This document shows, in pieces, positions 1 through 64,000 of a stretch of 64,000 nucleotides of DNA. The translations under genes and the position numbers were made by a program. This DNA is from Patescibacteria group bacterium. Its GTDB lineage: Bacteria > Patescibacteriota > Patescibacteriia > UM-FILTER-42-10. The notes under the pieces are model-generated. The model made no database searches, was not told where the DNA came from, and saw nothing but the letters and a program-made list of their open reading frames with translations. Where the stretch lies: positions 28,696 to 92,695 of the forward strand of contig JBAYKW010000003.1 in the NCBI GenBank assembly GCA_041664365.1. The letters run 5' to 3'. Every line of letters begins with the position of its first letter. Positions within the stretch are counted from its first letter, which is position 1.

Positions 1-1230
1 GTGGGAATTCTGCCTCGTACGCATGGAACAGGTCTGTTTAATCGTGGTGAAACTCAAGTACTATCAGTAGTTACGTTAGGATCACCGGGAGATGAGCAGT
101 TATTGGACGGAATGGAAGTATCCGGTAAGAAACATTATATGCATCATTACAACTTCCCGGGATTCTCCGTGGGAGAAGTAAAAAGAATGATGTCCGCCGG
201 CAGAAGAGAAATCGGACACGGGGCATTAGCTGAAAAAGCAATCTTGCCTCTATTGCCTGATAAGGAATCTTTTCCTTATACCATCCGCGTGGTATCAGAA
301 GTATTGTCATCCAATGGATCAACATCCCAGGCTTCAATCTGCGGATCGTCTCTGGCATTAATGGATGCCGGTGTACCGATCTCAAGCCCGGCAGCCGGTA
401 TCTCAATCGGTCTGATGGCTAACGAAGATATGTCCAATTATAAACTGCTGACTGATATACAAGGGCTGGAAGACCACATCGGTTTGATGGACTTTAAAGT
501 GGCCGGAACCCGTAAAGGGATTACAGCCATGCAGGTTGATATTAAGAATAACGGACTGACTTTAGAAGTAGTAAAAGGGGCGCTGGAAAAAGCTAAAATT
601 GCACGTGGAAAAATTCTGGATGTAATGGAGCAGACAATCCCAAGCGTTCGCACAGAACTATCAAAGTACGCACCGCGCATCGTTCCGATGAGAATTGATC
701 CGGATAAAATCCGCGAACTGATCGGCCCGGGCGGAAAAGTAATCAATGAGATTATTGATACAACCGGTGTTCAGATTGATATTGAAGATGACGGATTAGT
801 AATGGTTACAGCTGACAAAGATTCCAAACTTGAAGAAGCATTGGAATGGATCAAAGGTATCACCAGCGATCCGGAAGTTGGTCAGGTGTATGAAGGTAAG
901 GTATTGAAGATTGTTACAGACCGCAACAGCGGTAAAGAAATAGGCGCTTTAGTGGAACTGGCTCATGGTAAAGACGGAATGGTTCATGTTTCGCAAATTG
1001 CCCATGAACATGTGAACAATGTAACTGACAAAATAAATGTCGGTGATATCGCTAAAGTAAAAGTGATGGGCGTTGATAAGGAACGCGGTCGTGTAGAACT
1101 TTCTATGAAAGTATTACTGCCGAAACCGGCCGGTTATGAGGACCGGGGTGATGATCGCGGAGGTTTTAGCAGAGGTGGTGGCAGAGGAGGAGAGCGACCA
1201 CAAAGACCCCAACGAAGAGACCGTTACTAA
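1..1230 (+). CDS. pnp: Polynucleotide phosphorylase (PNPase), 3' part of the gene. It covers the second RNase PH domain, KH and S1, then a Gly/Arg-rich tail. The 5' end lies outside the window.
   Basis: Open frame from base 1. RNase PH-like core motifs (SICGSSLALMDAGVP, HIGLMDFKVAGT), KH (GPGGKVINEI) and S1 (GQVYEGKV..V) are present. RGG-rich C-terminus. Confidence 0.9.
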   Translation: MGILPRTHGTGLFNRGETQVLSVVTLGSPGDEQLLDGMEVSGKKHYMHHYNFPGFSVGEVKRMMSAGRREIGHGALAEKAILPLLPDKESFPYTIRVVSEVLSSNGSTSQASICGSSLALMDAGVPISSPAAGISIGLMANEDMSNYKLLTDIQGLEDHIGLMDFKVAGTRKGITAMQVDIKNNGLTLEVVKGALEKAKIARGKILDVMEQTIPSVRTELSKYAPRIVPMRIDPDKIRELIGPGGKVINEIIDTTGVQIDIEDDGLVMVTADKDSKLEEALEWIKGITSDPEVGQVYEGKVLKIVTDRNSGKEIGALVELAHGKDGMVHVSQIAHEHVNNVTDKINVGDIAKVKVMGVDKERGRVELSMKVLLPKPAGYEDRGDDRGGFSRGGGRGGERPQRPQRRDRY

Positions 1231-1371
1231 GTAATCGAAGAATTCAACCGTCCCCTGTGAAAAGGGGGCGGTTTTAGTTTATCCCGTGGTCGAGCAAAAC
1301 TCAATCTAACGGGATTTATTCTCGGTCCAATTTGTGGTAGAGTATAATAAAGTTATCTTTAAGGGGGAAAC

Positions 1372-2724
1372 ATGAGGAAAAAGGAAAAACTGTTTATTAT
1401 CTCCGGTCCGTCCGGAGCGGGAGAAGATTCGGTGATTGAAGGTCTCCGGAGTCATTTTGATATAGAGCGGGTTATTACTACAACTACCAGAGAAAAAAGA
1501 AAAGGTGAATCAAAAGGCAACCCATATTATTTTGTGAGTAAAAATGATTTTAAATCCAAAATCAAAAAAGGCAATTTTATAGAATATGCCGAGGCATATA
1601 ACGGTAATTATTACGGGACGACCAATGATGAAATTGAACGCGTTAGAAATTCTGGTAAGATCGGAATCTGGAAAATAGAATATAAAGGTGTCCAGATTGT
1701 TAAGAAAAAACTGCCGGATGTGAAGTCAATTTATATTGCTCCGCCGGATTTAAAAACTTTGGAGAATCGCATCAAAAAAAGAAGCAAGGTGGATGCTTCA
1801 TATGTTGAAGAGCGGATGAAATATACGAAACAATGGTTGAAATATGAAAAAATTTATGATTATAAGGTTGTTAATCAGGAAGGAAAATTAGATCAGACAA
1901 TTGTTGAAGTCAGAAATATCATTAAAAATCAGTTAAGCAAGGGAATTGGACTGAAAATTGCCTTTGGTTTCATAACTTTACTTATCTTGATCGGATATTT
2001 TATCGGTTTCAGTTTTTTTCATCTGGACAGCCGGGATCAGATTATCAATTACTATGAAAAGATCACAGCTTCCTACAAAATAAAGCATAAAGAACAGTCC
2101 TATTCTGAATTACTAAAATTTGTGCCAAAAGACAGCACTTTGGCCTATATTGTCGGACCATTAACGTTTGATTTCTTTACCGGGAGCAATATTGATGATT
2201 TTCCAGTGCCAACATACCAACAGGCACTCTTTTTTTACCCGAAAGAAGGACTATCGCCGGGGGTTGTTCTACGATTAAATGATCCAAAATCGGAGCAATG
2301 GGAGAGCTTCAGCAAGCTTGTTGCGCAGGTTTGGGCTAAAAAATTCCCGGAAAAAGTACCTTTAACCTTGCCGGATGGCACAGTTGTTTACGAATTAGTG
2401 CCAAAACCGGAAAATATTAAACCAACAACCCTCGAATACAAAGGAGAAACAATATATACGCTATCTGATGGCTCAGAATCTGCTATTTCGTACGTCAAAG
2501 TCGCAGATTACGTGATTGTATCATCATCAGACCAAATCACTCGTTTAGCCCTTTTATCCGCTAATGATATCACTCAAAGATATGAAAAAGGCTTATATTC
2601 CCGCTGTTTAGCAACAAAACCATATGAATATCTATTGATGGATAATGCAAAAAAAGCTGAAAACATTGATATATTAGCAAATGTTTTACCCGTCATTATG
2701 TATTCAACTGAAAAATGCATATAA
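1372..2724 (+). CDS. gmk: Guanylate kinase domain (about 190 aa) fused in one ORF to a TM helix and an extracytoplasmic domain of about 230 aa with unknown function
   Basis: N-terminal P-loop ISGPSGAGEDSV and Gmk-like core. Then the hydrophobic segment IAFGFITLLILIGYFIGFSFF and a long non-homologous tail, with no stop in between. Confidence 0.7.
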   Translation: MRKKEKLFIISGPSGAGEDSVIEGLRSHFDIERVITTTTREKRKGESKGNPYYFVSKNDFKSKIKKGNFIEYAEAYNGNYYGTTNDEIERVRNSGKIGIWKIEYKGVQIVKKKLPDVKSIYIAPPDLKTLENRIKKRSKVDASYVEERMKYTKQWLKYEKIYDYKVVNQEGKLDQTIVEVRNIIKNQLSKGIGLKIAFGFITLLILIGYFIGFSFFHLDSRDQIINYYEKITASYKIKHKEQSYSELLKFVPKDSTLAYIVGPLTFDFFTGSNIDDFPVPTYQQALFFYPKEGLSPGVVLRLNDPKSEQWESFSKLVAQVWAKKFPEKVPLTLPDGTVVYELVPKPENIKPTTLEYKGETIYTLSDGSESAISYVKVADYVIVSSSDQITRLALLSANDITQRYEKGLYSRCLATKPYEYLLMDNAKKAENIDILANVLPVIMYSTEKCI

Positions 2725-2770
2725 ATTGGCTAAAATTAGCCTATTATGTCAATTTTTCACTAAAATCTGT

Positions 2771-2805
2771 TGACATGAGGTAAAAAATATGATATACTAC
2801 CTTTG
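2771..2805 (+). promoter_or_regulatory. Near-consensus sigma70-type promoter: TTGACA, 17 nt, TATACT
   Basis: ttgaca tgaggtaaaaaatatga tatact is read directly from the sequence. No ORF follows for about 340 nt. Confidence 0.45.
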
Positions 2806-2811
2806 TGAAGT

Positions 2812-3158
2812 AATTTCACGTTATACAAGCGTATATTGAAAATCTAATCTACCACACGGAATAGCAAGGAATATCTCCCTATAAGACGCTTGTAGGGACA
2901 AAGTTCTTTACTATTTTGAAGAGGGAACAAAACAAAAATAAAAGCGGTTAACATATATAAAAATATGGTTAACCACAAAAATGGTAGAGAATCGTCATTT
3001 TCTCCCTAAAACCCTCATAGGAAAGAAAATGCTTAAAGTCTTTGCGACACCAATCGAGCGATCGTCTCACGACGAAAGTGAGTTGGGCAAGGGCCTTGGG
3101 CGTGACAGTGCTTAAATAACTTTGTAATGGCGCTAGTTGCGCCCTTTTTCTTTTCTCA
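2812..3158 (+). ncRNA. Candidate structured non-coding RNA, or a long regulatory leader, of about 340 nt. It lies between a strong promoter and an intrinsic terminator. Its class is unidentified.
   Basis: No plausible ORF. There are several imperfect hairpins: gtgaagtaatttcac, ccctataagacgcttgtaggg, ggttaacatat..atatggttaacc, ctcacgacgaaagtgag. A terminator hairpin plus T-tract ends it at 3129-3155. Confidence 0.25.
3129..3155 (+). terminator. Rho-independent terminator: ggcgctagttgcgcc followed by ctttttcttttc
   Basis: GC stem-loop followed by a T-rich run, 45 nt upstream of the DksA-like start. Confidence 0.45.
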
Positions 3159-3199
3159 ATATTTTGTATAATGTATCTATAAGTAATAAAGAAAAAACA

Positions 3200-3562
3200 A
3201 TGGATAAAGAGTTTTTAAAGAAGATAGAAGGAGAGCTTCTCAAGCAACAGGCTAAATTACGCGGTGAGTTAGGTAGTTTTGCGGACAAGAATGTAAACAA
3301 GGAAGATGATTTTAACACCCGTTTCCCAAGCTATGGAGACAAAGATGAAGAAAATGCAACTGAGGTTGCCGATTTTCAGGATAACCTTTCAGTGGAAAGA
3401 AGTTTGGAAAAGACTTTGGAAAGAACTGATTTAGCATTGGAAAAAATTAAGAATGGTACATATGGCAGTTGTGCTAAGTGTGGGAAAGAAATAGATCCGG
3501 CGCGTTTGGAAGCATTCCCAGCGGCAACGCTTTGCATGGAGTGTCATAAATCTGCTCAATAA
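3200..3562 (+). CDS. DksA/TraR-family C4 zinc-finger protein
   Basis: C-terminal CAKCGKEIDPARLEAFPAATLCMECH (CxxC-N17-CxxC), preceded by a charged coiled-coil region. The start is chosen at MDKEF, and the upstream in-frame extension is unlikely. Confidence 0.65.
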   Translation: MDKEFLKKIEGELLKQQAKLRGELGSFADKNVNKEDDFNTRFPSYGDKDEENATEVADFQDNLSVERSLEKTLERTDLALEKIKNGTYGSCAKCGKEIDPARLEAFPAATLCMECHKSAQ

Positions 3563-3569
3563 AAACTAA

Positions 3570-4046
3570 ATGAAAGAAGAGTCCAAACAACTGATGCTTA
3601 TTAATATTGGATTCTTTTTTTTGTTTGTTATAGATCGGATATTGAAATGGTGGGCTCTTAATTCATTATCCGATATCTCGTCGATAACTTTTTTTCGTAT
3701 ATTCCGGTTAGAATTGTATTTGAATGAGGGAATAATTTTTAGCGTACCACTACCAAAAATCTTAATCTATATAATAACGGTATTTATCATCGGGATTGTC
3801 GCTTCATTTTTAAATTTGGCATATCGGAAAATAAATTTATATTTGATTTCAGGATTATCTTTAATTTTAATTGGAGCATTCTCTAATCTGCTCGATCGGA
3901 TTAACCATAGTGCGATTATTGATTTTGTAAATTTACGATTTCTGCCTGTCTTTAATCTGGCTGATTGTCTGATTGTCACCGGTTCCATAATCATAATTTT
4001 AAAATTATTTAATTCATCTGAATATCATGATGAAAAAATTCACTAA
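3570..4046 (+). CDS. lspA: Lipoprotein signal peptidase (signal peptidase II)
   Basis: Four TM segments; conserved motifs NxGxAF-like, LDRINHSAIIDFVN and FNLADCLIVTGSI. Confidence 0.8.
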   Translation: MKEESKQLMLINIGFFFLFVIDRILKWWALNSLSDISSITFFRIFRLELYLNEGIIFSVPLPKILIYIITVFIIGIVASFLNLAYRKINLYLISGLSLILIGAFSNLLDRINHSAIIDFVNLRFLPVFNLADCLIVTGSIIIILKLFNSSEYHDEKIH

Positions 4047-4347
4047 AAAGAAAGAAAACTTTATTTGCATTAACTGTAAAAAGAAAGTCGAAGGTGACGG
4101 GTATACCAATCATTGTCCTTTTTGTTTGTATTCCTTGCACGTAGATGAATCTCCCGGTGACCGATCTTCAGTCTGCAATGGTGTGATGAAGCCGATCAAT
4201 TTGATTATCAAAAACAAAGAGGAGAAGATTGTGCATGTCTGTAAAAAGTGCGGAATGCAGAAACTGAACCGTCTGCACGAGTCAGACAACAGAGAAATAA
4301 TTTATAATATTATAGAACAATATAACCGGAATAATTTGCCGATATAG
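4027..4347 (+). CDS. RNHCP-domain zinc-ribbon protein
   Basis: CINCKKKV..YTNHCPFCLYSLHVDESPGDR..VCNGVMKPI..VCKKCG matches the RNHCP arrangement. Confidence 0.55.
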   Translation: MMKKFTKKKENFICINCKKKVEGDGYTNHCPFCLYSLHVDESPGDRSSVCNGVMKPINLIIKNKEEKIVHVCKKCGMQKLNRLHESDNREIIYNIIEQYNRNNLPI

Positions 4348-4479
4348 CGTTTAATTCTTTTTTATAATATTAACTAAAACGTGGGCAGTTTGACTGTCAG
4401 GTGGGTTGGTGCTAACATATAGGAAATAAATAGATAAGCAATGGGCGTCTTGCGATGCCTTATTTTTATTGTAAATAGT

Positions 4480-6000
4480 ATGCCTTCAAAACTATACTCC
4501 GCCGCGTTGGTCGGTATTGAAAGCCAAATAATTGAGGTGGAAGCTGACGTAGCCTCTGGCCTGCCTAACTTGATTGTGGTCGGTCTACCGGATACAGCGG
4601 TGCAAGAGGCGAAGATCAGGGTGCGCTCGGCGATTATCAACAGCGGTTTGCCTTTCCCAAGGACCAGGGTAACTGTAAATTTAGCGCCTGCGGATCTAAA
4701 AAAAGAAGGTTCATCTTTTGACTTGCCGATAGCACTAGGGATTTATATGGCAACACGGGGTGTTGATATAAATTTACCGAAAGAAAAATCAATATTCATC
4801 GGGGAACTTGCTTTGGATGGAACGGTGCGGAGGGTCAGCGGTATATTGTCAATCGTTATGATGGCGAAACAAAATAATATTAAAAATATATTTCTCCCGG
4901 CGGAAAATATTGAGGAAGCGCGGGTCATCTCTGGGATAAAAGTATTTGCTGTCTCAAACCTGATGCAACTTGTAAATCATTTAGATAATTCACGTTTAAT
5001 TATCCCAACATCACATCATATTGAAAGGCTTACTGAAAATGAAAATATTGATGAAACATTTTCTCAGGTAAAAGGCCAGGAGTTTGCCAAGCGCGCGCTG
5101 GTTATTGCTGCGGCAGGAGGACATAACCTCTTCATGACCGGACCTCCGGGCACCGGTAAAACTATGCTGGCCAGAAGTATCCTTTCAATCTTGCCTGAAC
5201 TTCAGACATCAGAAATGTTTGAAGTAACCAAAATCTACAGTGTTGCAAAATTACTGGCCAAAGGCGGGTCGTTGGTGTCAAAGAGGCCATTCCGATCACC
5301 ACACCACACCGCATCTGCCGCCGCACTGATCGGCGGCGGCAGAACTCCAAAGCCTGGCGAAATATCGCTTGCTCACCGGGGAGTATTGTTCCTGGATGAG
5401 TTGCCGGAATTCCCGAGAATCGTTCTGGAAAGTCTTCGCCAGCCTTTGGAGGATGGGCAAGTGACAGTGGCCAGAGTTTCGGGCACTATTCAGTTTCCAG
5501 CTAAGTTTATGCTGATCACTGCTGCCAATCCTTGCCCATGCGGTTATCTCTCCGATCCCAAACAGGTGTGTCGATGTTCACCGAATCAAATAATAAATTA
5601 TCAGAAAAGAGTATCCGGTCCGCTTTTGGACAGGATGGATTTACATGTGGAGGTGGCTAGGATCGAATTTTCTGAACTGGTTAGAGAGCCGGGTTCGATG
5701 CTTGAAACCATCGAGATCAGAAGAAAGATAAAGAAAGCGCGATTAATCCAGAACAGCCGTTTAAAACCGGCAGGACTTCTGGAGAATTCTGAAATGACTC
5801 AAAAGGAAATAAACCGCTATTGTCAGGTGGATAAAAATGCACAGACTCTTTTGAAACAAGCGGTGGAAAAATTCCCCCTGTCAGCACGAGCATATTTTAG
5901 AGTATTGAAAGTTGCCAGAACAATTGCCGATATAGAACAAGAGGAAAGAATCCAGACTCAGCATATTGCCGAGGCGCTGCAGTATAGATTAAAGTTGTAA
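4480..6000 (+). CDS. comM: YifB/ComM-family Mg-chelatase-like AAA+ ATPase
   Basis: N-terminal Lon-like domain (SAALVGIESQIIEVEADVASGLPNLIVVGLPDTAV), Walker A GPPGTGKT, and a C-terminal Mg-chelatase-like region. Confidence 0.85.
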   Translation: MPSKLYSAALVGIESQIIEVEADVASGLPNLIVVGLPDTAVQEAKIRVRSAIINSGLPFPRTRVTVNLAPADLKKEGSSFDLPIALGIYMATRGVDINLPKEKSIFIGELALDGTVRRVSGILSIVMMAKQNNIKNIFLPAENIEEARVISGIKVFAVSNLMQLVNHLDNSRLIIPTSHHIERLTENENIDETFSQVKGQEFAKRALVIAAAGGHNLFMTGPPGTGKTMLARSILSILPELQTSEMFEVTKIYSVAKLLAKGGSLVSKRPFRSPHHTASAAALIGGGRTPKPGEISLAHRGVLFLDELPEFPRIVLESLRQPLEDGQVTVARVSGTIQFPAKFMLITAANPCPCGYLSDPKQVCRCSPNQIINYQKRVSGPLLDRMDLHVEVARIEFSELVREPGSMLETIEIRRKIKKARLIQNSRLKPAGLLENSEMTQKEINRYCQVDKNAQTLLKQAVEKFPLSARAYFRVLKVARTIADIEQEERIQTQHIAEALQYRLKL

Positions 6001-6104
6001 GTTTTAAGATTTAAGTGAATATCTTTAACTTTAATCATAAATCCTTAATCTATAACAAACAGAAAAAATGGTATATACTGAAGGGGTATATTTATCATCA
6101 AAAT

Positions 6105-6857
6105 ATGAAGGGTCAGTCAAATTACAGCCATATAATTATCTCCATAACAATCGCCATAATAATGATTGTTTTAATTTCCGGTTTTGCGTATGGATTTTTA
6201 TGGTTTTTTAATAATTATATTGGAAGCAGTCTGGATCCATCCAACAACGTAGTTAAACAGTGTATCGGTCAGTGTCAGGAAGAGGCGGCTTGCTCAGTGG
6301 GGACCAGCAGTAATTATCGGTTGGTCAACGGGGTTTGCCAGTGCAGTTGTATTAAACTAAAAAATGTTCTTAATACGAATACGGCTACAAATACTAATAT
6401 TCAGAATACAAATGAATCTGAAAATACAAATACCCAAGATACAGGTTTGCAGATATATGAAAATCCGAAGTTTACTATAGAGTACCCGAGCGGTTGGGAA
6501 GCTCGTACCGATATATCCGGATCAGATCTCGCATCGGAAACTGTAACTATTTCATCACCAGAGACAATAGGGGATACTATCTGGTCCGTTTTGCTTTATA
6601 ACGCTGATTCAACCGACATGGATTCTTTAATCGCCAAAATGGGCGATCAGTTTTCAGACCGCCGAGAAATAAGAGATAGAATCACGATTGCCGGTAAACA
6701 GGCAACTAGAGTTACGGTAACGACGGAAACAATAGAGGGTTGGGAACATGTACAAATATTTTTTGAGGATGATGATACACTCTATGCCATCAATGACGGT
6801 GCCGGTCGCAATCTGGAATTTGAAACTTTTTATAATTCATTTCAATTTATAGAATAA
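6105..6857 (+). CDS. Member A of a paralogous N-anchored secreted protein family: signal-anchor, Asn/Thr-rich linker, C-terminal domain of about 130 aa ending SFQFIE
   Basis: TM segment IIISITIAIIMIVLISGFAYGFLWFF, an NTNTATNTNIQNTNESENTNTQDT linker, and a C-terminal domain shared with the next two genes (xYPxxW ... TFQF). Confidence 0.55.
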   Translation: MKGQSNYSHIIISITIAIIMIVLISGFAYGFLWFFNNYIGSSLDPSNNVVKQCIGQCQEEAACSVGTSSNYRLVNGVCQCSCIKLKNVLNTNTATNTNIQNTNESENTNTQDTGLQIYENPKFTIEYPSGWEARTDISGSDLASETVTISSPETIGDTIWSVLLYNADSTDMDSLIAKMGDQFSDRREIRDRITIAGKQATRVTVTTETIEGWEHVQIFFEDDDTLYAINDGAGRNLEFETFYNSFQFIE

Positions 6858-6871
6858 TTTATTTTAATTAT

Positions 6872-8782
6872 ATGATTAATCAAAAAGGACTTACCCATAT
6901 AATAATCGCAATCGGTGCGTTTGCCGTAGCGGCTGTAATTTTTGTCGGCGCATGGTGGTTTGTTTTCGGTCGTTCAGATGATGCCAATACCACAAACACC
7001 AATACAACAGTTACAATAAATTCTTTTACTGAATGTGAGGCGGCCGGGTATCCGGTAATGGAAAGTTATCCTAGGCAATGTGCAGCGGGAGGTAAAACAT
7101 TTACGGAAGTAATTACCAATACAAATATTTCGGTTAATCAAAATGTTAATAGCACGACAGATAATAATTCTGTAAATCAAGTTTCATTTATTTCCTATTT
7201 AAGTGATGATAAAATATTTTCTCTGAATACAGAGAACGGAGATACTTCAATTGTGTTAGAGATATCTCAAATAATTGATTATGATATTACAAAAGATGGA
7301 CAAAATATTGCTTATGTATCAAAAAAGGATGATTTAGAAACAGAGGTACACATATATAATATTGGTACGCGATTAGATAGTATTGTTTTAAATGAACCGT
7401 TGACATATTATCATGATATTCTATTGTCCCCCGATGGCGGTAAAATTGCATATGTGAAAAAAATATATAATAATCAGGAAAATGAATATTTAAATCAGGC
7501 AGTTTATTATAGTGATATTGATGGAACAAGTGAAACAAAAATTGCCGACACCGGTAAGACTGATGCTGAGATTGGCAATATATATGGTAATGATGTTTGC
7601 CAGTGGGGGAATGATATAAATCTATTAGGTATTGAAGGTTGGGTACCAGAAAGTAATTATGTAGTTTATTATATTAACGATGATTATGAGTGTAGTGGTC
7701 CAGGACACGATAGAATTTATATTACGGATCTTAATGGGAATAAATCATTTTTTGATGAATATCTTTCTAATTCAGGAACTTTCGACTTTAACGGAAATGA
7801 AACTTCTTGGTTACCGGTAAGAATAGATTGGCCGATTGATGCAACTGTGAATGGTTCATTTTTGCTTTCTCAACATGCTCCAATCCCTATGACAAATAGT
7901 CGAATGGTTACTGTTGAAAATAATGAAATAAAAAAAGATTTTAATCTTATCAATTACGATGATCCGGAGTATAAGAATAATATGCAGAGGATCCGTTCAA
8001 ATTATGATTATAATAGTGAGCTTGTTGTATGGGATGAAAAAATACACTACTTTGGTAGTCGTTGGGAAGAATTAGGAAGTAATGAATCGATACAATTACT
8101 AAATCTGAGTCAAAATGAAGCATCAACTATTATTGAAGCGCAAACTGATCTAGCATACACAAATCCTGTGTTTATAGGCGATAATAAAATCTTATATCGT
8201 CGTTATAATGTTGAGGTGGTAACTAATCCATCCGGTTATACATATAATAAAAAATCTGATGATTTTGATTTGTTCATTTATGATTCATCTGATGAAAGTA
8301 ATAGAATGTTGATTGAAAATATCATTGCTGAAGATATTCATGGATATATTGCATCAGCGGCAAGTGGTTGGCAGACACATACCAATGATACTTATGGATT
8401 ATCTTTTAGTTATCCCTCGACAGTTGATATTGAGCAAGCAAGTGGCAATATTTATTTGGCATCTGGTGATGTACAATTCAACGAGATTGGCTCTTCAAAC
8501 GCTTTTTTAGCAGTAATTAATAATGCTGAATATTATGATCAGGACAATGCTCGATTGAATAACATTGTTGAGGATACCATCACTATTGCCGGGGGAGATT
8601 ATAAACGTACAACTGGAAATGACAATGGGCGATATGAGGGTGATTCTGCTGGGATAGTAGTTAATATTGCTTTTAGCGATTATACAATTCATATTGAGCA
8701 GAATCCGGGTAATACACATCCGATGGAAGACACTATTGCACTAGCAAATCAAATACTTTCAACATTCCAATTCACTAATTAA
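6872..8782 (+). CDS. Family member B: signal-anchor, Asn/Thr linker, TolB/PD40-like beta-propeller repeats, C-terminal domain ending TFQFTN
   Basis: N-terminus MINQKGLTHIIIAIGAFAVAAVIFVGAWWF; PD40-like motif LSPDGGKIAYV; C-terminus ANQILSTFQFTN. Confidence 0.6.
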   Translation: MINQKGLTHIIIAIGAFAVAAVIFVGAWWFVFGRSDDANTTNTNTTVTINSFTECEAAGYPVMESYPRQCAAGGKTFTEVITNTNISVNQNVNSTTDNNSVNQVSFISYLSDDKIFSLNTENGDTSIVLEISQIIDYDITKDGQNIAYVSKKDDLETEVHIYNIGTRLDSIVLNEPLTYYHDILLSPDGGKIAYVKKIYNNQENEYLNQAVYYSDIDGTSETKIADTGKTDAEIGNIYGNDVCQWGNDINLLGIEGWVPESNYVVYYINDDYECSGPGHDRIYITDLNGNKSFFDEYLSNSGTFDFNGNETSWLPVRIDWPIDATVNGSFLLSQHAPIPMTNSRMVTVENNEIKKDFNLINYDDPEYKNNMQRIRSNYDYNSELVVWDEKIHYFGSRWEELGSNESIQLLNLSQNEASTIIEAQTDLAYTNPVFIGDNKILYRRYNVEVVTNPSGYTYNKKSDDFDLFIYDSSDESNRMLIENIIAEDIHGYIASAASGWQTHTNDTYGLSFSYPSTVDIEQASGNIYLASGDVQFNEIGSSNAFLAVINNAEYYDQDNARLNNIVEDTITIAGGDYKRTTGNDNGRYEGDSAGIVVNIAFSDYTIHIEQNPGNTHPMEDTIALANQILSTFQFTN

Positions 8783-8790
8783 AAAATTGT

Positions 8791-9573
8791 ATGAATAACC
8801 AAAAAGGGATTGTCCCAGTAGTAATAGTAGCTATCATTGCCGGGGTAGTAATTATTGGGGGCGGTGTAATTTGGTACTTCACATCTCAAAATAGTACCAA
8901 TAGTAATACCAACACAAAGAATACAATCGAAAATACAAATAGTGTAATGAATACAAATACCAACAGTGCATTGAATACTAATTCAAAGGTAAATACAAAT
9001 AGCACAATTAATACAAACAACAACACAATTCAAAACACAAATAACGTAACAAATACTAATACAACTGTAACCATAAACACGAATAGTGCATTGGATGAAA
9101 CTGCAGATTGGGAAACATATACAAATACTCGTTATGCATACACAATAAAATATCCTGATAATTGGTATGTAGACACGAATTATTCCGAAGCCGATTTTAC
9201 TTATAGAGCTGGCGAGCAGACTTATATTGGGGGTGATACTTCATGGTCTAATTACAGCAACCCAAGTCAATATACTCTTGGAACAATTCCAAATGACATT
9301 GAGTCGGTAAATCTTCTTATCTGGAAAGTAAGTCAATCATCAAGTGTTGATGATTTTATAAATGGTAAATTTTCTTACTATGATAAAGAATCCTTTATTT
9401 CAAATGATGTTACAGTAACCCGTTTATTTTTGAATGATGAAAATGGTCAGGAAAGTGAAAGAAGAATGCTTCTATTAAAGCAGGATGATAGATTGTTTGA
9501 CTTTACATATGGTCAGAATGGATCATTATCTGTTATGGAAGATATGATTAATACATTTCAATTCACTAATTAA
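8791..9573 (+). CDS. Family member C: signal-anchor, long NTN-repeat linker, C-terminal domain ending TFQFTN
   Basis: N-terminus MNNQKGIVPVVIVAIIAGVVIIGGGVIWYF; C-terminus MEDMINTFQFTN. Confidence 0.6.
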   Translation: MNNQKGIVPVVIVAIIAGVVIIGGGVIWYFTSQNSTNSNTNTKNTIENTNSVMNTNTNSALNTNSKVNTNSTINTNNNTIQNTNNVTNTNTTVTINTNSALDETADWETYTNTRYAYTIKYPDNWYVDTNYSEADFTYRAGEQTYIGGDTSWSNYSNPSQYTLGTIPNDIESVNLLIWKVSQSSSVDDFINGKFSYYDKESFISNDVTVTRLFLNDENGQESERRMLLLKQDDRLFDFTYGQNGSLSVMEDMINTFQFTN

Positions 9574-9592
9574 GTTATTAATTAAAAATGGT

Positions 9593-10324
9593 ATGAATAA
9601 CCAAAAAGGTTTTGCCCCGGTAATGCTCGTTGGTATTATCGCAGCAGTAGTAATAATTGGGGGTGGTTTGACCTGGTATTTTTTATCTCAGGATGCCGGG
9701 GATGATCTTAACATTAATATTTCAAATACAAACACATATTCAAATGTGAACCAATCAGCGAATGCAAATGTCGCTGTATCAAATAGTAATATGCAGGCAG
9801 CGGCCGGTAAGTATGCAACAATTGATTCTACGTATGCAACTGTCAGTGCTAAGGAATTTTCCACGACAAAAATCCATGAGCCTGGTTACTATATGCTCGG
9901 ACATGTGTCAGTAAAAACAACCAGTGAGGCATCTGCTGTAGCTGCGGAGAATGTCAGTATTAATAATATGAGCGCCATGGGTACTTGTGAAACGGTCTCT
10001 AATACGTCCAATCTTGGTACTTGGATCAGTGGGAGTGAAACACAAGCATCATCAGTCGAGGTACGTGTTGAATGCCGTCCGGGTGTGATATACAATGAAG
10101 ACGATATTATTGATACTACTGGATCACATGATTCAAGCAATATACTGAAGTATGCCAATCATACATCGGCTTCAATAAACCGTATATTATCATTTAACGT
10201 AGTGGTTACATATAAGGACGGAACCACAGCCTCGACACCAATCACGGTCAGTATGGATCCGAATAAACTCATGGTAAATGATTTCGGCGCGGGAATGATT
10301 ACTGAGCCTGGGGCAACTTTCTAG
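9593..10324 (+). CDS. Family member D: same signal-anchor N-terminus with a divergent C-terminal domain
   Basis: N-terminus MNNQKGFAPVMLVGIIAAVVIIGGGLTWYF is nearly identical to member C. Confidence 0.55.
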   Translation: MNNQKGFAPVMLVGIIAAVVIIGGGLTWYFLSQDAGDDLNINISNTNTYSNVNQSANANVAVSNSNMQAAAGKYATIDSTYATVSAKEFSTTKIHEPGYYMLGHVSVKTTSEASAVAAENVSINNMSAMGTCETVSNTSNLGTWISGSETQASSVEVRVECRPGVIYNEDDIIDTTGSHDSSNILKYANHTSASINRILSFNVVVTYKDGTTASTPITVSMDPNKLMVNDFGAGMITEPGATF

Positions 10325-10335
10325 TTTTAAAAAAT

Positions 10336-10370
10336 AAAAAAGAGCTGTGAATGTCACAGTTCTTTTTTAT
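10336..10370. terminator. Bidirectional intrinsic terminator between convergent genes
   Basis: An A-run, then hairpin gagctgtga-atg-tcacagttc, then a T-run. Confidence 0.5.
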
Positions 10371-10486
10371 ATTATACTTATACATTTGTCATGCTGAACT
10401 TGATTCCCCGGCCGCCTAGCTGTCGCAAGGCAGCGGGGCAGGCAGCATCCACGGAGATTCTGAAATAAATTCAGAATGACAGTTCG

Positions 10487-11149
10487 TTATTTAATGGCGC
10501 TGATAATTACCACAAACTCGCCTTTGGTAATTTTTAAATTTTCCTGTACTTCAGTGACAGTGCCTCTTAAGAATTCTTCATAAATTTTGGTCAATTCACG
10601 AGCTACTACAATTTTTCTATCTCCTAATATATCTTTTAATTCTCCCAGCAGTTTTTCTATACGGTGCGTTGATTCATAAAAAACAATGGTTCTTTTTTCG
10701 TCTTTAAAAGAATCCAGTATTGTTTTCCTTCCTTTTTTATGTGGAAGAAATCCTAGATATACAAAAGAATCGGTCGGCACTCCTGCGGCAGAAAGCGCTG
10801 TAATAACCGCAGACGGTCCTGGGATTGGTATTACAGATATATTATTTTCTATAGCCTTTTTTATCAGAACCTGCCCGGGGTCGGATATACCGGGAGTTCC
10901 GGCGTCGGTTACTACCGCAATATTTTTATCTGCTTTCAATTCTCCGATCAGGTAATCAATTTTAGCGATCTTGCTGTGCTGATGATAACTGACCAGCGGT
11001 TTATTGATGCTATAGTGATTTAGAAGAATGGAAGTATGTCTGGTATCTTCACAAGCGATGATATCAACCGTTTTGAGTGTATTAAGAGCTCTCAGAGTGA
11101 TATCCTCCAAGTTTCCGATAGGTGTGGCAATGGTGTATAGGTTTCCCAT
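10487..11149 (-). CDS. rsmI: 16S rRNA (cytidine1402-2'-O)-methyltransferase (tetrapyrrole-methylase fold)
   Basis: N-terminus GNLYTIATPIGNLEDITLRALNTLKTVDIIACEDTRHT is diagnostic of RsmI. Confidence 0.85.
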   Translation of the reverse strand: MGNLYTIATPIGNLEDITLRALNTLKTVDIIACEDTRHTSILLNHYSINKPLVSYHQHSKIAKIDYLIGELKADKNIAVVTDAGTPGISDPGQVLIKKAIENNISVIPIPGPSAVITALSAAGVPTDSFVYLGFLPHKKGRKTILDSFKDEKRTIVFYESTHRIEKLLGELKDILGDRKIVVARELTKIYEEFLRGTVTEVQENLKITKGEFVVIISAIK

Positions 11150-11177
11150 AGCGAATTAATTATATCATTTTCCAATC

Positions 11178-11212
11178 AAAAAAGCGCCCCGGATATCGGA
11201 GCGCCTTTAAAG
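11178..11212 (-). terminator. Intrinsic terminator downstream of the M23 peptidase gene
   Basis: The minus strand reads GGCGCTCCGATATCCGGGGCGC followed by TTTTTTG. Confidence 0.5.
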
Positions 11213-11213
11213 T

Positions 11214-12452
11214 TTATAAGTAACTTAGGGGGTTCTGTTTCCTGCCGTTAACGATCACTTCAAAGTGTAAATGATTTCCGGTGCACCATCCAGTACAGCC
11301 CATCATACCTAGCGTTTGGCCTCTGCTGACATTATCACCGACACTAACCGCTATTTTACTGAAATGGCCGTAAAGCGTCTGCATACCGTTACCATGGTCA
11401 ATCATCACCATAAGCCCGTACCCGCCTGACCACCCGGCAGCTGTAACGCGTCCGGTATCGGCGGCATAGTTCGGTGACGTGGTGTCACCGTCAATATCAA
11501 TGCCGGTATGTCGCCAACCGTAATACTGATTAATGCGACGGCTCGGTGTTGGCCATTGTAGTTTTGTTCCATAGGTCGGAGTTGCGTCAGCCGGTACAAA
11601 GAAATTAGAAACAGAAGCAAAACGGGATGTCGGCTGGACAACCGGTGCCGGCGGTGCCGGCGGTTCTCCGCCCGGCAAGATAATAATCTGATCTTTGGAA
11701 ATTGCTTCAGCGGAAGCCAGTTGGTTGTATTCAACTATTTCACTTGCTTCAGCCTCGTATTTTTCCGCTATTTTATCCAGGGTATCGCCGGATTTAACCT
11801 GATAGGAAATTCCGGAGACCGGCAGGATTGTTAATTTTTGACCGGGCTTAATAAAATCTCTGGCACCAAGTTTGTTTTCCCAAAGAATTGTGTTGGTAGA
11901 AATATCATATTGTGATGCAATATCGCTGACTGTCTCTCCACCCTGGACTTCATGATAGACCACTGATTCGCGGACCCGATCACCGATCGTAGTGGCAATC
12001 AGATTTGGTTTGACAATTGCTCCTTCAGCGGTGATGGATGCACTGTCTACAATCATAGTTTCATCATTCCCGAAATATTGGGAGCTTGCAACGCTTCCGG
12101 TTGTGTCCGCAAACATGGAATTATTATCAATTGTTGTGTCCGATGTTTCTACAAATAATTCTTCACCCTGCGGTTGAATGAGAGAAGCAAGAATATTATT
12201 TTGCCCGACCTCTGAATTCAGTTCCTTGGCATTCAAATTGTTGGTGGTAACGATAATTGTCAAAAGGATTATTAATGCATGGACAACGTATCTGGTGGTG
12301 AGCGAATAGAGCAGCTTTCCTTTAGCCGGACGGTAGATTGAGCCCAGCTGTGATTTCACTGTCAGATACACTTTATACATTCTCACAATCAGGAAATAGA
12401 ATATGAAGTTTCCTATTTTTTGTAGCGGAACAACAATCAGATATTTACCCAA
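11214..12452 (-). CDS. Secreted or membrane-anchored peptidoglycan hydrolase: two LysM domains plus an M23 (LytM) metallopeptidase
   Basis: LysM motifs (ETVSDIASQYDIS, DTLDKIAEKYEAEASEIVEYNQL). M23 HxxxD/HxH motifs HTGIDIDG ... GCTGWCTGNHLHFEV. Confidence 0.85.
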   Translation of the reverse strand: MGKYLIVVPLQKIGNFIFYFLIVRMYKVYLTVKSQLGSIYRPAKGKLLYSLTTRYVVHALIILLTIIVTTNNLNAKELNSEVGQNNILASLIQPQGEELFVETSDTTIDNNSMFADTTGSVASSQYFGNDETMIVDSASITAEGAIVKPNLIATTIGDRVRESVVYHEVQGGETVSDIASQYDISTNTILWENKLGARDFIKPGQKLTILPVSGISYQVKSGDTLDKIAEKYEAEASEIVEYNQLASAEAISKDQIIILPGGEPPAPPAPVVQPTSRFASVSNFFVPADATPTYGTKLQWPTPSRRINQYYGWRHTGIDIDGDTTSPNYAADTGRVTAAGWSGGYGLMVMIDHGNGMQTLYGHFSKIAVSVGDNVSRGQTLGMMGCTGWCTGNHLHFEVIVNGRKQNPLSYL

Positions 12453-12833
12453 AAAGAAAAGTGCTCTCTTCAGGTAGATAAGACCTTTTAAGAAAATTAC
12501 CAGTATATGACTAAGTGTTTTTTTAATTTGAATACTAATTGATTTCTCCCAAATTAAAAGCCATGTTCTATGGTTAGAAGATAGCTATTAGTTGTTTTAG
12601 TATTTCATAATATATTACCTAAACCAAGGTTTCAGTATCCAACAATTTAGGATACTCAATAAGCTATCATGGCTACTTTCATTTGTCAAATTTTTTTTCT
12701 AAAATAATCTGAAATAACGGCTAAAATTAGCCAAAAAAAATGGCAGATTTCGCAGATTACCCCCATTTTATCTGGGTTTTGTGAATTCCATTATGTCCGG
12801 AAAGGTGGTAAAATACCGTAAACAGGGGCTTAA

Positions 12834-15800
12834 ATGACTTTAATGGGAATGAATAATAGCATGCCGGAAGCAGAAAAATACGATCATCAATCGATTGAGA
12901 AAAAATGGCAGGAAAAGTGGGAGCAGGAAGGTCTTTATGAGACGAAAGACGACACCAAAAAGGACAAATTCTACTGTTTGATTGAATTTCCGTATCCGTC
13001 AGCGGAGGGATTGCACGTCGGACACCCGCGCAGTTACACGGCGCTCGACATTGTTGCGCGCAAAAAACGCATGGAAGGCAATAACGTCCTGTTTCCTATT
13101 GGTTTCGATGCATTCGGCCTGCCGACGGAAAATTATGCAATCAAAGTCAAAAAAAATCCGGCTGATATCACGGATGAGAATATCGGACGCTTCCGCAAGC
13201 AGTTAAAATCCCTGGGGCTTTCCTTTGATTGGTCCAGAGAAGTAGTAACTACTGATCCGGAATATTATAAATGGACGCAGTGGATTTTTATAAAGCTTTT
13301 CAAGGCAGGTCTGGTCTATCAAGCGGAGATGCCGATTAATTGGTGTCCTTCCTGCAAGATCGGACTAGCCAATGAAGAGGTGGTGAACGGCAAGTGCGAA
13401 CGCTGTGGTACTGAAGTAACCAAAAAGAACTTGAAACAATGGATGTTTAAAATAACTCAGTATGCCCAGCGCCTGATTGACGATCTGGATACGGTGGATT
13501 ATCTGGAAAAAATAAAATCTCAGCAGATTAACTGGATCGGCCGTTCAGAAGGCGCACGGGTTCAATTTAAATTAAAAAATTCTAAATATCACGTAGAAGT
13601 TTTTACCACCCGGCCGGACACAATATTTGGTGCAACCTATTTAGTGCTGGCACCGGAACATGAACTGGTGGAGAAATTGAAACCGGAAATTTCTAATGTC
13701 AAAGAGCTGGAGAAATATATTAATGCTTCTCAGAATAAAAGCGATTTAGAAAGAACAGATCTGGCTAAAGACAAAACCGGGGTTGAATTGAAAGGAATTA
13801 AAGCGATCAATCCGGCTAGTGGTGAAGAGATTCCGGTTTGGGTTGCGGATTATGTTTTGACGGGATACGGTACCGGCGCGATTATGGCTGTGCCGGCGCA
13901 TGATTTAAGAGATTTCGAGTTTGCTAATAGATTCAATCTAGATATAAGGTGTGTTATTAATCCAGACAAAAAAGATCTAAACCCGTCAAATATAATAAAT
14001 TCTTCTTTTAAATTCCATGAATCAAAACATCCAGAAGTCACTCTTACACTTACTCAATGGTTAGGACGTGAATGGGATCCAAAAACAGAGCATCAAGAGC
14101 TTTTGATAGGCAATAGATGTTATGTCGGCGAAGGCAAGATGATCAACTCTGGTGAGTTTAATGGTATAGATTCGCAGGCAGGAATCAAAAAAATTACAGT
14201 TTGGTTAGAAAAATTAGGTAATGGAAAAAAAGAAGTTAACTACAAACTGCGTGATTGGATATTTTCCCGTCAGCATTATTGGGGTGAGCCGATACCACTA
14301 ATTCATTGTGAACAATGCAAGAAAAAAGATAAAAAAACAGTGCTAATCATCCACGGAACCGGGGGTTACGGCAGAAATAACTGGTACGGCTGGCTGGCCG
14401 ACGAGCTGGAAAAAATGGGCCACGAGGTTATTGCTCCTGACATGCCTGAACCTTTTGAGCCTGTTTTGGAGAAATGGCTTAAAGTTTTGGATAAATATAC
14501 TGACAGGCTCAATGAAAATTCAGTGGTAATTGGACATTCTTTGGGCGGTCCTGCCGCGTTGCATTTTGTTGCCAATCTGAATAAAAAAATTGGCAAGCTT
14601 ATTTTAGTTGCTCCGACCTATCGTGATATGGACTGGGAAGATTATGCGAAAAAGCATCCCGATGATCCGGTGGAATATCAGCATAAATTCAACCAGCCGG
14701 AGATTCTCTATAAATCAGTACATAATAATACGGAAAAAATAGTATATTATTATTCTGATAATGATTTTTATATTCCGAGTACAGTTCCTGAACATTACAA
14801 AAAAGTTTTAAAGGCAGACTTCAGAATGTTAAAAAGTAGAAATCATTTTTCAATATCTCAAGGTGGAGCATTTACTTTTCCAGAAATATTTGAAGAAATA
14901 ATGGAAGGAAAAAAGACAGCGGTCGGAATCGTTCCGGTGCCGGAAAAAGATCTGCCTCTAGAACTGCCGAAAGTAAAAAATTATGAACCGACGGAAACCG
15001 GCGAATCACCTCTGGCGGGAATTACAGATTGGGTTAATACCATTTGTCCTAAATGTGGTGGTCCCGCAAAAAGAGAGACAGATACCATGCCGAACTGGGC
15101 GGGTTCCAGCTGGTATTTTCTGCGCTATACTGATCCACATAACGACAAGGAATTTGCTTCACAAAAAGCATTGAAGTACTGGCTACCGGTGGATCTGTAT
15201 AACGGTGGGATGGAACATACTACTTTGCATCTTCTGTATTCCCGATTCTGGCACAAAGCGCTTTATGATTTGAAACTGGTGCCGACTCCGGAGCCATATC
15301 AAAAAAGGATTTCCCACGGCATGGTTCTGGCGGAAGACGGAAAGAAGATGTCCAAGTCGCTGGGCAATGTGATCAATCCTGACGATGTAGTTAAAGAGTA
15401 CGGCGCGGACACTCTGCGAATGTATGAAATGTTTATGGGACCGTTTGCCGAAGCGATCCCTTGGGACACGAAGGGGATTGTTGGTGTAAGAAGATTTTTG
15501 GATAAGGTTTATTTATTAGGGGATAGGGTTAAGGGATTAGGGGTGAGGGGTGGGGGTGTTGATGAAAAGACAAAGAGTCTGCTCCACAAAACAATCAAAA
15601 AGGTAACGGAAGACATCGATGAATTCCGGTTTAATACTGCTGTTTCTGCTTTAATGATTTTGGTTAATGAAATGCAGGGAGAAAATAAAGTTGATAAAAG
15701 TACCATGGAAAAACTGTTACTGATATTATCTCCATTCGCCCCGCATTTAACTGAAGAGTTATGGATAAAGCTTGGAAACAATAAATCTATCCATTCGGAA

Positions 15801-16028
15801 TCCTGGCCGAAATTTAACGCAATACTGGTTAAAGATCAGAAAATCGAATTCGTCATACAAATCAACGGCAAACTCAAGGATAAAAGTCTGATGCCGGCTG
15901 ACGCTACAGAGGAAGATGTGATACAATATGTAGAGCAAAGTAGTAAAATTCAGAAACTGATTGCAAATAAGCAAGTCATCAAAAAAATATTTGTACCGGG
16001 CAAGCTGTTAAATATTGTGGTCAAATAA
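12834..16028 (+). CDS. leuS: Leucyl-tRNA synthetase carrying an inserted YdeN/RBBP9-type serine hydrolase domain of about 200 aa
   Basis: HIGH (HVGHPRSY), editing CP1 domain (TTRPDTIFGATYLVLAPEH), KMSKS (KKMSKSLGN). The insertion lies between IHCEQC and GIVPVPEKDLPLELP (about nt 14318-14924) and carries the IIHG..GHSLGG..SDND..NHF catalytic-triad motifs. Confidence 0.9.
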   Translation: MTLMGMNNSMPEAEKYDHQSIEKKWQEKWEQEGLYETKDDTKKDKFYCLIEFPYPSAEGLHVGHPRSYTALDIVARKKRMEGNNVLFPIGFDAFGLPTENYAIKVKKNPADITDENIGRFRKQLKSLGLSFDWSREVVTTDPEYYKWTQWIFIKLFKAGLVYQAEMPINWCPSCKIGLANEEVVNGKCERCGTEVTKKNLKQWMFKITQYAQRLIDDLDTVDYLEKIKSQQINWIGRSEGARVQFKLKNSKYHVEVFTTRPDTIFGATYLVLAPEHELVEKLKPEISNVKELEKYINASQNKSDLERTDLAKDKTGVELKGIKAINPASGEEIPVWVADYVLTGYGTGAIMAVPAHDLRDFEFANRFNLDIRCVINPDKKDLNPSNIINSSFKFHESKHPEVTLTLTQWLGREWDPKTEHQELLIGNRCYVGEGKMINSGEFNGIDSQAGIKKITVWLEKLGNGKKEVNYKLRDWIFSRQHYWGEPIPLIHCEQCKKKDKKTVLIIHGTGGYGRNNWYGWLADELEKMGHEVIAPDMPEPFEPVLEKWLKVLDKYTDRLNENSVVIGHSLGGPAALHFVANLNKKIGKLILVAPTYRDMDWEDYAKKHPDDPVEYQHKFNQPEILYKSVHNNTEKIVYYYSDNDFYIPSTVPEHYKKVLKADFRMLKSRNHFSISQGGAFTFPEIFEEIMEGKKTAVGIVPVPEKDLPLELPKVKNYEPTETGESPLAGITDWVNTICPKCGGPAKRETDTMPNWAGSSWYFLRYTDPHNDKEFASQKALKYWLPVDLYNGGMEHTTLHLLYSRFWHKALYDLKLVPTPEPYQKRISHGMVLAEDGKKMSKSLGNVINPDDVVKEYGADTLRMYEMFMGPFAEAIPWDTKGIVGVRRFLDKVYLLGDRVKGLGVRGGGVDEKTKSLLHKTIKKVTEDIDEFRFNTAVSALMILVNEMQGENKVDKSTMEKLLLILSPFAPHLTEELWIKLGNNKSIHSESWPKFNAILVKDQKIEFVIQINGKLKDKSLMPADATEEDVIQYVEQSSKIQKLIANKQVIKKIFVPGKLLNIVVK

Positions 16029-16029
16029 G

Positions 16030-17193
16030 ATGAGCGGATTTTTTTCAAAATTCTATCTGAAGAGTGAACTTTCTTCAGGGGTAATTTCGCTGTATATGAA
16101 TCGGGTGATTCTGCAGGTGGCGAACGGAATGCTCGGGCTTTTTTTGCCCGTTTTTCTTTATCTGGTTTATGACCAGAATATCTATTATGTAATTGCCAAC
16201 TTTCTCATAGGCTATCTGGCCTATTTTTTTATGTGTCCGATTGGAGCCAAAGTTATGTCCAGGATCAATCTGAAAAAGACACTCATTTTGAGTATCCCTT
16301 TCTTAGTTTTACATTATATTTGTTATTACTATTTTGAAACCAACATTCTTTTATTCACTGTTTTATCAATAGTTTTCCTGACAATTTACCGGATGTTTTA
16401 TTGGGTCCCATATCACACTGACTTTGCCGAATTCACGGATCGGCGCAACCGGGGAAAACAGATCAGCTTTCTGGCGGCAATCGCATCGCTAGTCAGCATC
16501 GCTGTTCCGTTTACCGGGGGGTTTATTTTGGACCAGTTTAATTTTCAAATACTGTTTGTAGTTGTAATTATTTTAATTTCATTGTCACTAATCCCTTTTC
16601 TTCTAACCAGGGCGGTCTATGAAAAGTACAGCTTCGGATATTTTGAAACATTCAAAAAACTTTTCCATAAAAAAAACCGGAGGATGCTTTTAGCCTATGG
16701 AGCAGATGGTGCGGAAAATTCAGTCGGAGTAGTATTGTGGCCGATCTTTGTCTGGCAAATTTTAGACGGAAAATATCTGGTGATCGGAATTATTTCCTCG
16801 ATCGTTGTATTGTTAACAATTATTATCCAGTTGAGTATGGGAAAGTTCACGGACCAGATGCGCAAGAAGAAACTGATGCGTACCGGCTCTATTCTTTATG
16901 CGGTTGGCTGGCTGATCAAAACTTTTGTTACTACCGGTTTCCAAATTTTTATCGCGTCGACATACCACAGTTTTGCAACGATTGTCATGCGCACTCCGTT
17001 TGATGCGCTAATGTACGAAAAAGCGGCTGATTCCGGTCATTATGTTGATGAATATACTGTATTGCGGGAAATGGCTATCAGTTTAGGACGGGTTATTATA
17101 CTGGGCTTTATGCTCTTGGCAATCGCCTTTGGTGGTATGGGTTTAGCTTTCCCGCTGGCTGCCTTGGTATCATTATTTATTAATGTATTATAG
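16030..17193 (+). CDS. Polytopic membrane protein of about 11-12 TM segments, probably an MFS-type transporter
   Basis: Hydropathy pattern only. The start overlaps the leuS stop. Confidence 0.5.
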   Translation: MSGFFSKFYLKSELSSGVISLYMNRVILQVANGMLGLFLPVFLYLVYDQNIYYVIANFLIGYLAYFFMCPIGAKVMSRINLKKTLILSIPFLVLHYICYYYFETNILLFTVLSIVFLTIYRMFYWVPYHTDFAEFTDRRNRGKQISFLAAIASLVSIAVPFTGGFILDQFNFQILFVVVIILISLSLIPFLLTRAVYEKYSFGYFETFKKLFHKKNRRMLLAYGADGAENSVGVVLWPIFVWQILDGKYLVIGIISSIVVLLTIIIQLSMGKFTDQMRKKKLMRTGSILYAVGWLIKTFVTTGFQIFIASTYHSFATIVMRTPFDALMYEKAADSGHYVDEYTVLREMAISLGRVIILGFMLLAIAFGGMGLAFPLAALVSLFINVL

Positions 17194-17199
17194 ATACTC

Positions 17200-17811
17200 A
17201 TGGAGAAATATTTCCTTAAAAGTAAGAAGCTCACTAATCAAGATTTAAAAAGAATTATTTCCCTCCTGAAAGCGGGGGGGATAATTATTTATCCTACTGA
17301 AACGGCCTACGCGATTGGCGGTGACGCATGTAATATTGAAGTAATCAAAAAAATATATTCAATTAAAAAAAGATCAGCTAAACTTCCACTGCCGGTTATC
17401 GTGGGCAGTATGTTGCAGGCAAAAAAATTTGTAACATTTGATTCTGTTTCCCTTAAACTGGCAAAAAAATATTGGCCGGGAGCTTTGACATTAATTTTGA
17501 AGAAGAAAAATAATATCCCCTCTCTTCTGACAGCAGGAAAACGGAATTTGGCGCTGAGAGTATCCGGAAATTTGATTGCACAATCAATTGCATTAGGATT
17601 AGGTGGTCCTTTGATCAGTACCAGTGCCAACAGTTCCAAAGAAAAAGAATGTTATTCCATAAGTATGGTCAGAAAACAGATTTCTAATTTAAACGGACTG
17701 GTTTCAGTAATTATTGATGCTGGTAAATTGCCGAGTGTTGTGCCGTCAACAATTGCACAAATTAAATCAAACAAAATAGTGACATTAAGAAAAGGAAACA
17801 TTACATTTTAG
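17200..17811 (+). CDS. tsaC: L-threonylcarbamoyladenylate synthase (YrdC/Sua5 domain)
   Basis: GGIIIYPTETAYAIGGDA, KKRSAKLPLPVIVGS, YWPGALTLIL. Confidence 0.8.
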   Translation: MEKYFLKSKKLTNQDLKRIISLLKAGGIIIYPTETAYAIGGDACNIEVIKKIYSIKKRSAKLPLPVIVGSMLQAKKFVTFDSVSLKLAKKYWPGALTLILKKKNNIPSLLTAGKRNLALRVSGNLIAQSIALGLGGPLISTSANSSKEKECYSISMVRKQISNLNGLVSVIIDAGKLPSVVPSTIAQIKSNKIVTLRKGNITF

Positions 17812-17828
17812 TATTAAATAAACCGATT

Positions 17829-18701
17829 TTGAACAGTCTTGAAGCCGAAATAAAATACCTGACAAAAAATTACGGGATCCACCCGCAACGCGAGAGCGGT
17901 CAGAACTTTCTGATTGATGAAGATGTCCTGGATGCGATCGTAGAATCAGCACAGCTTAAACCTGACGATAACGTCTTGGAGATTGGCGCAGGATTTGGTC
18001 CGTTGACTAAAAAGCTCGCAGAAAAAGTGCAAAAAGTATGGGCGGTTGAGCTGGAAAAAAGATTTATCCCTGCATTAAACAAATTGGGAAAATCATATTC
18101 CTCAATTGAAATAATTCATCAGGACATTATTAAAACTGAAATAAGCAAACTGGTTGGTAAGAAGCAATACAGAATTGTGGCGAATATTCCGTACAATATA
18201 ACATCCTATGTACTCAGAAAATTTTTAGAACAGGACCCGAAGCCAAAAACAATGACAGTCTTGATTCAAAAAGAAGTAGCAGAAAGGATTACCGCTGAGC
18301 CTGGTGCGCTCAGTCTATTGGCTGTTTCTATTCAATATTTTGGCAATCCGCATATTGTGAGAGAAGTTACGAAGGAATGTTTTTGGCCAGAGCCCAAAGT
18401 GGATAGTGCGGTAATCATGATCGATGGGATAAAGACTGATAGCCAAATTCAGGAGGAAAACAGGAAAAATGGCTATAAATTCAGCCAAAAACAGTTTTTT
18501 CAGGTTGTAAAAGCCGGTTTTTCCGCCAAACGTAAGCAAATTCACAATAATCTTACTAATAGTTTCCACACAAACGCTGATATTATCAGGCAAATACTGG
18601 TAGAATGCGATATAAAGCCAGAACTGAGGCCTCAAGATATCCAAATAAACAGCTGGAAAATGATAACAAATGCCCTTATAAATAAGGATATTATTAATTA
18701 A
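17829..18701 (+). CDS. rsmA: 16S rRNA (adenine1518/1519-N6)-dimethyltransferase
   Basis: GQNFLIDEDVLDAIV, SAM motif LEIGAGFGPLT, ANIPYNITS. Confidence 0.9.
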   Translation: MNSLEAEIKYLTKNYGIHPQRESGQNFLIDEDVLDAIVESAQLKPDDNVLEIGAGFGPLTKKLAEKVQKVWAVELEKRFIPALNKLGKSYSSIEIIHQDIIKTEISKLVGKKQYRIVANIPYNITSYVLRKFLEQDPKPKTMTVLIQKEVAERITAEPGALSLLAVSIQYFGNPHIVREVTKECFWPEPKVDSAVIMIDGIKTDSQIQEENRKNGYKFSQKQFFQVVKAGFSAKRKQIHNNLTNSFHTNADIIRQILVECDIKPELRPQDIQINSWKMITNALINKDIIN

Positions 18702-18744
18702 TAGACAATAATTAGAATTATCGTTATTATATGGGTATAGCAGT

Positions 18745-19611
18745 TTGACACATTGGGGTTATTATGATATAATTGAGGCGCATATTTTTGAGCTATTTTA
18801 CACTCTAAGAAGAGTTATGGATATAGTCTCATCCCAGGAAAATAAAGATAAAAAGACACAAATAGATTCGCGAAAAAGGCAGAATATTATATTTGGAGCG
18901 CTTTTGTTTGTGGGATCTAGTGCTTTAATTCTAGGTATTTTCCAAATTTCGAAAACTATTACTTCCCCCCTCGCCGGATCCGATTATCAGGACGTTGATG
19001 ACAGTACATTGGTAAATGATGATCCTGACTACCAACAGTTGGTTTTTCTTAAAGGAAAAGATACGGATCAAGACGGATTAAATGATTATGATGAGCTCAA
19101 TATATACGAAACCAGCCCGTATGTTGCGGATTCAGACAGTGATAATATCTCAGACAAAGAAGAACTGGACAGTGGTAATGATCCGAACTGCCCGAAAGGA
19201 AAAACATGTGTAATCACAACGGCTGAAACAGATCCGACAGCAAACAGCAATAATAATTCCGGAGCAACAGCGCCTGAAATATCGTCTGCAGAACTGAGGG
19301 CCACATTGAAAGAGATCGGCGCACCGGCAAATATCGTTGATGCAATGGATGATGCGACACTAAGATCAGTCTATCAGGAAACTGTTATTGATACCGGCAT
19401 AGATTTGGATGATCTGACCGGGAACACAAATAGCGGGGCGCCTACTGAGTCAGCAGGACAGGAAATAACGGTGGATGCTTTGCAGAAGCTGGATGCCGCG
19501 CAGATCAGGCAACTGCTGATCAGCAGTGGAATCAGTGAGTCCGAACTAAGTCAGGTGGATGACGAAACTTTAGTGCTTTTATACTCGCAAGTTTTACAGG
19601 AACAATTATAA
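18745..19611 (+). CDS. Membrane-anchored protein with thrombospondin type-3-like Ca-binding Asp-rich repeats
   Basis: TM segment IIFGALLFVGSSALILGIF; DTDQDGLNDYDELNIYETSPYVADSDSDNISDKEELDSGNDPNCP. The start may instead be the internal Met at 18817. Confidence 0.5.
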   Translation: MTHWGYYDIIEAHIFELFYTLRRVMDIVSSQENKDKKTQIDSRKRQNIIFGALLFVGSSALILGIFQISKTITSPLAGSDYQDVDDSTLVNDDPDYQQLVFLKGKDTDQDGLNDYDELNIYETSPYVADSDSDNISDKEELDSGNDPNCPKGKTCVITTAETDPTANSNNNSGATAPEISSAELRATLKEIGAPANIVDAMDDATLRSVYQETVIDTGIDLDDLTGNTNSGAPTESAGQEITVDALQKLDAAQIRQLLISSGISESELSQVDDETLVLLYSQVLQEQL

Positions 19612-19644
19612 TTTTCCAGGTTTTAATTATTACAACCAAGTAAT

Positions 19645-22600
19645 ATGCCGAGCAACCAAAAAAATCCAAAACGCCATTTTAAAAAATCAATATTTGGTGT
19701 TTTTATTTTCGTTGCTTTTTTCGTGCAGCTTTTTTTATTAGCGCCAAAACCGGCGAACGCAATTTTTGGAGTTGGGGATGTTACATTTTCCACTGTTATT
19801 GGAGATATTCCGGCAAAGTTGTGGAACGCAGTAACCTCAGCTGTAAAAAAATCAGGAGATATTGCTTATAAAAATGCACTGAAAACATTTACCCAGCAAC
19901 TTGCTTATGATGCTGCTGTTAAAATTGCCAGCGGAGCGGCGGGCCAACAACCGTTATTTAATACTAAGCCGTTTAGTAAATCAATCACAGATGCTGCCAA
20001 TGCGGCGGTCGGTGATTATCTTGACCAGATAACTACAGCAGCTTGGGGTAAAAGTCTTTGCGACATAGACCCGAAACTGAAAATTTCAATCCAGGCATCA
20101 ATCAATGTTGATTTGGGGTACGCAGGACCGCCAAGGCAGGCAAAGTGTACACTTTCCTCAATCACGAGCAGGTTGGGTAAGAAGAGCCTGAATGATTTTT
20201 ATGAAGTGGATGCGAAACTGGGTTTTGCCATTAAAGGCGTGGATCCTGCCCAGCTTTCCCAAGCTCTACTCAAAGGATTCCCGGAAATGTTCGGCGAGGA
20301 CCAGGCGGAAATTTCCCAGTACCTTTCGGTCTATAGAGGGGCAATGACTGAAAAGGAAAAAGCGGAAAAAGCGGAAGAAGCAAAACAGGCGAAGGATTTT
20401 AATAATCTAGTTAGTGCGATTACCGGTGATACTAAAACACCGGCGGCACAGGTTGAGGCAGTGGCGGAAGTTGCATTAACGGAAACAACAACACCTGAAA
20501 AAGTAACAACCGGTTCTATAATTGCTGACATGATCGGTGTGTTTAGTAATACTTTGGTTAAGAAGTATATGGAATTTATCTTGGTTAAAGGTTTAAACCC
20601 GAATGCGGACAGCACCGGATCAGTTCAGGGTAAATTCGGCAGGACATCGGGCATCGCTGCGGCGGAAGCAAAATTTGCATCATTCAACCAGCCTTCACTT
20701 GGTGCCGGAGGATCCGTGGACATTTTAAATACACTATCGACCTGCCCGACGGATTTCGCCGAGCCGGAAAACTGCGCGATTGATCCTAGTTTCCGAACAG
20801 CGGTAGAACAGCAGCTTCGTTTGGAAGAAGCGATTGAATCAGGCTACATTAATGGTGACAAGCCTTTCGGTTATGGAGATGGTGGAGCCCAGTTGAATTA
20901 CCAGGAGGGTTATCCATACCGCAGTTTGGTCCTGCTTAGAAGGTATCGGGTGATCCCGGTAAGTTGGGAACTGGCTGCATCGTACGTCAGAGAATTCGGG
21001 GGAGGAACTAAAACCCTGAATGAATTAATCAGAGAGTACGACGATCCAGCATCACAGTACTATCAGTTAATTGATCCGGATTGGGTTTTGAAAGCACCGG
21101 CCACGATGTGTGTCAATAGCGGTTACAATGAAACGTTTCTTTTTGATGAATATATTGATGAAGACGGAATAAATGAGACGCCAAAAATCCGCCAAATCCA
21201 ACGAAACACATCATGCGTTGATGATCAGTCCTGTATTGTAGAAGACGGCAATGGTAACTGCCAGCAGTATGGCTACTGTACCAAAGAAGATCCGATTTGG
21301 CGGTTTAACGGTGAATCGTGCCCTGATTATTATAATACTTGTACAACCTATACCAACAGACAGGGTCAGCCCGCTTCATATCTGGCGAAGACATTGGACT
21401 TTAACGGCTGTTCTGCGGATAATGTCGGTTGTCAGTGGTATTGTTCGGAATATAATACTACCGATGAAAGATGGGAATGTTATTATAATGATGATGGCGC
21501 TGCCGGCACGGAGGACTATGGCTATTGGAATTATGATCCGAATTCTCCGGGCGGTGGAATTGCAGAGCCAGCCTTGGCCTCAAGCTGGTTATCGCATCTG
21601 AATGCCAATGCGGAGAGTTGTACTGCCGGAGCGGACGGATGTAGTGAATTTGTTAGGACCGACCATGGCTCCAACTTAATCAGCAATGCCAGTTTTGAAT
21701 ATTATACAGGCACCCCCGACGATGGTAATGCAGATATTTTCACTAATTCATGGTCCGCTGTAAACGGAGCAGTTACCGAAGCGGATACGATCACTTCGCT
21801 GGGTGTTTCCCCATATTCAGACGTAACGGTTATGAATCTGCATTCAGCTGCTGTGCCTGGACCTTATATAATCTATGGAATTGATGCCGGGTCACCTGTC
21901 AGAAACAGGATATTTACGTATTCTTTTTATGCAATGCGAGATCCGGATCTGATTAATCCTGCGTGTACAGATACCGCTCGATTAGAACTATTACAGGCGG
22001 TCGGCCCTGCGTTGGCCTCAACAACTATAGATAATCTGAATGATCAATGGCAGAGATATCAAGTCACATATGCACATCCTGATTCATTCAATCCTGCCGT
22101 TTCCTATTTACTATTAAACATTGTTCCTGACACCGGCTGTAATATAATTATAGACGCCGCCAAAATAGAAGAAGCGGAAAGTGCCGGCCAGTATGAAAAT
22201 TATGGAGCGATAAATAGAGTTTATTTAACCGGAGAGCGGGAAAGTTGTAATCCGGATGATGTCGGGTGCCAGAACTATACACCGCTTGCCGGTGGTTCCG
22301 TGATCCCTGGGCAGGTTAGACCACAAGATCAGTGTGATAGTGCAGATGTCGGTTGCAAAGCTTTTGAGGAGGTCAAACTAACCAACGTTGTACCGCGCCC
22401 GGATAATATTGAACGTTCCGGCATGTATTGTTATGGCGGGGCAAACCAGGGCAATGCGTGTTTAGTTGCCGGTGATTGTCCGGCAGGATACTGCCTCCCG
22501 GCTATATCATTTGTTCCGGACACAGGCGCGCAATGTTCCGCAGCCTATGTTGGTTGTGAAGAATTTACGAATTTGGATGAAGTTTCGGCCGGCGGAGAAG

Positions 22601-25600
22601 GAAAGGAATATTATTCTTTTCTGAAACAATGCGTTACGCCAGCCGATACGGACATTGCTTCATATTATGCCTGGGAAGGTGACGCGGTAGCCGGATACCA
22701 GTTAAGAGCATTCCGACTGAAACGCAGTGATGTTGGCGGTGCATTTCCGGCCCCTTGTACTCATTTGGAAGTCGGACCGACACTCCCGCTGGATTGTGAA
22801 GATTCATTAAACACTGTTGATGATTGTACTAGTGAGTACGGTATAAATCCTGATTGTACACAATTCTTTGATTCAAATTTAAATATATTTTATCGGTATA
22901 AAACGCAAACTATATCAGTAACAGAAGACTGCCACCCGGAGAGAAACAGTATAGACAACCTGACGTATTATGGATCGCCAAGCGAAAGCCGGTCATGTCC
23001 GGCACAATTTGCCGGGTGCAGAGAATACCTGGGAAATGCGGGATACAATTACCGACAGGTTAATTATGATGATTTTGAAGACGGTACCAATCAGGGTTGG
23101 AGTGCAGGTGTTGTAAGTCCTGAATCAGTTATGCTTAACGGTCATTCACTGAACATAGCGTCACCAAATCCAGTGAATAAGGAACCGCTTGATGAAACAC
23201 TGGAAAATAAAAAGACATATATGTTGAGTTTCTGGGCAAAAGGTACCAGCGTAGCCCCGACTATTCGGTTTAACCACGCATTAAATAATAATGGTTATTT
23301 TGCTGATGCGGATCCGGCAACATTCCCCGCTTCAGTAGTTTTGACTAGTGATTGGAATAAATATACACTTGGTCCGGTGAATATTGATACTAATGACTAC
23401 GTTGGTAATGTCGTGCCGGATGGTTTGGTTATTGAGGGCTTAGCCGGTGTTAATGACTATTTTGATAACATCGAACTGATTGAGACATCCAGCAGTCAAT
23501 ACCTGATCCGCGGGTCGTTTAGAACCTGTTATGGATCGGAAAACTGCGAGGCGTATTCTGATTGGGAAAATGTAACTCACAATCTAAAATCATTCACAAA
23601 ATTGTGTTCGGAAGACACGGTGGGATGTGAAGCACTAATTGATACACAGAATAACAGTAATCCGTTTACACAGGTATACGGCAGTGGAGTGCTTAGCGCC
23701 GAAACTATTCCGATTGATCAAGTGGTTACACTGATTAATGATCCGGATAAATATTGTGCTGCCGAGGATAAAGGGTGTAAAAAACTCGGTAAACCAATCA
23801 TTGATGCGAATAACAATCTTGTTTCTTATGAAGATACCTATTTAAAGGACAACCCGGAAGATTATGATGATATCTGGTGTGGTCAAACCGAGGTAGGTTG
23901 TGAGGAATACGGCTTTTCAGATAGCGGTGGTAAAACATTTTTCAAACAACCAAACGGCCGGACGTGTGAATACAAGCAACTACTGGGGACATATGAATTT
24001 AATTGGTATGTTGTCGGCACCGAAGAGGTCTGCGATCAGACACCAACTCCGCCTAATCCGGCGATTCCAGCATTTGTTTGTACGGAAGGAGCACTAGGCG
24101 GACCGCCGGCAGGGACAATTTGTGATCCGGAAAATCCAGTCGCCTGTACAGGATCAAGCACCTGCATACCGTGGGTCGGTTTGTGCGACTCGAAAGCTAA
24201 CGGATGCACGGCGTATAGCGATCCGATGGATCCGGTTGGCTGTCAGCCAAACTGCCCGTTTGAAAACGGAGCGTTTTATGATGAAAATTGCGTGGAGACG
24301 CCGGGCGGACTTCCGGGATGTGCGACATACTACAATATAAAATCAACAGTTGATTCAACCAGTTGTAACGGTGTGGTCAACGAAGAAAAGGGATGTAAGC
24401 TGTTTAGTGACACGCAACAATCTCTCAACTATTCAGCGGATTTAAGTCCGGATGGTATAAAAAATTATTGTGATCTTACTGATCCATCAACTTATGGAAA
24501 TGAATGCGATGTTGATGCTGATTGCGGAACCGGAATTTGTTTCCCGAATCCGGAATTTGGAGCGCCGGTATTGGGCAGAGACGGCACTTGCGTCGGCGGG
24601 ACGAACCCGGGTGATCCTTGCACTAATGCAGCGGATTGTCTTGATGCAGGTGTCTGTGATCCATATGCCATTACTGCCGAGAGTCCGTCGCTTGATTCCA
24701 ACACTGTATTGAAGGTGAAAAGAGACCGGGTTTGTGAAGAATGGCTATATTGTAAAACTTCATTTGAAGTGGACGACGAAACGGATACCGACGGTGACGG
24801 CAAAACAAAAGAAGATGTTTGTTTTGAAATCGGTCTGTGCGATGAGGCTGGGTCAAACGGTTCCTGTGCCAGCACGATTGATACGGCGCCGGTCAATGTA
24901 ACCGGCGATACCCCGGCGTATCCTCTGGATGAATTCCAGAACCTTTCCGGTTTTGTCAGCGCCGGTCTGCATTATGGCTGTCGAACCGACCATTCTGTGG
25001 CTTGCACGGTTGCCACCGAAGCTACTGCCTGCGCCGGCTATGGGGATGAATGCGATATTATTGAAGGATACTATCCTTATTCGGAGATGTATGAAGTAGG
25101 GTTGGGCGGAGCGGTAACCAAGGATTTGGTACGTTTTGGCAATTTTGAATCTGACGCATTATCCCAGTTTATGGTTTGTAGTTCAGATATGGGGAATAAA
25201 GATTCTTCTTGTATTATAAATGAACACTGTATACCAGATGAGGATTCGCCAACTGATCCTGATTGTCTTGATGTAAATGATGAACAAACATGGACAACTC
25301 TTTACCCGAATATTGGAATGGACAGTGCTATTTCAGTTGTTGAAGGAGATACGATCAAAGATGGAAATGCGGCACTCGATGAAAACAACTATCTGCTTTA
25401 TACGGCAGGATCACTGGGGGTGTGCGATAGTGACTCAACTAACGAAGGAACGCTATGTACCCTAGCCGGTACTGAATGTACTGGCGGGGGACTTTGTTCG
25501 TTCACTGGATTGGGTGTGAAGACCAGCTTGGGAACGAATATATTAAATAAAGCTGAATATATTGCCAGTCTTGATTTCCGATTTATCAATATGCCTGAAG

Positions 25601-28600
25601 CAGGGCAGGAACAAATTTCAATCTCTCTTGCACAAATTGATAGTTTCACCGGCAATATTGTTGGAGAAAATATTTTAGGCTATTTCGATGGTTCAACCGG
25701 CTGGACGGAGCAAATTCTGAAACCGGTGGTGGTTACGGGTATACCGGATGAAAATGCGGAAACTTTCCTTTTGATTAGAAGTATGAGTGGTAATGTTCCC
25801 TTTGCTATCGATAATGTTTCTATGAAGCCGGCACTGACAGTGAAAGCATCTGAATCAGCCGGAATTCGTGGTGATTATTACACTCTTATCTATGATAATT
25901 CAGGTATTCCCGGTCTGTCATATAGTTATTCAGGTACAACTACATATACTGGAACTGATCTTCAAATCAATGAATATGAATATTGTGTCCATGGTGATTA
26001 TGCATATCTACCACCACTTTGTACAGTACATAATGTACCTACAGGGCAAAGATGGTCTACTCCAAATGAGACTACGACATGGAATGGCGGAATCCTAATT
26101 GACTCCAGCGGTTTCCATACGGTATTTGTGAATATTAACGACGGTTTCAGGCTCTATGTTGATGATATGGTTACACCAATATTTGACCAATATGGCGGTG
26201 GTGTTGCAACTCAAGGGTATATGTTTAGCGGATATTTTACCGCCGGGTGGCATCCTATAAAACTCGAGTGGATTAATAATGGAGATGACGGCGGTGTGCA
26301 GCTAGGGAGTGTGGCCGGTACTTATACAAACAATGATTGTAATGGAACCATTCTTCCTAATTTCTGCCAGCGCTATTTTGACGGTGTTGATCAAGGACCA
26401 ATCGGAGCGGATATTGCTGATGGTGCTCGCGATTTCCCGATACCTTTGAATTATATAATCGGTCCAAGCCATCTGACAACACAACTTGATAGGGTATTCG
26501 GCACATATTTAGGAACGCATGTCAGTGAGTATCTGGATTACGATGCCGCGAGCATGGGCCCGCACTTGATTGACGTAACTGGTGCAGATGAGAAAATAGC
26601 GGTGCGCTGGACCGGAAAACTGCTAGTGGAAACAGCCGGTAATCATCAGTTCCAACTGCAACACGACGACGGAGTTAGGTTCTTTATAGATGACCTCGAT
26701 ACGCCAATCCCAGCTTCAAATGTGTGGAGTGATGGGAGTGGTACGGTTACATTTACTGTCAATGGACTTGATACCGGATCGCATCCAATAAAAATAGAAT
26801 ATTACCAAAATGAAGGAAATTCCAGTTTAAGTTTCTTATGGCAACCACCGGGAGCACCGGGGATGACAGTCGTTCCGACAACAAATTTATCAACGACAGA
26901 TGGTGATCAACAATATATCAAACGCTCCTGCCGTGCTTATCCTAGGGAGGATTCGGAAGTCTGCCAATATACCAACAGCGACCTGGTGCAGTTCAACGGC
27001 TGGCAGGGGTACTGTATTGAGACAGACCCGACCAACCCGAATAAATGTATCACCTGGTGGCCGGTAGATGCGATCTCCGGCGAGTCCAGTGTATTCGGTA
27101 CAGTGGAACCGGCCGGTTATCAAGGCAGGAGACCTCTTTATATGTGCGTGGAGTCAACTGGTAATTATAATGAAACAAGTACGTTTAATGACTTAATGGT
27201 TAATGGCGCGCAGTCATCTTGTCCGGATGATGAAGAGGGAGACATTAACATGCCGGTTTCAGAAATGCTCGGTCAGTTTTATGGGTATCGTCATCCGATA
27301 AAAACAAATTGGGCAAATATTCAGGCTGGTGCGGATAGTGATTGTGATGGTGGAGAAGATACAGCCTGTGGCATGGTAGAGAATCATGCTCCTTGTAGAG
27401 TAATTGGTGGAGGAACAAGCGCGAATCTCTATGGCTTTTGCGGCTGTACTGGTGGGGCAACAATGAGTTATTTAGTTGTCGATGCTTTAGAACAGGATAA
27501 ATTCTATGAATGGGAAATAGACCGAATTGAATGGACGGCACAAAGATCAAGTCATGGCGATTGGCCACAGGGTCAAACAACTTGGATCGCAAATAAAGCA
27601 AATGATTGGACAGTGCAGGGAGATGAAAGTAACTGGTTCAAAGATAAAGACGCATCGATTGAATGCGGTTCTCAAAACTGTTTCAATTTCAAAGTAAATT
27701 TTGACGGTAATCAATTGTTAGACAGTTTCAGAGTGCATATGGTTGATGGAAGTCAAGCTTGGGGTGGTATGTGGGTAACAGGTACGATATATTTGCGTGA
27801 TGTTTGTAAGGAAGTCGCTAAAGTTGTCAGTTCAACCGACGACAGTGCATGGGCGCAAAGAACAGCATCTGCCAGCTCATATATCATTCAGGACCTTTTA
27901 TATTCTTACAGTTCTGACGCTGCACCGTTTGGCGCAATGGTTGCCGGAGCAGGTGCTGATCCGGGTGAATCGTGGGGCAAAGATTCTTCTGGTCTACTAC
28001 CGGTATTACTTGAAGGACTTGATAGTTCACCATCGCCTGCAGTAAACAACACCAGGCTGGGGCAGTCGTACAGCTGTAGTGCAAGATGTAATAATAGCCC
28101 CACTACTTATTGTGAAGTAAACGCGGATTGTCCTCTAGGTGGTTTATGCGATCGTACCAGTTGTGTGCCAAAAGTTTGTTTTGGTGGAGCTAACGATTCA
28201 GTACATCGCAGTGTACAATATTCCTGTTCTTCGGATGCGGATTGTCAGGGAACAGAAGATGATCGCGCAGTCTGTGTAGGAGTTGGTTTATGTAGTGGTG
28301 ATCAGACGATTGAATGTACGACTGATACAGATTGCGGAACAGCAGGTTCATGTGTTGGCGCTGATGCGAAGCTGAAGGGTGATGGGCCAGTAAATACAGG
28401 AAATGCATGGGCTCTAGAAAGGTTACAAAGAATATTTGCCAATGTCTATGGATCATGGCGCTGGGATGATGCAACTGGTTCTTATGTTGATGTCCCTGAT
28501 TTTGGCGGTTCGTGGAGACAGGTATGGAATGATAAATTCGATAATATGGTTTTATGTAATTTAAACGGAACAGGACCGCGCCCAATTTGGCCAGGACCAG

Positions 28601-29031
28601 AAACTGACTACTGCGCGATTTTACCGAAGGTTAGTAATATACTGGTCAACGGAACAACCGGCGATGTGGTGATGAATGGTGGAGGTTCAGTTACACTGTC
28701 GTTTACCAGTTTTGTTGATGCTGAGCAGGAGGAGTTGAAGAATATAATTGTGGACTGGGGTGATGGTTCAACGCCAACCTCTATTGTGTGGAATGGCGCG
28801 CCGAAATCTGATCCGAGTCAACCGCATCTATTCTCACATACCTATGATGATGTTGTTGGTCCAGGGGCGGGGGAATACCAGATTGAAATCATGCTGAAAG
28901 ACAATTGGGGTTTCTGCAACAATGCTGTTTTGCCTCCGGGTCCAAATTATAGACAATGTGATATTAATGGATTATTTCCTTACCATGAGTATACAGAATA
29001 TGACGGTATAATCCGTGTCTACCCAAGCTAA
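19645..29031 (+). CDS. Giant (3128 aa) secreted Cys-rich surface protein with two PA14 domains
   Basis: Signal/anchor FGVFIFVAFFVQLFLLAPKPANA. More than 150 Cys in CxxC/CxxxxC arrays. PA14-like segments at about nt 25861-26290 (GIRGDYY..RLYVDDMV..WHPIKLEWINNGDDG) and about 26560-26860 (VRWTGKLL..HQFQLQHDDGVRFFIDD..HPIKIEYYQNEG..LWQPPG). Confidence 0.7.
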   Translation: MPSNQKNPKRHFKKSIFGVFIFVAFFVQLFLLAPKPANAIFGVGDVTFSTVIGDIPAKLWNAVTSAVKKSGDIAYKNALKTFTQQLAYDAAVKIASGAAGQQPLFNTKPFSKSITDAANAAVGDYLDQITTAAWGKSLCDIDPKLKISIQASINVDLGYAGPPRQAKCTLSSITSRLGKKSLNDFYEVDAKLGFAIKGVDPAQLSQALLKGFPEMFGEDQAEISQYLSVYRGAMTEKEKAEKAEEAKQAKDFNNLVSAITGDTKTPAAQVEAVAEVALTETTTPEKVTTGSIIADMIGVFSNTLVKKYMEFILVKGLNPNADSTGSVQGKFGRTSGIAAAEAKFASFNQPSLGAGGSVDILNTLSTCPTDFAEPENCAIDPSFRTAVEQQLRLEEAIESGYINGDKPFGYGDGGAQLNYQEGYPYRSLVLLRRYRVIPVSWELAASYVREFGGGTKTLNELIREYDDPASQYYQLIDPDWVLKAPATMCVNSGYNETFLFDEYIDEDGINETPKIRQIQRNTSCVDDQSCIVEDGNGNCQQYGYCTKEDPIWRFNGESCPDYYNTCTTYTNRQGQPASYLAKTLDFNGCSADNVGCQWYCSEYNTTDERWECYYNDDGAAGTEDYGYWNYDPNSPGGGIAEPALASSWLSHLNANAESCTAGADGCSEFVRTDHGSNLISNASFEYYTGTPDDGNADIFTNSWSAVNGAVTEADTITSLGVSPYSDVTVMNLHSAAVPGPYIIYGIDAGSPVRNRIFTYSFYAMRDPDLINPACTDTARLELLQAVGPALASTTIDNLNDQWQRYQVTYAHPDSFNPAVSYLLLNIVPDTGCNIIIDAAKIEEAESAGQYENYGAINRVYLTGERESCNPDDVGCQNYTPLAGGSVIPGQVRPQDQCDSADVGCKAFEEVKLTNVVPRPDNIERSGMYCYGGANQGNACLVAGDCPAGYCLPAISFVPDTGAQCSAAYVGCEEFTNLDEVSAGGEGKEYYSFLKQCVTPADTDIASYYAWEGDAVAGYQLRAFRLKRSDVGGAFPAPCTHLEVGPTLPLDCEDSLNTVDDCTSEYGINPDCTQFFDSNLNIFYRYKTQTISVTEDCHPERNSIDNLTYYGSPSESRSCPAQFAGCREYLGNAGYNYRQVNYDDFEDGTNQGWSAGVVSPESVMLNGHSLNIASPNPVNKEPLDETLENKKTYMLSFWAKGTSVAPTIRFNHALNNNGYFADADPATFPASVVLTSDWNKYTLGPVNIDTNDYVGNVVPDGLVIEGLAGVNDYFDNIELIETSSSQYLIRGSFRTCYGSENCEAYSDWENVTHNLKSFTKLCSEDTVGCEALIDTQNNSNPFTQVYGSGVLSAETIPIDQVVTLINDPDKYCAAEDKGCKKLGKPIIDANNNLVSYEDTYLKDNPEDYDDIWCGQTEVGCEEYGFSDSGGKTFFKQPNGRTCEYKQLLGTYEFNWYVVGTEEVCDQTPTPPNPAIPAFVCTEGALGGPPAGTICDPENPVACTGSSTCIPWVGLCDSKANGCTAYSDPMDPVGCQPNCPFENGAFYDENCVETPGGLPGCATYYNIKSTVDSTSCNGVVNEEKGCKLFSDTQQSLNYSADLSPDGIKNYCDLTDPSTYGNECDVDADCGTGICFPNPEFGAPVLGRDGTCVGGTNPGDPCTNAADCLDAGVCDPYAITAESPSLDSNTVLKVKRDRVCEEWLYCKTSFEVDDETDTDGDGKTKEDVCFEIGLCDEAGSNGSCASTIDTAPVNVTGDTPAYPLDEFQNLSGFVSAGLHYGCRTDHSVACTVATEATACAGYGDECDIIEGYYPYSEMYEVGLGGAVTKDLVRFGNFESDALSQFMVCSSDMGNKDSSCIINEHCIPDEDSPTDPDCLDVNDEQTWTTLYPNIGMDSAISVVEGDTIKDGNAALDENNYLLYTAGSLGVCDSDSTNEGTLCTLAGTECTGGGLCSFTGLGVKTSLGTNILNKAEYIASLDFRFINMPEAGQEQISISLAQIDSFTGNIVGENILGYFDGSTGWTEQILKPVVVTGIPDENAETFLLIRSMSGNVPFAIDNVSMKPALTVKASESAGIRGDYYTLIYDNSGIPGLSYSYSGTTTYTGTDLQINEYEYCVHGDYAYLPPLCTVHNVPTGQRWSTPNETTTWNGGILIDSSGFHTVFVNINDGFRLYVDDMVTPIFDQYGGGVATQGYMFSGYFTAGWHPIKLEWINNGDDGGVQLGSVAGTYTNNDCNGTILPNFCQRYFDGVDQGPIGADIADGARDFPIPLNYIIGPSHLTTQLDRVFGTYLGTHVSEYLDYDAASMGPHLIDVTGADEKIAVRWTGKLLVETAGNHQFQLQHDDGVRFFIDDLDTPIPASNVWSDGSGTVTFTVNGLDTGSHPIKIEYYQNEGNSSLSFLWQPPGAPGMTVVPTTNLSTTDGDQQYIKRSCRAYPREDSEVCQYTNSDLVQFNGWQGYCIETDPTNPNKCITWWPVDAISGESSVFGTVEPAGYQGRRPLYMCVESTGNYNETSTFNDLMVNGAQSSCPDDEEGDINMPVSEMLGQFYGYRHPIKTNWANIQAGADSDCDGGEDTACGMVENHAPCRVIGGGTSANLYGFCGCTGGATMSYLVVDALEQDKFYEWEIDRIEWTAQRSSHGDWPQGQTTWIANKANDWTVQGDESNWFKDKDASIECGSQNCFNFKVNFDGNQLLDSFRVHMVDGSQAWGGMWVTGTIYLRDVCKEVAKVVSSTDDSAWAQRTASASSYIIQDLLYSYSSDAAPFGAMVAGAGADPGESWGKDSSGLLPVLLEGLDSSPSPAVNNTRLGQSYSCSARCNNSPTTYCEVNADCPLGGLCDRTSCVPKVCFGGANDSVHRSVQYSCSSDADCQGTEDDRAVCVGVGLCSGDQTIECTTDTDCGTAGSCVGADAKLKGDGPVNTGNAWALERLQRIFANVYGSWRWDDATGSYVDVPDFGGSWRQVWNDKFDNMVLCNLNGTGPRPIWPGPETDYCAILPKVSNILVNGTTGDVVMNGGGSVTLSFTSFVDAEQEELKNIIVDWGDGSTPTSIVWNGAPKSDPSQPHLFSHTYDDVVGPGAGEYQIEIMLKDNWGFCNNAVLPPGPNYRQCDINGLFPYHEYTEYDGIIRVYPS

Positions 29032-29043
29032 GCAAAATAAATA

Positions 29044-32000
29044 ATGTTCAGAAAGAATTTTTCTCGATTCAGAAAAGCACTGTTACCAATTATTGGTGTA
29101 TTGCTTTTAGTTGTGTTTGTCGGGTTGTTGATGCCAGGGGAAACAAAAGCAAATTGGGTTGCAGATGGATTTATCAGTGTCATTGGTTCGTTCGGCGGTA
29201 AAATACTGGAGTTACTCGGTGCATTGCTCGGTCTGCTGATTGAAATGACGATCAAGATATTCCGCTTCAATAATTTCGTCAATATGAAAGCTCCACCGGC
29301 GGTGCATATCGGTTGGACAATCGTCAGAGATCTGTCCAACATGATGTTTATCGTAATACTGATCGTGATTGCTTTCGGTACCATTATGAAGATCCAGGCA
29401 TACCATGCCCGCAGTCTTTTGACGAAAATGATTATCATGATAATCCTGATAAATTTCAGCAAGACAATCACAGGATTGTTTGTGGATTTCTCACAGGTGA
29501 TCATGCTGACATTTGTGGATTCGTTCAGTGATTCAGCTCCGATTGTGCTTACGGTCGGCCTGAATTTGAATCAAATGGTCAGTTTTGCCAAGGAAACGGA
29601 TGGAAAATTAGGGGTTGTATCTGTGCTAGTTGCGGTTTTTCTGGCTAACGCCATGCTGGTGGTCGCGATTGCGGTCATCCTTGCCATGCTGGTTATCCTT
29701 ATCTATAGAATCCTGAATATTTGGATTTTAGTTATACTTTCCCCGATAGCTTATGTTGCATCGGTCCTACCTAACACGTCGCGGTATGCCTCCAGATGGT
29801 GGTCGGAGCTGGGAAAGAATCTCTCATCCGGACCGATTTTGGCTTTCTTTTTATGGTTGTCGCTTTCCATCATTTCCACCAGCGCCGGTGCGCCGATTGA
29901 TTTATCTGATCCGAGCATTGGTGGAATAACCAACGAACCTATTTCTGATGAGCTTGATGATACACAACTGCCGAAAGGTGCTTCGGCAATTATGAATACT
30001 CAGAACATGTTCAACTACATAATTACCATCGCCCTTTTATTAACCGGAATCATGTTGACACAAGAGTTAGGGGTGATGGGAGGAAGTACAGCTGCTAAAT
30101 TCCCGGCTATGGCGAAAAAAATCGGCATGGGCGCCGTCACCAAGCCGTTTAGTAAAGGATCACAAGCATGGGCATGGGGTGCCAGAAAGATCAGAGCCGG
30201 CGGAATAGGCAAGAAGAATGCGGAAGGAAGGGGTTTTATGCAAGGAGTTGATCTGAATCCGGCAAGTGTGCTTCGCACCATGAAGGGTGGTTTTGACCGA
30301 AAACGCGATCAGGAAGAACGTACAGGAAGGGTTGAAACCGGCAGAAGGCTGGAACAAGGAGGATTTACGGGAGGGATATTGGGGGCGGGATCATCATCCT
30401 GGGTGGATAATTATGCCCAAGGGTTTTTATATAATAAAGGTATTAAGCATCTGTTTAAAGGAAAGCAAGGTGATATTACGGCTATGGATACGGAAAGACA
30501 CCGCCAGGAAGAAGAAATGAAAAAACTGCAGGAAATGAGTCAACAGCAAAATACCACGGAAGCATATACTGATATAGCTGGTGGCGATTTGGATCATGCC
30601 GTTGGGGAGGTTGAGAGTATTGATTTTGAAATTAAAGGGATAAAAGTTCAGGCCGAGGCGGCAGATAACGTTTATCATACACCCGATAATCTGGATGCGG
30701 AGGCATTGGAAATTGAAAATCAAGTTAGTAGCGGTATGTTGTTACCGGGTGATATTAAATCACTTGAAGCGCAATCAAAAGTCCTCCGTAAGCAATCTGC
30801 AGATACCGGGGACATTAAACTTTCTGAAGAGGCGGATGCAATTGATGTAAGGATCGGGGCCGGTGTGTTGTCTGATGACGAAAAAGGTTATCTTGCAGAA
30901 TCCGCCAAAGCTAAACGTGCGGAAGCTAATCGACTCCGTGAAAGTCGCAGATTGGCAGAGGGCCAAGAGAAACCGTCCGATCTGGACGATCAGGCATTTC
31001 AGATCCAGAATACAATTAGTTCTGGTGTTTGGACGCCGGAACAAATACAATCAATCAAAAGAGAAGCCAATGATAAACGTGAGGAAGCAGAAGTAATCAG
31101 AAGAGAAGATCCTACTGGGGCTGATGCAGTGGCACAAGCAAGGGTGGCTGCCTTGGAAAAAGAAGCTGGTGAAATAGATACACTAGTTGATCCGGCTGCA
31201 AAGAAATTGGATGAAATGGAAGAGCTCAAAGCAAAAGCTAAAGCCAAACGTGATGAAGCAGCAGCAACTACGGATACTACAAAGCAAATAGCTTTGGAAA
31301 AAGAAGCGGTTGATATAGAGGCAGAAATCAAAGATGTTGAAGTATCGCCGGGAGAAAGTTCGCGACTATTTTCGATTGCTGAAGCTAAACGCAAGGATTC
31401 AGAAAAACTACGAGCCGTAGAACCGGCAGAAAGAATAGCGGAATTGAGTGCCCGACGAGAAAAAGCAATAGCGGAAAAAGCAAAGAAACAGTCGGAGTTA
31501 GACGAATTCAACAATATGACAGATGGGATAGATGCTAGTGGTAAAAAAGTAACAAGATCGGAAAGACAGCGTGAATTTGCACGAGCTAGACTGAAAGAAA
31601 TGGCTGCGGAAAAGGAAGCGGCCCGCCAAGCTCTGTTGGATGGTGGACTTAGCGATGCTCAAAAAGATGACAGAAATAGTCAAATCAAAGCTAAAGACAT
31701 AAAGATAAAAGTAGTTACTGATGATATAAATAGGAAAGCTGCTTTAGGCGAAAGTACAGATCTTTTGAGAAAAATGCTGGCAGAGCTGAAAAAAGACAGA
31801 AACGCTTTACAAGTTGATGAAACTACGGGAAAAGTTAGCGATAACGCCAAGGCAACTGACAAAGAAAGAGAAGCCAACGAGCCGCAGATAGAATTTTTGA
31901 AAAAAGAAGCGGATAAATTCAATGAAATCGCAGGCAGGGAAGATATGGATGAGACTGTGCGGAAAAACTATGCGGACGAAGCAGCAAAAAAACATAAAAT

Positions 32001-32976
32001 AATTGTTGATCTTGAGGAAAGAATCAAAGAAGAATCCGCCTTTCGCCCGATCGACTTTTTAGCAAACTTAGAAAGAAGAAGCATGGTTAGTGAAGCAGCA
32101 AGAAAGATAGATACTACTAACGAAGACGAATTGATGGCATTGATGCAAAATGCTGTTGCGAGGGGGAATGTAACAGATGCATCTGCGGTGGCAATGTCGG
32201 CGGCAAAAGCAGCGCATTTAAATGAAGTGGTTATGGATCATCGTGCGCAATCGGACTGGTATGAAGATGTGGACGGCAAGCTTACAACAATTAAGTCAGA
32301 TGGGGCTAGGATGGTTTTCAAAGCCGGCCAGTCCATGTCAGCCGGTATTGAGGGCCTGCATGTATTTATGAATGAAATATTTGAGAAACAACTGGGCTAT
32401 AGTCATCAATCTACATTGGCGCTGGAGAGTGATTTATCGAGCGCGGCGGAACATGTTGAACATTGGACTTTTGGACAAGCAGTTGGCACATCTCCTGATG
32501 GTCAGTTTAAGCAGAGATCCCGCGCGGAACAAGGCGCGAGAGTGGCGACAGAAAGATCCAAAAGAGATCCCGCAGCTTTATACCGCCTCGGTAACCGGCT
32601 CTCACTTTCTACTGAAATGTGGAAGGATGACTCCGACCATACTAAAGGACGCGAGTCGGTACTCAATGAATATGCTGTTCCGGAAATTATGAATTGGCAA
32701 AGATATTCATTTCTTGCTGAGAGACAGAATATAAATGCTAATGCGGCAAAGCATTTACTTGGTGAAAGAAATAAACCGCTATTTGACCTTATGAGGGAAA
32801 AGGCAATAAGTAAAGGTACATTTGATGGGGATGTGAAGGCAGGAGGAAAGGGTGGATTCAGAAAATTATACGATGACTTACTAATACTTGCTCAATCGGA
32901 GGATAAGGAAAGCGGAACTCAGGCTGATATTAGAAGATCACAACAATTGATGAGGAGTTTACGTATGTTAAAGTAA
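29044..32976 (+). CDS. Polytopic membrane protein (about 8 TM in the first 330 aa, VirB6/TrbL/TcpH-like topology) with a charged coiled-coil tail of about 850 aa
   Basis: Hydropathy pattern. The tail is E/K/A/R-rich heptad-like sequence. The VirB6-like call is an inference from topology and from T4SS genes elsewhere in the window. Confidence 0.4.
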   Translation: MFRKNFSRFRKALLPIIGVLLLVVFVGLLMPGETKANWVADGFISVIGSFGGKILELLGALLGLLIEMTIKIFRFNNFVNMKAPPAVHIGWTIVRDLSNMMFIVILIVIAFGTIMKIQAYHARSLLTKMIIMIILINFSKTITGLFVDFSQVIMLTFVDSFSDSAPIVLTVGLNLNQMVSFAKETDGKLGVVSVLVAVFLANAMLVVAIAVILAMLVILIYRILNIWILVILSPIAYVASVLPNTSRYASRWWSELGKNLSSGPILAFFLWLSLSIISTSAGAPIDLSDPSIGGITNEPISDELDDTQLPKGASAIMNTQNMFNYIITIALLLTGIMLTQELGVMGGSTAAKFPAMAKKIGMGAVTKPFSKGSQAWAWGARKIRAGGIGKKNAEGRGFMQGVDLNPASVLRTMKGGFDRKRDQEERTGRVETGRRLEQGGFTGGILGAGSSSWVDNYAQGFLYNKGIKHLFKGKQGDITAMDTERHRQEEEMKKLQEMSQQQNTTEAYTDIAGGDLDHAVGEVESIDFEIKGIKVQAEAADNVYHTPDNLDAEALEIENQVSSGMLLPGDIKSLEAQSKVLRKQSADTGDIKLSEEADAIDVRIGAGVLSDDEKGYLAESAKAKRAEANRLRESRRLAEGQEKPSDLDDQAFQIQNTISSGVWTPEQIQSIKREANDKREEAEVIRREDPTGADAVAQARVAALEKEAGEIDTLVDPAAKKLDEMEELKAKAKAKRDEAAATTDTTKQIALEKEAVDIEAEIKDVEVSPGESSRLFSIAEAKRKDSEKLRAVEPAERIAELSARREKAIAEKAKKQSELDEFNNMTDGIDASGKKVTRSERQREFARARLKEMAAEKEAARQALLDGGLSDAQKDDRNSQIKAKDIKIKVVTDDINRKAALGESTDLLRKMLAELKKDRNALQVDETTGKVSDNAKATDKEREANEPQIEFLKKEADKFNEIAGREDMDETVRKNYADEAAKKHKIIVDLEERIKEESAFRPIDFLANLERRSMVSEAARKIDTTNEDELMALMQNAVARGNVTDASAVAMSAAKAAHLNEVVMDHRAQSDWYEDVDGKLTTIKSDGARMVFKAGQSMSAGIEGLHVFMNEIFEKQLGYSHQSTLALESDLSSAAEHVEHWTFGQAVGTSPDGQFKQRSRAEQGARVATERSKRDPAALYRLGNRLSLSTEMWKDDSDHTKGRESVLNEYAVPEIMNWQRYSFLAERQNINANAAKHLLGERNKPLFDLMREKAISKGTFDGDVKAGGKGGFRKLYDDLLILAQSEDKESGTQADIRRSQQLMRSLRMLK

Positions 32977-32988
32977 AGGGATAATAAT

Positions 32989-34350
32989 ATGACTGATAAA
33001 ATAAATACAAATAATATACCGGATTTAGAAGATTTAAAATTACTTGAAAAATACAAGGAATATATTGATTATGTTGAATTTAACAACGAGATAGCACTGG
33101 CCAAAGATATCTCCGACATGCTGCTTGCTCTGTTCGGGCATACCCCGAATTTCAATGTAAAAAATCCGGATTTATTTAAGGAATATCAGTCTATTTTAAT
33201 CCGCGCGCGCTGGGTCGCTCTTCCACTTCTGAAAGACCCGGATGTATTGGAGATGTTTGAAAAATATTACATGGAAGGGATGGCAATGTCGGAATTGGTG
33301 GATATCCAGGAAAAACTGAAAATTAATTTATTGAATCACTTATTACCGGAGGATCGGGATAAGCTGAAACTGGCAATCAGAAAAGCTTTGGAAAGAAATG
33401 TCCAGTTAATAACGAAAGACAAGCTTCAGGCGGATGAGGAAAAAAGAGATCCGACAATTGCAAATTGGATTTTGGATTTTACTTCAGAATTGGGGACCAA
33501 TATGTTTGACCGGGTAAAGGAGAACCAATATTTTGTAAATGGAAATAATACAAAAAAACTGTCAGAAACGGAAAAAACAAATCTGAGAGTACTACTTAAT
33601 ATCTATCGCCGTTGTGGCAGATCGTCTTTGACTCTTGAGGGAAATGAAGAACCAATTCCAGTTGATACAGAAAACAGAGTCGGTACCATCCGCGAAGGCC
33701 AGTTTGAAGAGATAAAAATGAAGGATTGGATAGCATTGGTGGAAAAGATGAAAAGTATCCGTAACATGAATTATAATGTTGATGATGCGCCGGCGGAAAT
33801 GACCGAAACGGAGAAAGAATTACAGCGGGAAAAACTGATTATGGAATTTCTCGGATCAGAAGGGGAGAGGATTATGATCCATAACGAGGAGAACAGCCTC
33901 GAGGAGACTAGTAATACAGGATTACAGGCGCTTGTTTCGATACTGATGGATGCGGTAGATCGGAAAGATAAATACAAAGCAATAGCTGCATTGCGCGTAA
34001 TCGCGGATAAGGGTAATTTGACGGAAGAATTTAAACTGAATGAAAGAGTCAGCGCATTGGCTAAAGAAATATTGCAAAAGCAATACAAACCGGAAATAAC
34101 CGCTGATTTTCAGCGTAATGGTTTCACGGCGCCCTATTTAAGTATATTTCTACAGCATATATTCCGGGAGAAAATGAATCTGGATGATGCGGAGTCCGCC
34201 CGATTTGGCGTACAGCTGGAAAATATTTTGGTGGAAAAGGGGCAGACATCCGTACAGGGGATGGTCTATGGTGATTTGATGAGCGGAAAATATATGTGGC
34301 AAGCAATAAAAGATGAAGGAGTTAAACTGTCAATTCCGGATCAGATCTAG
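32989..34350 (+). CDS. Hypothetical protein, no recognisable motifs
   Basis: Long ORF in the same orientation, tightly spaced with its neighbours. Confidence 0.45.
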   Translation: MTDKINTNNIPDLEDLKLLEKYKEYIDYVEFNNEIALAKDISDMLLALFGHTPNFNVKNPDLFKEYQSILIRARWVALPLLKDPDVLEMFEKYYMEGMAMSELVDIQEKLKINLLNHLLPEDRDKLKLAIRKALERNVQLITKDKLQADEEKRDPTIANWILDFTSELGTNMFDRVKENQYFVNGNNTKKLSETEKTNLRVLLNIYRRCGRSSLTLEGNEEPIPVDTENRVGTIREGQFEEIKMKDWIALVEKMKSIRNMNYNVDDAPAEMTETEKELQREKLIMEFLGSEGERIMIHNEENSLEETSNTGLQALVSILMDAVDRKDKYKAIAALRVIADKGNLTEEFKLNERVSALAKEILQKQYKPEITADFQRNGFTAPYLSIFLQHIFREKMNLDDAESARFGVQLENILVEKGQTSVQGMVYGDLMSGKYMWQAIKDEGVKLSIPDQI

Positions 34351-34437
34351 TTACTTATTGGCAACTAAAAAACAGACTGGAAAGCCTGTTTTTTGTTGGG
34401 TTTACAATTAATTAGTCAGGAGTAAAATGTAATTATA

Positions 34438-35484
34438 ATGCGAAGAATATATATTCTATCAGAAAAAAATATAGCTGAGTATTTATTGAACCAAGTCAAT
34501 AAATCGCTTCCTTTCAGGTTATTAAAAATTACCGAAGTCACGGAGATAACTAAATATACTAACGCTAGTTTTGTTTACCGGGTGCACTGCATTACCAATC
34601 AGGGGAAAAAGACTTTATTTCTTAAGCAGTCAGATGGTTATACGAAAAGAAACAGGAGAATTCGCGTGGATCCCGAGAGGGTAATAATTGAAGGAGAAAA
34701 GCTGAAGTTATTAGAATCATTGTTTGGTAAAGGAATTGTGCCTTTGGTATTATATGTTGATCTGAAAAATTATATTTTGGTGATGGATGATATTCAGGGG
34801 AAAAAGAAGATACTGATCGAAGAATTTGATCAGCATAAAGTGTATCCTCAGCTGGCACGGAAATTTGGCATTTTTTTTGGCACTCTGCACGGTAAAACAT
34901 ATAACACCCCACCCGTTTTCAACCGCTCGGCCTGGCAAAAAAGAATTTATCGTCTATGGAGAAACTGGATTCTATTTGGAGCGAAAAAGATCCTGCCCGA
35001 TAAAACAATTCGTGCGTTTATCCGACAGTCTGATCGGGCAAAAAAATCCTTGATCTGGGGAGATCCGGTCAACAAAAATATCTTTGTTAATCGGCAAAAT
35101 TTTTCGGTACTGGATTTTGATTTTGCTATGTATCACGATCCTGCTCTGGATAACGGGGTGTTTCTGGCGCACTGGGTTATAAAAATGTTGGAAGGAAAAA
35201 AGAAAATTGCCATTGATTGCCGGAATTTTATCATAAATTTCACCAAAGCATATCTTAAAACAACTATGACCATGGGTTTGTCAGTGCAAGAGCGCGACGG
35301 CATTATGAAAAGAACCATTGTCTGGACGGGTGTTTACATGGTCTCTCGTACGGACGGGCGGTCGGGCTCTTATTACAAAAAGTCACCGGTCTGGGAAAGC
35401 CAAATCAGAGAAACAGGTTTGGCGCTAATTACAAAGAAAAAAAATAATACCGCTGATTGGTTTAGAAAAGCTTTGACAAAATAA
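34438..35484 (+). CDS. Protein-kinase-like fold phosphotransferase (APH/choline-kinase/MtnK-like)
   Basis: Catalytic loop-like IWGDPVNKNIF (D..N) and the DFD-type motif VLDFDFAMYHDPALD. Confidence 0.5.
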   Translation: MRRIYILSEKNIAEYLLNQVNKSLPFRLLKITEVTEITKYTNASFVYRVHCITNQGKKTLFLKQSDGYTKRNRRIRVDPERVIIEGEKLKLLESLFGKGIVPLVLYVDLKNYILVMDDIQGKKKILIEEFDQHKVYPQLARKFGIFFGTLHGKTYNTPPVFNRSAWQKRIYRLWRNWILFGAKKILPDKTIRAFIRQSDRAKKSLIWGDPVNKNIFVNRQNFSVLDFDFAMYHDPALDNGVFLAHWVIKMLEGKKKIAIDCRNFIINFTKAYLKTTMTMGLSVQERDGIMKRTIVWTGVYMVSRTDGRSGSYYKKSPVWESQIRETGLALITKKKNNTADWFRKALTK

Positions 35485-35540
35485 AACACCCCGCGCACCG
35501 TACCAAAATCAATCAGTACGAAACGCGGGGGAAAAGGTGA
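35480..35540. terminator. Bidirectional GC-rich terminator hairpin between convergent genes
   Basis: ccccgcgcaccgtac...gtacgaaacgcggggg is flanked by an A-run on one side and a T-run on the other. Confidence 0.45.
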
Positions 35541-35552
35541 GGGCGCCAGGTT

Positions 35553-35684
35553 TTACGCCAAGGCGCCAGCGAAAAGGAGCAGGGTGCCGATCGTGGCGAA
35601 AGGTCCATCACCGCGATGGTTCTTTACCGAAATCAGCAGACACGCTAGTGCGAGCACTAGCACGATAGGCTTGACGAAGCGCAT
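35553..35684 (-). CDS. Small (43 aa) two-helix membrane peptide, second gene of the high-GC cassette
   Basis: MRFVKPIVLVLALACLLISVKNHRGDGPFATIGTLLLFAGALA. Its start codon lies 3 nt after the stop of the upstream gene, and it shares the same high GC. Confidence 0.35.
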   Translation of the reverse strand: MRFVKPIVLVLALACLLISVKNHRGDGPFATIGTLLLFAGALA

Positions 35685-35686
35685 TG

Positions 35687-36259
35687 TCAGCCTTCCTTGG
35701 TGAGGAATTCCACGGCCATCTCTTCGTTTTCGTGGAAGGCCAGCCATTTGTCGGCCGGCGACCACAGGCCGAGCGTCCGCAGAGCGTACATTTGGTCACG
35801 CGACCAACCGAACAGCACGACCTTCTTGGCCCGTCCCTCCTTGGCCAGAGACTTGCGGTTCCAAGCGAGGATCGGCACAAGGTGTGCGATGGTTCCTTCG
35901 CGACCGGAGAAGAACAGGAAAGCGTCGGATCGGGACGCCCAGATGCCGAGACGAAGGCTCCAGGTGACGAAAGGATCCGCCACGCCTCCTTGACGGTATT
36001 CCCTCGGAAGGGATTGGGCGATGATGTTGCAGTCCGTGATCGTCCGAATACTCCCGACATGGACAGTGCGGAGGGGAGCCGCAATGTGACCATGACAGAG
36101 GATGCCAGACTCATCAAAGATCCGGACGAGATCGCCCTGGATGCCCACGTTGGCTTCCCAGCGCTTCTGATTGAGAAGTATCGCGATTTTCATCGCGGCT
36201 TCAGCAAAGCTACCGCCACCGAGGTCGCGGTCCCCCTGAATGAACACTCTTTTTCCCAT
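35687..36259 (-). CDS. Degenerate LOG/TIGR00730-like (SLOG-superfamily Rossmann) protein within an island of about 60% GC
   Basis: C-terminal segment SDAFLFFSGREGTIAHLVPILAW resembles the LOG signature sDAfIalPGGxGTleEl..tW, with PGG and E replaced. N-terminal VFIQGDRDLGGGSF. GGAGG lies 9 nt upstream of the ATG at 36259. Confidence 0.45.
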   Translation of the reverse strand: MGKRVFIQGDRDLGGGSFAEAAMKIAILLNQKRWEANVGIQGDLVRIFDESGILCHGHIAAPLRTVHVGSIRTITDCNIIAQSLPREYRQGGVADPFVTWSLRLGIWASRSDAFLFFSGREGTIAHLVPILAWNRKSLAKEGRAKKVVLFGWSRDQMYALRTLGLWSPADKWLAFHENEEMAVEFLTKEG

Positions 36260-36556
36260 TGTCACTTGCCTCCGGGACGGTGGTGATTCTAAACCAGCCA
36301 GAATAATTTCTGGACTAGTTGTGCTCTATGTCAATGTGCCAGTAAAATGGGCACTCCTCTAAAAACGAATTATTTCACTTTCGACGGAATGCCCACTTCT
36401 CTCTCCAGTGTTTGAGTTTAACCGGCCATTATATACCTAATTTCACTTTTTGTCAATCCTAAAAGACTAATTCTTGGCTAAAATAGGGGGTTTTCAAAAC
36501 GTGAAAAATCCATTATGATTGTAGGTACTATCTAATGATTTAATATTTATTGTTTT

Positions 36557-36841
36557 ATGAATCCCGTTAGAGAAAATAGTATATGGTATACTTATCTAAT
36601 ACAAAGCCAAAAAGATAAACATTGGTATACCGGTTGTACTGATGATTTACGAAAGCGCTTTAAGGAACACAATAACGGTATGGTAAATTCTACTAAAGGT
36701 CGAGGGCCATTTAAATTAATTTATTATGAAGTGTGTCTTAATAAAAATGATGCTTTTGCTAGGGAAAAATATTTGAAATCTGGTATGGGCAAAAGATATC
36801 TAAAAAATCGTATTAAGCGCTTCCTAACTCTAACGGGATGA
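36557..36841 (+). CDS. Small standalone GIY-YIG nuclease-domain protein (UPF0213/YhbQ-like)
   Basis: YTYLIQSQKDKHWYTGCTDDLRKRFKEHNNG ... YLKSG. Confidence 0.7.
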   Translation: MNPVRENSIWYTYLIQSQKDKHWYTGCTDDLRKRFKEHNNGMVNSTKGRGPFKLIYYEVCLNKNDAFAREKYLKSGMGKRYLKNRIKRFLTLTG

Positions 36842-37512
36842 ATAAGCGTATCGCCAAGCTACTCAGTGACTTTGGTTTTTTTGTTTTCGGTAAGTTTTAC
36901 GGATCACTGGGCGAACCGTCACCTATCTACATAACAAGCAAGCGTCTTTATTCCCACCCGGACAAAATGAAAGTAGTGTCAGAAGAAATAGCTGATTTTA
37001 TGAAAGGTAAAAGTATTGATCTAGTGGCCGGTACAATGGTTTCCGGCACCCCTTTAGCCATGGCCGTATCGCTTGCATCGCATAAGCCGTTTATTTATCT
37101 TCGGCAAAAAACGAAGAAAGATGGTTCTTTGGTTACTTTATTGGAAGGGTTATACAGAAAAGGGGAAAGTGTGTTGGTGGTAGATGACGGGATCGGTACC
37201 GGCAGTACCAAAGAGCGCTTTATTAAAACTCTGCAGAAAAAGGGTCTGGTTGTCAAAGATGTACTGGTCCTTTATGATGCCGGGGTAGAGTATATTCCAT
37301 TCTATGCAAAACATAAAATTAAAATTCATTCGTTTGTAAAACATAATGATCTGGTTAAGTTCATGGTGAAGAATGGTTACATTTCAAAAAAATTAGGGGA
37401 CTATATGTATGATATTTGGAAGAACCTGAAAGAATGGCAGAAAGACCAGAAAAAGTGGAATGAATTTGTGTCACTGGCAAAATCCGAGGGTTTTACTGAT
37501 TCAAACAAATGA
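36838..37512 (+). CDS. Type I phosphoribosyltransferase, orotate-PRTase-like
   Basis: FGKFYGSLGEPSPIYI (OPRTase-like N-terminus) and the PRPP-binding motif VLVVDDGIGTGST. Confidence 0.6.
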   Translation: MNKRIAKLLSDFGFFVFGKFYGSLGEPSPIYITSKRLYSHPDKMKVVSEEIADFMKGKSIDLVAGTMVSGTPLAMAVSLASHKPFIYLRQKTKKDGSLVTLLEGLYRKGESVLVVDDGIGTGSTKERFIKTLQKKGLVVKDVLVLYDAGVEYIPFYAKHKIKIHSFVKHNDLVKFMVKNGYISKKLGDYMYDIWKNLKEWQKDQKKWNEFVSLAKSEGFTDSNK

Positions 37513-38411
37513 AGCGGATTTTACTTAGTGGATCTTCAAATAATCCCTTGGCAAAAAAAATTGCTTTAAAGACGGGTATCAGGTTGGGAAGATTATCCAT
37601 CAAAAAATTCAGAGACGGGGAAAAATATGTAAATGTCGGGGAAAATTTAAAAGAAAAGGAAGTAATTATCCTGCAATCAGGTTCTATGCCGGCAGATGAA
37701 CATTTAGTTGAGCTTTTATTAATTTTGGATGCGGTAAAAAGATTACGACCAAAAAAAATAATAGTGCTATTGCCGTTTTATCCTTATCGCAGGCAGGAAA
37801 AGGAATCACAAAAGGGGGATGCAATATCAGCAGAACTAATTGGGGGGCTTTTGCAGGCCTGTAAAATAGATAAACTTGTTGTTGTAGATCTGCATAGCCC
37901 TGTAATAAAAGGATTTTACAAAATTCCGGTCAAAGAAATATCCGCGATTCCATTATTTGTGAAATACTTCCAAAATAAAAAGATAGATGCCGCAGTTGCC
38001 CCCGATAAAGGAAGTATAAATCGTTCTGGCCGGTTTGCCTCCTTACTTAAAATTCCGGCCTTGGTAATGGAAAAAAAGCGAACTGAGCATGATAAGGTAC
38101 ATAGCCTAAAACTTATGGATATTTCTGGAAAAGCAGTGGAAGTGAAAAATAAGAATGTTGTGCTGGTTGATGATGAAATAAATACGGCGGGAACATTGGC
38201 AGAAAATGTAAATGTTTTAAAAAAACTTGGAGTAAATGATATATATTTTGCAGCGACTCATGCTGTTTTATCCGGTAAAGCGATACAGAGGATAAAAAAA
38301 ATGGCAGTCAAAGAGATAATTACTACTGATACTATCCGATTGCCTTCCGTAAAGAAAATTAGTAAACTGAAAGTGTTGTCCGTTGCAGATATAATCGCAA
38401 GAACGTTATAA
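37509..38411 (+). CDS. prs: Ribose-phosphate pyrophosphokinase (PRPP synthetase)
   Basis: N-terminal Prs domain (LAKKIALKTGIRLGRLSIKKFRDGE) and the PRPP-binding motif VVLVDDEINTAGTL. Confidence 0.85.
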   Translation: MKRILLSGSSNNPLAKKIALKTGIRLGRLSIKKFRDGEKYVNVGENLKEKEVIILQSGSMPADEHLVELLLILDAVKRLRPKKIIVLLPFYPYRRQEKESQKGDAISAELIGGLLQACKIDKLVVVDLHSPVIKGFYKIPVKEISAIPLFVKYFQNKKIDAAVAPDKGSINRSGRFASLLKIPALVMEKKRTEHDKVHSLKLMDISGKAVEVKNKNVVLVDDEINTAGTLAENVNVLKKLGVNDIYFAATHAVLSGKAIQRIKKMAVKEIITTDTIRLPSVKKISKLKVLSVADIIARTL

Positions 38412-38580
38412 TACATCAATAAGCGGGTTTAAACTATATAAAGATACTCGTTCGCCTTGTCTTATTCGTGCCCATAACTCCTCCCTTCGTTTAATTAGAT
38501 TTGAGCTTCGGAAGGCAAGCAGTTATTCAATTAACAATGTTTGCCCGTCGAAGCTCCAATTTCAATCGGAGCGTAGTCGG

Positions 38581-38657
38581 GCGCCCGTAGCTCAGCTGGA
38601 TAGAGCGTAGGATTCCGGATCCTAAGGTCGGAGGTTCAAGCCCTCCTGGGCGCACCA
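38581..38657 (+). tRNA. tRNA-Arg (anticodon CCG), CCA encoded
   Basis: Manual cloverleaf: acceptor GCGCCCG/TGGGCGC, D-stem GCTC/GAGC, anticodon stem TAGGA/TCCTA with loop TTCCGGA, T-arm GGAGG-TTCAAGC-CCTCC, discriminator A plus CCA. Confidence 0.85.
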
Positions 38658-38904
38658 AAATTTAACATAGGATGATCATAGTGGAATAAGGAATAACGGT
38701 TTCCGCCAGAGGCGGACCAGCCTTGGGCTGGCAAATCCTGTCGGGCGCACCATTATAATCAATCGAATAAAATTGCAGTGTGATTCGGGGAATAAAGTTA
38801 AAGGTTCTGCGCCCGAGGCGCACCCGCCTCCGGCAGGGATTCCTCATGGTGGCACTAATCTCTTCCGGTAAAAATCAAAATATTTGATATTCAGGATAAC
38901 AAAT

Positions 38905-38937
38905 AAACTACCCATTTCTGGGTAGTTTATTTGTTTT
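38905..38937. terminator. Bidirectional intrinsic terminator
   Basis: Perfect 10-bp stem aaactaccca-tttc-tgggtagttt followed by atttgtttt. It lies downstream of minus-strand pncB and of the plus-strand tRNA. Confidence 0.5.
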
Positions 38938-38945
38938 AGTATTGC

Positions 38946-40334
38946 TTATTTTAGGTGTTCTTTTTTGACCTGGTCCAGTAGTTGTTCTAATTTTTTACTA
39001 ATGTCCACGCGATATGGGTGTTGTTTATCGATGTCTAAAAGTTTTTCAGGTATAGTGCTAAGTTGTTTATTGAAATATTTTCTTATTTCATCAAGACTCG
39101 GTAATTTCTTTACTAATTTGCCTTTGGTTAGCACTTTTTTAAGTAATGGGGAGCCATAATTTTCATTTTCCAAACCAACAATATCATAAGCTATTTTATT
39201 ATTCTTATATTTTCGGAAAACCTGTTTTCTACCGGGATAACTTTGCTTGCCAGGAGTTAATTTCGCCGTGTAATGTATGTTTTTACCATCTCTAATTTCC
39301 GCAACTTTATATACAACTTCAAGACTGGGGGAGTCAGACATGGTGGCATATTCTGTGGCGATAACAAATGAATCAATCGGCGCTTTATCAGCTAATAATT
39401 TTTTCACTTTATATTCATCCAGATTAGTGGCTACCATGATTTTTACATTATGGAGACCATTTTTATCCAACATTTTTTTGGCAACAAATGATAGTTTGCC
39501 GAGATCGCCGGAATCTATGCCAATATAGTTCAGATTACCCCCTTTTTTCTGTAATTCTTTGGCAACAATTATTGCATTTTTTATCCCTTGCTTTATATCA
39601 TAAGTATCTACCATGAATGCCCCGTTATCAGGGAAATAATGAACCATTTTTCTAAAAGCGGTCAGCTCCTCTGTAAATGATTTAATAAAAAAATGCTGTC
39701 CTAATACAAGGTAATTTTCTTGCTGGGGAATTTTATACTTTCTAATAAATTCCGGCCAGGCATTAATATGCAGTCCACAAATATATCCACTGCGCAAACC
39801 TTTCATCCCTGATTCAAAGGATTGAGATCGCTGCATACCCAAAACAATATCTTTACTAATAGTACTAATTCTAGCCGCCTTGGACATAAACAAAACATTG
39901 GAAACGGTAATGCCAAAAATAACGGTTTCAATAACCGAGGCTTCAATTAAAGGCGCGGTTATCCTTATTATCGGTTCTCCGGGGAAGAAAATAGTTCCCT
40001 CTGGCATGGCAGAAACATCACCAGTAAAACGAAATTTTCTTAAGTAGTCGGCAAATTTTTTGGTAATTAAATTACCATCAATAAGTATTTGAATTTGTTC
40101 TTCTGAATAGCGTAAATTTGTCAGGTAATTTACTAATTCTTCTAAACCTCCGCAGACCATATAATTTCTGTTTTTTGGCATATCTCTGACAACTAAATCA
40201 AAGGTAGCAATTTGTTTATCTTTACCTTCTTCTAACCAAATAGCAGCTTGAGCATAAGTGGAAGATAGTTGTGTCAGAAATAAGCTGGAAAATTCAAAAA
40301 GATTATTCATAAGTATGTTTTTAATGGCTTTCAC
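38946..40334 (-). CDS. pncB: Nicotinate phosphoribosyltransferase family protein
   Basis: Length and N-terminal NAPRTase pattern (LFEFSSLFLTQLSSTYAQAAIW..MVCGGLEE). Confidence 0.75.
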   Translation of the reverse strand: MKAIKNILMNNLFEFSSLFLTQLSSTYAQAAIWLEEGKDKQIATFDLVVRDMPKNRNYMVCGGLEELVNYLTNLRYSEEQIQILIDGNLITKKFADYLRKFRFTGDVSAMPEGTIFFPGEPIIRITAPLIEASVIETVIFGITVSNVLFMSKAARISTISKDIVLGMQRSQSFESGMKGLRSGYICGLHINAWPEFIRKYKIPQQENYLVLGQHFFIKSFTEELTAFRKMVHYFPDNGAFMVDTYDIKQGIKNAIIVAKELQKKGGNLNYIGIDSGDLGKLSFVAKKMLDKNGLHNVKIMVATNLDEYKVKKLLADKAPIDSFVIATEYATMSDSPSLEVVYKVAEIRDGKNIHYTAKLTPGKQSYPGRKQVFRKYKNNKIAYDIVGLENENYGSPLLKKVLTKGKLVKKLPSLDEIRKYFNKQLSTIPEKLLDIDKQHPYRVDISKKLEQLLDQVKKEHLK

Positions 40335-40490
40335 ATTACAATTATAGTACTTTTATTCAACTTTGTTAAGTTTATTATAATTTTTATTTAGCAAGTTACG
40401 TGGTAATGATAATATTTTTTTAAGATGATGATGTAATAGAAATAGTTGAGGAAAAAATTGTAATAACAAAAGTAAGCAAATAGAATATTA

Positions 40491-40519
40491 TTGACAAAAG
40501 ACAAAAAATCTGTTATCCT
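40491..40519 (+). promoter_or_regulatory. Sigma70-like promoter: TTGACA, 17 nt, TATCCT
   Basis: Read directly. It is duplicated with the downstream copy of the gene. Confidence 0.4.
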
Positions 40520-40547
40520 GAGGTGGTAATATGATTATAAAAAAACT

Positions 40548-43097
40548 ATGCGTAATGATATCAACGCATTTAGATTAGGTAACATAATGACTAAAGTAGT
40601 TGTTATTTTTGTTTTTAGTGCCGCCGTTTTTTCGGCGATTTTTTATTTAGGGCAAAGCGGAAAGTTAGTGGAAAAAACAAAGGCAACTGACTCATATGCT
40701 GAGATTATCCAGCCCTATGCAGGGAGTCAGGTTATTGCACATACTGATGCCACAGAAGATTCAACCTATGAGTGGAAAGTGAATGAGGTATCCCAGCAGA
40801 GCGGAATAGTACCGACTAAATTCCTTGCGCATTTTAATGGTAGCCTCCAAACTGCAGCGGGTGAGAATCCAGCCACGAGTGAGTCGATTGCTTATGAGGA
40901 TGTAAAATTCGGCCAGGGGATGGTCGGTACGGCTGATTATCCGATGACCGGCAATTTTGATGTCACAAAGGGTACGCTGGATCTTTGGCTGACACTAAAA
41001 AAACCGCTGGACGATCCAGATTTTGACAGTAGTCCGTATTTTCTTTATTACCATAATTCCGGTACGAGTGATTCTTTCATGGTGAATGTCCATAGTTCAA
41101 ATGTTTTAAGCTTTACAATGTATGATTCTTCAGACGGTTGGGAGCTGGCTGTTCAGGTCAATACAAGCAACTACACAATTCCGGTGGGAGTGCCTTTTCA
41201 CTTTGTAGCAACATGGTCTGTCGCGGAAAAGACAGCAAAATTATACCTGAATGGTGAACAGGTATCACGCAGAGATTATGAGGCGGACGAGCGCTTTCCG
41301 GAAATCGTTGTCGGCGCGGAAAATGTTAGGATTGGAAACACAAACGTAGTGGTTGACGAAGTCAGGTTTTTGAATGATGTATTATCAACAGACCAGATAA
41401 AAGATTCTTATGTCCGTGGCATACCGTATTCAGAAAGTGATGTTTATTATAATGGTACTATCAGTCAGGGCGATACGGTTGAGCTTACTGTTACGGATGG
41501 CGGAATTCCGCTTTCAGACAGTGCAACTGTCGCTGGACAAAAAATTACTGTAACCAGCCCGGTCGGTTATTTTGTACCGAATACTGATAGCTTAACAGTT
41601 AGTTTTAATACCGCTACCGCGATGACCTGCCGTTACGGCACAGTGCCGGATGCGTATGATAATCTGCCGTTGATTGCGGAAGGTGCGGAAACGTTACATA
41701 CGATTACATACGCGGTGGACAGTATAATTGAACAATTCCCAGTGGCGATCAAATGCCAGGGAACAAGTGATGATGCTGATGATTATGGATTCTTCCGCCG
41801 TTACCGTGTATTGCCTGAGCCGAAACTGACCTATCCTAAAATCTCAAAACTTTGGTGGGGTAATGCAGTGTTGGATTCAGAAATTCCATATCTTGCTAAA
41901 TTTGATTTTGTTAATACGTCAAAAAGTAATGTTACAAAACCTGGAATGATTAAACAACTCAAAACGTTAAACCCGGACATAGTTACACTTGTCTATCAGG
42001 ATATGATTGGCGTCCAGGATTATCCCGGCGTGGCATATCAGTCTGAATTGGACCGCGTGTCGGAGTCTTGGCGTCTTCAAAGTTCTGAAGTCCCGGGTGA
42101 TTATTGCCGAAACCTTTATTTTCCCGATAATGATCCTTACAACCTGTATGTAAATGCTCCTTTTAATGAACAGAGCGCAAATCATACGGAGAAGGATCTG
42201 ATAGATCGCCTTTCCTATTTTGATGGTATTTGGTGGGATGTGGTCGGACCGGATTTTTGGTTTTTGTATGATTTTACCGGAACCCCGCCCAGCTTTATTG
42301 AAAATTGTGATTTTGATAATGATGGAATTGATGAAGATTTAAACGTGACTGAAGATCGTGTTAAAGCATTACAAATCTGGGCTGACGGTATTCATGATAT
42401 AATGTTGCGTTCACGCCAAAAATTGGGGCAAGATGTTCTGATGGCCGGCAATGGTGATGCATCTGTGCATTCCGACTTCAACGGAAAAAATGTTGAACAT
42501 TTTTTCTCCCCCAGCAGATTTTCATATTACTTTGATCCGAATAACCTGCAGGGTTTTCTCTATTGGCAAGCACATTCAAAAGAGCCGAGAATGAATGAGA
42601 ATTTGTATGAGATTCTCTATCCATATGGAACTTCGACATTTTATAAATATATGCGATACGGCTTAACCGCAAGCCTTCTGGCCGGTGTTTATTTTGATCC
42701 TAACTTGGGATCTGACAATGAGAACAATTCATGGTGGTTTGATGAATACTGGATCGATATCGCAACAGGCAGGCCGACTGACATTCTTGAAACTGGTAGC
42801 GGATATCTCGGTGAACCGCTAGGGGACTTTTATATAGTACAATCAAATGTGTACCGTCGTGACTTTGAAAACGGGATAGTCCTGCTTAATAATACTTCCG
42901 GATCATCTACCGTTAACCTCGGTGGAACATACCGGTATCTGGATGCGACGAACGGCGGACAGGACCCAGTCGCTAATCCGGGCGGTGAAACAGATTCAGT
43001 TACCATGAGTTGGTACGATGGGAGAATATTACTTAATCCTTTACCGCCGCAAGACAGTACACCACCGGGAACAATTAACGATTTGAATGCTACTTAA
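40548..43097 (+). CDS. Membrane-anchored ConA-like/LamG-domain protein, with a large C-terminal domain that may be glycoside-hydrolase-like; copy 1
   Basis: TM segment MTKVVVIFVFSAAVFSAIFYL. LamG-like segment DVTKGTLDLWL...FHFVATWS...LYLNGEQV...DEVRF. The C-terminus is conserved with copy 2. Confidence 0.6.
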   Translation: MRNDINAFRLGNIMTKVVVIFVFSAAVFSAIFYLGQSGKLVEKTKATDSYAEIIQPYAGSQVIAHTDATEDSTYEWKVNEVSQQSGIVPTKFLAHFNGSLQTAAGENPATSESIAYEDVKFGQGMVGTADYPMTGNFDVTKGTLDLWLTLKKPLDDPDFDSSPYFLYYHNSGTSDSFMVNVHSSNVLSFTMYDSSDGWELAVQVNTSNYTIPVGVPFHFVATWSVAEKTAKLYLNGEQVSRRDYEADERFPEIVVGAENVRIGNTNVVVDEVRFLNDVLSTDQIKDSYVRGIPYSESDVYYNGTISQGDTVELTVTDGGIPLSDSATVAGQKITVTSPVGYFVPNTDSLTVSFNTATAMTCRYGTVPDAYDNLPLIAEGAETLHTITYAVDSIIEQFPVAIKCQGTSDDADDYGFFRRYRVLPEPKLTYPKISKLWWGNAVLDSEIPYLAKFDFVNTSKSNVTKPGMIKQLKTLNPDIVTLVYQDMIGVQDYPGVAYQSELDRVSESWRLQSSEVPGDYCRNLYFPDNDPYNLYVNAPFNEQSANHTEKDLIDRLSYFDGIWWDVVGPDFWFLYDFTGTPPSFIENCDFDNDGIDEDLNVTEDRVKALQIWADGIHDIMLRSRQKLGQDVLMAGNGDASVHSDFNGKNVEHFFSPSRFSYYFDPNNLQGFLYWQAHSKEPRMNENLYEILYPYGTSTFYKYMRYGLTASLLAGVYFDPNLGSDNENNSWWFDEYWIDIATGRPTDILETGSGYLGEPLGDFYIVQSNVYRRDFENGIVLLNNTSGSSTVNLGGTYRYLDATNGGQDPVANPGGETDSVTMSWYDGRILLNPLPPQDSTPPGTINDLNAT

Positions 43098-43146
43098 AGA
43101 ATTGCATGTGAAAAGGTTAAGACCATTTAATGGTAAGTAACGCTTA

Positions 43147-43175
43147 TTGACAAAAACCATATTTTCTGTTATCAT
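43147..43175 (+). promoter_or_regulatory. Sigma70-like promoter: TTGACA, 17 nt, TATCAT (duplicate of 40491-40519)
   Basis: Read directly. Confidence 0.4.
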
Positions 43176-43203
43176 GAAGTGGTAACATGAGTATAAAAAA
43201 ACT

Positions 43204-45753
43204 ATGCGTAATGATATCAGCGCATTTAGATTAGGCAACATAATGACTAAAGTAGTTGTTATTTTTGTTTTTACTGCCGCCGTGTTGTCGGCGGTTTTTT
43301 ATTTAGGTAGGAGCGGTAATTTAATAGAAAAAACAAGAGCAACAGATTCATATGCTGAAATAGTACAGCCATATGTAGGAAGTCAGGTTATTGCACATAC
43401 TGATGCTATGGAAGGGTCTAATTATGAATGGACAATAAACGCTGAACCGGTCCAAAGCGGAACAGTCCCAACAACATTTCTTTCGCATTTTGACGGTGAT
43501 TTACGAACGATAACAGGCGAGGAGCCGATAACCAGCAGTTCTGTTACATATGAATCAGTGAAATTCGGCCAGGGTATGGTAGGAACAGCAGATTATCCGA
43601 TGACCGGCAATCTTGACGTTACAAAGGGTACACTTGATCTTTGGCTGACACTAAAAAAACCGCTGGACGATCCGGAGTTTGATAGTAGTCCGTATATTCT
43701 TTATTATCACAATTCCAGTACAGGTGATTCTTTTATAGTGAATGTGCATAATACCGATGTAATAAGTTTTACCATGTATGATTTTTCTGACGGATGGGAA
43801 TTGGCTGTTCAGGCCAGCACGAGCAACTATACAATCCCAGTAGGAGTACCTTTTCACTTTGTAGCAACATGGTCTGTCACGGATAAAGTGGCAAAAGTTT
43901 ATTTGAATGGTGAACAGGTATCACGCAGAGATTATGAAGCGGACCAGCACTTTCCGGAAATCGTTGTCGGCGCGGAAAATGTTATGATTGGAAATACAAA
44001 TGTTGTAATGGATGAGATCAGGGTTTCAAATGATGTATTATCAACAGATCAGATAAAAGATTCTTATGTCCGTGGCATGCCGTATTCAGAAAGTGATATC
44101 TATTACAACGGGATTGTTAGTGAAGGTGATACTGTAGAATTGAGCGTTACTAACGGTGGTATTCCTCAGACGGACAGTGCAACTGTCGCCGGACAAAAAA
44201 TTACTGTAACCAGCCCGGCGGGATATTTCATACTAAATACAGACACATTTACTGTCAGCTTTAATACACCTACCGTCATGACTTGTCATTATGGAGCTGT
44301 GCCGGACTCATACGCTAACCTACCGCAGGTTACAGAAGGGACGGGGACTTCACATACAATTACATATAATGTAGATACTATTGTCGAACAATTTCCGGTT
44401 GCTATCAAATGTCACGGGGTGGGCGACGAAGCTGATGATTACGCGTTCTTCCGGCGCTACCGTGTATTGCCTGAGCCGAAACTGACCTATCCTAAACTTT
44501 CAAAGATTTGGTGGGGTAATACAGTATTAGATTCAGAAGTCCCATACCTTGCTAAATTTGATTTTGTTAATACATCAAAGAGTAATATTACAAAACCCGG
44601 ACCGATTAAACAACTCAAAACATTAAATCCGAACCAAGTTGTCCTTGTTTATCAGGATATGATAGGCGTTCAGAATTATGGAGGTGTAGCATATCATTCT
44701 GAATCGGATCGCGTTTTGGAGTCTTGGCGTCTTCAAAGTTCTGAGGTTCCGGGTGATTTTTGCCGAAACCTTTATTATGCGGGTAATGATCTTTATAATC
44801 TTAATGTTAATGTTCCTTTTGGTGAGCAGAGTGCAGATCATACGGAGAAGGATTTAATTGATCGCCTTTCCTATTTTGATGGTATTTGGTGGGATGTGGT
44901 CGGACCGGATTTTTGGTTTTTGTATGATTATAACGGAAACCCGGCAAGTTATGTTGAAAATTGTGATTTTGATAACGACGGCATAGATGAAGATTTAAAC
45001 ATCACAGCAGATCGGCTGAAAGCACAGCAGATTTGGGCGAACGGTATTCATGATATAATGTTGCGTTCACGCCAGAAATTGGGACAGGAAGTATTGATGG
45101 TAGGCAACGGTAATGCATCTGTGCATTCCGACTTCAACGGAAAACATCTCGAACATTTTTTCACCCCCAGCACATTTTTACAATATTTTGATCCGAATAA
45201 CGTGCAGGGGTTTCTCTATTGGCAGAATAATTCAAAAGAGCCGAGAATGAATGATAATTTGTATAAAATTAGCGGTTCGTATGGTACTCAGTCATTCTAT
45301 AAGTCTATGCGATATGGCTTGACCGCAAGTCTCTTAGCCGGTGTTTATTTTGATCCAAACTCGGGAGCTGAAAATGTGAACAATACATGGTGGTTTGATG
45401 AATACTGGATCGATACGGAAACGGCTAGACCGACTGACATTCTTGAAACTGGTAGCGGATATCTCGGTGAACCGCAAGGGGACTATTATATGGTACAATC
45501 AAATGTGTACCGCCGTGACTTTGAAAACGGGATAGTCCTGCTTAATAATACTTCCGGATCATCTACCATTAACCTCGGCGGAACATACCGGTATCTGGAT
45601 GCGACGAACGGCGGACAAGACCCAGTCGCTAATCTGGGCGGTGAAACAGATTCAGTTACCATGAGTTGGTACGATGGGAGAATATTACTTAATCCTTTAC
45701 CGCCGCAAGACAGTACACCACCGGGGACAATTAACGATTTATATACTGAATAG
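43204..45753 (+). CDS. Tandem paralog (copy 2) of the LamG-domain protein
   Basis: Same length (849 aa), about 80% identical by eye, same leader and promoter. Confidence 0.6.
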   Translation: MRNDISAFRLGNIMTKVVVIFVFTAAVLSAVFYLGRSGNLIEKTRATDSYAEIVQPYVGSQVIAHTDAMEGSNYEWTINAEPVQSGTVPTTFLSHFDGDLRTITGEEPITSSSVTYESVKFGQGMVGTADYPMTGNLDVTKGTLDLWLTLKKPLDDPEFDSSPYILYYHNSSTGDSFIVNVHNTDVISFTMYDFSDGWELAVQASTSNYTIPVGVPFHFVATWSVTDKVAKVYLNGEQVSRRDYEADQHFPEIVVGAENVMIGNTNVVMDEIRVSNDVLSTDQIKDSYVRGMPYSESDIYYNGIVSEGDTVELSVTNGGIPQTDSATVAGQKITVTSPAGYFILNTDTFTVSFNTPTVMTCHYGAVPDSYANLPQVTEGTGTSHTITYNVDTIVEQFPVAIKCHGVGDEADDYAFFRRYRVLPEPKLTYPKLSKIWWGNTVLDSEVPYLAKFDFVNTSKSNITKPGPIKQLKTLNPNQVVLVYQDMIGVQNYGGVAYHSESDRVLESWRLQSSEVPGDFCRNLYYAGNDLYNLNVNVPFGEQSADHTEKDLIDRLSYFDGIWWDVVGPDFWFLYDYNGNPASYVENCDFDNDGIDEDLNITADRLKAQQIWANGIHDIMLRSRQKLGQEVLMVGNGNASVHSDFNGKHLEHFFTPSTFLQYFDPNNVQGFLYWQNNSKEPRMNDNLYKISGSYGTQSFYKSMRYGLTASLLAGVYFDPNSGAENVNNTWWFDEYWIDTETARPTDILETGSGYLGEPQGDYYMVQSNVYRRDFENGIVLLNNTSGSSTINLGGTYRYLDATNGGQDPVANLGGETDSVTMSWYDGRILLNPLPPQDSTPPGTINDLYTE

Positions 45754-47409
45754 ATGCATATGAATACAGTTTTAATGATTAAGAATAAGCCAAGAGTTCT
45801 GGTCAGAATTAATATTTATATTGCTGTTATAGCATTAGTATCAGCATTTATCGGTTTTGCGTATAGTATGTTGTATCCATACGGGAACCAGTCATATTTG
45901 CCAGAGGTCCAGGCGGGGTTTAGCGCTACATCAGCAAATTCAGTAACCATTAACTGGACTGCTCCGGGGGATGATAGTTTTTCCGGCACGGCAGTTGGCT
46001 ACGATATCCGTTATAGCACCCAGTCTATTAACGATTCTAACTGGACTGCTGCTTCGGTTGTTTCTGATGTTCCCGCGCCTTTAACTGCCGGTAGCGCGGA
46101 ATCATTTGTTGTAATGGGTCTGGCGCCAAATACAACGTACTATTTTGCAATTAAAACTGTCGATAATGAAGGTCTGTGGTCGGCGCTTTCAAATATTGCA
46201 TCGCACACAACAGACTGCGTGGAATCATGGACATGTTCTGTCTGGTCAGAATGCGTAAATGGAACTCAGTCCAGAACTTGCAGTGATTTAAACAACTGCG
46301 GAACACAGGAGGAAATTCCATATCTGACGAACTTGTGTACAGTTGAAATTCCACCGACAGAACCACCAACTGTTCCACCAACTGTGCCACCGGTGGATGA
46401 ACCTACTACACCGCCCAGTGGTGGTGACGAGCCTCAAATCCAGGAAAGCTATATCGTTGCTGCACCGAATCTGGGTGGAGGGCCGCAGGTAAGAATTTTT
46501 TCAAAAACCGGAAAATTATTGTCACAATTCTATGCCTATTCAACATCATTCCGCGGTGGAGTTAATGTTGCTGTAGACGATCTTGATAATGACGGAATTG
46601 ACGAAATTGTAGTCGGACCGGGGCCCGGGTATGAACCTAAAGTAAGAGTCTTTACCTGGAAGGGCAGGTTGCTTTATGAGTTTACCGCATACCAAGCGGG
46701 ATATCGCAATGGTGTGAAGGTTGCGATCGGAGATGTCGATGATAAAGGCGGAAAGGAAATAATTGTTTCTCCTGCATCCGGTGGCGGTCCGAACATAAGG
46801 ATATTCGGCAAACGTAACGGTACCTATAGTCCTACAATTGAGAATTTTTTCGCATACAATCAATGGTTGCGCGGGAGCTGGAATGTGGCGAGCGGTGATT
46901 TAGATAGGGATGGTCATTCCGATATCATTACGGCGCCGGGTAAATTAACCGGTGGTCCGCATGTCCGTATATTCCATTATGAAGGTAATAAAATCTGGCC
47001 GCATATTTTAGGATTCATGGCATATCCAACGAATTTCAGGGGAGGAGTAAATATAGCTGCCGGAGATCTAGTCGGAAACAGTGGAGATGAAATAATAACA
47101 GCGCCGGTTGCTGTCGGCGGACCATTTGTCAGAATATTTCGTCGTTTACCTGACGGTTCTATAGCTTTATACCGAAACGGATTCTTTGCCTATCATCCGG
47201 AATTCCGGGGAGGGGTGAGTTTGGCTACCGGAGATTTTAATTATGATGGTAAAGATGAGATCGTAACTGCCGTACAGTCCGGTGATCGGGCGGTGGTAAA
47301 GATTTGGAAAGGAATGGGCGAATATCCTCTTTACGAAGTTGTGGTTTTTCCAAACGAGATGCAAGCTGGTGTTAATATTGCTGTCGGCAAATTCTTTCTG
47401 CCACAGTAA
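45754..47409 (+). CDS. Membrane-anchored protein with a fibronectin-III-like domain and a seven-bladed FG-GAP/VCBS-type beta-propeller
   Basis: TM segment IYIAVIALVSAFIGFAYSML. Seven repeats of the form GGPxVRIF...Y...F.GGVNVA.GDLD.DG..EI. Confidence 0.6.
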   Translation: MHMNTVLMIKNKPRVLVRINIYIAVIALVSAFIGFAYSMLYPYGNQSYLPEVQAGFSATSANSVTINWTAPGDDSFSGTAVGYDIRYSTQSINDSNWTAASVVSDVPAPLTAGSAESFVVMGLAPNTTYYFAIKTVDNEGLWSALSNIASHTTDCVESWTCSVWSECVNGTQSRTCSDLNNCGTQEEIPYLTNLCTVEIPPTEPPTVPPTVPPVDEPTTPPSGGDEPQIQESYIVAAPNLGGGPQVRIFSKTGKLLSQFYAYSTSFRGGVNVAVDDLDNDGIDEIVVGPGPGYEPKVRVFTWKGRLLYEFTAYQAGYRNGVKVAIGDVDDKGGKEIIVSPASGGGPNIRIFGKRNGTYSPTIENFFAYNQWLRGSWNVASGDLDRDGHSDIITAPGKLTGGPHVRIFHYEGNKIWPHILGFMAYPTNFRGGVNIAAGDLVGNSGDEIITAPVAVGGPFVRIFRRLPDGSIALYRNGFFAYHPEFRGGVSLATGDFNYDGKDEIVTAVQSGDRAVVKIWKGMGEYPLYEVVVFPNEMQAGVNIAVGKFFLPQ

Positions 47410-47420
47410 AACAAAACAAT

Positions 47421-47909
47421 ATGAAAAATAATAAAGGATTTACTCTGTTAGAGTTGTTGGTTGTCGTGGCAATCATCGGTCTTATTTCTTCCATTGCTTT
47501 CGTAGCAATGCAAAACGCCCGCGCAGAGGCGCGCGATGCAAAAAGATTGGCTGATGTTCATGCAATAAGGAATGCACTGGAGCTTTATTATCACGATAAT
47601 GGATCTTATCCTGATCCATGGTGTATTGGTTTGACATCTGTCGCAGGCTGTAATTCATTTGTTGAGCCAAATAGCTGGATACCATCATTGATACCAAAGT
47701 ATATGCAGACACTACCTAATGATCCGTTGAACACAACAAATGATGAAACTAATGAACATTATTTATATTTTTATACACGATGGGCAGTAGATGAAAATGC
47801 ACCTCAACAATACTACCTCATATACAGAAGAGAAACGAAAGGTCAGGTAAGAGAATGCCCTGTTTTATGGGGTGGTAATTGGTCTTCGTTATGTGGAGGA
47901 ATAATTTAA
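47421..47909 (+). CDS. Type IV pilin/pseudopilin (prepilin-type N-terminal methylation motif)
   Basis: MKNNKGFTLLELLVVVAIIGLISSIAFVA. Confidence 0.8.
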   Translation: MKNNKGFTLLELLVVVAIIGLISSIAFVAMQNARAEARDAKRLADVHAIRNALELYYHDNGSYPDPWCIGLTSVAGCNSFVEPNSWIPSLIPKYMQTLPNDPLNTTNDETNEHYLYFYTRWAVDENAPQQYYLIYRRETKGQVRECPVLWGGNWSSLCGGII

Positions 47910-47989
47910 ATTTAGTAAACTAAGCATTTTTTCTAATTGCCTACAAATGGTATAATATAACAGCAATATAGGCTGTTTTTATTTATTAA

Positions 47990-49624
47990 ATGAATAGAAT
48001 GCCTGAAAAGAAAATTAAGCATATTAATAACCAAGATTCATGGATGCTGGCTGAAGACATCCCTGATATTGATTTGTTTTTTTCTCAAATTTGGTTATCC
48101 TGCCTTGCTAATGAGTTCGCCCGTCCGGGAGGATATGCCAATGAAAAAGTTATGACTATTTTCAGAGGCTACCATATGTGGTTCTATTTTGGCGAGGAAG
48201 ATTCATTCAAACAGGGTCAGCATCTAGTTGAAAGGTTTGTTAAAAACCTTCAGTTTGCAGCGGAAGCGAATGAAGAGATTGTAAAATGGTCTGACAAACT
48301 GCGCTATTTTGCGCATAATCTCCCGCAGGAGAATTTAGAAAAACTCACTAGAAAACAGTTATGGTTTTTTTATCAGAGACACGATGAAGTTCACACAAAA
48401 TATTATCAGTGGTACTGGCTTCCGGTTGCAGCCGACATGTTCCACGGAAATTTTACCGAAGAGATGAAAAAATATTTGAAGTCGATTGGGGTGGAAAAAG
48501 ATAAAATAAATGAATATCTGGTAATTTTAACTGCTCCCGAAAACAAGTCTCTAATCCAGATTGAACGTGAAGAATTTCTGACTATCGCGTCAAAAATCCA
48601 GAAAGACCCGTATCATAAAAAACTTTTCCAGAGATTATATCAGGAATTTATGGAGTACAATGGATTGCCAAATGGGATGGAGAATCATGCACCCGAATAT
48701 GAATTGGCTTTTGAAAAGAAGGTTGCAGATATAAAGGATAATATTAAGATGGAAATTCTGAAATTAATTCAGGATCACTACATTAAATACCATTATGTTA
48801 GATATATGTGGATTGGCCGTGACGATATCTATACATATGATTATTATCTCAAAGAGTTAGTGAAGCTGATTGGTGAAGACGTTAACTTCGGGGAAATATT
48901 GAAAAATGAAATCAATCAGCATAAAAATTTGATAACAAAAAAGAATGCGCTAATTAAAAAACTGAAGATTGGTAAGGATTGGAGGGTAATTTTAGCCGGT
49001 TGGTCAGAATTCATGGTAACTAAAATCCATGGCCGGTTCGCGCAAATTTACACAATCTACAACATGCAGCCGGTTTTAGGTGAAATTGCCAGAAGGCTGG
49101 ATATTTCACTCATGCAGGCAAGATTTATGATGAAATCAGAGGTCAGAGATGCGTTGATTGGGGGTAAGAAACCGGATAAGAAAACATTGCAAAAAAGGAC
49201 GAAATTCTGCGTGTATTATGTAGAAAAGGGAATTGAGAAAATATATACCGGCAATCAGGCAAAAAAAATGGCTGAAAAAACCACAATGACTGTTAATGAG
49301 GAAATCACAGAAATAAACGGACAATGCGGATGCGTGGGGAGAGGGAAAGGGAAGGTCAGATTGATAATCAGGGCTTCTGACATGGGAAAAATGAAAAACG
49401 GCGATGTTTTAGTTTCAATCGCAACTAATCCTGGCATAGTCGCGGCAATGAAAAAAGCTTCGGCAATCGTAACTGATCAGGGCGGGATTACTTCGCATGC
49501 GGCTATTATTGCCAGGGAACTGGGTATTCCATGCGTAATCGGCACAAAAATTGCGACAAAAGTATTCAAAGACGGAGATTTGGTGGAGGTGGATGCTACT
49601 AAAGGAATGGTGAGAAAATTGTGA
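47990..49624 (+). CDS. Paralog 1: unknown N-domain of about 420 aa fused to a C-terminal PEP-utilizing-enzyme mobile (phosphohistidine swivel) domain
   Basis: C-terminus [55 protein letters not shown]. Confidence 0.65.
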   Translation: MNRMPEKKIKHINNQDSWMLAEDIPDIDLFFSQIWLSCLANEFARPGGYANEKVMTIFRGYHMWFYFGEEDSFKQGQHLVERFVKNLQFAAEANEEIVKWSDKLRYFAHNLPQENLEKLTRKQLWFFYQRHDEVHTKYYQWYWLPVAADMFHGNFTEEMKKYLKSIGVEKDKINEYLVILTAPENKSLIQIEREEFLTIASKIQKDPYHKKLFQRLYQEFMEYNGLPNGMENHAPEYELAFEKKVADIKDNIKMEILKLIQDHYIKYHYVRYMWIGRDDIYTYDYYLKELVKLIGEDVNFGEILKNEINQHKNLITKKNALIKKLKIGKDWRVILAGWSEFMVTKIHGRFAQIYTIYNMQPVLGEIARRLDISLMQARFMMKSEVRDALIGGKKPDKKTLQKRTKFCVYYVEKGIEKIYTGNQAKKMAEKTTMTVNEEITEINGQCGCVGRGKGKVRLIIRASDMGKMKNGDVLVSIATNPGIVAAMKKASAIVTDQGGITSHAAIIARELGIPCVIGTKIATKVFKDGDLVEVDATKGMVRKL

Positions 49625-49767
49625 TAATATATTCATTCTATCGAGGTGTCCTGTACCACTAAATGGTACAGGACAACCCCGCACCCAAGGTGGTGCGGGG
49701 TAGACGCGACAAGGGGAGTTGTTAAAAAGATTTAAGGTTAATACATTTAATATAATTTATTTAAAAT

Positions 49768-50676
49768 ATGCCAGATCATTTTAAACCAGAACAACAATTA
49801 GCAAATCCAGAAAGAGAAAGGGAATATACTTCTAGAGTTTTACTTCATTTTTTTCGCCATGGAGAAAAGGAGTCTATCCCAGGTAGAACAAACGAAGAAC
49901 AGATGTTGACAGCCGCTGGCCGCCGTCAAGGTTTGGAAACTGGACTAATGAGACCGGAAGCTAAGCCATCAGCTATGGCCTTTGGTAGTGATATACCTAG
50001 ATCTCAAGAAATGGCCGGTTTTGACCTAGCCGGAGCTCAAAGACGAGAAGATATTAGTGGAGATGAATCATTGGATGAATTAAGGGATATATTAGACCAA
50101 GATATTAAAATAGGTACCAAATTAGCAGTAGATCCGCGACTGGGTTTTCATTATGACGATCCGGGATTATTAGCTGAGGCTACTAAAGCTTATAAAAATG
50201 GACAGGCATTAAAATTTGTTGTTGAGAATAGTGATGAAATAGCCAAAAATGCGGGTGATAACGATAGTACAACATATGCTAAATCAGCAGCTAATGTTTC
50301 AGAGATACTTAATAAGTATATGACAATTGCGTCCCGTTTTGATCAGATTGTCAGCGATGAGGATAAAAAAGAAAAATATAGTGATACGCTGGAGAGATTC
50401 ATGGGTTCGCATGCCGGTGTGATAGATGTTTTTTTATGTAAGGTAGTGGAAAAATTAAAAGGCGTGGAAGTGCGAAATAAATTAGTGCAAGCATTGAATA
50501 ATAACGGTTTTAATTTTGCTGAGGGTTTTGATATAGAAATTGATGTGATAAATGGTGAAACGCAAATGCGTATCAAGTATTCAAAACCAGAAGATGAACG
50601 CGGTGAAGCTTTTGAAATTGATGAGATGATTCCCAGGGAGATGCTAGAAGAAATGATGGAAGCGGGAGGAAAATAG
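49768..50676 (+). CDS. Histidine-phosphatase-superfamily (PGAM-like) protein, paralog 1
   Basis: RHG motif LLHFFRHGEKE with LTAAGRRQGLETG, and the distal motif GSHAGVI. Confidence 0.5.
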   Translation: MPDHFKPEQQLANPEREREYTSRVLLHFFRHGEKESIPGRTNEEQMLTAAGRRQGLETGLMRPEAKPSAMAFGSDIPRSQEMAGFDLAGAQRREDISGDESLDELRDILDQDIKIGTKLAVDPRLGFHYDDPGLLAEATKAYKNGQALKFVVENSDEIAKNAGDNDSTTYAKSAANVSEILNKYMTIASRFDQIVSDEDKKEKYSDTLERFMGSHAGVIDVFLCKVVEKLKGVEVRNKLVQALNNNGFNFAEGFDIEIDVINGETQMRIKYSKPEDERGEAFEIDEMIPREMLEEMMEAGGK

Positions 50677-50706
50677 TAATTTTATCAATCATTAAATAAA
50701 AATTTT

Positions 50707-52197
50707 ATGGCGGGAGCAGTAATAAGATCAGGAGAGTGGAGGATTAAGCCGTCCGGTAAATTACCAATTTTTTTGCGTTTTATGATTAACTCTAGCTTTA
50801 GCCATGAAATTGCCAATCAAGTTGGCTTTAAGAATCATATAGTAAATCGAGTTTATTTGAATCATATGATGTACTGGCCGGCAAAAGAATATGATGCTTT
50901 TGAAACAGAAATAATTAATAACTTAAAGCAGGATAATTATTGGCTTGATAACTATTGCAACAGAGAACTTAAAAATTCAGAAGAACTTTATAATTTAGGT
51001 TTAAAATTACAAAAAACTGATTGGTCAAAAAAAAGTAATTTAGAGATGAAAAAAACTTTAGATAGTCTGTTAAATAAATATAAATTGTTATCATGCTCAT
51101 GGTATGCACAGTACCCGATTGATATTTATTATGAAGATAGAATAGAGGAATTTTTGCTAAAATATATAAAAATATCCAACTCTGATTTTAGAAAATTAGT
51201 TTTGATTTTTACTGACCCTAAGGAAATGACTGAAGTAGCTGAAGAAAGGTGGAAATTAATAACAATCGCAAATAAATTTAAAAAGAATAAAGAAGATTTA
51301 AATAACTTATCAAAATCAGCAGACAATGATTTAAATAATCATTTAGATAGATTCGCTTATATCAATCGCGGTTTAGCTACCAGTAAGCCTTATACTAGAC
51401 AAGATATAATTGATAGGATAAAAGAGTCTTTGCATAGCAAAGAAGGTCTTAATAAATTGATCAATAATAGTTCGCCTGAAAAAGTAAAAGAGGATTATAA
51501 CTGGGCATTAAGTCAAATTAAACCAGAAGCTGATTTTAAACGTACAATTGAACAAGCTCGTTTACATTCCTATACTAGAAACAGAAGGGTAGAGGCTTTT
51601 TTTAGAGCCGACTTTGGAGCTAGTTTTATGTATCATGAAATTGCCAGAAGAAACAAATTCAACGAGGATTGGGTAATGGAATTATCTGTAGAGGAAATGT
51701 ATGGTGCTTTAGATGGTAAAATATTACCAGACAAGACCGAAATGCAACGTCGTTTTACCAACTATGCCATGGTTGTTGAAGATGCCAAAACAAAATTAGT
51801 TGTTGATCCTAAGGAAATAAAAAAGTTAGAAGAAAAATATAGTGTTGAGATTGTGGATTCTAATGAATTGCAAGGTAAAATGGCTAGTTTGGGCGGGATA
51901 ATCAGGGGGAGGGCCAAAATATGCTTAGACAAGAAAGATATTGGTAAAATAGAAAGAGGGGACATCTTGGTAGCTCAGTTTACTACGCCTGACTTTGTCC
52001 CAGCGATGGAAAAAGCTGCTGCGATTGTTGCTGATCAAGGCGGGCTATCTTCCCACGCCGCTATTGTTTCAAGAGAGCTGGGAGTGCCGTGCGTCATAGA
52101 TACTAAAAATGGTACTCGAATTATTAAGGACAATGATTTACTGGAGATCAATGCTCAAACAGGCTTAGTTAAAATATTAGAAAGAGCAAAAGAATAA
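50707..52197 (+). CDS. Paralog 2: unknown N-domain plus PEP-utilizing mobile domain
   Basis: C-terminus [49 protein letters not shown]. The N-domain shares the LTAP/TDP...E..L..IA motif with paralogs 1 and 4. Confidence 0.65.
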   Translation: MAGAVIRSGEWRIKPSGKLPIFLRFMINSSFSHEIANQVGFKNHIVNRVYLNHMMYWPAKEYDAFETEIINNLKQDNYWLDNYCNRELKNSEELYNLGLKLQKTDWSKKSNLEMKKTLDSLLNKYKLLSCSWYAQYPIDIYYEDRIEEFLLKYIKISNSDFRKLVLIFTDPKEMTEVAEERWKLITIANKFKKNKEDLNNLSKSADNDLNNHLDRFAYINRGLATSKPYTRQDIIDRIKESLHSKEGLNKLINNSSPEKVKEDYNWALSQIKPEADFKRTIEQARLHSYTRNRRVEAFFRADFGASFMYHEIARRNKFNEDWVMELSVEEMYGALDGKILPDKTEMQRRFTNYAMVVEDAKTKLVVDPKEIKKLEEKYSVEIVDSNELQGKMASLGGIIRGRAKICLDKKDIGKIERGDILVAQFTTPDFVPAMEKAAAIVADQGGLSSHAAIVSRELGVPCVIDTKNGTRIIKDNDLLEINAQTGLVKILERAKE

Positions 52198-52201
52198 GAC
52201 A

Positions 52202-53593
52202 ATGCTAAAAGATAAAGCTAGAATTAATTTGGATATCAAATTCATTGCCGACAAAACGTCGGGGATCTCCTGTGAACCATTTTTGGCTTCTATACCACTC
52301 AAAGTAGTTGAAGCTAACAATTATCGGCATTTAATTAAATTCCCTTTTTATGGTTTAAGTATCAATTGTCGTCAGAAGTATGCCGACGAATATATAGATG
52401 AAGCTAAATATGAAGGAGAGACTAATAAGCTATTAGTTTATGTAAGAAAAAATGGTCCTAAATATATACAAGATATTGCTACTTTAATTACTCAAGAAGC
52501 CAAGGATTTTAAGAAATATTCAGATAAGCTCATAGCCAAAATACCTAAACTTAGTAATCGCCAATTAGTTGACCAGATGACGTCTTATGTTAATCACTAT
52601 GCTTATCATTTTGGCTTAGGGGGGCCAACTTTTGTTTATGAAGCTATTTTATCGGCTCGGATCACTGAATCACTGTTTTTCCGGTACCAAGAGGCGCCGC
52701 AAATTATTAACCAGCTTTTGGCTGGTAAACACCAAAGTTTCATGGTGGATAGTGAAAAACTACTTTTAAAAATCAAGCAAGAAAAAAGTAAAAGACAAAA
52801 AGATGCTTTAATAAAAAAGTATATTAAAGAATTTTACTATATGGGCCCGGCTTATATCTACACAAAACCTTTGAATGCAAGTAGAGTCCTTAAGTTGGCA
52901 GCTACTGCTATGGCATCCAAACATCAATCATTTGAAAAAATAAAAGGTTTTAAACTTTTACCTGAGGAAAAATTAATTATCGATATTTTAAAACCGACGG
53001 AAATAATTCGTGATAAAAGAAAGTATATCAATCATATTGGTTCTTACACTTTATCTAGATTCTTAGATGAAGCAGTCAAAAGGTCTGGTGTGCCAATGAG
53101 TTTAGCTGTTAAGTCTTTCTGGTTTGAATACAGTGATTTAGTTTTTTCACCACAGATAATTAGGAGGAAACTGCAAAAAAGGAGTAAGGTCTCACTTGTG
53201 GCAGTTGATAATAATTTAATGTATCTAGAGGGAGATAGGATAAAAAACAGATTGCCGGTAAATAAAGGACAGCGATCTTTCATTGGTATTTCAGCATGCC
53301 AAGGAAAAACTACTGGTAAGGTACGCGTAATTCTGGGACCGTCAGATTTTAGAAAATTTAAGATAGGAGAGATACTGGTAACTGATATGACCAGGCCGGA
53401 TTTCATGCCAATTATCCGTCATGCTAGAGCCATTATTACAAATGAGGGAGGGCTTACTTCTCACGCGGCTGTTATTTCCAGGGAGCTTAATATTCCCTGC
53501 GTACTGGGCACTAAAGTTGCGACCAGAATATTAAAGGACGGAGATTTCGTGGAAGTAGACGCAAATCGCGGTATAATAAAAAAATTAAAATAG
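52202..53593 (+). CDS. Paralog 3: unknown N-domain plus PEP-utilizing mobile domain
   Basis: C-terminus GEILVTDMTRPDFMPIIRHARAIITNEGGLTSHAAVISRELNIPCVLGT. Confidence 0.65.
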   Translation: MLKDKARINLDIKFIADKTSGISCEPFLASIPLKVVEANNYRHLIKFPFYGLSINCRQKYADEYIDEAKYEGETNKLLVYVRKNGPKYIQDIATLITQEAKDFKKYSDKLIAKIPKLSNRQLVDQMTSYVNHYAYHFGLGGPTFVYEAILSARITESLFFRYQEAPQIINQLLAGKHQSFMVDSEKLLLKIKQEKSKRQKDALIKKYIKEFYYMGPAYIYTKPLNASRVLKLAATAMASKHQSFEKIKGFKLLPEEKLIIDILKPTEIIRDKRKYINHIGSYTLSRFLDEAVKRSGVPMSLAVKSFWFEYSDLVFSPQIIRRKLQKRSKVSLVAVDNNLMYLEGDRIKNRLPVNKGQRSFIGISACQGKTTGKVRVILGPSDFRKFKIGEILVTDMTRPDFMPIIRHARAIITNEGGLTSHAAVISRELNIPCVLGTKVATRILKDGDFVEVDANRGIIKKLK

Positions 53594-53597
53594 TTTT

Positions 53598-55103
53598 ATG
53601 AAATATGTAGAAGGTCTGCTGAAAAAAAATCTTAAAAAATGGAGTGGTAAAAAATGGTACCATCAGCGGTTTGATGGAGCGCCATATTTAATCCATACAA
53701 TAGCAGAAGCGGAAATAACTGTAGATATCAAAAAGAAAAAGGGAACGCATAATGCTGTCCATTATTGCTTTTTTAATGATGGCAAAGCTGACTGGTATAT
53801 TGAAATAGAAGATATGAAGAGGGTCTACTCGGCTGTATTGAAGGCCGGTAAAAAAAATTATCAACTGGGTCGTACTATGATTTCTGCTTGGCAGCCACAG
53901 CAAGATAGTTTTTACAAAAAGTGTTTGGAAATTGATAAAGTCAACTTAAAAATTCTAAAAAATCAAGAGTTAATAAAGTTACATGATGAGTTTCTGGAAA
54001 TAATCTTACATAAAAACAGTTGTAGTTCTATTATCGATGGATTCGCTTTAGGAACGGATGAAATTGTAGCCGAAATGATACAAAAAATATACGATGTCAA
54101 TCCAATAAATAAAAAATTAAGATTTGCGGAAGTATTTTCTATTCTGACTGCTCCAGTTCATTTGTCTTTTATTAATGAAGCGGAAATAGAGCTCTTGCAA
54201 ATTGCAAAGGCTGTTAAGAGGGGAGAAAATAAAAACAAATTATTGAAGGAGTATCAGAAAAAATATTTCTGGATTAGAAACAATTATATTGATGCCAACA
54301 TACTGACATTCAATCATTTCGCGAATGAATTGAAAAAGATTCTTTCACAAAAGACCAATATTGATAAAAAGATAAATAATATTAAAAATACACCGACCAG
54401 AAGTAGGCTGTTAAAAGATAAATTAATTGTAGAATTGAAAATAAGCAAGGAATTAAAATTTTTATTAAAAACATCAGAGGATTTTACATATTGGCAAGAC
54501 GAAAGAAAGCGGGGAACATTCTGGATTGCGCATTATACCTATTTGATATTAAAAGAGATTTGTCGTCGTACGGGTATTACTCCGGAAGAAATAAAATATT
54601 TATCACCACGCGAAGTAAGTGAAATATTTAAAAATAAGGTAAATAGAAAATTATTACAACAAAGAATCAAAGCTTGTGTTTTTTATTGGGATTTAAATGG
54701 ACACGAAGCAGTGGTCGGTAAGGATTATAAAAATGTGATGCATGAAATATTAGGAAATAAAAAGTTATCAGATGTTGATGATTTTCGAGGGCTGACTGCC
54801 TGCATGGGAAAGGCACGCGGTCAGGTTAGAATAGTCCATAGTGCTAGGGAAGTTAATAAAGTTGAGCAAGGTGATATATTAGTTGCTGTTATGACTAGGC
54901 CGGATTATGTACCGGCAATGAAGAAAGCGGCGGCTATTATAACTGATGAGGGAGGCTTAACTTGCCACGCAGCTATAATATCGCGGGAGTTAAATATCCC
55001 TTGTATTATCGGGACTAAGATTGCCACCAAAGTTCTCAAAGATGGTATGGAAGTAGAGGTCAATGCAAATCATAGTTGGGTAAAAATTATCAAAAAAATA
55101 TGA
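53598..55103 (+). CDS. Paralog 4: unknown N-domain plus PEP-utilizing mobile domain
   Basis: C-terminus GDILVAVMTRPDYVPAMKKAAAIITDEGGLTCHAAIISRELNIPCIIGT. Confidence 0.65.
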   Translation: MKYVEGLLKKNLKKWSGKKWYHQRFDGAPYLIHTIAEAEITVDIKKKKGTHNAVHYCFFNDGKADWYIEIEDMKRVYSAVLKAGKKNYQLGRTMISAWQPQQDSFYKKCLEIDKVNLKILKNQELIKLHDEFLEIILHKNSCSSIIDGFALGTDEIVAEMIQKIYDVNPINKKLRFAEVFSILTAPVHLSFINEAEIELLQIAKAVKRGENKNKLLKEYQKKYFWIRNNYIDANILTFNHFANELKKILSQKTNIDKKINNIKNTPTRSRLLKDKLIVELKISKELKFLLKTSEDFTYWQDERKRGTFWIAHYTYLILKEICRRTGITPEEIKYLSPREVSEIFKNKVNRKLLQQRIKACVFYWDLNGHEAVVGKDYKNVMHEILGNKKLSDVDDFRGLTACMGKARGQVRIVHSAREVNKVEQGDILVAVMTRPDYVPAMKKAAAIITDEGGLTCHAAIISRELNIPCIIGTKIATKVLKDGMEVEVNANHSWVKIIKKI

Positions 55104-55117
55104 TTTAGGAAATTGAA

Positions 55118-56509
55118 ATGAATAGTAAAGCAAACAAATATAATTGGAAAAAATTGTGGGCAAGAAATTATACCCCATTTATGATGGAGTCATTTATTCA
55201 TGTTTTTCAAAAAACAGCCAATTTAAATATGTCTAATAATAAACTAGTTGTCCCGGATGGTAAGCTCTATGCGATTTATTTTGAAGAAAAGGAATTTGGA
55301 CAACTGACTGAAAATTATAAACGTTTGCTTCTGAAGAAAGACATAAAAGACTTTGCAGTTGCTTATGAACAGTCGTTTAAAAATTTTAATAATTGGTCTA
55401 AGAAAATTACTGATAGAGATTTTAGCAAACTTACTAATCAGCAGTTAGCTCGTTTTATCAAAGTCCTTCATAAAAAACTCATCATATTTTCCGAGCAGCA
55501 ATTTTGCGCTTTTCTGGTTTTAGAAGGTATGGGTCGAGAAATTGAGCGTATTTTTGCTGAGCAGCCTGAAATTTTGCATGCCATAGGTACTCCCTACCGC
55601 TTTACCAAAATAGTAAAAGCAAGGGTTGAATTACTGAAATTAAAAACGAGAGGAAAAGTAACAAACAAAGATTTACAAAATTATATTCGTCGAAATTCCT
55701 GGCTTTCAGTTTACCAATTTACTGACAATTTACTGACAGTCGATAATGTTAAAGAAGAATTATCTGGGATAAAACATTCTCAGACCGAATTAAAACGTCT
55801 AATCACTAACCAAAAAAAAGATTTAAAGCAATACAAAGTATTTGTAAAAAATCTTAAGGACAAAAAACTAAAAAAGATGGTGGCGATAGTTCATGCTTTT
55901 GCCTATCTAAAAGAAATGCGTGACGATTATAGACGTCATGCTTATTACTATTATGCTGGATTTTGGCAAGAAATTAGCAAGAGGTTGAGTATTTTGTTCA
56001 CAGAAACAAATTATTTGGTATCTGAAGAGCTACAAGAAGTATTAATGGGATCAAAAAAAATAAACTATAAGAAATTGGTAAAAGAAAGAAAAAATAGTTA
56101 CGCACTCGTTCTTAAAGAAGGCAAGCTAAGTATTTATAGTGGTAAAAAAGCAAATACAATAACTGCGTTGATTAAACCAATAGCACACAGTAAGGAATTA
56201 TCGGGTTATACTGCCTGCCAAGGGAAAGCTAAGGGCAGGGTAAATATAATTTCACATCATGGTGAACTGAAAAAATTTAAAAAAGGAGATATTTTAGTAA
56301 CTAGCATGACTCATCCTGAGTTTATAAGTATAATGAAAAAAGCATCGGCAATTGTTACTGATGAAGGGGGAATTACTTGCCATGCTGCTATTGTGTCTAG
56401 AGAATTAGGGATTCCTTGTATAATTGGCACGAAAATTGCCACCAAAGTATTTAAAGACGGGGATATGGTGGAAGTGGATGCAACGAAAGGAATAGTAAAA
56501 AAGCTGTAA
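55118..56509 (+). CDS. Paralog 5: unknown N-domain plus PEP-utilizing mobile domain
   Basis: C-terminus [49 protein letters not shown]. Confidence 0.65.
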
Positions 56510-56545
56510 TAATAGAAAATATAATTAATTAATTTAAGAATTATT

Positions 56546-57481
56546 ATGCCAGAACCCGGATTTAAACCAAAACAGCCCGGTCTTCAACCAGAACAACAAG
56601 AGCGAAAAGAGTGGGGTCGCAACGTAGCGCTTACATTAAAAATAATGCGTCATGGGGATCGTGACAAACAAAAAAACTTAAGTGAATATGGCCGAAAGGA
56701 AACCCGTCAGCGTGCAAAGGATTTAGGCATTAAACCGGATGATTTTGATGCAATCAAAGCAATCGGTTCAAGTGCCGGTCCGGAAAGAGAAATAGAAGTA
56801 AATGGCAAAAAAGTTTCTATGGGCAGGGCTTTAGAAACTGCCCATATCTATGCGGACGAGCTGGATAGTGAAAATGAATTTGTGACTCGTGTAAATGATT
56901 TGTTGAATTTTGAAACGATCAAAACGCCGGCTCCTCATGACCATACTGCGGTTTATAATTCTAATCTGCCGGAAAATTATGATGATTTAGATGAAGTAGC
57001 GAAGGCGAAGGCGGCGGAAGATGCGCAGATCGCTACAGTTAATTACGTATTCAGCTTGCATAATCCGGAAGCGGAAGCATGGAAAAGGGAACAGGCAGGT
57101 GCTTTTGCTTATTTGGTGGAGCATTATCAAAAACTAGTAAAAAAATTAAAAAATAATTCAAGAGTATTAATACCCGCCGGCAGTCATGGCCCAACTATTG
57201 AAATTTTACTTCAACAGGCTTTAGTCATTAAGAAAGAAGACGGCACAGAACAGGTTGGCTTTGACAATATTGATGATATTGGCGGGCCTTCGCAGCCTTC
57301 TGATTCTTATAATATTGAAATTGTTACTGATGAAAATGGTGAATTCCAGGATTTAGTGGTGACCTTTGATGATCCAGACAGACCGCAATTTGAAATGCGG
57401 TTGGACGGGGATAGAATAAGAGAGCTTGCCGAATTTTATGAAGAACTTCATCCTGTGGAAAGATATAACCCAGGGGGATAA
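56546..57481 (+). CDS. Histidine-phosphatase-superfamily (PGAM-like) protein, paralog 2
   Basis: LKIMRHGDRD with LSEYGRKETRQRAKDLG, and the distal motif GSHGPTIE. The N-terminus is paralogous with 49768-50676 (MP..FKP.QQ). Confidence 0.5.
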   Translation: MPEPGFKPKQPGLQPEQQERKEWGRNVALTLKIMRHGDRDKQKNLSEYGRKETRQRAKDLGIKPDDFDAIKAIGSSAGPEREIEVNGKKVSMGRALETAHIYADELDSENEFVTRVNDLLNFETIKTPAPHDHTAVYNSNLPENYDDLDEVAKAKAAEDAQIATVNYVFSLHNPEAEAWKREQAGAFAYLVEHYQKLVKKLKNNSRVLIPAGSHGPTIEILLQQALVIKKEDGTEQVGFDNIDDIGGPSQPSDSYNIEIVTDENGEFQDLVVTFDDPDRPQFEMRLDGDRIRELAEFYEELHPVERYNPGG

Positions 57482-57516
57482 ATTCAGAATGACAGAGAGT
57501 ATTTAAAAACAAAAAA

Positions 57517-57542
57517 CTCGGCCAGATCAGCCGGGTTTTTTT
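57517..57542. terminator. Weak bidirectional terminator between convergent genes
   Basis: Short GC hairpin cggc-cagatca-gccg, flanked by an A-run and a T-run. Confidence 0.35.
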
Positions 57543-57555
57543 AATTTGGTTTATT

Positions 57556-57927
57556 CTATTGCTTTGGTGCAGAGTTAAGAATATTGGAAATCAACTTTTT
57601 AATATCATCTATATGGATATTGTCCTTTTGCAGGAAATATTTGACACCTAAAGCTTTAACTTTTTCTTCGTTACCGTCTTGGCCTAGAGATGAAAGGACA
57701 ATAACAGGTATCGTTGATTCTTTATTTTGTTTTAAGAAATCAAAACCCCCCATCACTGGCATCATAATATCCAGCATAATTACGTCCGGCTGGAATTCTT
57801 TTACCAGATCCAAACCTGCTTGCCCATTATCCGCTGTCCTGACATCGTACCCTTCAGGAACAAGGGATGATTTAATAACTTGTTGAATAGCGCTATCATC
57901 ATCAATTACTAAGATTTTTTTTGTCAT
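57556..57927 (-). CDS. Standalone CheY-like response-regulator receiver domain
   Basis: KILVIDDDSAIQQVI...DVIMLDIMMPVMGGFDFLK...PVIVLSS. Confidence 0.85.
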   Translation of the reverse strand: MTKKILVIDDDSAIQQVIKSSLVPEGYDVRTADNGQAGLDLVKEFQPDVIMLDIMMPVMGGFDFLKQNKESTIPVIVLSSLGQDGNEEKVKALGVKYFLQKDNIHIDDIKKLISNILNSAPKQ

Positions 57928-57933
57928 AATAAT

Positions 57934-59682
57934 TTATTCTAAAGGTAAGATAAAGAAAAATGTACTACCCTTATCTTCAGTTGATTCAACGCTAACCAGT
58001 CCGCCGTGCGCTTCAATGATTCCTTTCGCAATAACCAGACCTAAACCGGTTCCTTTTGCCTGGGTCTTTTTTTGCCCTTCCGCCTGCTCAAATTTATTAA
58101 ACAACTTTTTAATCTGGTCTTTTCGAATACCAGAGCCATTGTCTGTTACTGCACAAATTATGACATCTTTTTCTCGTTTTTGCAAAACCTCAGATGAATT
58201 TGAAATAAACCATTTGATTCCCGCCTGCTTCGCTTTGCTTTCTATGTCCTCATCTTTTTTCAGAAGCAATGTTTGAACTTTCACGACTCCTTTTTCTTCC
58301 GTGAATTTAATGGCATTGGAAAGTAAATTGTTTAGAACTTGAATTATCTCTTTTTCATCAAATGGAACCTGTTCAATATCCGGTCCCCAGTAAGAATTTA
58401 AAACAATATTTTTTTCACTTGCTAAACTTTGGAAAAAATTGATTCTTTCTTCAATAACTCTTTTTAAATCTCCCTTTGACTTAGTGACAATAAATTTACC
58501 CGCTTCCAGCTTGGCAACATCCAACAAATCGTTAACCAGTTCTAAAATGTTAGTTGTACTGCCGTGGATCATTTTAGCGGATTGTAAAAACTGGTCTTTC
58601 GGCATTTTTTTATCCTGCAGCATTTCGGAAATCAACCGAATGCCGTTTAAAGGAGACCGTAAATCGTGCACCATCATGTTGGTAAAGTCTTCTTTGACTT
58701 TTTCCAGTTCCTTATCATGGGTTATGTCGTGCAGAATAATTACGGCGCCGAGTGTCTCACTGTTTTTATCTTTAACCGGTGAAAACAAAATCCGGATATA
58801 TCGGTGTTGGATGTATGTTTCTTCGATTACTTCCTGCCGATTCAATTTAATACATTCTTCCAGTTTTGTCCTGAAGTCTACTTTTCCTTCAAAAGCTTCG
58901 ATTATGTCAAATATGGATGTTTCTTTATTCTCGATACCTAGAAGATCCTTAACCTTGGGATTTGTGACATAAACCCTGTTGTCTTTATCAATCATTAGGA
59001 CTCCGTCAGCCATACTGACTACCATGGCGTTAAGCTTGCTTTGCTCCGAGTCTAATACATCCTGCAGACGTGTTACGGCATTGGATGCTTGCGCGGTTAT
59101 CTTATACAGAATAGTCATTTCATCTTCCTTATATAGTCCGGTTTTGGTGCTTGATACATTTAATATTCCCACTACTTTGTTGCCAACAGTTAATGGGATA
59201 TTAAAAAATGAGCTCAATGGCTCATTATTATCATCATCCAAGATGGTACCGGCAATTACTTCTTCGATTGTTCTATTCTGATAATTCTGATCTGTCAGGA
59301 CTGATAGTGCTGCTACCATTTTTCCCTTTACATCTTCCACGAATTTAGGACTGACGCTCTCTTCAACTTCACACTTGAAAAGCAATTCCTTCTTTTGAGT
59401 ATCTTCCAAAATGTAAGAGGTAGTGGAATAATCAATCAGTTCTTTTAACGATCCGGTGATAATATCGGCGATTCTCTGGGTGTTTAAAGAATACCCTGCC
59501 CTTTCCCCGATTTCTTTAAGTATGGAAAGTTCATACATGCGCCGGTTATTTTCTGATTCTCTTTTTTCACTTTCAGCTTTTAATGTGCCTCTTAATTTTC
59601 TGATATAAACGCAAAAACTGACTATAACCGCAATGATTACAATCGAAAAAACAAATATCACTGATACATTCGCTTGATCCAT
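57934..59682 (-). CDS. Membrane-anchored sensor histidine kinase: TM, GAF/PAS-like region, HisKA, HATPase_c
   Basis: H-box MMVHDLRSPLNGI; N, G1 and G2 boxes (LLSNAIKFT, VTDNGSGI, GTGLGLVIAKG). Confidence 0.85.
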   Translation of the reverse strand: MDQANVSVIFVFSIVIIAVIVSFCVYIRKLRGTLKAESEKRESENNRRMYELSILKEIGERAGYSLNTQRIADIITGSLKELIDYSTTSYILEDTQKKELLFKCEVEESVSPKFVEDVKGKMVAALSVLTDQNYQNRTIEEVIAGTILDDDNNEPLSSFFNIPLTVGNKVVGILNVSSTKTGLYKEDEMTILYKITAQASNAVTRLQDVLDSEQSKLNAMVVSMADGVLMIDKDNRVYVTNPKVKDLLGIENKETSIFDIIEAFEGKVDFRTKLEECIKLNRQEVIEETYIQHRYIRILFSPVKDKNSETLGAVIILHDITHDKELEKVKEDFTNMMVHDLRSPLNGIRLISEMLQDKKMPKDQFLQSAKMIHGSTTNILELVNDLLDVAKLEAGKFIVTKSKGDLKRVIEERINFFQSLASEKNIVLNSYWGPDIEQVPFDEKEIIQVLNNLLSNAIKFTEEKGVVKVQTLLLKKDEDIESKAKQAGIKWFISNSSEVLQKREKDVIICAVTDNGSGIRKDQIKKLFNKFEQAEGQKKTQAKGTGLGLVIAKGIIEAHGGLVSVESTEDKGSTFFFILPLE

Positions 59683-59697
59683 GAGTCCAGCTGTAAT

Positions 59698-59973
59698 TTA
59701 TTGTTTATTTTCGATTACAACAGAAGGATATTTTGCCAGTAATGGTTCCATTGTCTTTTTAACAATTAATCCGGACAGCGCGACATATTCATCAATTAAT
59801 CTTTGTAATGCCACCTGTGGATCGCCGTTGATTTCAGTTACTTCACCGTCAGCGCTGATTGCCAATTCTGTAACATTTTTTGCTTTCATGATCGCAATAT
59901 CCGGACCTAAGATGACAATTTGCTTTTTTATCATCTCGCTCATTATATTTTTATATTCTTCTCCGTTTGCCAT
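59698..59973 (-). CDS. Small hypothetical protein of 91 aa, upstream of the histidine kinase in the same operon-like run
   Basis: ORF only; 15-nt gap to the kinase start. Confidence 0.4.
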   Translation of the reverse strand: MANGEEYKNIMSEMIKKQIVILGPDIAIMKAKNVTELAISADGEVTEINGDPQVALQRLIDEYVALSGLIVKKTMEPLLAKYPSVVIENKQ

Positions 59974-59997
59974 TTTTTTAATGTTAATGATTTTTTA

Positions 59998-60324
59998 TTA
60001 TCCTTGGGTAATTTTTTTGGCTTCTTCACCGGCAGATTTTAGCGCCTTCAATGTCCAAACAAATGTTACAAACCAGCCAGCAAAAACTGGCAGTACCCAA
60101 TAAACTCCTTTGGCATTTTCAAACATATATGCGGTACTGACTATCCCCAGGGAATACATCTCTACCAACATAGTATAAACCAAAACTTTTGTTATTTTAC
60201 CGACCAGCGATCCTTTAACTAACTGGTAAACGCTTCTGCCTTTGACAAAAATATAGATTGAGCCACCAATCAATATTGGCCAACCAATGAATAATATTAC
60301 ATTTCTCATAAGTTCTAGTGACAT
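59998..60324 (-). CDS. Small 3-TM membrane protein, tandem paralog A
   Basis: About 60% identical to the adjacent ORF (..VGKITK.LVY.MLVEMYSLGIVST.Y...). Confidence 0.5.
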   Translation of the reverse strand: MSLELMRNVILFIGWPILIGGSIYIFVKGRSVYQLVKGSLVGKITKVLVYTMLVEMYSLGIVSTAYMFENAKGVYWVLPVFAGWFVTFVWTLKALKSAGEEAKKITQG

Positions 60325-60335
60325 AAATTTATTAG

Positions 60336-60662
60336 TTAATTATTTGTTATTTTTTTAGTCTCCTCGCTAGATATTTTTATTGTCTTAATACTCCACATAA
60401 AAACCGCTCCCCAAATAATAAACACCGGCAGAACAACATAAACACCTTGAGCGTTATCAACGAGGTACACAGTACTGACAATTCCCAGAGAATACATCTC
60501 AACGAGCATCGAATAAACCAGTGCCTTGGTGATTTTACCTACCAGAGAGTCTTTGATTACGGAATATACTTGCTTGCCCACCTTAAAGATGTAAATACTG
60601 AAAAAAAACAATACTGGCCATCCAACCGCCAGTATAATGTTTCGAACAGTATCTAAATTCAT
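60336..60662 (-). CDS. Small 3-TM membrane protein, tandem paralog B
   Basis: Paralog of 59998-60324. Confidence 0.5.
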   Translation of the reverse strand: MNLDTVRNIILAVGWPVLFFFSIYIFKVGKQVYSVIKDSLVGKITKALVYSMLVEMYSLGIVSTVYLVDNAQGVYVVLPVFIIWGAVFMWSIKTIKISSEETKKITNN

Positions 60663-60891
60663 TGAATATTACGTTATTTGTGTGAATACCATCTTATTGT
60701 ACCATAAGTTAGCAAAAAAATCAAGTGGAATCAACTATTTATTATATGTACTGATTGTATGGTTATTGAGTATTTGGCAATCTAATTTATCCGCAACACT
60801 TCGAGAAATTATTCAAGCTAGAATATGAGTTACTATTCACACGGTATGTTGTTAATTATTATCACTTATGCTATAATATAAAAGATTTTTC

Positions 60892-61839
60892 ATGGCAAAA
60901 TTTACCAAAACTTTTTCACAATTAAATAGAAAAAGTGTAGCAGAAGCGGGAGGAAAGGGCGCACAACTGGGTGAGATGACAAAGGCAAAATTGCCAGTTC
61001 CACCAGGGTTTGTGGTACTTTCCGGCACATTTGAGCGTTTTTTGGAAGAAACGGACCTGGATGTAGAGATAGACGCATTGTTAAAAAAGGTAAATTTGAG
61101 TGATATTAACAGTGTGGACCGGGTTTCCAATGCAATCCGGGAATTAATCCACGAATTAGTTGTCCCGGATGATATCGCAAAAGAGATCCAGACCGCTTTT
61201 AATAAATTGAAAACCAAATATGTTGCTGTCCGTTCTTCCGCGACAGCCGAGGATTCATCCGTTGCATCCTGGGCGGGCGAACTGGAAACATATTTGTTTA
61301 TTACTAAAGCAAATTTGGTTGAAACAGTGCGTAAATGTTGGTCATCGCTGTTTACCCCCCGCGCGATTTTTTACCGCTTTGAGAAAAAACTGCACAAGAC
61401 CAAAGTAAGTGTCGGCGTCGTAGTCCAAAAGATGATTAATTCGGAAATATCCGGCGTGACATTTACAGCCCACCCGGTTACCAACGATCTGGATCAGATG
61501 GTGATTGAGGCGGGGTTCGGCCAGGGTGAATCAATCGTCTCAGGACAGATTACGCCGGATACCTATGTGGTAGATAAGAAAAATAAAATCATTTTAGATA
61601 TTAATATCTCTGAGCAAAAGAAAATGATTGTTCAGAATGGTAGTAAGGGAACAAAAACAGTCACTGTTGTAAAATCAATGCAGGAAAAGCAGAAACTCAC
61701 AGGCAAACAAATCATTCAACTTGCCGAAGTCTGCAAAAGAATAGAAAAACATTATAACCATCCCCAAGACATAGAATGGGCGATGGAAAAAAATAAAATT
61801 TATATTACGCAATCAAGACCAATAACAACACTGAAATAA
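60892..61839 (+). CDS. Standalone PEP-synthase/PPDK N-terminal ATP-grasp (PPDK_N, PEP/pyruvate-binding) domain protein with no His or TIM domains
   Basis: AGGKGAQLGEM..PVPPGFVV, VAVRSSATAEDSSVASWAGELETYL, DIEWAMEKNKIYITQSRPIT. The ORF stops where the swivel domain begins in PpsA and in rifampin phosphotransferase. Confidence 0.7.
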   Translation: MAKFTKTFSQLNRKSVAEAGGKGAQLGEMTKAKLPVPPGFVVLSGTFERFLEETDLDVEIDALLKKVNLSDINSVDRVSNAIRELIHELVVPDDIAKEIQTAFNKLKTKYVAVRSSATAEDSSVASWAGELETYLFITKANLVETVRKCWSSLFTPRAIFYRFEKKLHKTKVSVGVVVQKMINSEISGVTFTAHPVTNDLDQMVIEAGFGQGESIVSGQITPDTYVVDKKNKIILDINISEQKKMIVQNGSKGTKTVTVVKSMQEKQKLTGKQIIQLAEVCKRIEKHYNHPQDIEWAMEKNKIYITQSRPITTLK

Positions 61840-61840
61840 A

Positions 61841-63181
61841 ATGGAGGATCAAAAAAACAAAATCAACACAGCAAAATCGGTGAAAGTAAATGTTGCTTCC
61901 GGAAAGAAAGACGATGAAGAAAAGCAGATTTTAAAAGGTGCCAGAATTCTAATTAAAGACCAAAAAGGGCAGTACAGCTATGTAAAAGGAGCCAAATTAA
62001 TGGGTGAGGACGAGGTTGTTGTTGCTTCTGCGCCGGTGGTTTCCGCGCCAACAAAGAGTAAAATAGATCCATCCATTATCAAAAAAGCGGTTGCGCAGTT
62101 GGCTAATCAAAAGATGATAACGCCATCCGTTAAACCGGCCCCCCTACCAAGAAAACAGGACGAAGTAAGTACGGTAACAGCTTCTCAGCTAAAACCGGTT
62201 TTTCAAGATCGGATGGTTCCGAATAAAGGAGTTAACGCAAGTTTTTATTTTGATGTAGAGGATGAGGAGGAAGTGAAAAAAATGCATAATGAGGAAATTT
62301 CCTCATCGGCCAGAACTATTGATTACGGCACAGTTGTTAAAGAGATTGCAAATCAGGTCGGATTAAATTTTACTGATGAATCTTTGCAAAAAAGATTTGA
62401 AAGCCTAATAACATCCCGTCTGAGAGATATTCGAACTTCCGTCCAATTAAGAGAGCTTTTGGTCCGTTCAAAAAAAGTCGGCGGTTTAGAACTTGAACCT
62501 GAGATTGCGGAATCGATCGTGAAAATAACCGCAGAGAAGGCGCTGAGTTTTCATAATGAAACCGAGATCAAAAAAATTGAATACCGGCAGATGATGAAGT
62601 TGCAGGAAGCGGAAAAAGAGAGAGAGCAGCAGGAAAGGATGAGAAAAGCAGTAGCAAATGAACAGATTAAGAAAGCGGTTCTCAATCTGCATTTGCAGAA
62701 GAAAAATGAATTAGAAAATGCGGTCAAACCGGAACCACAGCCGGTCATTAACAAGCCGATTATTGATAGACGGATTCCAATTATCCCAAAGATGCAAAGA
62801 CCGATGCCGGTTTTTGACAGCAGGCCAAAAATTGTGGATATCAAGACGCCGCCAAGATTAATGGGTCCGATAGAGGAAATAAGAAGCTTGAATTTGGTGG
62901 ATTTTAGAAGGCTCGGCGGGAACCCCCAGCAGTCAATTGAAAAAATAAAAGAGAAAGTTGATCTGTTGGAAGAGGAATCATATACCAAGAAAGCGGAAGC
63001 GATCCAAGCCTGGAAGAAATCGGAGATTTATCAGATATATCTAGACATCGGTAATGAAGGTATGAATAAAGGAAAATCCGTCCAGGATGTGATAACAAGC
63101 AGGAAAATGGACGGCCGTTCCTATCTGACCGATGAAGAGTTTGAAGCGGTAGGGGATCTAAATAGACAGTTAAGATTTTAA
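61841..63181 (+). CDS. Hypothetical K/E-rich protein
   Basis: ORF directly abutting upstream and downstream genes. Confidence 0.4.
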   Translation: MEDQKNKINTAKSVKVNVASGKKDDEEKQILKGARILIKDQKGQYSYVKGAKLMGEDEVVVASAPVVSAPTKSKIDPSIIKKAVAQLANQKMITPSVKPAPLPRKQDEVSTVTASQLKPVFQDRMVPNKGVNASFYFDVEDEEEVKKMHNEEISSSARTIDYGTVVKEIANQVGLNFTDESLQKRFESLITSRLRDIRTSVQLRELLVRSKKVGGLELEPEIAESIVKITAEKALSFHNETEIKKIEYRQMMKLQEAEKEREQQERMRKAVANEQIKKAVLNLHLQKKNELENAVKPEPQPVINKPIIDRRIPIIPKMQRPMPVFDSRPKIVDIKTPPRLMGPIEEIRSLNLVDFRRLGGNPQQSIEKIKEKVDLLEEESYTKKAEAIQAWKKSEIYQIYLDIGNEGMNKGKSVQDVITSRKMDGRSYLTDEEFEAVGDLNRQLRF

Positions 63182-63184
63182 AAT

Positions 63185-63622
63185 ATGCGGTTTGTAGTTC
63201 CCCAATTTATTGAAGTAGAAGATAAAATTATCGGACCGATTTCCGTCCGGCAATTTATAATTTTTCTAGTGGCATTCGGAATCATTTTCATTGAATACCA
63301 AGTATTAGGATTTATAACATTTATTTTTGCTGCCCTGTTTATGTTCGGGTTGGCCGGCATTGTTGCATTCGCTAAAATTAACGGTCAGCCTTTCCATTAT
63401 TTTTTTCTTAATATCCTGTATACAATCAGGAAGCCGAAAATTAAGATTTGGAGCAAAGAAGTGGTCAGCGGAGCAAGTAAAATAAGCCATAAAAATTCCA
63501 TTAAAACTGCCGTGGTTGTAGCTCCAAAAATGGCTGTTACAAATTCAAAACTGACTCGTTTGTCACTGGTAGTCGACACGGGAGGGGCGTTTAAAGAGGA
63601 CGAAGATGATGTCAATTTTTAA
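63185..63622 (+). CDS. PrgI/VirB3-like small membrane protein of Gram-positive-type T4SS
   Basis: N-terminus FVVPQFIEVEDKIIGPISVRQFIIFLVAFG followed by two TM helices. Confidence 0.5.
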   Translation: MRFVVPQFIEVEDKIIGPISVRQFIIFLVAFGIIFIEYQVLGFITFIFAALFMFGLAGIVAFAKINGQPFHYFFLNILYTIRKPKIKIWSKEVVSGASKISHKNSIKTAVVVAPKMAVTNSKLTRLSLVVDTGGAFKEDEDDVNF

Positions 63623-63639
63623 GTCTAATCAAAACAAAT

Positions 63640-64000
63640 ATGCATTCTAAACAGCTAGCAGGACAAAAACCAAAAGCTTCCACCCAGAGCCATCTTGATA
63701 TTCTTGAAATCAAAGATAACGTGGTTGCTTTGAAAGACGGGACATTAAGGGCGATAATTTTAGTATCTTCAATCAACTTTGCATTAAAATCAGAAGACGA
63801 GCAGATCGCTGTTATTCAGGGTTATACGCAGTTTTTGAATTCATTCGATTTCTCTATTCAGATAGTAATCCAGTCCAGAAGATTAAACATTGAAGAATAT
63901 CTGGATAGACTTAAGAAAGTTGAAAAGGAACAAACCAACGAACTGCTCAGAATGCAAACAGCAGAATACCGCCAATATATTAATGAGCTGGTGGAGATAG
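63640..64000 (+). CDS. VirB4-family T4SS ATPase (TraE/PrgJ/TcpF-like), N-terminal 120 aa only. The 3' end lies outside the window.
   Basis: Hand translation gives LDILEIKDNVVALKDGTLRAIILVSSINFALKSEDEQIAVIQGYTQFLNSFDFSIQIVIQSRRLNIEEYL, the characteristic VirB4 N-terminal pattern. The frame is open to the window end. Confidence 0.55.
   Translation, partial: MHSKQLAGQKPKASTQSHLDILEIKDNVVALKDGTLRAIILVSSINFALKSEDEQIAVIQGYTQFLNSFDFSIQIVIQSRRLNIEEYLDRLKKVEKEQTNELLRMQTAEYRQYINELVEI

Follow-up and report, generated by a model that had tools for sequence, protein, structure and literature searches.

The genome of a Patescibacteria group bacterium (UM-FILTER-42-10) probably encodes a hub-and-spoke two-component dikinase of the RPH/HpeHI type, in which several phosphohistidine carriers are charged by one shared ATP-grasp protein. 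The genes lie in a window of 64,000 nt, which is the whole stretch of DNA that was analysed (JBAYKW010000003.1, positions 28,696 to 92,695 of the forward strand, assembly GCA_041664365.1). The system takes up about 9.5 kb of this window and comprises a seven-gene operon, with five carrier genes and two histidine-phosphatase-fold genes, together with a standalone ATP-grasp gene (Table 1). The initial annotation had envisaged one nucleotide-binding subunit serving five carriers that combine substrate binding with a catalytic His, and this arrangement is supported by domain content, gene order and fusion in relatives. The host is a tiny symbiotic (CPR) bacterium.

Table 1. Features of the carrier operon and the ATP-grasp gene (window coordinates).
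Feature	Position	Strand	Remarks
Terminator-like hairpin, 6-bp stem then T-run	47959..47977	+	Ends upstream pilin gene; 5' boundary of carrier operon
Carrier paralog 1, 544 aa	47990..49624	+	N-domain and swivel; His503, codon 49496-49498
Histidine-phosphatase-fold protein 1, 302 aa	49768..50676	+	RHG at residue 30, GSH at 213
Carrier paralog 2, 496 aa	50707..52197	+	N-domain and swivel; His450, codon 52054-52056
Carrier paralog 3, 463 aa	52202..53593	+	N-domain and swivel; His421, codon 53462-53464
Carrier paralog 4, 501 aa	53598..55103	+	N-domain and swivel; His457, codon 54966-54968
Carrier paralog 5, 463 aa	55118..56509	+	N-domain and swivel; His422, codon 56381-56383; structure modelled
Histidine-phosphatase-fold protein 2, 311 aa	56546..57481	+	R35-H36-G37, R94, E97, G212, H214 invariant; follows paralog 5
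Strong bidirectional terminator-like hairpin, 12-bp stem and T-run	57511..57541	+	Closes seven-gene operon
Promoter-like site TTGTTA-17-TATAAT, extended -10 TG	60849..60877	+	Consensus match only; just 5' of ATP-grasp gene
Standalone PPDK_N ATP-grasp, 315 aa	60892..61839	+	Presumed shared 'I' component; Pfam, catalytic residues

Each of the five carrier open reading frames (463-544 aa) ends in a PEP-utilizers swivel domain (PF00391), which is the only Pfam domain above threshold (E 7e-24 to 7e-27, 84-93 bits against a gathering threshold of 23.1). Pfam gives no match to PPDK_N (PF01326) or to a PEP-binding TIM barrel in any of the five, in agreement with the initial annotation. The genes are co-directional, as first described, but not strictly contiguous, since a phosphatase-fold gene separates paralogs 1 and 2. 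All five carriers have the catalytic His, set in a GGxxxH(A/G)A motif, and on alignment it is invariant in 162 of 162 single-module relatives. Paralog 2 deviates from the longer swivel motif that was originally quoted (GGLSSH...ELGVPCVIDT). Two residues ahead of the His, 134 of the 162 relatives have a PEP-synthase-type Thr or Ser; PEP synthase and PPDK are regulated at this position. The swivels of the five paralogs are 47-64% identical to each other.

The N-domains are homologous yet strongly diverged, with 17-23% mutual identity in alignment, and pairwise BLASTP often barely detects the relationship. The motif LTAP/FTDP...E..L..IA, once taken to be common to all, occurs in paralogs 1, 2 and 4 and is degenerate in paralogs 5 (IGTP) and 3 (LLAG); its Pro is kept in 121 of 162 relatives. 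An AlphaFold model of paralog 5 is confident (pLDDT 94.5). Apart from the swivel, the sole structural match of this model is the rifampin-binding domain of RPH, at about 15% sequence identity. A cryptic ATP-grasp in the N-domain, considered as a candidate, is ruled out by the same fold search.

Profile alignment places family positions 177-461 onto RPH 564-866, with K265-E266 on R666-E667. RPH requires these two residues for its second phosphotransfer step (PMC4844700). Across the carrier family, the second-site R666-E667-x-x-K670 of RPH corresponds to [Q/R/K]-[D/E]-x-R-K. Among the 162 relatives (paralog 5 numbering), D or E is found at 266 in 121, R268 in 139, K or R at 269 in 125, and R324 in 152. 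Paralog 4 has the family consensus (Q-D-E-R-K), paralog 3 has R-D-K-R-K and paralog 5 has K265-E266-M-R268. The motif is incomplete in paralog 2 (R-N-R-R-V) and in paralog 1 (K-I-H-G-R), whose version is the most diverged of the five.

The N-domains are far closer to orthologs elsewhere (49-65%) than to one another. In a Nanoarchaeia locus (L014), an ortholog of paralog 1 shares 49% of its N-domain residues, and for an ortholog of paralog 2 in L037 the figure is 65%. Paralog 4, a member of the most widespread orthogroup, has orthologs at 51-54% in DPANN-type loci (L041, L006, L004).

The standalone ATP-grasp protein contains PPDK_N only (E 6e-99, 332 bits), and no other window ORF of 90 aa or more encodes an ATP-grasp of this type, which bears out the claim that this function is encoded once and apart from the carriers. 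It keeps K22, R114, T133 and E295, equivalent to RPH K22, R117, T136 and E297. In sequence it is closest to the archaeal PEP synthase 8a8e (E 3.5e-74), and it is 52-66% identical to grasp genes or domains that adjoin arrays in other CPR loci. No homolog of the PPDK C-terminal domain occurs among the window ORFs. The gene lies outside the carrier operon, 4.4 kb downstream of paralog 5, and 3.4 kb with four opposite-strand genes separate it from the operon-closing terminator. Immediately next to it is a T4SS-like gene set (61841-63181, PrgI). The pilin gene upstream of the operon is at 47421-47909.

The two accessory genes of the operon, absent from the initial annotation, are paralogs with the fold of the histidine phosphatase superfamily; the fold of protein 1 is taken from the model of its paralog. 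Both proteins carry RHG and GSH, and the catalytic R35, H36, G37, R94, E97 and H214 do not vary among 38 homologs. Pfam His_Phos_1/2 stays below the gathering threshold, with 13.6 against 21.7 bits for protein 1 and no match for the other, and a PDB sequence search with the family profile gave no match. The same phosphatase family is found inside arrays at 10 other loci.

Related loci place this window within a broader pattern. In 83 loci chosen by similarity to paralog 5, whose frequencies are consequently not unbiased, at least two modules occur in 53, at least four in 30 and at least eight in nine. Among CPR bacteria and DPANN archaea, tandem arrays of 2-13 carriers accompanied by no more than one ATP-grasp gene are widespread. 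The association between carriers and a standalone PPDK_N gene recurs: 21 of the 83 loci have such a gene within 10 kb, a further nine have a fused grasp, and none has two. The remaining 53 loci have no grasp within the retrieved DNA, although contig ends truncate many loci; one of the loci (L034) has 10 carriers and no grasp in 21 kb. Where present, the grasp almost always directly adjoins the array. A Nealsonbacteria contig encodes 13 carriers followed by one grasp, in a system of about 20 kb. In Falkowbacteria (L075) the gene order is carrier-grasp-p446-PrgI, the last two being homologs of the pair that follows the grasp gene in the window. Natural polyproteins also occur, in which one N-terminal grasp precedes 2-8 carrier modules, with lengths of up to 3761 aa (L044, 3761 aa and eight swivels; L032, 1994 aa and four swivels).

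In the proposed mechanism, ATP would be bound by the single ATP-grasp protein, and the swivel His of any of the five carriers would attack its beta-phosphate. AMP would then leave, the gamma-phosphate would be freed as Pi, and phospho-His would stay on the carrier. The charged swivel is predicted to return to its own N-domain, where the helix motif [Q/R/K]-[D/E]-x-R-K would position the phosphate for transfer to a bound small molecule. The carriers most likely differ in the substrates that they phosphorylate, because the five N-domains represent ancient, separately conserved orthogroups. We infer that phosphorylation occurs in trans, with one hub for all carriers. The two histidine phosphatases would most likely dephosphorylate a product or a later intermediate, by analogy with HpeD in the phenolic pathway; it is less likely that they reset phospho-His carriers. 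Against this mechanism stand the position of the grasp gene outside the operon, the presence of a grasp in only 30 of the 83 related loci within the retrieved DNA, and the incomplete second-site motif in paralogs 1 and 2. Kinases and phosphatases in one operon could also form a futile cycle unless there is an unseen intermediate step, and the operon encodes no enzyme for such a step.

The split between ATP-grasp and carrier is itself not new, as PpsAB, CreHI and HpeHI are characterised two-component dikinases with the same domain partition (PMC12167813). The novelty once claimed for the arrangement thus holds only for its one-to-many form, one ATP-grasp with several carriers or a giant fusion, of which no description was found in the literature. 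In the characterised systems, as here, the 'I' component is an ATP-grasp only, the 'H' component joins an RPH-type substrate-binding domain to a C-terminal swivel His, and there is no TIM barrel. The expected reaction is also the same, with ATP converted to AMP + Pi, the beta-phosphate passed to the substrate and a transient complex formed. HpeHI, CreHI and PpsAB have a 1:1 stoichiometry without a stable complex (PMC12167813), and their genes are adjacent, whereas the ratio is 5:1 here and reaches 13:1, or 8:1 in fused form, in relatives. The Hpe cluster encodes its own phosphatase (PMC9618137), although HpeD is a HAD enzyme and the phosphatases here have the histidine-phosphatase fold. The known H subunits are about 600-640 aa long with about 45% mutual identity, longer than the carriers here. 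They have Met two residues before the His, in contrast to the Thr or Ser found here and in PEP synthase, and their hosts are aromatic degraders rather than CPR/DPANN symbionts. PRK08296-series NCBIfam models align only with the last 100-120 carrier residues (54-101 bits against cut-offs of 578-730). Both swivel and grasp resemble 8a8e more than they do RPH or 9goj; the latter, a chain of 387 aa whose deposited name is 'phosphoenolpyruvate synthase', is presumably the HpeI crystal structure.

Among solved structures, RPH (5fbs/5fbt/5hv1; PMC4844700) alone matches the N-domain, and it shares with the carriers the order of substrate domain, then swivel. It also shares the ATP-grasp catalytic residues with the system, and its second-site R-E-x-x-K helix motif has a counterpart in paralogs 3, 4 and 5 but an incomplete one in paralogs 1 and 2. 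However, RPH is one 867-aa chain (ATP-grasp, RIF-binding domain, swivel) with the grasp fused 1:1, and scores for the RPH equivalogs NF041857 (cut-off 999) and NF000283 (cut-off 1700) are 43-72 bits for the carriers, and 292 and 208 bits for the grasp. With PEP synthase and PPDK the system shares the swivel (E 4e-47 to 8a8e) and the GGxT(S/C)H motif, including the regulatory-site Thr. Unlike those enzymes, it has no C-terminal PEP/pyruvate-binding TIM barrel (PF02896), and its substrate domain precedes the swivel and has another fold. The PEP synthase equivalogs TIGR01418 (cut-off 740) and NF005057 (598) give the carriers 105-134 bits, over the swivel only, and the grasp 319-330. The flavonoid phosphate synthetase YvkC and PigC/RedH/HapC show the same scaffold adapted to many small-molecule acceptors, but these are single-chain, one-module proteins, and none occurs in arrays or multi-swivel polyproteins.

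The same enzymology could serve defence, with the carriers conferring resistance by phosphorylating, and so inactivating, antibiotics or phenolic xenobiotics of hosts and neighbours, although this is unlikely. RPH acts in this way on rifamycins and YvkC on flavonoids, and the characterised relatives all use hydrophobic or aromatic small molecules (rifampin, phenols, flavonoids, prodigiosin precursor). The N-domain's sole structural match is RPH, yet the carriers score far below the RPH cut-offs. The arrays undergo birth-and-death turnover and contain fragments (L038, L016), as defence repertoires typically do, but single paralogs persist as orthogroups, with N-domains still 49-65% identical between distant CPR lineages and even in DPANN archaea. 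Because of this conservation, fixed metabolites fit better than shifting xenobiotics. The genes that accompany the arrays encode phosphatases, PTA_PTB, HAD and nucleotidyltransferase proteins rather than efflux or resistance functions, and an inactivating phosphorylation would be undone by a dedicated phosphatase. A share of 1-3% of a roughly 1-Mb genome would also be a heavy cost.

It is less probable still that the carriers work independently of the ATP-grasp, as phosphotransferases or transphosphorylases with another donor, the nearby grasp belonging to something else. The phosphate could come from acetyl-phosphate, from a phosphorylated metabolite or from PEP, the last by way of a TIM-barrel protein encoded elsewhere. 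HpeH alone moves phosphate from 4-phosphoacetophenone to acetovanillone (PMC12167813), so some carriers might act without the grasp, and PTA_PTB genes (acyl-phosphate makers) are translationally coupled inside arrays at five loci. The grasp lies outside the operon in the window and is missing from the retrieved DNA of 53 loci; nevertheless, it adjoins the array almost wherever it is present, polyproteins fuse one grasp to 2-8 modules, and all tested catalytic residues are kept in it. Neither the window nor the array loci contain a PEP-binding TIM barrel, except for one ordinary PPDK (L014). Least probable, and very much so, is a reversed or relayed flow, in which ATP is regenerated from AMP + Pi via scavenged phospho-donors, or carriers form a carrier-to-carrier signalling or regulatory phosphorelay. 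The histidine phosphatases would then be SixA-like phospho-His phosphatases. CPR and DPANN organisms are energy-poor and have nucleotide importers, the Thr or Ser before the His is of PEP-synthase type, and PPDK is ATP-forming in some anaerobes (PMC5371819). On thermodynamic reasoning, however, reversal requires donors of PEP-like energy, for which ordinary phosphoesters are insufficient, and a relay is opposed by the lack of receiver or output domains. The substrate-domain motif whose RPH counterpart holds the product phosphate is conserved, which points to a bound small-molecule acceptor.

For the shared-charger dikinase, the favoured role, possible but tentative, is to capture or activate scavenged metabolites irreversibly in an organism that has next to no biosynthesis of its own. 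More speculatively, CPR bacteria and DPANN archaea might have in common a modular machine, with one charger and up to 13 carriers, free or fused, that is their main route for trapping or activating host metabolites, replaces conventional salvage kinases, is exchanged between domains and is paired with histidine phosphatases. Such trapping would be irreversible and of high affinity because ATP is converted to AMP + Pi. If one ATP-grasp does charge many carriers, a new organisational principle for dikinases would emerge, based on a shared E1-like charger and interchangeable substrate modules, along with a likely window onto the metabolites that symbionts take from their hosts and a set of small-molecule kinases ready for use in biocatalysis. 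Much of microbial diversity lies in the CPR and DPANN groups, whose genes mostly lack a functional assignment. In a genome of about 1 Mb, the system would occupy roughly 1-3% of coding capacity. The N-domain family comprises 4,374 clusters at 50% identity in a library of 1.84 billion proteins, where its members are named just 'PEP-utilizing enzyme' and the like.

The operon at positions 47990-57481 comprises seven co-directional genes with close spacing (gaps of 4-143 bp): five paralogous proteins, here called carriers 1 to 5, and two histidine-phosphatase-fold proteins. The carriers, with ORF calls taking the first start codon, are 544, 496, 463, 501, and 463 aa long. Their single significant Pfam domain is a C-terminal PEP-utilizers swivel (E ~1e-24 to 1e-27), and the catalytic histidine is found in all five (H503, H450, H421, H457, and H422). 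The initial annotation described five tandem genes ending in one swivel motif. The ORFs, their orientation, swivels, and histidines are all present as described, but a phosphatase-like gene interrupts the array, and carrier 2 deviates from the motif, reading GGLSSH...VPCVIDT. Swivels are 47-64% identical between paralogs, and the N-terminal 358-439 residues 17-23%. Pfam and homolog searches of the ORFs indicate that a PEP-binding TIM barrel is encoded nowhere in the window.

Coordinates of features in the window and in related loci (L handles) fetched by similarity to carrier 5
Feature	Locus	Position	Strand	Details
3128-aa ORF	window	19645-29031		single PA14 domain
1310-aa ORF	window	29044-32976		no Pfam match; after 3128-aa ORF
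APH phosphotransferase family protein	window	34438-35484		348 aa; aminoglycoside/choline-kinase-like fold
Tandem duplicate 849-aa proteins	window	40548-43097; 43204-45753		Laminin_G_3 and GHL15 (putative glycosyl hydrolase-like) domains
FG-GAP/fn3 protein	window	45754-47409		after tandem duplicates
Type IV pilin-like protein	window	47421-47909		after FG-GAP/fn3 protein
Terminator-like hairpins	window	47959-47977; 57511-57541		bracket the seven-gene stretch, one on each side
Carriers 1-5	window	47990-49624; 50707-52197; 52202-53593; 53598-55103; 55118-56509
Phosphatases	window	49768-50676; 56546-57481		302 aa; 311 aa
Tandem membrane-protein paralogs	window	59998-60324; 60336-60662	minus	108 aa; 60% identical; no Pfam match; between histidine kinase and grasp
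PPDK_N ATP-grasp (grasp)	window	60892-61839		315 aa
Lys/Glu-rich protein	window	61841-63181		446 aa; starts 2 bp past grasp stop codon
PrgI-family protein	window	63185-63622		type IV secretion-like; after 446-aa protein
Polyprotein	L044	974-12259		3761 aa, 8 swivels; largest; Woesearchaeota MAG
Polyprotein	L032	6140-12124		1994 aa, 4 swivels
Polyprotein	L065	5234-9433		1399 aa, 3 swivels
Polyprotein	L035	384-4319		2 swivels
Polyprotein	L056	7967-11668		2 swivels
Polyprotein	L055	6995-10459		2 swivels
PTA_PTB gene	L004	18541-19515
PTA_PTB gene	L006	1917-2891
PTA_PTB gene	L013	7098-8102
PTA_PTB gene	L024	3-650
PTA_PTB gene	L041	853-1860
CTP_transf_like/FAD_syn nucleotidyltransferase	L039	12538-12927		small; directly adjoins array
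CTP_transf_like/FAD_syn nucleotidyltransferase	L008	9045-9458		small; directly adjoins array
CTP_transf_like/FAD_syn nucleotidyltransferase	L002	12874-13347		small; directly adjoins array
EamA-riboflavin kinase fusion	L053	7448-8740		directly adjoins array

The N-domain of the carriers is a substrate-binding domain of the type found in rifampin phosphotransferase (RPH), because homology to RPH and ‘PRK06241’ relatives extends past the swivel in NCBIfam and PDB profile searches, and because the modelled fold of carrier 5 matches RPH. In the profile alignment, family positions 177-461 correspond to RPH 564-866. The AlphaFold2 model of carrier 5 is very confident (pLDDT 94.5, pTM 0.91; 64 homologs) and places the swivel after an N-domain built mostly of helices plus one small sheet. 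Its top Foldseek matches in the PDB are six RPH entries, with E-values between 1.7e-13 and 1e-10 and a TM-score reaching 0.60 across ~550 columns, and all non-RPH matches cover the swivel only. Such a fold, in the model and in the fold searches, rules out a cryptic ATP-grasp within the N-domain. Nor are the carriers truncated PEP synthase pseudogenes, a reading ruled out by intact ORFs, conserved residues, and orthologs in many genomes. Weak matches to PF02350 (UDP-GlcNAc 2-epimerase) in carrier 5 and longer homologs overlap the swivel, fall below threshold, and were treated as spurious.

RPH cannot carry out its second phosphotransfer without R666 and E667, along with K670 (PMC4844700). Profile alignment places K265-E266 of carrier 5 on R666-E667. 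The form of this motif in 162 single-module relatives is [Q/R/K]-[D/E]-x-R-K; 121 of them have the D/E, 139 have R268, and 125 have K/R at position 269. The full motif is present in carriers 3 and 4, carrier 5 has K-E-x-R, and carriers 1 and 2 have it incomplete. There is also a class of short carriers of ~330-370 aa (for example, L058 2364-3377, L077 10170-11246, and L080 9311-10324) that lack the mid N-domain (profile positions ~145-275), including the surroundings of the R-K helix motif. The function of these short carriers may differ from that of full-length ones.

The sole PPDK_N ATP-grasp ORF within the window consists of that domain only (Pfam, 332 bits) and retains the equivalents of RPH K22, R117, T136, and E297. 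It is separated from the operon by four opposite-strand genes, for a response regulator, a GAF-PAS histidine kinase, and the tandem 108-aa membrane paralogs, and may be co-transcribed with the Lys/Glu-rich and PrgI-family genes that follow it. In a Falkowbacteria locus (L075, 28-5109), the order is carrier, grasp, homolog of the Lys/Glu-rich protein, and PrgI, which is the window order (55118-63622) minus the 3.4-kb two-component block of those four genes at 57556-60662. By this comparison, the block looks like an insertion, and because L075 keeps the same order without it, the separation of operon and grasp is likely secondary.

Carrier 5 has thousands of homologs, with no annotation beyond ‘PEP-utilizing enzyme’ and ‘phosphohistidine swiveling domain-containing protein’. 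Their bacterial hosts include Doudna-, Kerfeld-, Shapiro-, Falkow-, Nealson-, and Uhrbacteria, among others, and their archaeal hosts are Woese-, Nano-, and Micrarchaeota. With a cut-off of E <= 1e-3, an N-domain-only profile retrieves 4,374 clusters from 1.84 billion representatives; many of these clusters are 900-2648 aa long with 2-4 N-domains. Eighty-three related loci were fetched, and HMMs made from the proteins of the window were used to scan their ORFs; some taxon labels, such as TPA ‘Gammaproteobacteria’ or ‘Methanosarcinales’ bins, are those of the record titles. Because the loci were picked by similarity to carrier 5 and many are ended by contig ends, their frequencies are indicative only: 53 hold at least two carrier modules, 30 at least four, and nine at least eight, and a PPDK_N grasp occurs in 30 (21 standalone, nine fused), never twice per locus.

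Where found, the grasp nearly always directly adjoins the array. A Doudnabacteria locus (L003) has, in this order, four carriers, a phosphatase, a carrier, one gene, and the grasp, and a Woesearchaeota locus (L004) has nine carriers followed by the grasp. Two overlapping Nealsonbacteria loci (L027 and L016, contig MHMM01000017.1) carry 13 single-module carriers, one fragment, and a single terminal grasp in ~20 kb. The most telling finding among the relatives is that of polyproteins, uninterrupted ORFs in which one N-terminal PPDK_N grasp is followed by two to eight modules, each a substrate domain plus swivel. Grasp identity across these CPR loci is 52-66%, fused ones included. Fragments of N-domain and swivel sit between intact carriers (L038 2699-4211 and 6044-6319; L016 8302-8664), which suggests birth-and-death turnover inside arrays.

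Every window paralog has orthologs elsewhere that are far closer than the paralogs of its own genome, so the duplications are old and the copies are maintained as distinct orthogroups. The N-domain of carrier 2 is 65% identical in L037, that of carrier 4 51-54% in three DPANN-type loci (L041, L006, and L004), and that of carrier 1 49% in a Nanoarchaeia locus (L014). GC content is 0.32-0.35 across the array (50000-56000), compared with 0.40-0.46 in most of the window. This low GC, together with the location of the closest orthologs of carriers 1 and 4 (49-54%) in DPANN archaeal MAGs, suggests that genes have moved between CPR bacteria and DPANN archaea.

The two phosphatase genes, absent from the initial annotation, are paralogous, sharing 32% identity. 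The 311-aa protein belongs to a small family of ~60 homolog clusters; those with a named source are exclusively from Patescibacteria, and a few clusters carry the label ‘histidine phosphatase family’. The family profile has no match among PDB sequences even at E 10, and the fold was then assigned from a structure model. Since R35-H36-G37, R94, E97, G212, and H214, which include the catalytic RHG/R/E/H residues, are invariant in 38 homologs of the 311-aa protein, both are phosphatases with an intact catalytic core. Both also have a conserved, predicted-disordered N-terminal tail, MPxxxFKPxQ...PE..ER. A window-type phosphatase lies within the arrays of 10 related loci.

The domain partition in the window is exactly that of HpeHI, CreHI, and PpsAB, two-component dikinases with an ATP-grasp subunit and a substrate/swivel subunit (PMC12167813). 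In a mechanism drawn from homology and gene context, the ATP-grasp subunit would present ATP, the swivel histidine of a carrier would take the beta-phosphate while the gamma-phosphate leaves as Pi, and the phospho-histidine would hand its phosphate to a substrate in the RPH-like domain, with five different carriers charged by one grasp. Support for such a hub-and-spoke system comes from the conservation of catalytic residues on both halves, from the polyproteins, and from the rule that an array never has more than one grasp. The separate conservation of the N-domain orthogroups argues for carriers that act on different substrates. By analogy with HpeD, the phosphatase of the Hpe pathway (PMC9618137), the two phosphatases would most likely take phosphate off the product or a later intermediate.

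The window proteins belong to no curated family by sequence. PpsA/HpeH-type HMMs align to the carrier swivel only, and the proteins fall far under the cut-offs of RPH and PEP-synthase equivalogs. The swivel and grasp are nearest to archaeal PEP synthase, and the residue two positions before the histidine is Thr or Ser in these swivels, but Met in RPH and HpeH. The arrangement had been proposed as a novel multi-paralog split dikinase; the split itself is already known from HpeHI, CreHI, and PpsAB, and the novelty holds for the multi-paralog aspect only. In the open-access literature on CPR, Patescibacteria, DPANN, Parcubacteria, Woesearchaeota, and Nanoarchaeota, no account of the arrays or multi-swivel polyproteins was found.

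Neighbouring genes offer some weak leads on substrates. In five DPANN-type loci, phosphate acetyl/butyryl-transferase (PTA_PTB) genes are inside or abutting the arrays, 0-37 bp from core genes, and may hint at acyl-phosphate chemistry. They do not mark one carrier: the PTA-adjacent carriers of these five loci are non-orthologous and only 21-28% identical to one another, so PTA accompanies arrays generally rather than a particular module, and it counts as a lead, not as evidence. Other genes in or abutting arrays encode HAD phosphatases (L037 and L049), a second histidine-phosphatase-like family (L035, L007, and L025), and DUF5674; TrmB-type regulators occur near arrays. A link to cofactor salvage is possible from the nucleotidyltransferase and riboflavin-kinase neighbours. 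A weak HAD-IIB sugar-phosphatase-like domain lies at the N-terminus of one homolog (P0048). Taken together, the genes embedded in or abutting the relatives' arrays point weakly to small-molecule metabolism (phosphoesters, acyl-phosphates, and nucleotidylated cofactors) and not to resistance. A role in anti-phage defence was rejected, as PADLOC gave no matches for nine proteins save one meaningless 16-bit match. Riboswitches were sought as a ligand clue, and Rfam returned tRNAs only in the window and seven array loci.

Elsewhere in the window, the 3128-aa and 1310-aa ORFs presumably encode giant surface proteins, typical of CPR genomes. Placement of the window in CPR/Patescibacteria draws on these proteins, on the relatives of its carrier, phosphatase, and grasp genes, and on its type IV pilin, PrgI, and salvage enzymes. 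Besides the carriers, the window encodes a conventional small-molecule kinase, the APH-family protein.

Follow-up and report, generated by a model that had tools for sequence, protein, structure and literature searches.

What do two genes for histidine-phosphatase-like proteins do amid a run of phosphotransferase swivel genes in a Patescibacteria genome? In the 64,000-nucleotide stretch of contig JBAYKW010000003.1 that we analyzed (the window), a sequence-only reading had pointed to two such open reading frames, and both are present on the plus strand: gene A (49768-50676), encoding a long-form histidine-phosphatase-superfamily protein of 302 amino acids, separates swivel gene 1 from swivel gene 2, and gene B (56546-57481), encoding another of 311 amino acids, follows swivel gene 5, as that reading had placed them. 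The RHG tripeptide and distal SH(A/G)G motif ascribed to both proteins map to R30-H31-G32 (nucleotides 49855-49863) and G213-S-H215-A-G (50404-50418) in A, and to R35-H36-G37 (56648-56656) and G212-S-H214-G-P (57179-57193) in B. Each protein also carries a second arginine invariant in its own family, R78 in A (RSQEMA) and R94 in B (RALETA), and the L(T/S)..G..Q segment noted earlier proves to be the canonical helix-1 motif, with G51 of A and G49 of B invariant within their families. The arginine/histidine/arginine/histidine quartet does not vary in any of the 28 sequences of family A or the 34 of family B, and the catalytic residues of A and B are therefore not chance tripeptides. B carries RHGxR with an invariant R39 and A carries RHGEKE; a further motif, G98-x-E100-x3-E104, is invariant in family A.

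AF2 models of both proteins are confident (pLDDT 92.0 for A and 90.5 for B) and reveal an alpha/beta/alpha sandwich with a central mixed sheet, the arrangement that defines the superfamily. In these models RHG directly follows strand 1 (22-30 in A, 28-35 in B), the second arginine opens helix 2 (77-90 in A, 94-106 in B), and the distal histidine stands after strand 4 (H215 after strand 207-214 in A, H214 after strand 206-213 in B). HMMER alignment of the family A profile with solved family members matches its RHG and RxxETA segments to those of 3eoz, 3f2i, 1h2e and 3dcy, with the second arginine paired to RAKETA of 3eoz and RALETA of PhoE, and a weak alignment at the distal histidine sets sHagvidsFL of A against cHGNVIRYFL of 3eoz. 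The canonical RHG position and the distal catalytic histidine, the two features on which the proposed PGAM-like fold had been staked, are present in both proteins, and models, catalytic-residue positions and family-profile alignments all support that fold. A and B are thus long-form members of the histidine phosphatase (PGAM-like) superfamily, composed of the core, a helical cap (residues 132-204 in A and 133-198 in B) and a C-terminal beta/alpha extension. Both N-termini are hydrophilic and carry no signal peptide, which places the proteins in the cytoplasm, where they are probably active enzymes.

Comparison with the two branches of the superfamily shows where A and B fit and where they depart. 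With branch 1 (PhoE, PGAM5-like 3eoz, SixA-like 3f2i; PF00300) they share the RHG after strand 1, the LT..G..Q helix, the RxxETA second arginine and the distal SH(A/G)G histidine, and the family A profile matches this branch by sequence. Unlike branch 1 proteins, however, they are about 100 amino acids longer, have the large cap and C-terminal extension, belong to Patescibacteria-restricted families and lack an evident canonical L-x-E general acid. The superfamily uses as general acid either a glutamate after strand 3 (branch 1) or the HD-motif aspartate (branch 2). When the register is set by secondary structure and by a MAFFT alignment with a GpmA-like protein, the L-x-E position appears to be aromatic in both proteins (F127 in A; F122 in B, with E123 adjacent); HMMER instead pairs the invariant E104 of A with the donor glutamate of PhoE. 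The distal histidine is followed by alanine in A or glycine in B and never by aspartate, so neither protein has an HD motif. Likeness to branch 2 (prostatic acid phosphatase 1nd5, AppA 7z1j, MINPP and the PPIP5K phosphatase domain 9grn) is structural only, with no sequence similarity detected between A or B and this branch, and we rejected assignment as branch-2 histidine acid phosphatases, as A and B lack the HD motif, the proline of RHGxRxP and a signal peptide. Against PF00300 (His_Phos_1), A scores 13.6 bits (E 0.052), under the gathering threshold of 21.7, and B gives no match; some family A homologues have a precomputed PF00300 assignment, but the families as such escape capture by Pfam and NCBIfam.

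The two genes had been called paralogs, and this relationship is real but ancient. BLASTP aligns A and B only at E=0.018 over 54 residues, and the two proteins are about 17% identical, whereas hhalign of the two family profiles returns a probability of 98.2% and an E value of 5.8e-14 over 238 columns and pairs the proteins at the second-arginine position. A and B represent two anciently diverged small families restricted to Patescibacteria; identity within family A is 38-79%, and the B profile recovers 316 cluster representatives among 1.84 billion. The N-terminal string MP..FKP.Q that had been taken as a shared region is present in both proteins but conserved in neither family, and it falls within disordered tails (residues 1-17, pLDDT <50 in both models), so it is no family signature.

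The genes around A and B have the layout of a two-component RPH-like dikinase, with a separate ATP-grasp subunit and five plus-strand swivel genes whose products all end in a PF00391 domain with a histidine motif. Swivel paralog 1 (47990-49624, 544 amino acids, PF00391 E 2.3e-25) joins a variable N-terminal domain to a PEP-utilizers mobile domain at the C-terminus, where phospho-acceptor His503 lies in GGITSHAA. Paralog 2 (50707-52197, 496 amino acids, E 7.5e-24) carries His450 in GGLSSHAA, and its NCBIfam alignment to RPH-type models reaches upstream of the swivel domain (residues 321-491). Paralog 3 (52202-53593, 463 amino acids, E 3.8e-25) carries His421 in GGLTSHAA. Paralog 4 (53598-55103, 501 amino acids, E 1.6e-25; His457 in GGLTCHAA) aligns to positions 698-863 of the RIF_Ptrans_rph model, and its N-terminal domain clusters in the largest recurrent subfamily, c0. 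In paralog 5 (55118-56509, 463 amino acids, E 6.6e-27; His422 in GGITCHAA), residues 227-461 align to positions 634-880 of the PigC model. Alignments of the swivel proteins to the NCBIfam RPH, PigC and RedH models do not stop at the swivel domain but take in a further 70-130 residues upstream of it; a profile of 36 swivel N-domains found no match in the PDB by sequence. The stand-alone ATP-grasp nucleotide-binding subunit (PPDK_N; 60892-61839, plus strand, 315 amino acids, PF01326 E 5.7e-99) matches the first ~314 positions of RPH-type and PEP-synthase models end to end, and a stand-alone PPDK_N gene is also found near arrays at L005, L006, L011, L013, L016, L019, L034 and L038 among the loci of other genomes; relatives also contain fused genes in the order PPDK_N-X-swivel. 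These alignments suggest that the products of the five swivel genes serve as acceptor subunits in split dikinases of RPH/PigC-like type, and that the stand-alone PPDK_N probably charges them.

Adjacency in other genomes links the phosphatase-like genes to these arrays. A same-strand swivel gene lies within 300 bp of a phosphatase-like homologue at 22 of 26 informative loci, mostly at less than 40 bp; divergent genomes share this closeness, and the genes often overlap or stand 2-40 bp apart. At one further locus the homologue abuts a stand-alone PPDK_N gene, and at L027 and L029 family A genes overlap or directly adjoin fused PPDK_N-X-swivel genes. When loci were picked by PPDK_N alone, a phosphatase-like gene (~250-300 amino acids) stood beside the swivel genes in four of six. 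The proposed functional link between the two kinds of gene is therefore well supported. At least three divergent phosphatase-like families accompany such arrays, with two or more possible per locus. The array here combines one ATP-grasp gene with five hypervariable swivel paralogs, which elsewhere number up to ~10. HAD_2 phosphatase genes are likewise interleaved with swivel genes (L005, L041, L045), and in a single case an HAD phosphatase is fused to a swivel protein (L043:5266-7383). No other pathway enzymes were found in the arrays at the loci examined. Two points depart from the earlier reading: the bracketing of the swivel genes by A and B is not a conserved layout but belongs to a variable block of this genome, running from A to B, that is absent from the syntenic relative L040, where an ortholog of swivel paralog 1 is kept, and the phylogenetic profile of the phosphatase-like genes is not a simple match to the swivel-gene profile, since the arrays at L040 and L042 lack them. 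The phosphatase-like genes are accessory to the arrays.

As to function, we tentatively favor a role for A and B in dephosphorylating small-molecule products or downstream intermediates of the split dikinases, a reading we hold at slightly under an even chance and above resetting of the phospho-histidine carriers. One stand-alone ATP-grasp subunit would charge the conserved histidine of many swivel proteins, whose hypervariable RPH/PigC-related N-terminal domains would present differing small-molecule acceptors. By the mechanism of the superfamily, the RHG histidine (H31 in A, H36 in B) would then attack a phosphomonoester held by the two arginines and the distal histidine, forming a phospho-histidine enzyme intermediate that is subsequently hydrolyzed. 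The best structural alignments of A and B, covering 200-232 residues, are to branch-2 acid phosphatases and phytases with helical caps, whereas only ~135 residues align to the minimal protein phosphatase SixA (1ujc). SixA is a minimal core of ~160 amino acids without a cap, and insertions on such a core are considered to determine substrate specificity (PMC12051542). Cap architecture and the parallels with HAD phosphatases favor small molecules as the targets, and so does the diversity of phosphatase-like families at the arrays.

Two kinds of known system offer precedents for such an activity. HpeHI, like CreHI and PpsAB, pairs a separate ATP-grasp protein with a substrate-binding subunit bearing a C-terminal swivel histidine, as here (PMC12167813), and HpeD, the operon-encoded HAD-type phosphatase of the HpeHI pathway, dephosphorylates a downstream small molecule (PMC9618137, PMC12167813). 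A and B may be pathway phosphatases of this kind, and HAD_2 genes within the Patescibacteria arrays extend the likeness; HpeD, however, is a NagD-like HAD enzyme and not a PGAM-fold protein, and Hpe clusters contain one dikinase with carboxylase and CoA enzymes, in contrast to the five swivel paralogs here, which, unlike both Cre and Hpe clusters, come without additional pathway enzymes. Alternatively, A and B could supply the erasing activity of a set-point pair. In PFK-2/FBPase-2 and PPIP5K/Vip1, which are such pairs, genetic coupling joins a kinase to an eraser with the histidine-phosphatase fold that acts on the same small molecule (PMC11836120); the phosphatase domains of both are among the structural matches of A and B (1bif, 5hr5, 9grn). 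Each of those enzymes is one fused polypeptide whose kinase domain works directly, not as a dikinase, and it controls one signaling metabolite, unlike the separate genes, split dikinase and many paralogs here. Since the arrays lack additional pathway enzymes, opposing kinase and phosphatase action on one molecule would amount to a futile cycle unless regulated. Further points against small-molecule products are the absence of phosphatase-like genes from the two arrays noted above, the apparent lack of the canonical general acid, and the contrast between conserved A and B families and hypervariable swivel N-domains, which fits a partner that recognizes the constant swivel domain. In many relatives, phosphatase-like genes directly beside dikinase arrays point to an undescribed kinase-phosphatase partnership.

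The contrast between conserved phosphatase-like families and hypervariable swivel N-domains would also suit protein-directed phosphatases acting at GG-x-(T/S)-(S/C)-H-AA, the conserved loop of the swivel domain, a reading of A and B that we consider unlikely but the nearest competitor. They would dephosphorylate the phospho- or pyrophospho-histidine of the carrier or, next to it, a phosphorylated regulatory threonine or serine. In this way every paralog that depends on the common ATP-grasp subunit for charging would be reset or throttled, a role resembling that of SixA toward NPr and Ndk. Swivel N-domains adjoining families A and B form 68 clusters and show no constant pairing with a phosphatase-like gene, while swivel C-domains are 46-64% identical; the lack of other pathway enzymes and the apparently unoccupied general-acid position fit as well, and the superfamily includes proven phosphohistidine phosphatases of phosphocarrier proteins, namely SixA (PMC7948535, PMC6282199, PMC12934123). 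We nonetheless rejected a SixA-type assignment for A and B, given their length, cap and C-terminal extension, and none of the SixA targets (NPr, the ArcB HPt domain and Ndk) is a swivel domain. Protein-directed members known so far have either a minimal core or an open active site, whereas A and B have a large cap like that of small-molecule acid phosphatases; with a single conserved target, there would be redundancy among the several divergent phosphatase-like families; constitutive reset would waste ATP; and HAD phosphatases are also recruited, even in cis, where a domain acting on the carrier would short-circuit it. A broader and somewhat less probable form of this idea makes the long-form RHG proteins dedicated partners of the conserved swivel domain that gate the shared ATP-grasp module feeding the hypervariable carriers, whether as phospho-histidine (or pyrophospho-histidine) phosphatases or as His-to-His phosphoryl acceptors; if true, Patescibacteria would possess a phosphohistidine control circuit of their own, for which no counterpart has been described.

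Less probable again is that A and B are phosphotransferases or mutases and not net hydrolases, with the RHG histidine taking phosphate from the swivel phospho-histidine or a metabolite and passing it to another position or acceptor, as in dPGM. The superfamily includes mutases that use the same phospho-histidine intermediate, PGAM and BPGM are among the structural matches of A and B, the canonical hydrolysis-promoting acid is not evident, and the histidine-phosphatase and HAD superfamilies, both recruited to the arrays, each contain mutases; but no swivel domain is known to pass phosphate from its histidine to that of a PGAM-fold enzyme, and a related locus has a separate bona fide GpmA-like gene (L007:14238-14978). 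That A and B are housekeeping phosphatases or inactive pseudoenzymes placed beside swivel genes incidentally is very improbable, given close adjacency in 22 of 26 loci across divergent genomes, which is already largely the co-occurrence named as its refutation, the invariance of all four catalytic residues and a family so small that it fits a housekeeping role poorly.

Two nucleic-acid elements accompany the block on the plus strand. Within the 143 bp that separate swivel gene 1 from gene A, two back-to-back perfect hairpins (49645-49700) fold with a z-score of -5.2, matched by none of 200 shuffles; the element occurs once in the window, gave no Rfam match and lies at the left edge of the block missing in L040. 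After gene B, a consensus scan identified a terminator-like hairpin (57511-57541) with a 12-bp stem followed by a T-run, which is common to gene B and a convergent response-regulator gene and likely marks the end of the transcription unit.

Seven co-directional ORFs separated by short gaps form the array, all on the plus strand: swivel gene 1 (sw1, 47990-49624), gene A (49768-50676, 302 aa), swivel genes 2 to 5 (sw2, 50707-52197; sw3, 52202-53593; sw4, 53598-55103; sw5, 55118-56509) and gene B (56546-57481, 311 aa). All five swivel proteins carry a PEP-utilizers mobile domain, in every case at the C-terminus only (Pfam, E about 1e-24 to 1e-27), and each mobile domain contains a GGx(T/S)(S/C)HAA motif. 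A terminator-like hairpin lies 3′ of B (57511-57541), and beyond it a response-regulator and GAF-PAS histidine-kinase pair is convergent to the array. An Rfam scan of the window returned one tRNA and nothing else.

A stand-alone ATP-grasp nucleotide-binding domain gene (PPDK_N, 60892-61839, E 5.7e-99) matches rifamycin-phosphotransferase-type (RPH) and PEP-synthase models end to end, from model position 1 to ~314. For several swivel paralogs the match to RPH, PigC and RedH-type models reaches 70-130 residues further N-terminal than the swivel domain, and relatives include fused proteins ordered PPDK_N, variable domain, swivel, which follow the RPH domain order and differ from that of PEP synthase. 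RPH is the fused prototype of such dikinases (PMC4844700), and the split small-molecule dikinases of RPH type HpeHI, CreHI and PpsAB have been characterized (PMC12167813). Based on these model matches, the RPH-like order and the known split dikinases, we infer that sw1-sw5 are acceptor subunits with one common charging subunit. The variable N-terminal parts of the five proteins (N-domains) share only 19-27% pairwise identity, against 46-64% for the swivel domains, and a profile of 36 N-domains found no match among PDB sequences. Surplus length in fused relatives consists of additional swivel units only. Giant fusions at three of the compared loci from other genomes and metagenomes (numbered with the prefix L) join PPDK_N to two or three variable-domain-plus-swivel units (L026:4008-9304, L017:44-3313, L010:1074-3587), and the L026 ORF, at least 1765 aa, continues past the contig end. 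Over 60892-63622, PPDK_N is followed immediately by a T4SS-like cluster, in which an unannotated ~450-aa protein precedes PrgI/VirB3, a TraC-like protein and then a VirB4-like ATPase. Three relatives share this order (L040, L041 and L045, 10001-15400), which may be functional or just inherited synteny; a published study of the Patescibacteria T4SS says nothing of the PPDK_N gene beside it.

Gene A scores 13.6 bits against Pfam His_Phos_1, below the 21.7-bit threshold, gene B has no Pfam match, and NCBIfam and PADLOC searches gave nothing usable for either. A protein identical to the product of A, labelled "hypothetical protein", occurs in a Patescibacteria MAG, which places the window in an uncultured CPR bacterium. 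Homologs (n=28 for A, n=61 for B) are all unnamed, Patescibacteria-labelled or titled "histidine phosphatase family protein". The sequence-only reading had placed both genes among the histidine phosphatases by their RHG tripeptides, L(T/S)..G..Q segment and distal SH(A/G)G, all of which we located where it had put them; alignments show R30/H31/R78/H215 to be invariant in family A and R35/H36/G37/R39/R94/H214 in family B. The same reading took a shared 'MP..FKP.Q' start as a further link, and this start is common to A and B but falls in disordered tails that are unconserved in either family, and is not a family feature. Compared directly, A and B resemble each other only marginally (about 17% identity; BLASTP E 0.018 over 54 residues), so that profiles are required to demonstrate the proposed paralogy. 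Profile-profile comparison bore it out (98.2% probability, E 5.8e-14) with an alignment spanning nearly the full length (238 columns), which indicates that A and B are true but ancient paralogs and not products of a recent duplication. Both families are small and specialized; the family B profile recovers just 316 cluster representatives among 1.84 billion proteins. Inspection of ten family B relatives of greater length (378-480 aa) for informative fusions revealed no Pfam domains, and the family B profile found no match among PDB sequences.

AlphaFold models built from the family alignments are of high confidence, with pLDDT 92.0 and pTM 0.89 for A and pLDDT 90.5 and pTM 0.87 for B. In both models the RHG follows strand 1, helix 2 begins with the second Arg and the distal His follows strand 4; an RHG out of canonical position or a missing distal His is seen in neither protein. 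The RHG and RxxETA of the family A profile align in HMMER with those of 3eoz, 3f2i, PhoE (1h2e) and the TIGAR-like 3dcy, and E104, invariant in A, pairs with the PhoE donor Glu as a candidate general acid. A and B have the fold and catalytic quartet of the histidine phosphatase superfamily, fall below the Pfam threshold and lack the branch 2 defining motifs and the SixA architecture. As judged from alignments and models, the "hypothetical" genes interleaved in the array turn out to be predicted intact histidine-phosphatase-fold enzymes. We rejected three known identities: branch-2 acid phosphatase, as A and B are without an HD motif or signal peptide; SixA, by their size and cap; and housekeeping dPGM, as the families are tiny and a separate GpmA-like gene is present (L007).

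Loci around A and B homologs in genomes and metagenomes were scanned with HMMs made from the window, yielding 30 distinct A/B-family genes, of which the 26 with at least 1.5 kb of flank were counted as informative. For 22 of these 26, a same-strand swivel gene lies no more than 300 bp away, usually no more than 40 bp, and one further gene abuts a stand-alone PPDK_N. In L027 and L029 the family A gene is overlapped or immediately adjoined by a fused dikinase gene, and no swivel gene occurs within 10 kb of the A/B-family gene in L003, L012 and L014. Patescibacteria very commonly encode a stand-alone PPDK_N (5350 or more matches at E <=1e-60). In the reverse test, six loci anchored on such genes, a phosphatase-like gene of ~250-300 aa stands beside swivel genes in four, and L040 and L042 have none. 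Conserved adjacency, small specialized families and the existence of arrays without a phosphatase together show that phosphatase-swivel coupling is strong and that the phosphatase-like genes are accessory. Among the phosphatase-like genes of those four loci is a third RHG...SH family, encoded on the opposite strand (L041:5883-6794(-), L043:7403-8311(-), L045:7925-8827(-)). Other divergent RHG...SH proteins of ~250-300 aa adjoin arrays at L016:7037-7885, L006:19656-20543 and L044:9128-9883(-); the array-adjoining divergent proteins comprise at least one third family, are often on the opposite strand, and for the most part sit at the edge of Pfam detection or beyond it. On a contig labelled 'archaeon GW2011_AR5' (L011, JWKQ01000003.1), a family B gene accompanies a stand-alone PPDK_N and four swivel genes, reflecting either mis-binning or transfer beyond Patescibacteria.

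To either side of the A-to-B block, L040 retains synteny with the window at 70-77% DNA identity, through a pilin gene, the sw1 ortholog, the response regulator, the histidine kinase, PPDK_N and T4SS-like genes. The block itself (49625-57590; A, sw2-5 and B) is wholly absent, and the sw1 ortholog leads directly to the response regulator (L040 6693-6855), identifying A, sw2-5 and B as a presence/absence cassette. The arrangement in L045 differs, the inserts there being a HAD gene, a swivel gene and a third-family gene at another position. The bracket first proposed, two phosphatases around four paralogs, therefore describes the block of this genome and is not a conserved architecture. GC content is ambiguous as a sign of block acquisition, being low in sw2-sw5 (0.33-0.35) and like the flanks in A (0.38) and B (0.415). 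In the spacer between sw1 and A, where the block has its left edge, stand two perfect back-to-back hairpins (49645-49700; 12-bp and 10-bp stems; fold z-score -5.2) with no second copy within the window, no Rfam match and no T-run.

We tentatively favor a reading in which A and B may act on small-molecule products or intermediates of the dikinases. The cap architecture of both proteins points to such substrates, since specificity is thought to depend on what is inserted into the SixA-like core (PMC12051542). Arrays are accompanied by no fewer than three divergent families of phosphatase-like genes, sometimes two per locus, and a second phosphatase superfamily has been recruited, as HAD_2 genes interleaved with swivel genes (L005:16637-17248, L041:3698-4303, L045:5738-6349) and as a HAD domain fused to the N-terminus of a 705-aa swivel protein (L043:5266-7383). 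Precedent comes from the HpeHI pathway, where a HAD-type phosphatase of the operon, HpeD, removes phosphate from a small molecule further down the pathway (PMC9618137), and from PFK-2/FBPase-2 and PPIP5K, which pair a kinase with a histidine-phosphatase-fold eraser on one metabolite (PMC11836120) and are both among the structural matches of A/B. Action on the carriers, removing phosphate from the phospho-His or an adjacent regulatory Thr/Ser of swivel proteins, is less probable; it has a precedent in SixA (PMC7948535, PMC6282199, PMC12934123) and is consistent with clusters that hold no other pathway enzymes. It also agrees with phosphatase-like families that are conserved while the neighboring N-domains vary, since the 122 N-domains sort into 68 clusters and phosphatase families are not consistently paired with N-domain subfamilies (cluster c0 recurs near family A in five loci, not universally), and with a canonical L-x-E general-acid position that appears aromatic (A F127, B F122) in proteins lacking an HD motif. 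Transferase or mutase activity is quite unlikely, and incidental adjacency or a pseudoenzyme is very improbable; some of the probability is assigned to none of these readings.

Searches of the literature on Patescibacteria/CPR dikinases and histidine phosphatases found no account of these arrays and no description of the long-form families A/B or their linkage to Patescibacteria dikinase arrays. The fold, the chemistry and an operon phosphatase beside a two-component dikinase are already familiar; new are distinct Patescibacteria-restricted phosphatase families placed in a multi-paralog array system. Patescibacteria have tiny genomes, and despite this they retain dedicated phosphatases and a stand-alone ATP-grasp subunit alongside arrays that can hold about ten swivel-His proteins. 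With adjacency of phosphatase-like genes to dikinase subunits kept across many lineages and the enzymes predicted to be intact, what emerges is a module of three parts, charger, carriers and eraser, that lends itself to testing. If dikinase products are the targets, this would be a system that phosphorylates and dephosphorylates multiple substrates, with scavenging, detoxification or signaling as possible roles in epibiotic bacteria; if the carriers are, regulation by phosphohistidine phosphatases would reach beyond SixA. Under either reading, two new family profiles can annotate proteins that Pfam and NCBIfam now miss.

Elsewhere in the window, the editing region of a 1064-aa leucyl-tRNA synthetase (12834-16028) is separated from the remaining catalytic domain by an alpha/beta-hydrolase insertion (aa 503-677, Pfam Ser_hydrolase), and a 450-aa ORF (1372-2724) combines a guanylate kinase domain (aa 5-186) with ~260 residues without a Pfam match. 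Two very large ORFs lie side by side at 19645-29031 (3128 aa) and 29044-32976 (1310 aa), where GC content is higher (0.44-0.46). A tandem pair of 849-aa paralogs, each with a membrane anchor at its N-terminus, occupies 40548-43097 and 43204-45753, and the single copy in L040, annotated GHL15, indicates a recent tandem duplication in the window genome.

Follow-up and report, generated by a model that had tools for sequence, protein, structure and literature searches.

The locus

The window, by which we mean the whole 64-kb stretch of DNA that was analysed, holds one PPDK_N domain and five proteins with a swivel domain. The PPDK_N domain is the product of an open reading frame at 60892-61839 on the forward strand, which opens with ATG, closes with TAA and encodes 315 aa. 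The five swivel proteins all match PF00391 at their C-termini and are encoded 4.4-12.9 kb upstream on the same strand, in keeping with the sequence-only reading, which had placed five such paralogs 4-13 kb away. The features considered here are the following.

47990..49624, + strand: paralog 1, 544 aa, substrate-binding domain and His swivel (PF00391, E 2.3e-25, residues 469-539)
49768..50676, + strand: 302-aa protein inside the array, possible histidine phosphatase with an RHG motif (sub-threshold His_Phos_1 match, E 0.052, residues 26-105); membership of the system uncertain
50707..52197, + strand: paralog 2, 496 aa, substrate-binding domain and His swivel (PF00391, E 7.5e-24)
52202..53593, + strand: paralog 3, 463 aa, substrate-binding domain and His swivel (PF00391, E 3.8e-25)
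53598..55103, + strand: paralog 4, 501 aa, substrate-binding domain and His swivel (PF00391, E 1.6e-25)
55118..56509, + strand: paralog 5, 463 aa, substrate-binding domain and His swivel (PF00391, E 6.6e-27); the copy that was modelled
56546..57481, + strand: 311-aa protein ending the array, RHG motif, no Pfam match; membership of the system uncertain
57511..57541, + strand: terminator-like hairpin, a 12-bp stem followed by a T run, closing the transcription unit of the array
60849..60877, + strand: promoter-like site 15 nt 5' of the ATG of the PPDK_N gene (TTGTTA and TATAAT spaced by 17 nt, TG upstream of the TATAAT)
60892..61839, + strand: stand-alone ATP-grasp (PPDK_N) protein, 315 aa, likely component of a split RPH-type dikinase (PF01326, structure matches)

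The array is separated from the PPDK_N gene by the terminator, by two genes for small membrane proteins and by a two-component system encoded on the other strand; the components are clustered in the window while belonging to separate transcription units. The promoter-like site agrees with the consensus at 10/12 positions, which is a consensus match only, in a scan that as a whole was no richer than shuffled sequence. The PPDK_N gene appears to head an operon that runs into T4SS-like genes: a 446-aa protein without a Pfam match begins 1 nt past its stop codon and is followed by a PrgI-like gene, the order of a hypothetical protein and T4SS genes described earlier, and in relatives TraC-like and VirB4-like genes come further on.

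The two additional proteins of the array share the RHG motif. They were considered as divergent extra copies of PPDK_N and rejected as such, showing no similarity by BLASTP. A weak homologue of the second (56546-57481) occurs inside the swivel array of a relative (L091), and in relatives the swivel arrays are interspersed with His_Phos_1 or HAD genes, which suggests that the phosphate group handled by these systems may be transient.

A complete ATP-grasp domain that stands alone

The 315-aa product matches PF01326 over its full length (E 5.7e-99; 331.9 bits, where the cut-off is 27; 3-312 of the 328 profile positions covered), and this is the only Pfam domain on the polypeptide, which carries no His domain of its own. 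Both YVAVRSSATAEDSSVASWAGELETYLF and DIEWAMEKNKIYITQSRPITTLK are found in the protein, bearing out the earlier claim of a complete PPDK_N ATP-grasp module with all the quoted motifs. Among sequences of known structure its best match is PEP synthase (8a8e, E 3.5e-74), followed by RPH (5hv1 and 5fbs, ~1e-61) and HpeI (9goj, 6.7e-51). Its C-terminus, ...QSRPITTLK, is identical to that of the PEP synthase ATP-grasp domain and aligns to position 363 of 8a8e, where the PEP synthase chain runs on; the protein spans the same stretch as 5hv6, a crystal structure of the isolated ATP-binding domain of RPH.

The residues of the ATP/Mg site of RPH-Lm, Lys22, Arg117, Thr136 and Glu297 (PMC4844700), correspond in the alignment of the PDB match to K22, R114, T133 and E295, and K22, R114 and E295 are invariant in 20 stand-alone homologues. 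An AF2 model (pLDDT 85.7) has the two-lobed ATP-grasp fold and superposes by Foldseek on RPH's ATP-grasp domain in 5hv1 with a TM score of 0.89 and an rmsd of 2.7 A, on the isolated domain 5hv6 with TM 0.88/0.90 and on HpeI with TM 0.74. Judged by the profile match, these residues and the model, the domain looks complete and catalytically intact.

None of the specific family models claims the protein. It falls short of the PEP synthase equivalogs NF005057 (330 bits against 598) and TIGR01418 (319 against 740) and of the RPH equivalog NF041857 (292 against 999; one of the paralogs reaches 70), and the NCBIfam models for RPH and PigC score it far under their cut-offs.

The stand-alone form is not peculiar to this genome. 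The best 120 protein clusters are all PPDK_N-only proteins of 308-365 aa from Patescibacteria, with 64-100% identity to the query and most of them at 64-70%, and the C-terminal RPITTL is invariant among the aligned stand-alone homologues. The protein is a member of an old, highly conserved stand-alone family, and the term 'truncated', applied to it previously, is misleading.

The upstream array

The five upstream proteins combine divergent N-terminal domains of ~350-430 aa, ~18% identical between paralogs, with C-terminal His swivel domains that are conserved at ~50% identity. The catalytic His in the motif TD(E/Q)GGxxxHAA is invariant across the alignment of all five. The model of paralog 5 (AF2, pLDDT 93.5, pTM 0.90) finds a whole-chain match by Foldseek only in RPH-Lm (5fbt, 5fbu and 5hv1; E 1.7e-13, TM 0.55-0.60), all other matches covering the swivel domain only with TM ~0.2. 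A RIF-binding-like domain followed by a C-terminal His swivel is the anatomy indicated by the swivel matches and the conserved His in all five paralogs and by the structural model in paralog 5. No PEP-utilizers_C or TIM-barrel domain was matched by Pfam in these partner proteins.

Fused relatives and the origin of the split

At 51-64% identity, the nearest non-orthologous relatives of the ATP-grasp protein each combine a single ATP-grasp domain with between one and four substrate-binding/swivel modules on the same polypeptide. Fused chains make up ~130 of the best 150 representatives at 50% identity, including two-, three- and four-module forms of up to 1836 aa. The substrate-binding domain is poorly captured by the custom HMM, and many of these chains score as an ATP-grasp and a swivel domain separated by an unmatched spacer of 240-400 aa ('N-S'), so that the counts of substrate-binding domains are lower bounds.

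The order in the closest fused relatives is ATP-grasp, substrate-binding, swivel, as in RPH, and not ATP-grasp directly followed by swivel, as in PEP synthase. This places the break after the ATP-grasp protein at the junction between ATP-grasp and substrate-binding domains. The earlier description of a truncation at the swivel junction was accordingly right in locating the stop codon at a domain boundary, while the gene is not truncated and the boundary is a different one. In the fused chains the substrate-binding domain begins 8-10 residues past ...RPITTL, and therefore the ATP-grasp protein and a paralog laid end to end are colinear with a fused chain.

The protein is only 38-40% identical to other split examples (L071, L075 and L079). 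A neighbour-joining tree, computed with no support values, puts the stand-alone Patescibacteria group next to the fused group and apart from L075 and L079. Neither the identities nor this tree indicate descent from the same fission as the HpeI/CreI/PpsB clade. Since the protein is 33-40% identical to the HpeI type against 51-64% to the fused Patescibacteria type, and groups with the latter in the tree, its split is probably independent of that of HpeI, PpsB and CreI.

Neighbourhoods in relatives

An exact-identity look-up of the window's own protein matched no record, and neighbourhoods were taken from loci of homologues; L083 (Gracilibacteria), fragmented under translation table 11, is to be disregarded, and L077 lies near a contig end. 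Swivel-only genes occur within 10 kb of a stand-alone PPDK_N gene at 14/15 loci and at 0/69 loci of fused genes (Fisher 4.7e-15, a value that overstates independence because the compared loci share phylogenetic kinship). The two kinds of gene are directly adjacent in L007, L010, L011 and L090. The co-occurrence, together with the fusions and the conserved stand-alone architecture, lends weight to the earlier proposal that the ATP-grasp protein is the partner of the upstream swivel paralogs.

The number of partners varies. Single clusters in L007, L008, L011 and L090 have one PPDK_N gene for 3-5 paralogs. L003 retains a single swivel paralog, the orthologue of paralog 1 (47990-49624) at 72% identity. 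Beside the arrays of L091 and L092, with 6-7 swivel genes, no PPDK_N gene was seen within the sequence available around them.

Comparison with known dikinases

Split dikinases are known biochemically: HpeHI from Rhodococcus, CreHI from Corynebacterium and PpsAB, the phenylphosphate synthase of Thauera/Aromatoleum, with HpeI, CreI and PpsB as the ATP-grasp parts (PMC12167813; PDB 9GOJ). The present system resembles them in having a separate ATP-grasp polypeptide of ~315-390 aa and partners built of a RIF-binding-like domain and a C-terminal swivel with the catalytic His. HpeI aligns with our protein over its whole length, at only 33% identity in the structural alignment, and the model of paralog 5 resembles only RPH over its full length, a pattern also reported for HpeH (PMC12167813). 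In Actinobacteria and Proteobacteria, the known systems are encoded by 1:1 gene pairs within clusters for aromatic catabolism, whereas here one ATP-grasp gene stands beside five highly diverged partners (1-5+ in relatives) in reduced genomes of Patescibacteria. Among the window ORFs scanned with Pfam, no aromatic catabolic genes were seen.

RPH, rifampin phosphotransferase (RPH-Lm of Listeria; 5FBS, 5FBT and 5HV1; PMC4844700), a member of a wider RPH-type 'PEP synthase-like' family that includes PigC/RedH, has the module order that the ATP-grasp protein and a paralog give when laid end to end. Its ATP-grasp domain is 38-39% identical to ours in the structural alignment, and the ATP-site residues are conserved. 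The present modules, unlike those of RPH, lie in two genes rather than on a single chain; the substrate-binding domain is only ~14% identical in the structural alignment, and nothing points to a rifamycin substrate. PEP synthase (8A8E, 2OLS) is the top-scoring sequence match of the ATP-grasp protein and has swivel domains similar to those of the paralogs, but its swivel directly follows the ATP-grasp domain and is itself followed by a PEP/pyruvate TIM barrel. Neither the ATP-grasp protein nor its partners show this single-chain arrangement, and the closest fused relatives are RPH-ordered.

Role of the ATP-grasp protein

The conserved stand-alone form, the anatomy of the partners, the co-occurrence and the fused relatives lead us to regard the protein, with good though not full confidence, as the ATP-grasp component of a split RPH-type small-molecule dikinase, most likely serving all five paralogs in trans. 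How could such a system work? The 315-aa protein would bind MgATP, and the C-terminal swivel domain of a partner would dock on it. The partner His would then attack the beta-phosphate, giving a pyrophosphorylated His from which the gamma-phosphate is hydrolysed. The swivel would swing back to the partner's own N-terminal domain, which is likened to the RIF-binding domain of RPH, and pass the phosphate to a small-molecule acceptor bound there, the net reaction being ATP + acceptor + H2O -> AMP + Pi + acceptor-phosphate. Across the five paralogs the substrate-binding domains have diverged, while the docking swivels have stayed similar. The interaction between the proteins, the sharing among paralogs and the dikinase chemistry are what we infer from these features. 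The behaviour of HpeH and HpeI, which form no stable complex and give a rate linear in each component (PMC12167813), would be consistent with a single ATP-grasp protein acting for several partners.

The protein might instead pair with one of the paralogs only, or with a partner elsewhere in the genome, the other swivels being charged by another donor. The known split dikinases are indeed 1:1 pairs (PMC12167813), one relative (L003) has a single paralog and two arrays (L091 and L092) have no PPDK_N gene in view; HpeH alone, moreover, moves phosphate from a phospho-substrate to a substrate. We nevertheless think this unlikely, given that the window has one PPDK_N domain for its five paralogs and relatives have one for 3-5 in single clusters, that a lone ATP-grasp domain is accompanied by two to four modules in single chains of fused relatives, and that the swivels of all five paralogs stay similar and keep the His motif. 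The chains with two to four modules further show that one-to-many use is viable in the family. Under an exclusive pairing, the other swivels could be supplied by a further ATP-grasp protein or by phospho-metabolite exchange such as HpeH performs alone.

The position of the gene also raises the possibility that the ATP-grasp protein serves the downstream 446-aa/PrgI/TraC/VirB4-like operon, for example by energising or modifying the apparatus, and not the swivel paralogs. The 1-nt gap with no terminator before the 446-aa gene and the promoter-like site upstream would fit such a role, and the order of PPDK_N, the 446-aa homologue and PrgI is kept in the window and in L001, L003, L005 and L010. 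Each part occurs without the other, and we reject the link as the primary role of the protein and hold it to be very improbable. The 446-aa/PrgI/TraC/VirB4 cluster is present without PPDK_N in L093 and L094, where it is preceded by homologues of the giant ORFs at 19645-34350 of the window. Conversely, PPDK_N is present without the cluster in L007, L008, L011, L012 and L090, and in these the link to the swivel genes persists despite the lost T4SS linkage. The 446-aa family numbers only 29 proteins, the PPDK_N family thousands, and phospho-acceptor swivel domains are absent from the proteins of the cluster. The adjacency of the ATP-grasp gene to the hypothetical and T4SS-like genes is a lineage-specific synteny.

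Finally, that the gene is a remnant of a PEP synthase or RPH gene cut by sequencing error, frameshift or nonsense, and hence non-functional or mis-assembled, has a negligible chance of being true and is rejected: the stop does coincide exactly with a domain boundary and the ORF after it does begin 1 nt on in another frame, but the stand-alone form with its invariant C-terminus is kept in 120/120 closest clusters from many independent assemblies, which excludes the sequencing frameshift against which the sequence-only reading had cautioned, the catalytic residues have been preserved, neither a swivel nor any other dikinase domain occurs in the 446-aa ORF downstream, and in relatives the two ORFs overlap by varying amounts with both retained.

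Significance

The characterised split RPH-type dikinases comprise only 1:1 pairs phosphorylating phenolic compounds; what is seen at this locus and in its relatives suggests a much larger, Patescibacteria-rich family in which several substrate modules, diverged from one another, draw on one ATP-grasp module. Here they would do so in trans, and in the fused multi-headed chains of relatives in cis. Full-text literature searches returned nothing specific describing such a system in CPR/Patescibacteria, the sole related mention in the literature searched being a CPR resistome survey that counted rph-like matches as resistance genes (PMC8651080). Split dikinases as such are known, and it is one charger for several partners across ultra-small Patescibacteria that is undescribed in that literature. 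The arrangement also makes a clean test of partner recognition in trans by swivel-domain enzymes, and it is a warning not to label such genes 'phosphoenolpyruvate synthase' or rifampin-resistance genes.

In the window the system occupies ~9.5 kb, comprising the five paralogs, two putative phosphatases and the ATP-grasp gene. This would be a large investment if the genome is of ~1 Mb, like the 1.18-Mb contig of the relative L003, and the phosphorylated substrates are for this reason probably important for a symbiotic, scavenging lifestyle. Going beyond the single locus, we lean, by a modest margin of belief, towards the more general view that Patescibacteria possess a hub-and-spoke dikinase, in which one free ATP-grasp charger pyrophosphorylates the swivel His of 1-7+ substrate-specific carriers and which sister lineages hold in the form of multi-headed chains. 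If true, ultra-small symbionts with genomes of ~1 Mb would have a modular platform for phosphorylation, with HAD and histidine phosphatases interspersed, that might serve the capture, activation or detoxification of various small molecules.

The ATP-grasp protein and its upstream swivel paralogs

Features of the window discussed here, by position

47990-49624, swivel paralog 1, C-terminal PF00391
49768-50676, ORF of ~300 aa inside the array, RHG motif
50707-52197, swivel paralog 2, C-terminal PF00391
52202-53593, swivel paralog 3, C-terminal PF00391
53598-55103, swivel paralog 4, C-terminal PF00391
55118-56509, swivel paralog 5, C-terminal PF00391 (the copy modelled)
56546-57481, ORF of ~300 aa ending the array, RHG motif
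57511-57541, terminator-like hairpin closing the array
57556-59682, minus strand, response regulator and GAF-PAS-HisKA-HATPase histidine kinase, between array and PPDK_N gene
59998-60324, minus strand, predicted membrane protein of 108 aa, tandem paralog
60336-60662, minus strand, predicted membrane protein of 108 aa, tandem paralog
60849-60877, promoter-like site preceding the PPDK_N gene
60892-61839, plus strand, PPDK_N gene, ATG to TAA, 315 aa, PF01326
61841-63181, hypothetical ORF of 446 aa, 1 nt past the PPDK_N stop, in a different frame

Pfam and structure searches confirm that the 315-aa product is a complete PPDK_N module: its PF01326 match (E 5.7e-99) covers profile positions 3-312 of 328, the Pfam scan finds no other domain, and both motifs cited for it by the sequence-only reading, YVAVRSSATAEDSSVASWAGELETYLF and DIEWAMEKNKIYITQSRPITTLK, are present. 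Its best sequence match among solved structures is PEP synthase 8a8e (E 3.5e-74); the Listeria rifampin phosphotransferase (RPH) structures 5hv1/5fbs match at E about 1e-61, and 9goj at E 6.7e-51; the latter is the structure of HpeI, the ATP-grasp subunit that is a separate protein in a two-component dikinase (PMC12167813). The protein is co-extensive with 5hv6, the RPH ATP-binding domain crystallised alone. NCBIfam scores lie far below the cut-offs of the models for PEP synthase, RPH and PigC/RedH, so the gene should be given none of these names.

The protein was modelled with AlphaFold (pLDDT 85.7). Superposition gives TM 0.89 and rmsd 2.7 Å against the RPH ATP-grasp domain, TM 0.88/0.90 against the isolated domain 5hv6 and TM 0.74 against HpeI. 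The pLDDT drops below 50 only at residues 120-122, within a low-confidence loop (~120-130); the corresponding loop of HpeI and of RPH-ADP is disordered in the crystals (PMC12167813). In RPH-Lm, mutagenesis assigned Lys22, Arg117 and Thr136 a role in ATP-site catalysis, while Glu297 is a Mg2+ ligand in the crystal structure, yet its Ala replacement stays active (PMC4844700). These four residues align with K22, R114, T133 and E295, and K22, R114 and E295 are invariant in 20 aligned stand-alone homologues.

The module, described as truncated, ends at ...QSRPITTLK, aligned with residue 363 of the 8a8e chain, where 8a8e goes on; its stand-alone architecture is conserved. In a search of 5.8 billion proteins the best 120 clusters are all PPDK_N-only proteins of 308-365 aa with 64-100% identity, from Patescibacteria where the source is named (including Kerfeldbacteria, Falkowbacteria and Buchananbacteria), and the C-terminal RPITTL is invariant in the alignment of stand-alone homologues. 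A suspected frameshift would join the protein to no swivel domain: Pfam and NCBIfam detect neither a swivel nor any other domain in the 446-aa ORF, and a self-built swivel HMM finds none in the window beyond the five known paralogs. The stand-alone clusters and the swivel-less downstream ORF together rule out a truncation artefact.

All five upstream paralogs match PF00391 (E 1e-24 to 1e-27); its His within TD(E/Q)GGxxxHAA is invariant, and the domain is preceded by ~350-430 aa that have no match in Pfam. Identity among them is ~18% in the N-terminal regions and ~50% in the swivel domains, which marks the duplications as old and the substrate parts as diverged. The model of 55118-56509 (46 homologues, pLDDT 93.5, pTM 0.90) has a single whole-chain Foldseek match, RPH-Lm (E 1.7e-13, TM 0.55-0.60), all others covering the swivel domain alone (TM ~0.2), a pattern that Dexter et al. 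reported for HpeH (PMC12167813). Each paralog thus corresponds to the RIF-binding-like and swivel domains of RPH, and the ATP-grasp domain that it is missing is, on sequence and model, predicted to be the one provided by the 315-aa protein. Two tandem paralogs of 849 aa (40548-43097 and 43204-45753) combine Laminin_G_3 with GHL15, a putative glycosyl hydrolase domain; behind them, just upstream of the first swivel paralog, come a protein with FG-GAP/fn3 and one resembling type IV pilins, in the same order in L003, a related locus.

Co-occurrence, fusion and colinearity

The proposal that the protein is the nucleotide-binding partner of these paralogs is supported by gene neighbourhoods, by fused relatives and by their colinearity, in addition to the paralog model. 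All recovered contexts of stand-alone relatives (loci L001, L003, L005, L007, L008, L010, L011 and L012) contain one to five swivel-only genes within 10 kb, and in L007, L010, L011 and L090 the two kinds of gene are immediate neighbours on the same strand. The expected co-occurrence was borne out across 84 classifiable non-redundant loci, where swivel-only ORFs lie within 10 kb at 14/15 stand-alone loci and 0/69 fused-gene loci (Fisher 4.7e-15, a value that overstates independence given the mutual relatedness of the loci); the only stand-alone locus that lacks them is close to the end of its contig.

The best 150 representatives in a library of 1.84 billion proteins are 51-64% identical to the protein. 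About 19 are PPDK_N-only, some too long for a simple stand-alone form, and the remainder are single chains arranged as in RPH, with one ATP-grasp domain, a 240-400-aa spacer and a swivel. In more than 35 there are two, three or four swivels, and the chains reach 1836 aa. Such multi-headed chains (including P0129, P0138, P0144, P0147, P0151, P0157, P0193 and L013:384-4319; 1100-1836 aa) each consist of one ATP-grasp domain, 54-59% identical to the protein, followed by two, three or four substrate-binding and His swivel modules, three in the case of P0151; we found no description of multi-module dikinases in the searchable literature. By self-built HMMs, of which the one for the substrate-binding domain is limited in sensitivity, this domain begins 8-10 residues past ...RPITTL in the fused chains, and the end of the protein and the start of the paralogs both fall exactly at this linker.

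In a neighbour-joining tree without support values, 25/26 stand-alone sequences cluster together, and a single fused sequence falls inside their group. Next to it stands the large group of fused chains, and the split examples L071, L075 and L079 lie apart, which suggests that fission took place once and independently of the HpeI/PpsB/CreI lineage.

Two very large arrays have no PPDK_N in their available sequence: L092, a whole 13.7-kb contig binned as Nanoarchaeota with seven swivel-domain ORFs, and L091, with at least six (L091:1-11389). Mis-binning, CPR-DPANN transfer or a distant ATP-grasp gene could account for them. In two distant lineages (L090:12907-14004 and L091:8082-12165) swivel arrays adjoin CTP_transf_like and Flavokinase domains encoded by separate genes, perhaps a split RibF; they could hint at the substrate or reflect mere synteny.

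Link to the secretion genes

Could the protein instead belong functionally with the genes downstream? The promoter-like site precedes it and no terminator was found between it and the 446-aa gene; it therefore appears to head an operon running into PrgI/TraC/VirB4-like genes, and the order PPDK_N, 446-aa homologue, PrgI is held in five lineages (the window, L001, L003, L005 and L010). The 446-aa family, however, has only 29 members, and the association breaks in both directions: L093 and L094 possess the cluster (446-aa homologue, PrgI, TraC-like, VirB4-like) free of PPDK_N, while L007, L008, L011, L012 and L090 possess PPDK_N free of the cluster. The adjacency is therefore lineage-specific synteny, and partnership with the swivel paralogs remains the preferred reading.

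A member of the 446-aa family always has the PrgI-like, TraC-like and VirB4-like genes 3' of it, and in L093 and L094 it directly follows homologues of the giant ORFs at 19645-34350 (3128, 1310 and 453 aa), so that in the window lineage the cluster halves are separated by ~27 kb, which include the array and the PPDK_N gene. The response regulator/histidine kinase pair keeps its position in L001 and L003, its kinase being 83% identical in L003 and better conserved than the dikinase genes; regulation of the cluster by this pair is possible. The tandem 108-aa proteins between the histidine kinase and the PPDK_N gene, without family assignment, are likewise kept in L001 and L003.

Proposed mechanism and relation to known dikinases

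By homology with RPH (PMC4844700) and HpeHI (PMC12167813), the protein would bind MgATP, the swivel His of a partner paralog would attack the beta-phosphate and the gamma-phosphate would be hydrolysed. The phospho-His domain would then return to the substrate-binding domain of the same chain and phosphorylate a small molecule; the products would be AMP, Pi and the phosphorylated compound. No stable complex forms between HpeH and HpeI, and the rate increases linearly with either component (PMC12167813), as expected if one ATP-grasp protein can serve several partners. The ratio of PPDK_N to partners is 1:5 in the window and 1:1-5 in relatives, and fused relatives carry several modules on one ATP-grasp domain; a one-to-many arrangement is therefore favoured. 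On the sequence and model evidence we regard the partnership overall as quite probable, and the sharing of one ATP-grasp protein by all five paralogs, to which sequence and analogy point, as probable with slightly less assurance.

What purpose might the phosphorylation serve? The ORFs at 49768-50676 and 56546-57481 have no match in Pfam and share an N-terminal RHG motif (His_Phos_1 weak, E 0.052), and HAD or histidine-phosphatase-like genes are found at similar positions in the arrays of L001, L005, L008 and L091, so that kinase and phosphatase genes appear interleaved. In L008:5266-7383 (705 aa) a HAD hydrolase domain is fused with a substrate-binding and swivel module, so that one chain combines a dikinase carrier with a putative phosphatase. 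The interleaved phosphatase-like genes hint that the phosphate may be added only transiently, for activation, as it is in the Hpe pathway. The Pfam scan of the window ORFs shows no aromatic catabolic genes, a further difference from PpsAB, CreHI and HpeHI.

The kind of system, a split RPH-type dikinase, is already known: RPH defines a wide small-molecule dikinase family (PMC4844700), and PpsAB, CreHI and HpeHI are split, two-component RPH homologues (PMC12167813). A full-text search of the literature, itself incompletely searchable, returned no description of the present arrangement in CPR bacteria, the sole CPR mention being rph-like hits counted as resistance genes (PMC8651080). In contrast to PpsAB, CreHI and HpeHI, the system described here combines a one-to-many gene ratio with strongly diverged partners, probably arose by an independent fission, and is prevalent in Patescibacteria, where it is accompanied by multi-headed fused relatives.

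Follow-up and report, generated by a model that had tools for sequence, protein, structure and literature searches.

At its downstream end the window, the whole 64,000-nucleotide stretch of patescibacterial DNA that was analysed, breaks off inside an open reading frame that follows a gene for a small membrane protein, and the question raised by this locus is to which machine the two genes belong, how far the locus extends and what it might do for the cell. The original prediction was that a Gram-positive-type type IV secretion system (T4SS) lies at the window edge, and this holds: the system is MPF-FATA-like, and the two products are homologous to PrgI and to the N-terminus of VirB4. Very probably the window stops partway through the inner-membrane/ATPase core of a chromosomal T4SS of the Patescibacteria type, with a split VirB4, most likely a non-conjugative system at the interface with a host. 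This type of T4SS derives from monoderm MPF-FATA conjugation machinery and belongs to the small set of envelope machines shown to be indispensable for epibiotic life in a cultivated patescibacterium.

Table 1. Features of the locus and of genes linked to it, in window coordinates
Feature	Position	Strand	Basis or remark
Giant surface protein, 3128 aa	19645..29031	+	N-terminal TM/signal segment, PA14 domain
VirB6/TrbL_3-like polytopic membrane protein, 1310 aa	29044..32976	+	Homologues and synteny
Soluble protein without known family, 453 aa	32989..34350	+	tblastn synteny
Promoter-like site, TTGTTA-17-TATAAT with TG	60849..60877	+	Weak, consensus-level only
ATP-grasp gene, PPDK_N	60892-61839		
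Helical cytoplasmic protein, 446 aa, first conserved-core gene	61841..63181	+	Stop 3 nt before PrgI start
PrgI/VirB3-like small membrane protein, 145 aa	63185..63622	+	ATG start; Pfam, hydropathy, synteny
TrsD-like protein, separately encoded VirB4 N-terminal domain (predicted), first 120 codons	63640..64000	+	Cut by window end

The PrgI-like gene and the reading frame at the window edge

The 145-aa protein had been assigned to the PrgI family with two transmembrane helices, and Pfam and hydropathy agree on this. It passes the gathering threshold of PF12666 (31.1 bits, cut-off 27), residues 10-85 aligning with profile positions 8-87 of 91, and by hydropathy only it has two neighbouring hydrophobic helices (roughly residues 22-36 and 41-63), which would form a membrane hairpin. 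VPQFIEVEDKIIGPISVRQFI is present at residues 5-25. The N-terminal motif is kept across 79 aligned PrgI orthologues, as are the motifs VPQFIDVEDKIIGPITVRQF, NGQPFH and SRL.ELSL.VDTGG.Y. The size class, the conserved N-terminal motif with a two-helix hairpin after it, and the gene position just 5' of the VirB4 module are shared with the pCF10 PrgI/VirB3 family, whereas the window protein has an extra C-terminal tail of about 60 residues; it is in this tail, outside the Pfam domain, that SRL.ELSL.VDTGG.Y is conserved as a cytoplasmic C-terminal motif. PrgI stands directly 5' of the TrsD-like gene in all 82 sequences compared (the window and 81 related ones), and VirB4 follows the pair in 77 of those related loci.

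The edge gene opens with an ATG 17 nt past the PrgI stop and is stop-free through 63999, and KDGTLRAIILVSSINFALKSEDEQ and FLNSFDFSIQIVIQSRR both lie within its translation. Database searching gives 560 homologues of the fragment, the best at E = 4e-45. Because PrgI passes its Pfam threshold, the N-terminal motif is kept and the edge fragment has this many homologues, both reading frames are confirmed, at the level of sequence, as real genes, chance ORFs being excluded.

Among NCBIfam models the fragment matches VirB4_plasma (E 5.4e-9), CD1110-type VirB4 (E 1.4e-6) and TrsD/TraD (NF041427; 28.1 bits, E 1.6e-6), covering the N-terminal positions 97-213 of 894 in NF045975 and 12-102 of 752 in NF045971. 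Its scores are far under the curated VirB4 cut-offs (34.3 bits against 590 for NF045975, 26.9 against 325 for NF045971, 14 against 643 for TIGR00929), and those of a full-length TrsD-like orthologue (42.3, 26 and 19.4 bits, respectively) are under them as well. Since the NF041427 score of 28 bits likewise compares with a cut-off of 200, the edge protein is a remote relative of TrsD/TraD and lies outside that subfamily. A precomputed match to the TraC-like family PF26593 is carried by all 120 homologues listed for the fragment and was not reproduced by a local Pfam scan. Neither the TrsD-like protein nor its profile gave anything significant against the PDB by sequence; its kinship with VirB4 was revealed only by fold comparison and the NCBIfam profiles.

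The edge frame had been taken for the VirB4 ATPase itself, and one full-length VirB4/TraE polypeptide with Walker A and B just past the window would accord with the homology of the fragment to the N-terminal part of models that describe complete VirB4 proteins. In most Gram-positive T4SSs the VirB4 N-terminal domain does sit within the same polypeptide as the ATPase. In all 77 related loci, however, including the closest relative, L003 (94% identity over the edge fragment), and L004 (93%), the orthologous frame stops at 219-277 aa (median 226 aa) and has no P-loop; the Walker motifs belong to the next gene, a separate VirB4 of about 630 aa whose frame and spacing vary among loci. The family is, moreover, the TrsD-like protein of PMC12102498, which that study reports to be commoner in Patescibacteria than any other T4SS component. 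A single full-length ATPase is therefore extremely improbable here; that the frame is open to the window end and homologous to the VirB4 N-terminus stands, and that it encodes the ATPase, Walker motifs included, does not. By orthology the edge frame is predicted to encode a standalone TrsD-like protein homologous to the first 140 or so residues of VirB4, with an expected full length of about 237 aa, a gene that is easily mislabelled 'VirB4'.

The two-gene VirB4

What follows the edge can be read from L003, whose colinear DNA is 76-80% identical to the window and whose proteins are 75-94% identical. There PrgI (145 aa) is followed by the TrsD-like protein (237 aa) and, after a 12-nt gap, by a VirB4 of 631 aa in which both Walker A (SGAGKSY) and Walker B (VLVIDEAW) can be read. 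Against NF045971 this VirB4 reaches 369 bits (cut-off 325), spanning positions 155-729 of 752, and it matches the VirB4 C-terminal domain structure 4AG5 (E 5e-49). The two proteins occupy complementary parts of the VirB4 models: 12-136 and 155-729 in NF045971, 98-256 and 263-892 in NF045975, and 18-141 and 238-725 in TIGR00929, for the TrsD-like protein and the 631-aa VirB4, respectively. Because of this complementary coverage, the TrsD-like protein and VirB4 are, judged by model coordinates, a true split VirB4 in two polypeptides, the former corresponding to the N-terminal domain of about 140 residues and the latter to the rest, P-loop included. The window's own VirB4 gene would by orthology encode about 630 aa and begin a few nucleotides past the TrsD-like stop, beyond the window.

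A duplication, with the TrsD-like protein as paralogue of a domain that VirB4 itself retains, was also considered and was rejected because hhalign sees no TrsD-like domain inside the family of the 631-aa VirB4 (probability 0.1%), in addition to the complementary coordinates. No TrsD-VirB4 fusion occurs in any of the 77 loci, in which the distance from the TrsD-like stop to the VirB4 start, the first ATG being taken as that start, runs from -38 to +190 nt, with each of the three relative frames represented.

The same local order, a VirB3-like membrane protein, a standalone TrsD-type protein and then the VirB4 ATPase, is found as TrsC-TrsD-TrsE in the pGO1/pSK41-type and pIP501-type (MPF-FATA) systems. 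Unlike the window locus, these are plasmid-borne, with a relaxase and coupling protein and without pilins. The full-length VirB4 proteins (R388 TrwK, PDB 7O41/8RTB; Clostridioides CD1110; Mycoplasma ICE Mbov_0397) are one polypeptide where here there are two, and the window locus has no outer-membrane core of VirB7, VirB9 and VirB10, as expected for a monoderm. A TrsD/TrsE split is also present in functional staphylococcal plasmids (PMC12102498).

Upstream genes and the extent of the cluster

The locus had been thought to start at 63185, directly downstream of the ATP-grasp gene. It starts at 61841 or earlier, since the 446-aa gene, which lies between the two, belongs to the conserved cluster: a homologue sits directly 5' of PrgI, with near-zero intergenic spacing, in 78 of the 82 sequences. 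The ATP-grasp, 446-aa, PrgI and TrsD-like genes form a tightly packed run with gaps of 1, 3 and 17 nt, preceded by a promoter-like site; such sites are fewer in this region than in its shuffles, and no plus-strand terminator-like site was found between 60892 and 64000.

The link that had been drawn to a VirB6-like gene at 29 kb holds as well. The hydropathy profile of its 1310-aa product has about seven transmembrane helices in residues 1-345, followed by a charged tail of about 950 aa. Direct Pfam and NCBIfam searches gave no match (TrbL PF04610 and TrbL_3 PF19590, none at E <= 1); three homologues (P0137, P0139, P0141) carry precomputed PF19590 matches, and P0126, 39% identical, has a sub-threshold TrbL match (E 8.7e-4). 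Of the 46 relatives whose flanks are long enough, 38 encode a homologue on the same strand, 3.7-9.8 kb 5' of the TrsD-like gene, and by these criteria the gene is a putative VirB6/TrbL_3-like member and a separated upstream portion of this T4SS cluster. In these 38 relatives it stays within 4-10 kb of the core, and the cluster has therefore been split in this lineage, by about 27.5 kb, which puts the VirB6-like gene, together with its partner, at a distance of 34.6 kb from the core. A T4SS cluster can thus be broken into two distant pieces within one lineage.

The split VirB4 and the 27.5-kb gap, with unrelated genes interrupting the cluster, might be taken as signs of erosion in a decaying remnant. 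That the cluster is such a remnant is scarcely credible: none of the ORFs is disrupted, the TrsD-like fragment retains 55-94% identity over dozens of species with invariant motifs, and the split is universal and ancient, shared with the functional staphylococcal plasmids, rather than a lineage-specific frameshift. The TrsD, PrgI, VirB4 and VirB6 homologues are, in addition, essential in Ca. Southlakia epibionticum (PMC12102498, citing Wang 2023).

The earlier association with a giant surface protein is likewise sustained, since at least 14 relatives have a homologue of its C-terminal third directly 5' of their VirB6-like gene. With a PA14 domain (PF07691, E 2.6e-15), it is a candidate T4SS adhesin, associated by synteny only.

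Two conserved, unannotated proteins accompany the cluster, and both lack a Pfam or NCBIfam match. The 446-aa protein, listed at NCBI as WCW66_03180, has no transmembrane segment; its AlphaFold model consists of two confident helical domains for which Foldseek returned no PDB fold match, and its family comprises 2694 cluster representatives at E <= 1e-3. By tblastn, a homologue of the 453-aa protein lies between the VirB6-like and 446-aa genes in 17 of 46 relatives. Neither protein is among the T4SS components named in the available part of PMC12102498. The 446-aa protein, and possibly also the 453-aa protein, may tentatively be regarded as unrecognised Patescibacteria-specific cytoplasmic accessory subunits, a proposal that is itself rather doubtful; one possible role would be to receive substrates or to serve as a docking platform in place of the VirD4-type coupling protein, which is missing.

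Chromosomal context and probable function

Across the 82 sequences the conserved core reads 446-aa protein, PrgI/VirB3-like hairpin, TrsD-like protein and VirB4 ATPase. In the relatives VirB4 is followed by a single-TM 208-aa protein, a VirB2-like pilin, a beta-propeller protein, a DsbA-like oxidoreductase, radA and recG, and by orthology this order probably applies past the edge gene of the window genome too. The pilin assignment derives from sub-threshold PF18895 and NF045849 matches on the L003 protein, which weakly matches a Mycoplasma ICE pilin-like family, and from PF18895 listed for the L002 gene. In L003 radA and recG come directly after the cluster, and within the flanks of the 82 sequences recG occurs in 29 and radA in 21. 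All 80 genome matches are Patescibacteria MAGs, some otherwise labelled in their records.

The locus matches the Patescibacteria T4SS described between 2023 and 2025 (Quinonero-Coronel et al. 2025, PMC12102498; Wang et al. 2023, PMC10633639) and is nothing categorically new. The repertoire given in PMC12102498 is VirB4, TrsD, PrgI, VirB6 and VirB2-like pilins, with no relaxase. The shared components are PrgI/VirB3, the TrsD-like protein and the VirB6-like protein in the window, and VirB4 and the VirB2-like pilin (PF18895) in L002/L003; shared too are the chromosomal location and the lack of a nearby relaxase or coupling protein. The radA and recG genes downstream in L003 correspond to the context of class ABY1, in which radA, recG and comF adjoin the T4SS (PMC12102498). 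The T4SS of S. epibionticum (SEML1_0006-0019; PMC10633639) differs in its array of six pilin genes, against a single pilin-like gene in each of L002 and L003.

Homology of the machinery to the conjugation systems of monoderms, a 631-aa VirB4 that scores above the cut-off of the CD1110 model for conjugal transfer and a pilin-like protein that weakly resembles that of a Mycoplasma ICE could all be expected of a mobile conjugative element, an ICE or integrated plasmid, sending DNA to other cells. Families of relaxases and T4CPs were, however, absent from the window ORFs (Pfam, ORFs >= 150 aa) and from the L002 and L083 gene tables, and relaxase, T4CP and integrase families alike from the window ORFs and the L002, L003 and L083 flanks. 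The neighbours of the cluster are housekeeping genes (KsgA, LeuRS, PNPase, RadA, RecG), and about 80 different Patescibacteria species share this gene order and these surroundings, which argues for vertical inheritance; relaxases near virB4 are reported in only 15 genomes (PMC12102498). A mobile element is thus very unlikely, and because a relaxase and coupling protein are lacking in the sequence covered, although a distant t4cp may lie elsewhere in the genome, and the genes are inherited in a conserved chromosomal context, the T4SS is most likely not conjugative.

A machine working inward, as a DNA-uptake (competence) apparatus feeding RadA/RecG-dependent recombination, has T4SS-derived precedents in ComB of Helicobacter and the archaeal Ced system. 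The position of radA and recG, the co-localisation of comF, recG and radA with the T4SS in ABY1 (PMC12102498) and a weak match of VirB4 to the DNA-import ATPase CedB (E 1.4e-12, far under the cut-off) all point in this direction. The adjacency of radA and recG may, however, be plain synteny, and none of the cluster's components was identified as DNA-binding. Competence in S. epibionticum depends on type IV pili and ComEC, and deletion of comEC ends transformation and leaves viability unaffected, whereas the T4SS is essential (PMC12857230, PMC10633639). DNA uptake is accordingly unlikely, and a cell-cell interface with a host bacterium, through protein export or uptake of host molecules, as has been suggested for Saccharibacteria, is by analogy the most likely service of this T4SS; substrate and transport direction we infer only. 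Epibiotic growth in S. epibionticum is reported to require the T4SS (PMC10633639, PMC12857230), data that come from Saccharimonadia, another class than the window lineage.

Gene identities, synteny, the VirB4 split and the lack of a relaxase or T4CP in the sequence covered are shown by the analysis, and beside them we infer an order of assembly. In solved T4SS structures the VirB4 N-terminal domain is at the membrane-proximal end, beside VirB3. The PrgI hairpin would anchor the TrsD-like domain at the membrane, and this pair would dock the VirB4 ATPase ring beneath the VirB6-like channel, whose gene is the distant one in this genome; ATP hydrolysis would then drive assembly of a VirB2-like pilus, passage of substrate, or both. 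The single-TM 208-aa protein downstream of VirB4 had no informative family match and may be VirB8/PrgL-like, and VirB8-like matches are almost confined to ABY1 (PMC12102498).

The edge ORF and the VirB4 ATPase

The ORF that runs off the 3' end of the window had been read as a VirB4/TraE ATPase, and both peptides quoted in the original prediction are present in it. With 560 homologues (best E 4e-45), the fragment is no chance product. It has no match in the local Pfam copy; in NCBIfam it matches N-terminal parts of three VirB4 models (NF045975, Mycoplasma ICE VirB4, E 5.4e-9, positions 97-213 of 894; NF045971, CD1110 family, E 1.4e-6, positions 12-102 of 752; TIGR00929, E 0.011) along with TrsD/TraD (NF041427, E 1.6e-6), all four scores lying well under the whole-protein cut-offs. 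The listed homologues of this 120-aa query are all 210 aa or shorter, a ceiling of 1.75 times the query length that looks like a filter and is therefore not counted as evidence; with a 400-aa query the longest listed homologue was 699 aa, and such a filter would conceal longer homologues of fragment queries.

ORFs were compared across 80 related genome loci, all from Patescibacteria MAGs, and one Logan contig. Wherever both genes are seen (77 of 77 loci), the TrsD-like orthologue is an ORF of its own (219-277 aa, median 226) and so is the gene after it (571-670 aa); the spacing varies from -38 to +190 nt, and all three relative frames occur. The closest relative, L003 (JBAYGW010000002.1), is 94% identical to the edge fragment, has neighbouring proteins 75-86% identical to those of the window and is colinear with it at 76-80% DNA identity; there a 237-aa protein is followed, after 12 nt, by a 631-aa protein with Walker A (SGAGKSY) and Walker B (VLVIDEAW) motifs. 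The original reading was right about the VirB4-type N-terminus, but the edge ORF is the standalone TrsD-like protein, with the ATPase motifs expected in the following gene.

What the analysis adds here is an explicit demonstration of the split through model coordinates. On the CD1110 VirB4 model the 631-aa protein scores 369 bits, above the cut-off of 325, over positions 155-729 of 752, and the 237-aa protein covers positions 12-136. Coverage by the TrsD-like and VirB4 proteins is likewise complementary on NF045975 (98-256 vs 263-892) and on TIGR00929 (18-141 vs 238-725), and the 631-aa protein also hits 4AG5, the crystal structure of a VirB4 C-terminal domain, at E 5e-49. That the TrsD-like protein might instead duplicate a domain still present in VirB4 is ruled out, since a profile of 78 TrsD-like proteins found no match inside a profile of 69 VirB4s (hhalign probability 0.1%). 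The TrsD-like protein and the 631-aa ATPase together amount to a true split of VirB4.

Core cluster and its upstream half

Coordinates of the features discussed, within the window
Feature	Position	Strand	Properties
Guanylate kinase-domain protein	1372-2724		450 aa
PsbP_2-like protein	6015-6857
Three consecutive genes	6872-10324		636, 260, 243 aa
M23 peptidase	11214-12452	-
Leucyl-tRNA synthetase	12834-16028		1064 aa
KsgA	17829-18701
Giant PA14 protein	19645-29031		3128 aa
VirB6-like gene	29044-32976		1310 aa
453-aa protein	32989-34350
Adjacent paralogues	40548-43097, 43204-45753		849 aa; Laminin_G_3 and GHL15 (putative glycosyl hydrolase) domains
FG-GAP/fn3 protein	45754-47409
Type IV pilin-like gene	47421-47909		N_methyl, T2SSG
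Five tandem paralogues	47990-56509		544, 496, 463, 501, 463 aa
GAF-PAS histidine kinase	57934-59682	-
91-aa ORF	59698-59973	-
Tandem membrane-protein paralogues	59998-60324, 60336-60662	-	108 aa
Promoter-like site	60849-60877		consensus-level evidence only
PPDK_N ATP-grasp gene	60892-61839		standalone
446-aa gene	61841-63181
PrgI-like ORF	63185-63622	+	145 aa, N-terminus MRFVVPQFIEVEDKIIGPISVRQFI
PrgI-like C-terminal tail	63440-63619		residues ~86-145
Edge ORF (TrsD-like)	63640 to window end	+	ATG start, 120 codons, stop-free to last complete codon

The 145-aa ORF is present as predicted and passes the curated Pfam cut-off for PrgI (PF12666, 31.1 bits vs 27), so it is no chance product; in agreement with the two proposed TM helices, hydropathy gives two adjacent hydrophobic helices at about residues 22-36 and 41-63. 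The C-terminal tail of the clade's PrgI-like proteins lies outside the Pfam domain and keeps the motif SRL.ELSL.VDTGG.Y in 79 orthologues; the TrsD-like protein or VirB4 may make contact there.

When core order was compared across the window and 81 related sequences (n=82), PrgI and the TrsD-like gene were found in all 82, the 446-aa gene in 78, VirB4 in 77 and a single-TM 208-aa protein in 52, with a variable subset farther downstream of a VirB2-like pilin, a beta-propeller protein with an N-terminal TM segment, a DsbA-like oxidoreductase, RadA and RecG. The pilin is sub-threshold for PF18895 (E 5e-5, 23.7 bits vs a cut-off of 26.6) and weakly matches a Mycoplasma ICE pilin-like family. Because the 446-aa gene adjoins PrgI in the conserved order, the start of the locus moves from 63185, as first proposed, to 61841. 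The PPDK_N, 446-aa, PrgI and TrsD-like genes are separated by 1, 3 and 17 nt, and a consensus-level scan of the window saw no + strand terminator-like site after the promoter-like site. A protein identical (100%) to the 446-aa one is recorded at NCBI as WCW66_03180 (Patescibacteria group bacterium), and clustering of the family at 50% identity gives 2694 representatives. The 446-aa protein has no TM segment and no Pfam or NCBIfam match, and its predicted structure shows two high-confidence helical domains plus disordered linkers and matches no PDB fold. The analysis adds the 446-aa and 453-aa proteins, both conserved, unannotated and cytoplasmic, as candidate accessory subunits.

The 1310-aa protein at 29 kb has about seven hydrophobic helices within its first 350 residues, then a charged tail of about 950 residues. 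It has no direct match in Pfam or NCBIfam; its homologues P0137 (E 5e-15), P0139 and P0141 carry TrbL_3 (PF19590), P0126 has a sub-threshold TrbL match, and in the related locus L083 a TrbL_3 gene precedes PrgI, a TraC-like gene and VirB4 by 4 kb. Upstream flank of 7 kb or more is available for 46 relatives; in 38 of them a homologue of the N-terminal domain lies on the same strand, 3.7-9.8 kb ahead of the TrsD-like gene, and in 17 of these the 453-aa homologue comes next. In at least 14 relatives the VirB6-like gene is immediately preceded by a homologue of the giant PA14 protein's C-terminal third. The proposed ties of both genes to the T4SS find support in this comparison. From the relatives' synteny we infer the ancestral order giant surface protein, VirB6-like, 453-aa, 446-aa, PrgI, TrsD-like, VirB4 and downstream genes. 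In the window the VirB6-like and TrsD-like genes are 34.6 kb apart, the two halves being parted by about 27.5 kb of unrelated genes (34.4-61.8 kb), and the closest relatives (L002, L003, L006, L022, L024, L046) have no VirB6-like gene within 10 kb; this breakage in the lineage is a further addition of the analysis.

Distant Patescibacteria (L083, ENA ERZ27250602 k141_75270; L086/L087) keep an M23/LysM peptidase, KsgA and TrbL_3 block that adjoins either the T4SS or dnaA/dnaN. The same peptidase and KsgA lie upstream of the window's VirB6-like gene, fitting the origin-proximal context reported in PMC12102498.

Proposed assembly and likely role

Stop and start codons of the TrsD-like gene and virB4 overlap or nearly abut in many loci, which fits co-translation and stoichiometric assembly. 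VirB3 contacts the N-domain of VirB4. The R388 T4SS structures (7O41 and 8RTB) contain VirB3, VirB4, VirB6 and VirB8; judging from these, the PrgI hairpin would anchor the TrsD-like domain at the membrane, the two would dock the VirB4 ATPase beneath the VirB6-like channel, and the ATPase would then supply the energy to extract pilin, assemble the pilus and pass substrates.

A search of the window ORFs of 150 aa or more, and of L002, L003 and L083 through their ORFs and gene tables, turned up no relaxase, VirD4/TcpA-type coupling protein or integrase family. The cluster sits among housekeeping genes, a context recurring in about 80 species, which speaks for a chromosomal system passed on vertically. 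PMC12102498 (2025) describes a Patescibacteria-specific VirB4 clade related to the MPF-FATA class, T4SS with PrgI/VirB3, VirB6 and VirB2-like pilins (PF18895) and relaxases almost never nearby, and, in class ABY1, co-localisation with comF, recG and radA; the gene context of L003 is this ABY1 context, and the window T4SS matches exactly the system described there. Tn-seq showed the T4SS cluster of Ca. Southlakia epibionticum to be essential for epibiotic growth; that cluster has no recognisable coupling protein or relaxase and may export proteins or have another role (PMC10633639, 2023). A pilus conduit for host exchange has been speculated upon, and comEC deletion ends competence with viability kept (PMC12857230, 2025). 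The output is most likely a host-interface conduit, not conjugation; DNA uptake tied to RadA and RecG is a minority alternative. For the original prediction as a whole, the observation is confirmed and the interpretation partly supported.

Other genes of the window

Each of the five tandem paralogues ends in a PEP-utilizers mobile ('swivel') domain (PF00391) after 390-470 N-terminal residues without a family match; L003 has a similar 502-aa gene. With the PPDK_N gene 4 kb downstream they look like a split, multiplied PEP-synthase-like phosphotransfer system. The leucyl-tRNA synthetase carries an alpha/beta-hydrolase domain (Ser_hydrolase PF06821, residues 503-677) inserted between its catalytic and anticodon-binding parts. 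The 849-aa paralogues are followed by the FG-GAP/fn3 and type IV pilin-like genes, and the 108-aa paralogues, with no significant family match, by the 91-aa ORF and the histidine kinase downstream on the same strand. The three consecutive genes downstream of the PsbP_2-like gene each encode one N-terminal hydrophobic segment and have no Pfam match. In the 450-aa protein the guanylate kinase domain spans residues 5-186 only, the C-terminal 260 or so residues being without a family match.
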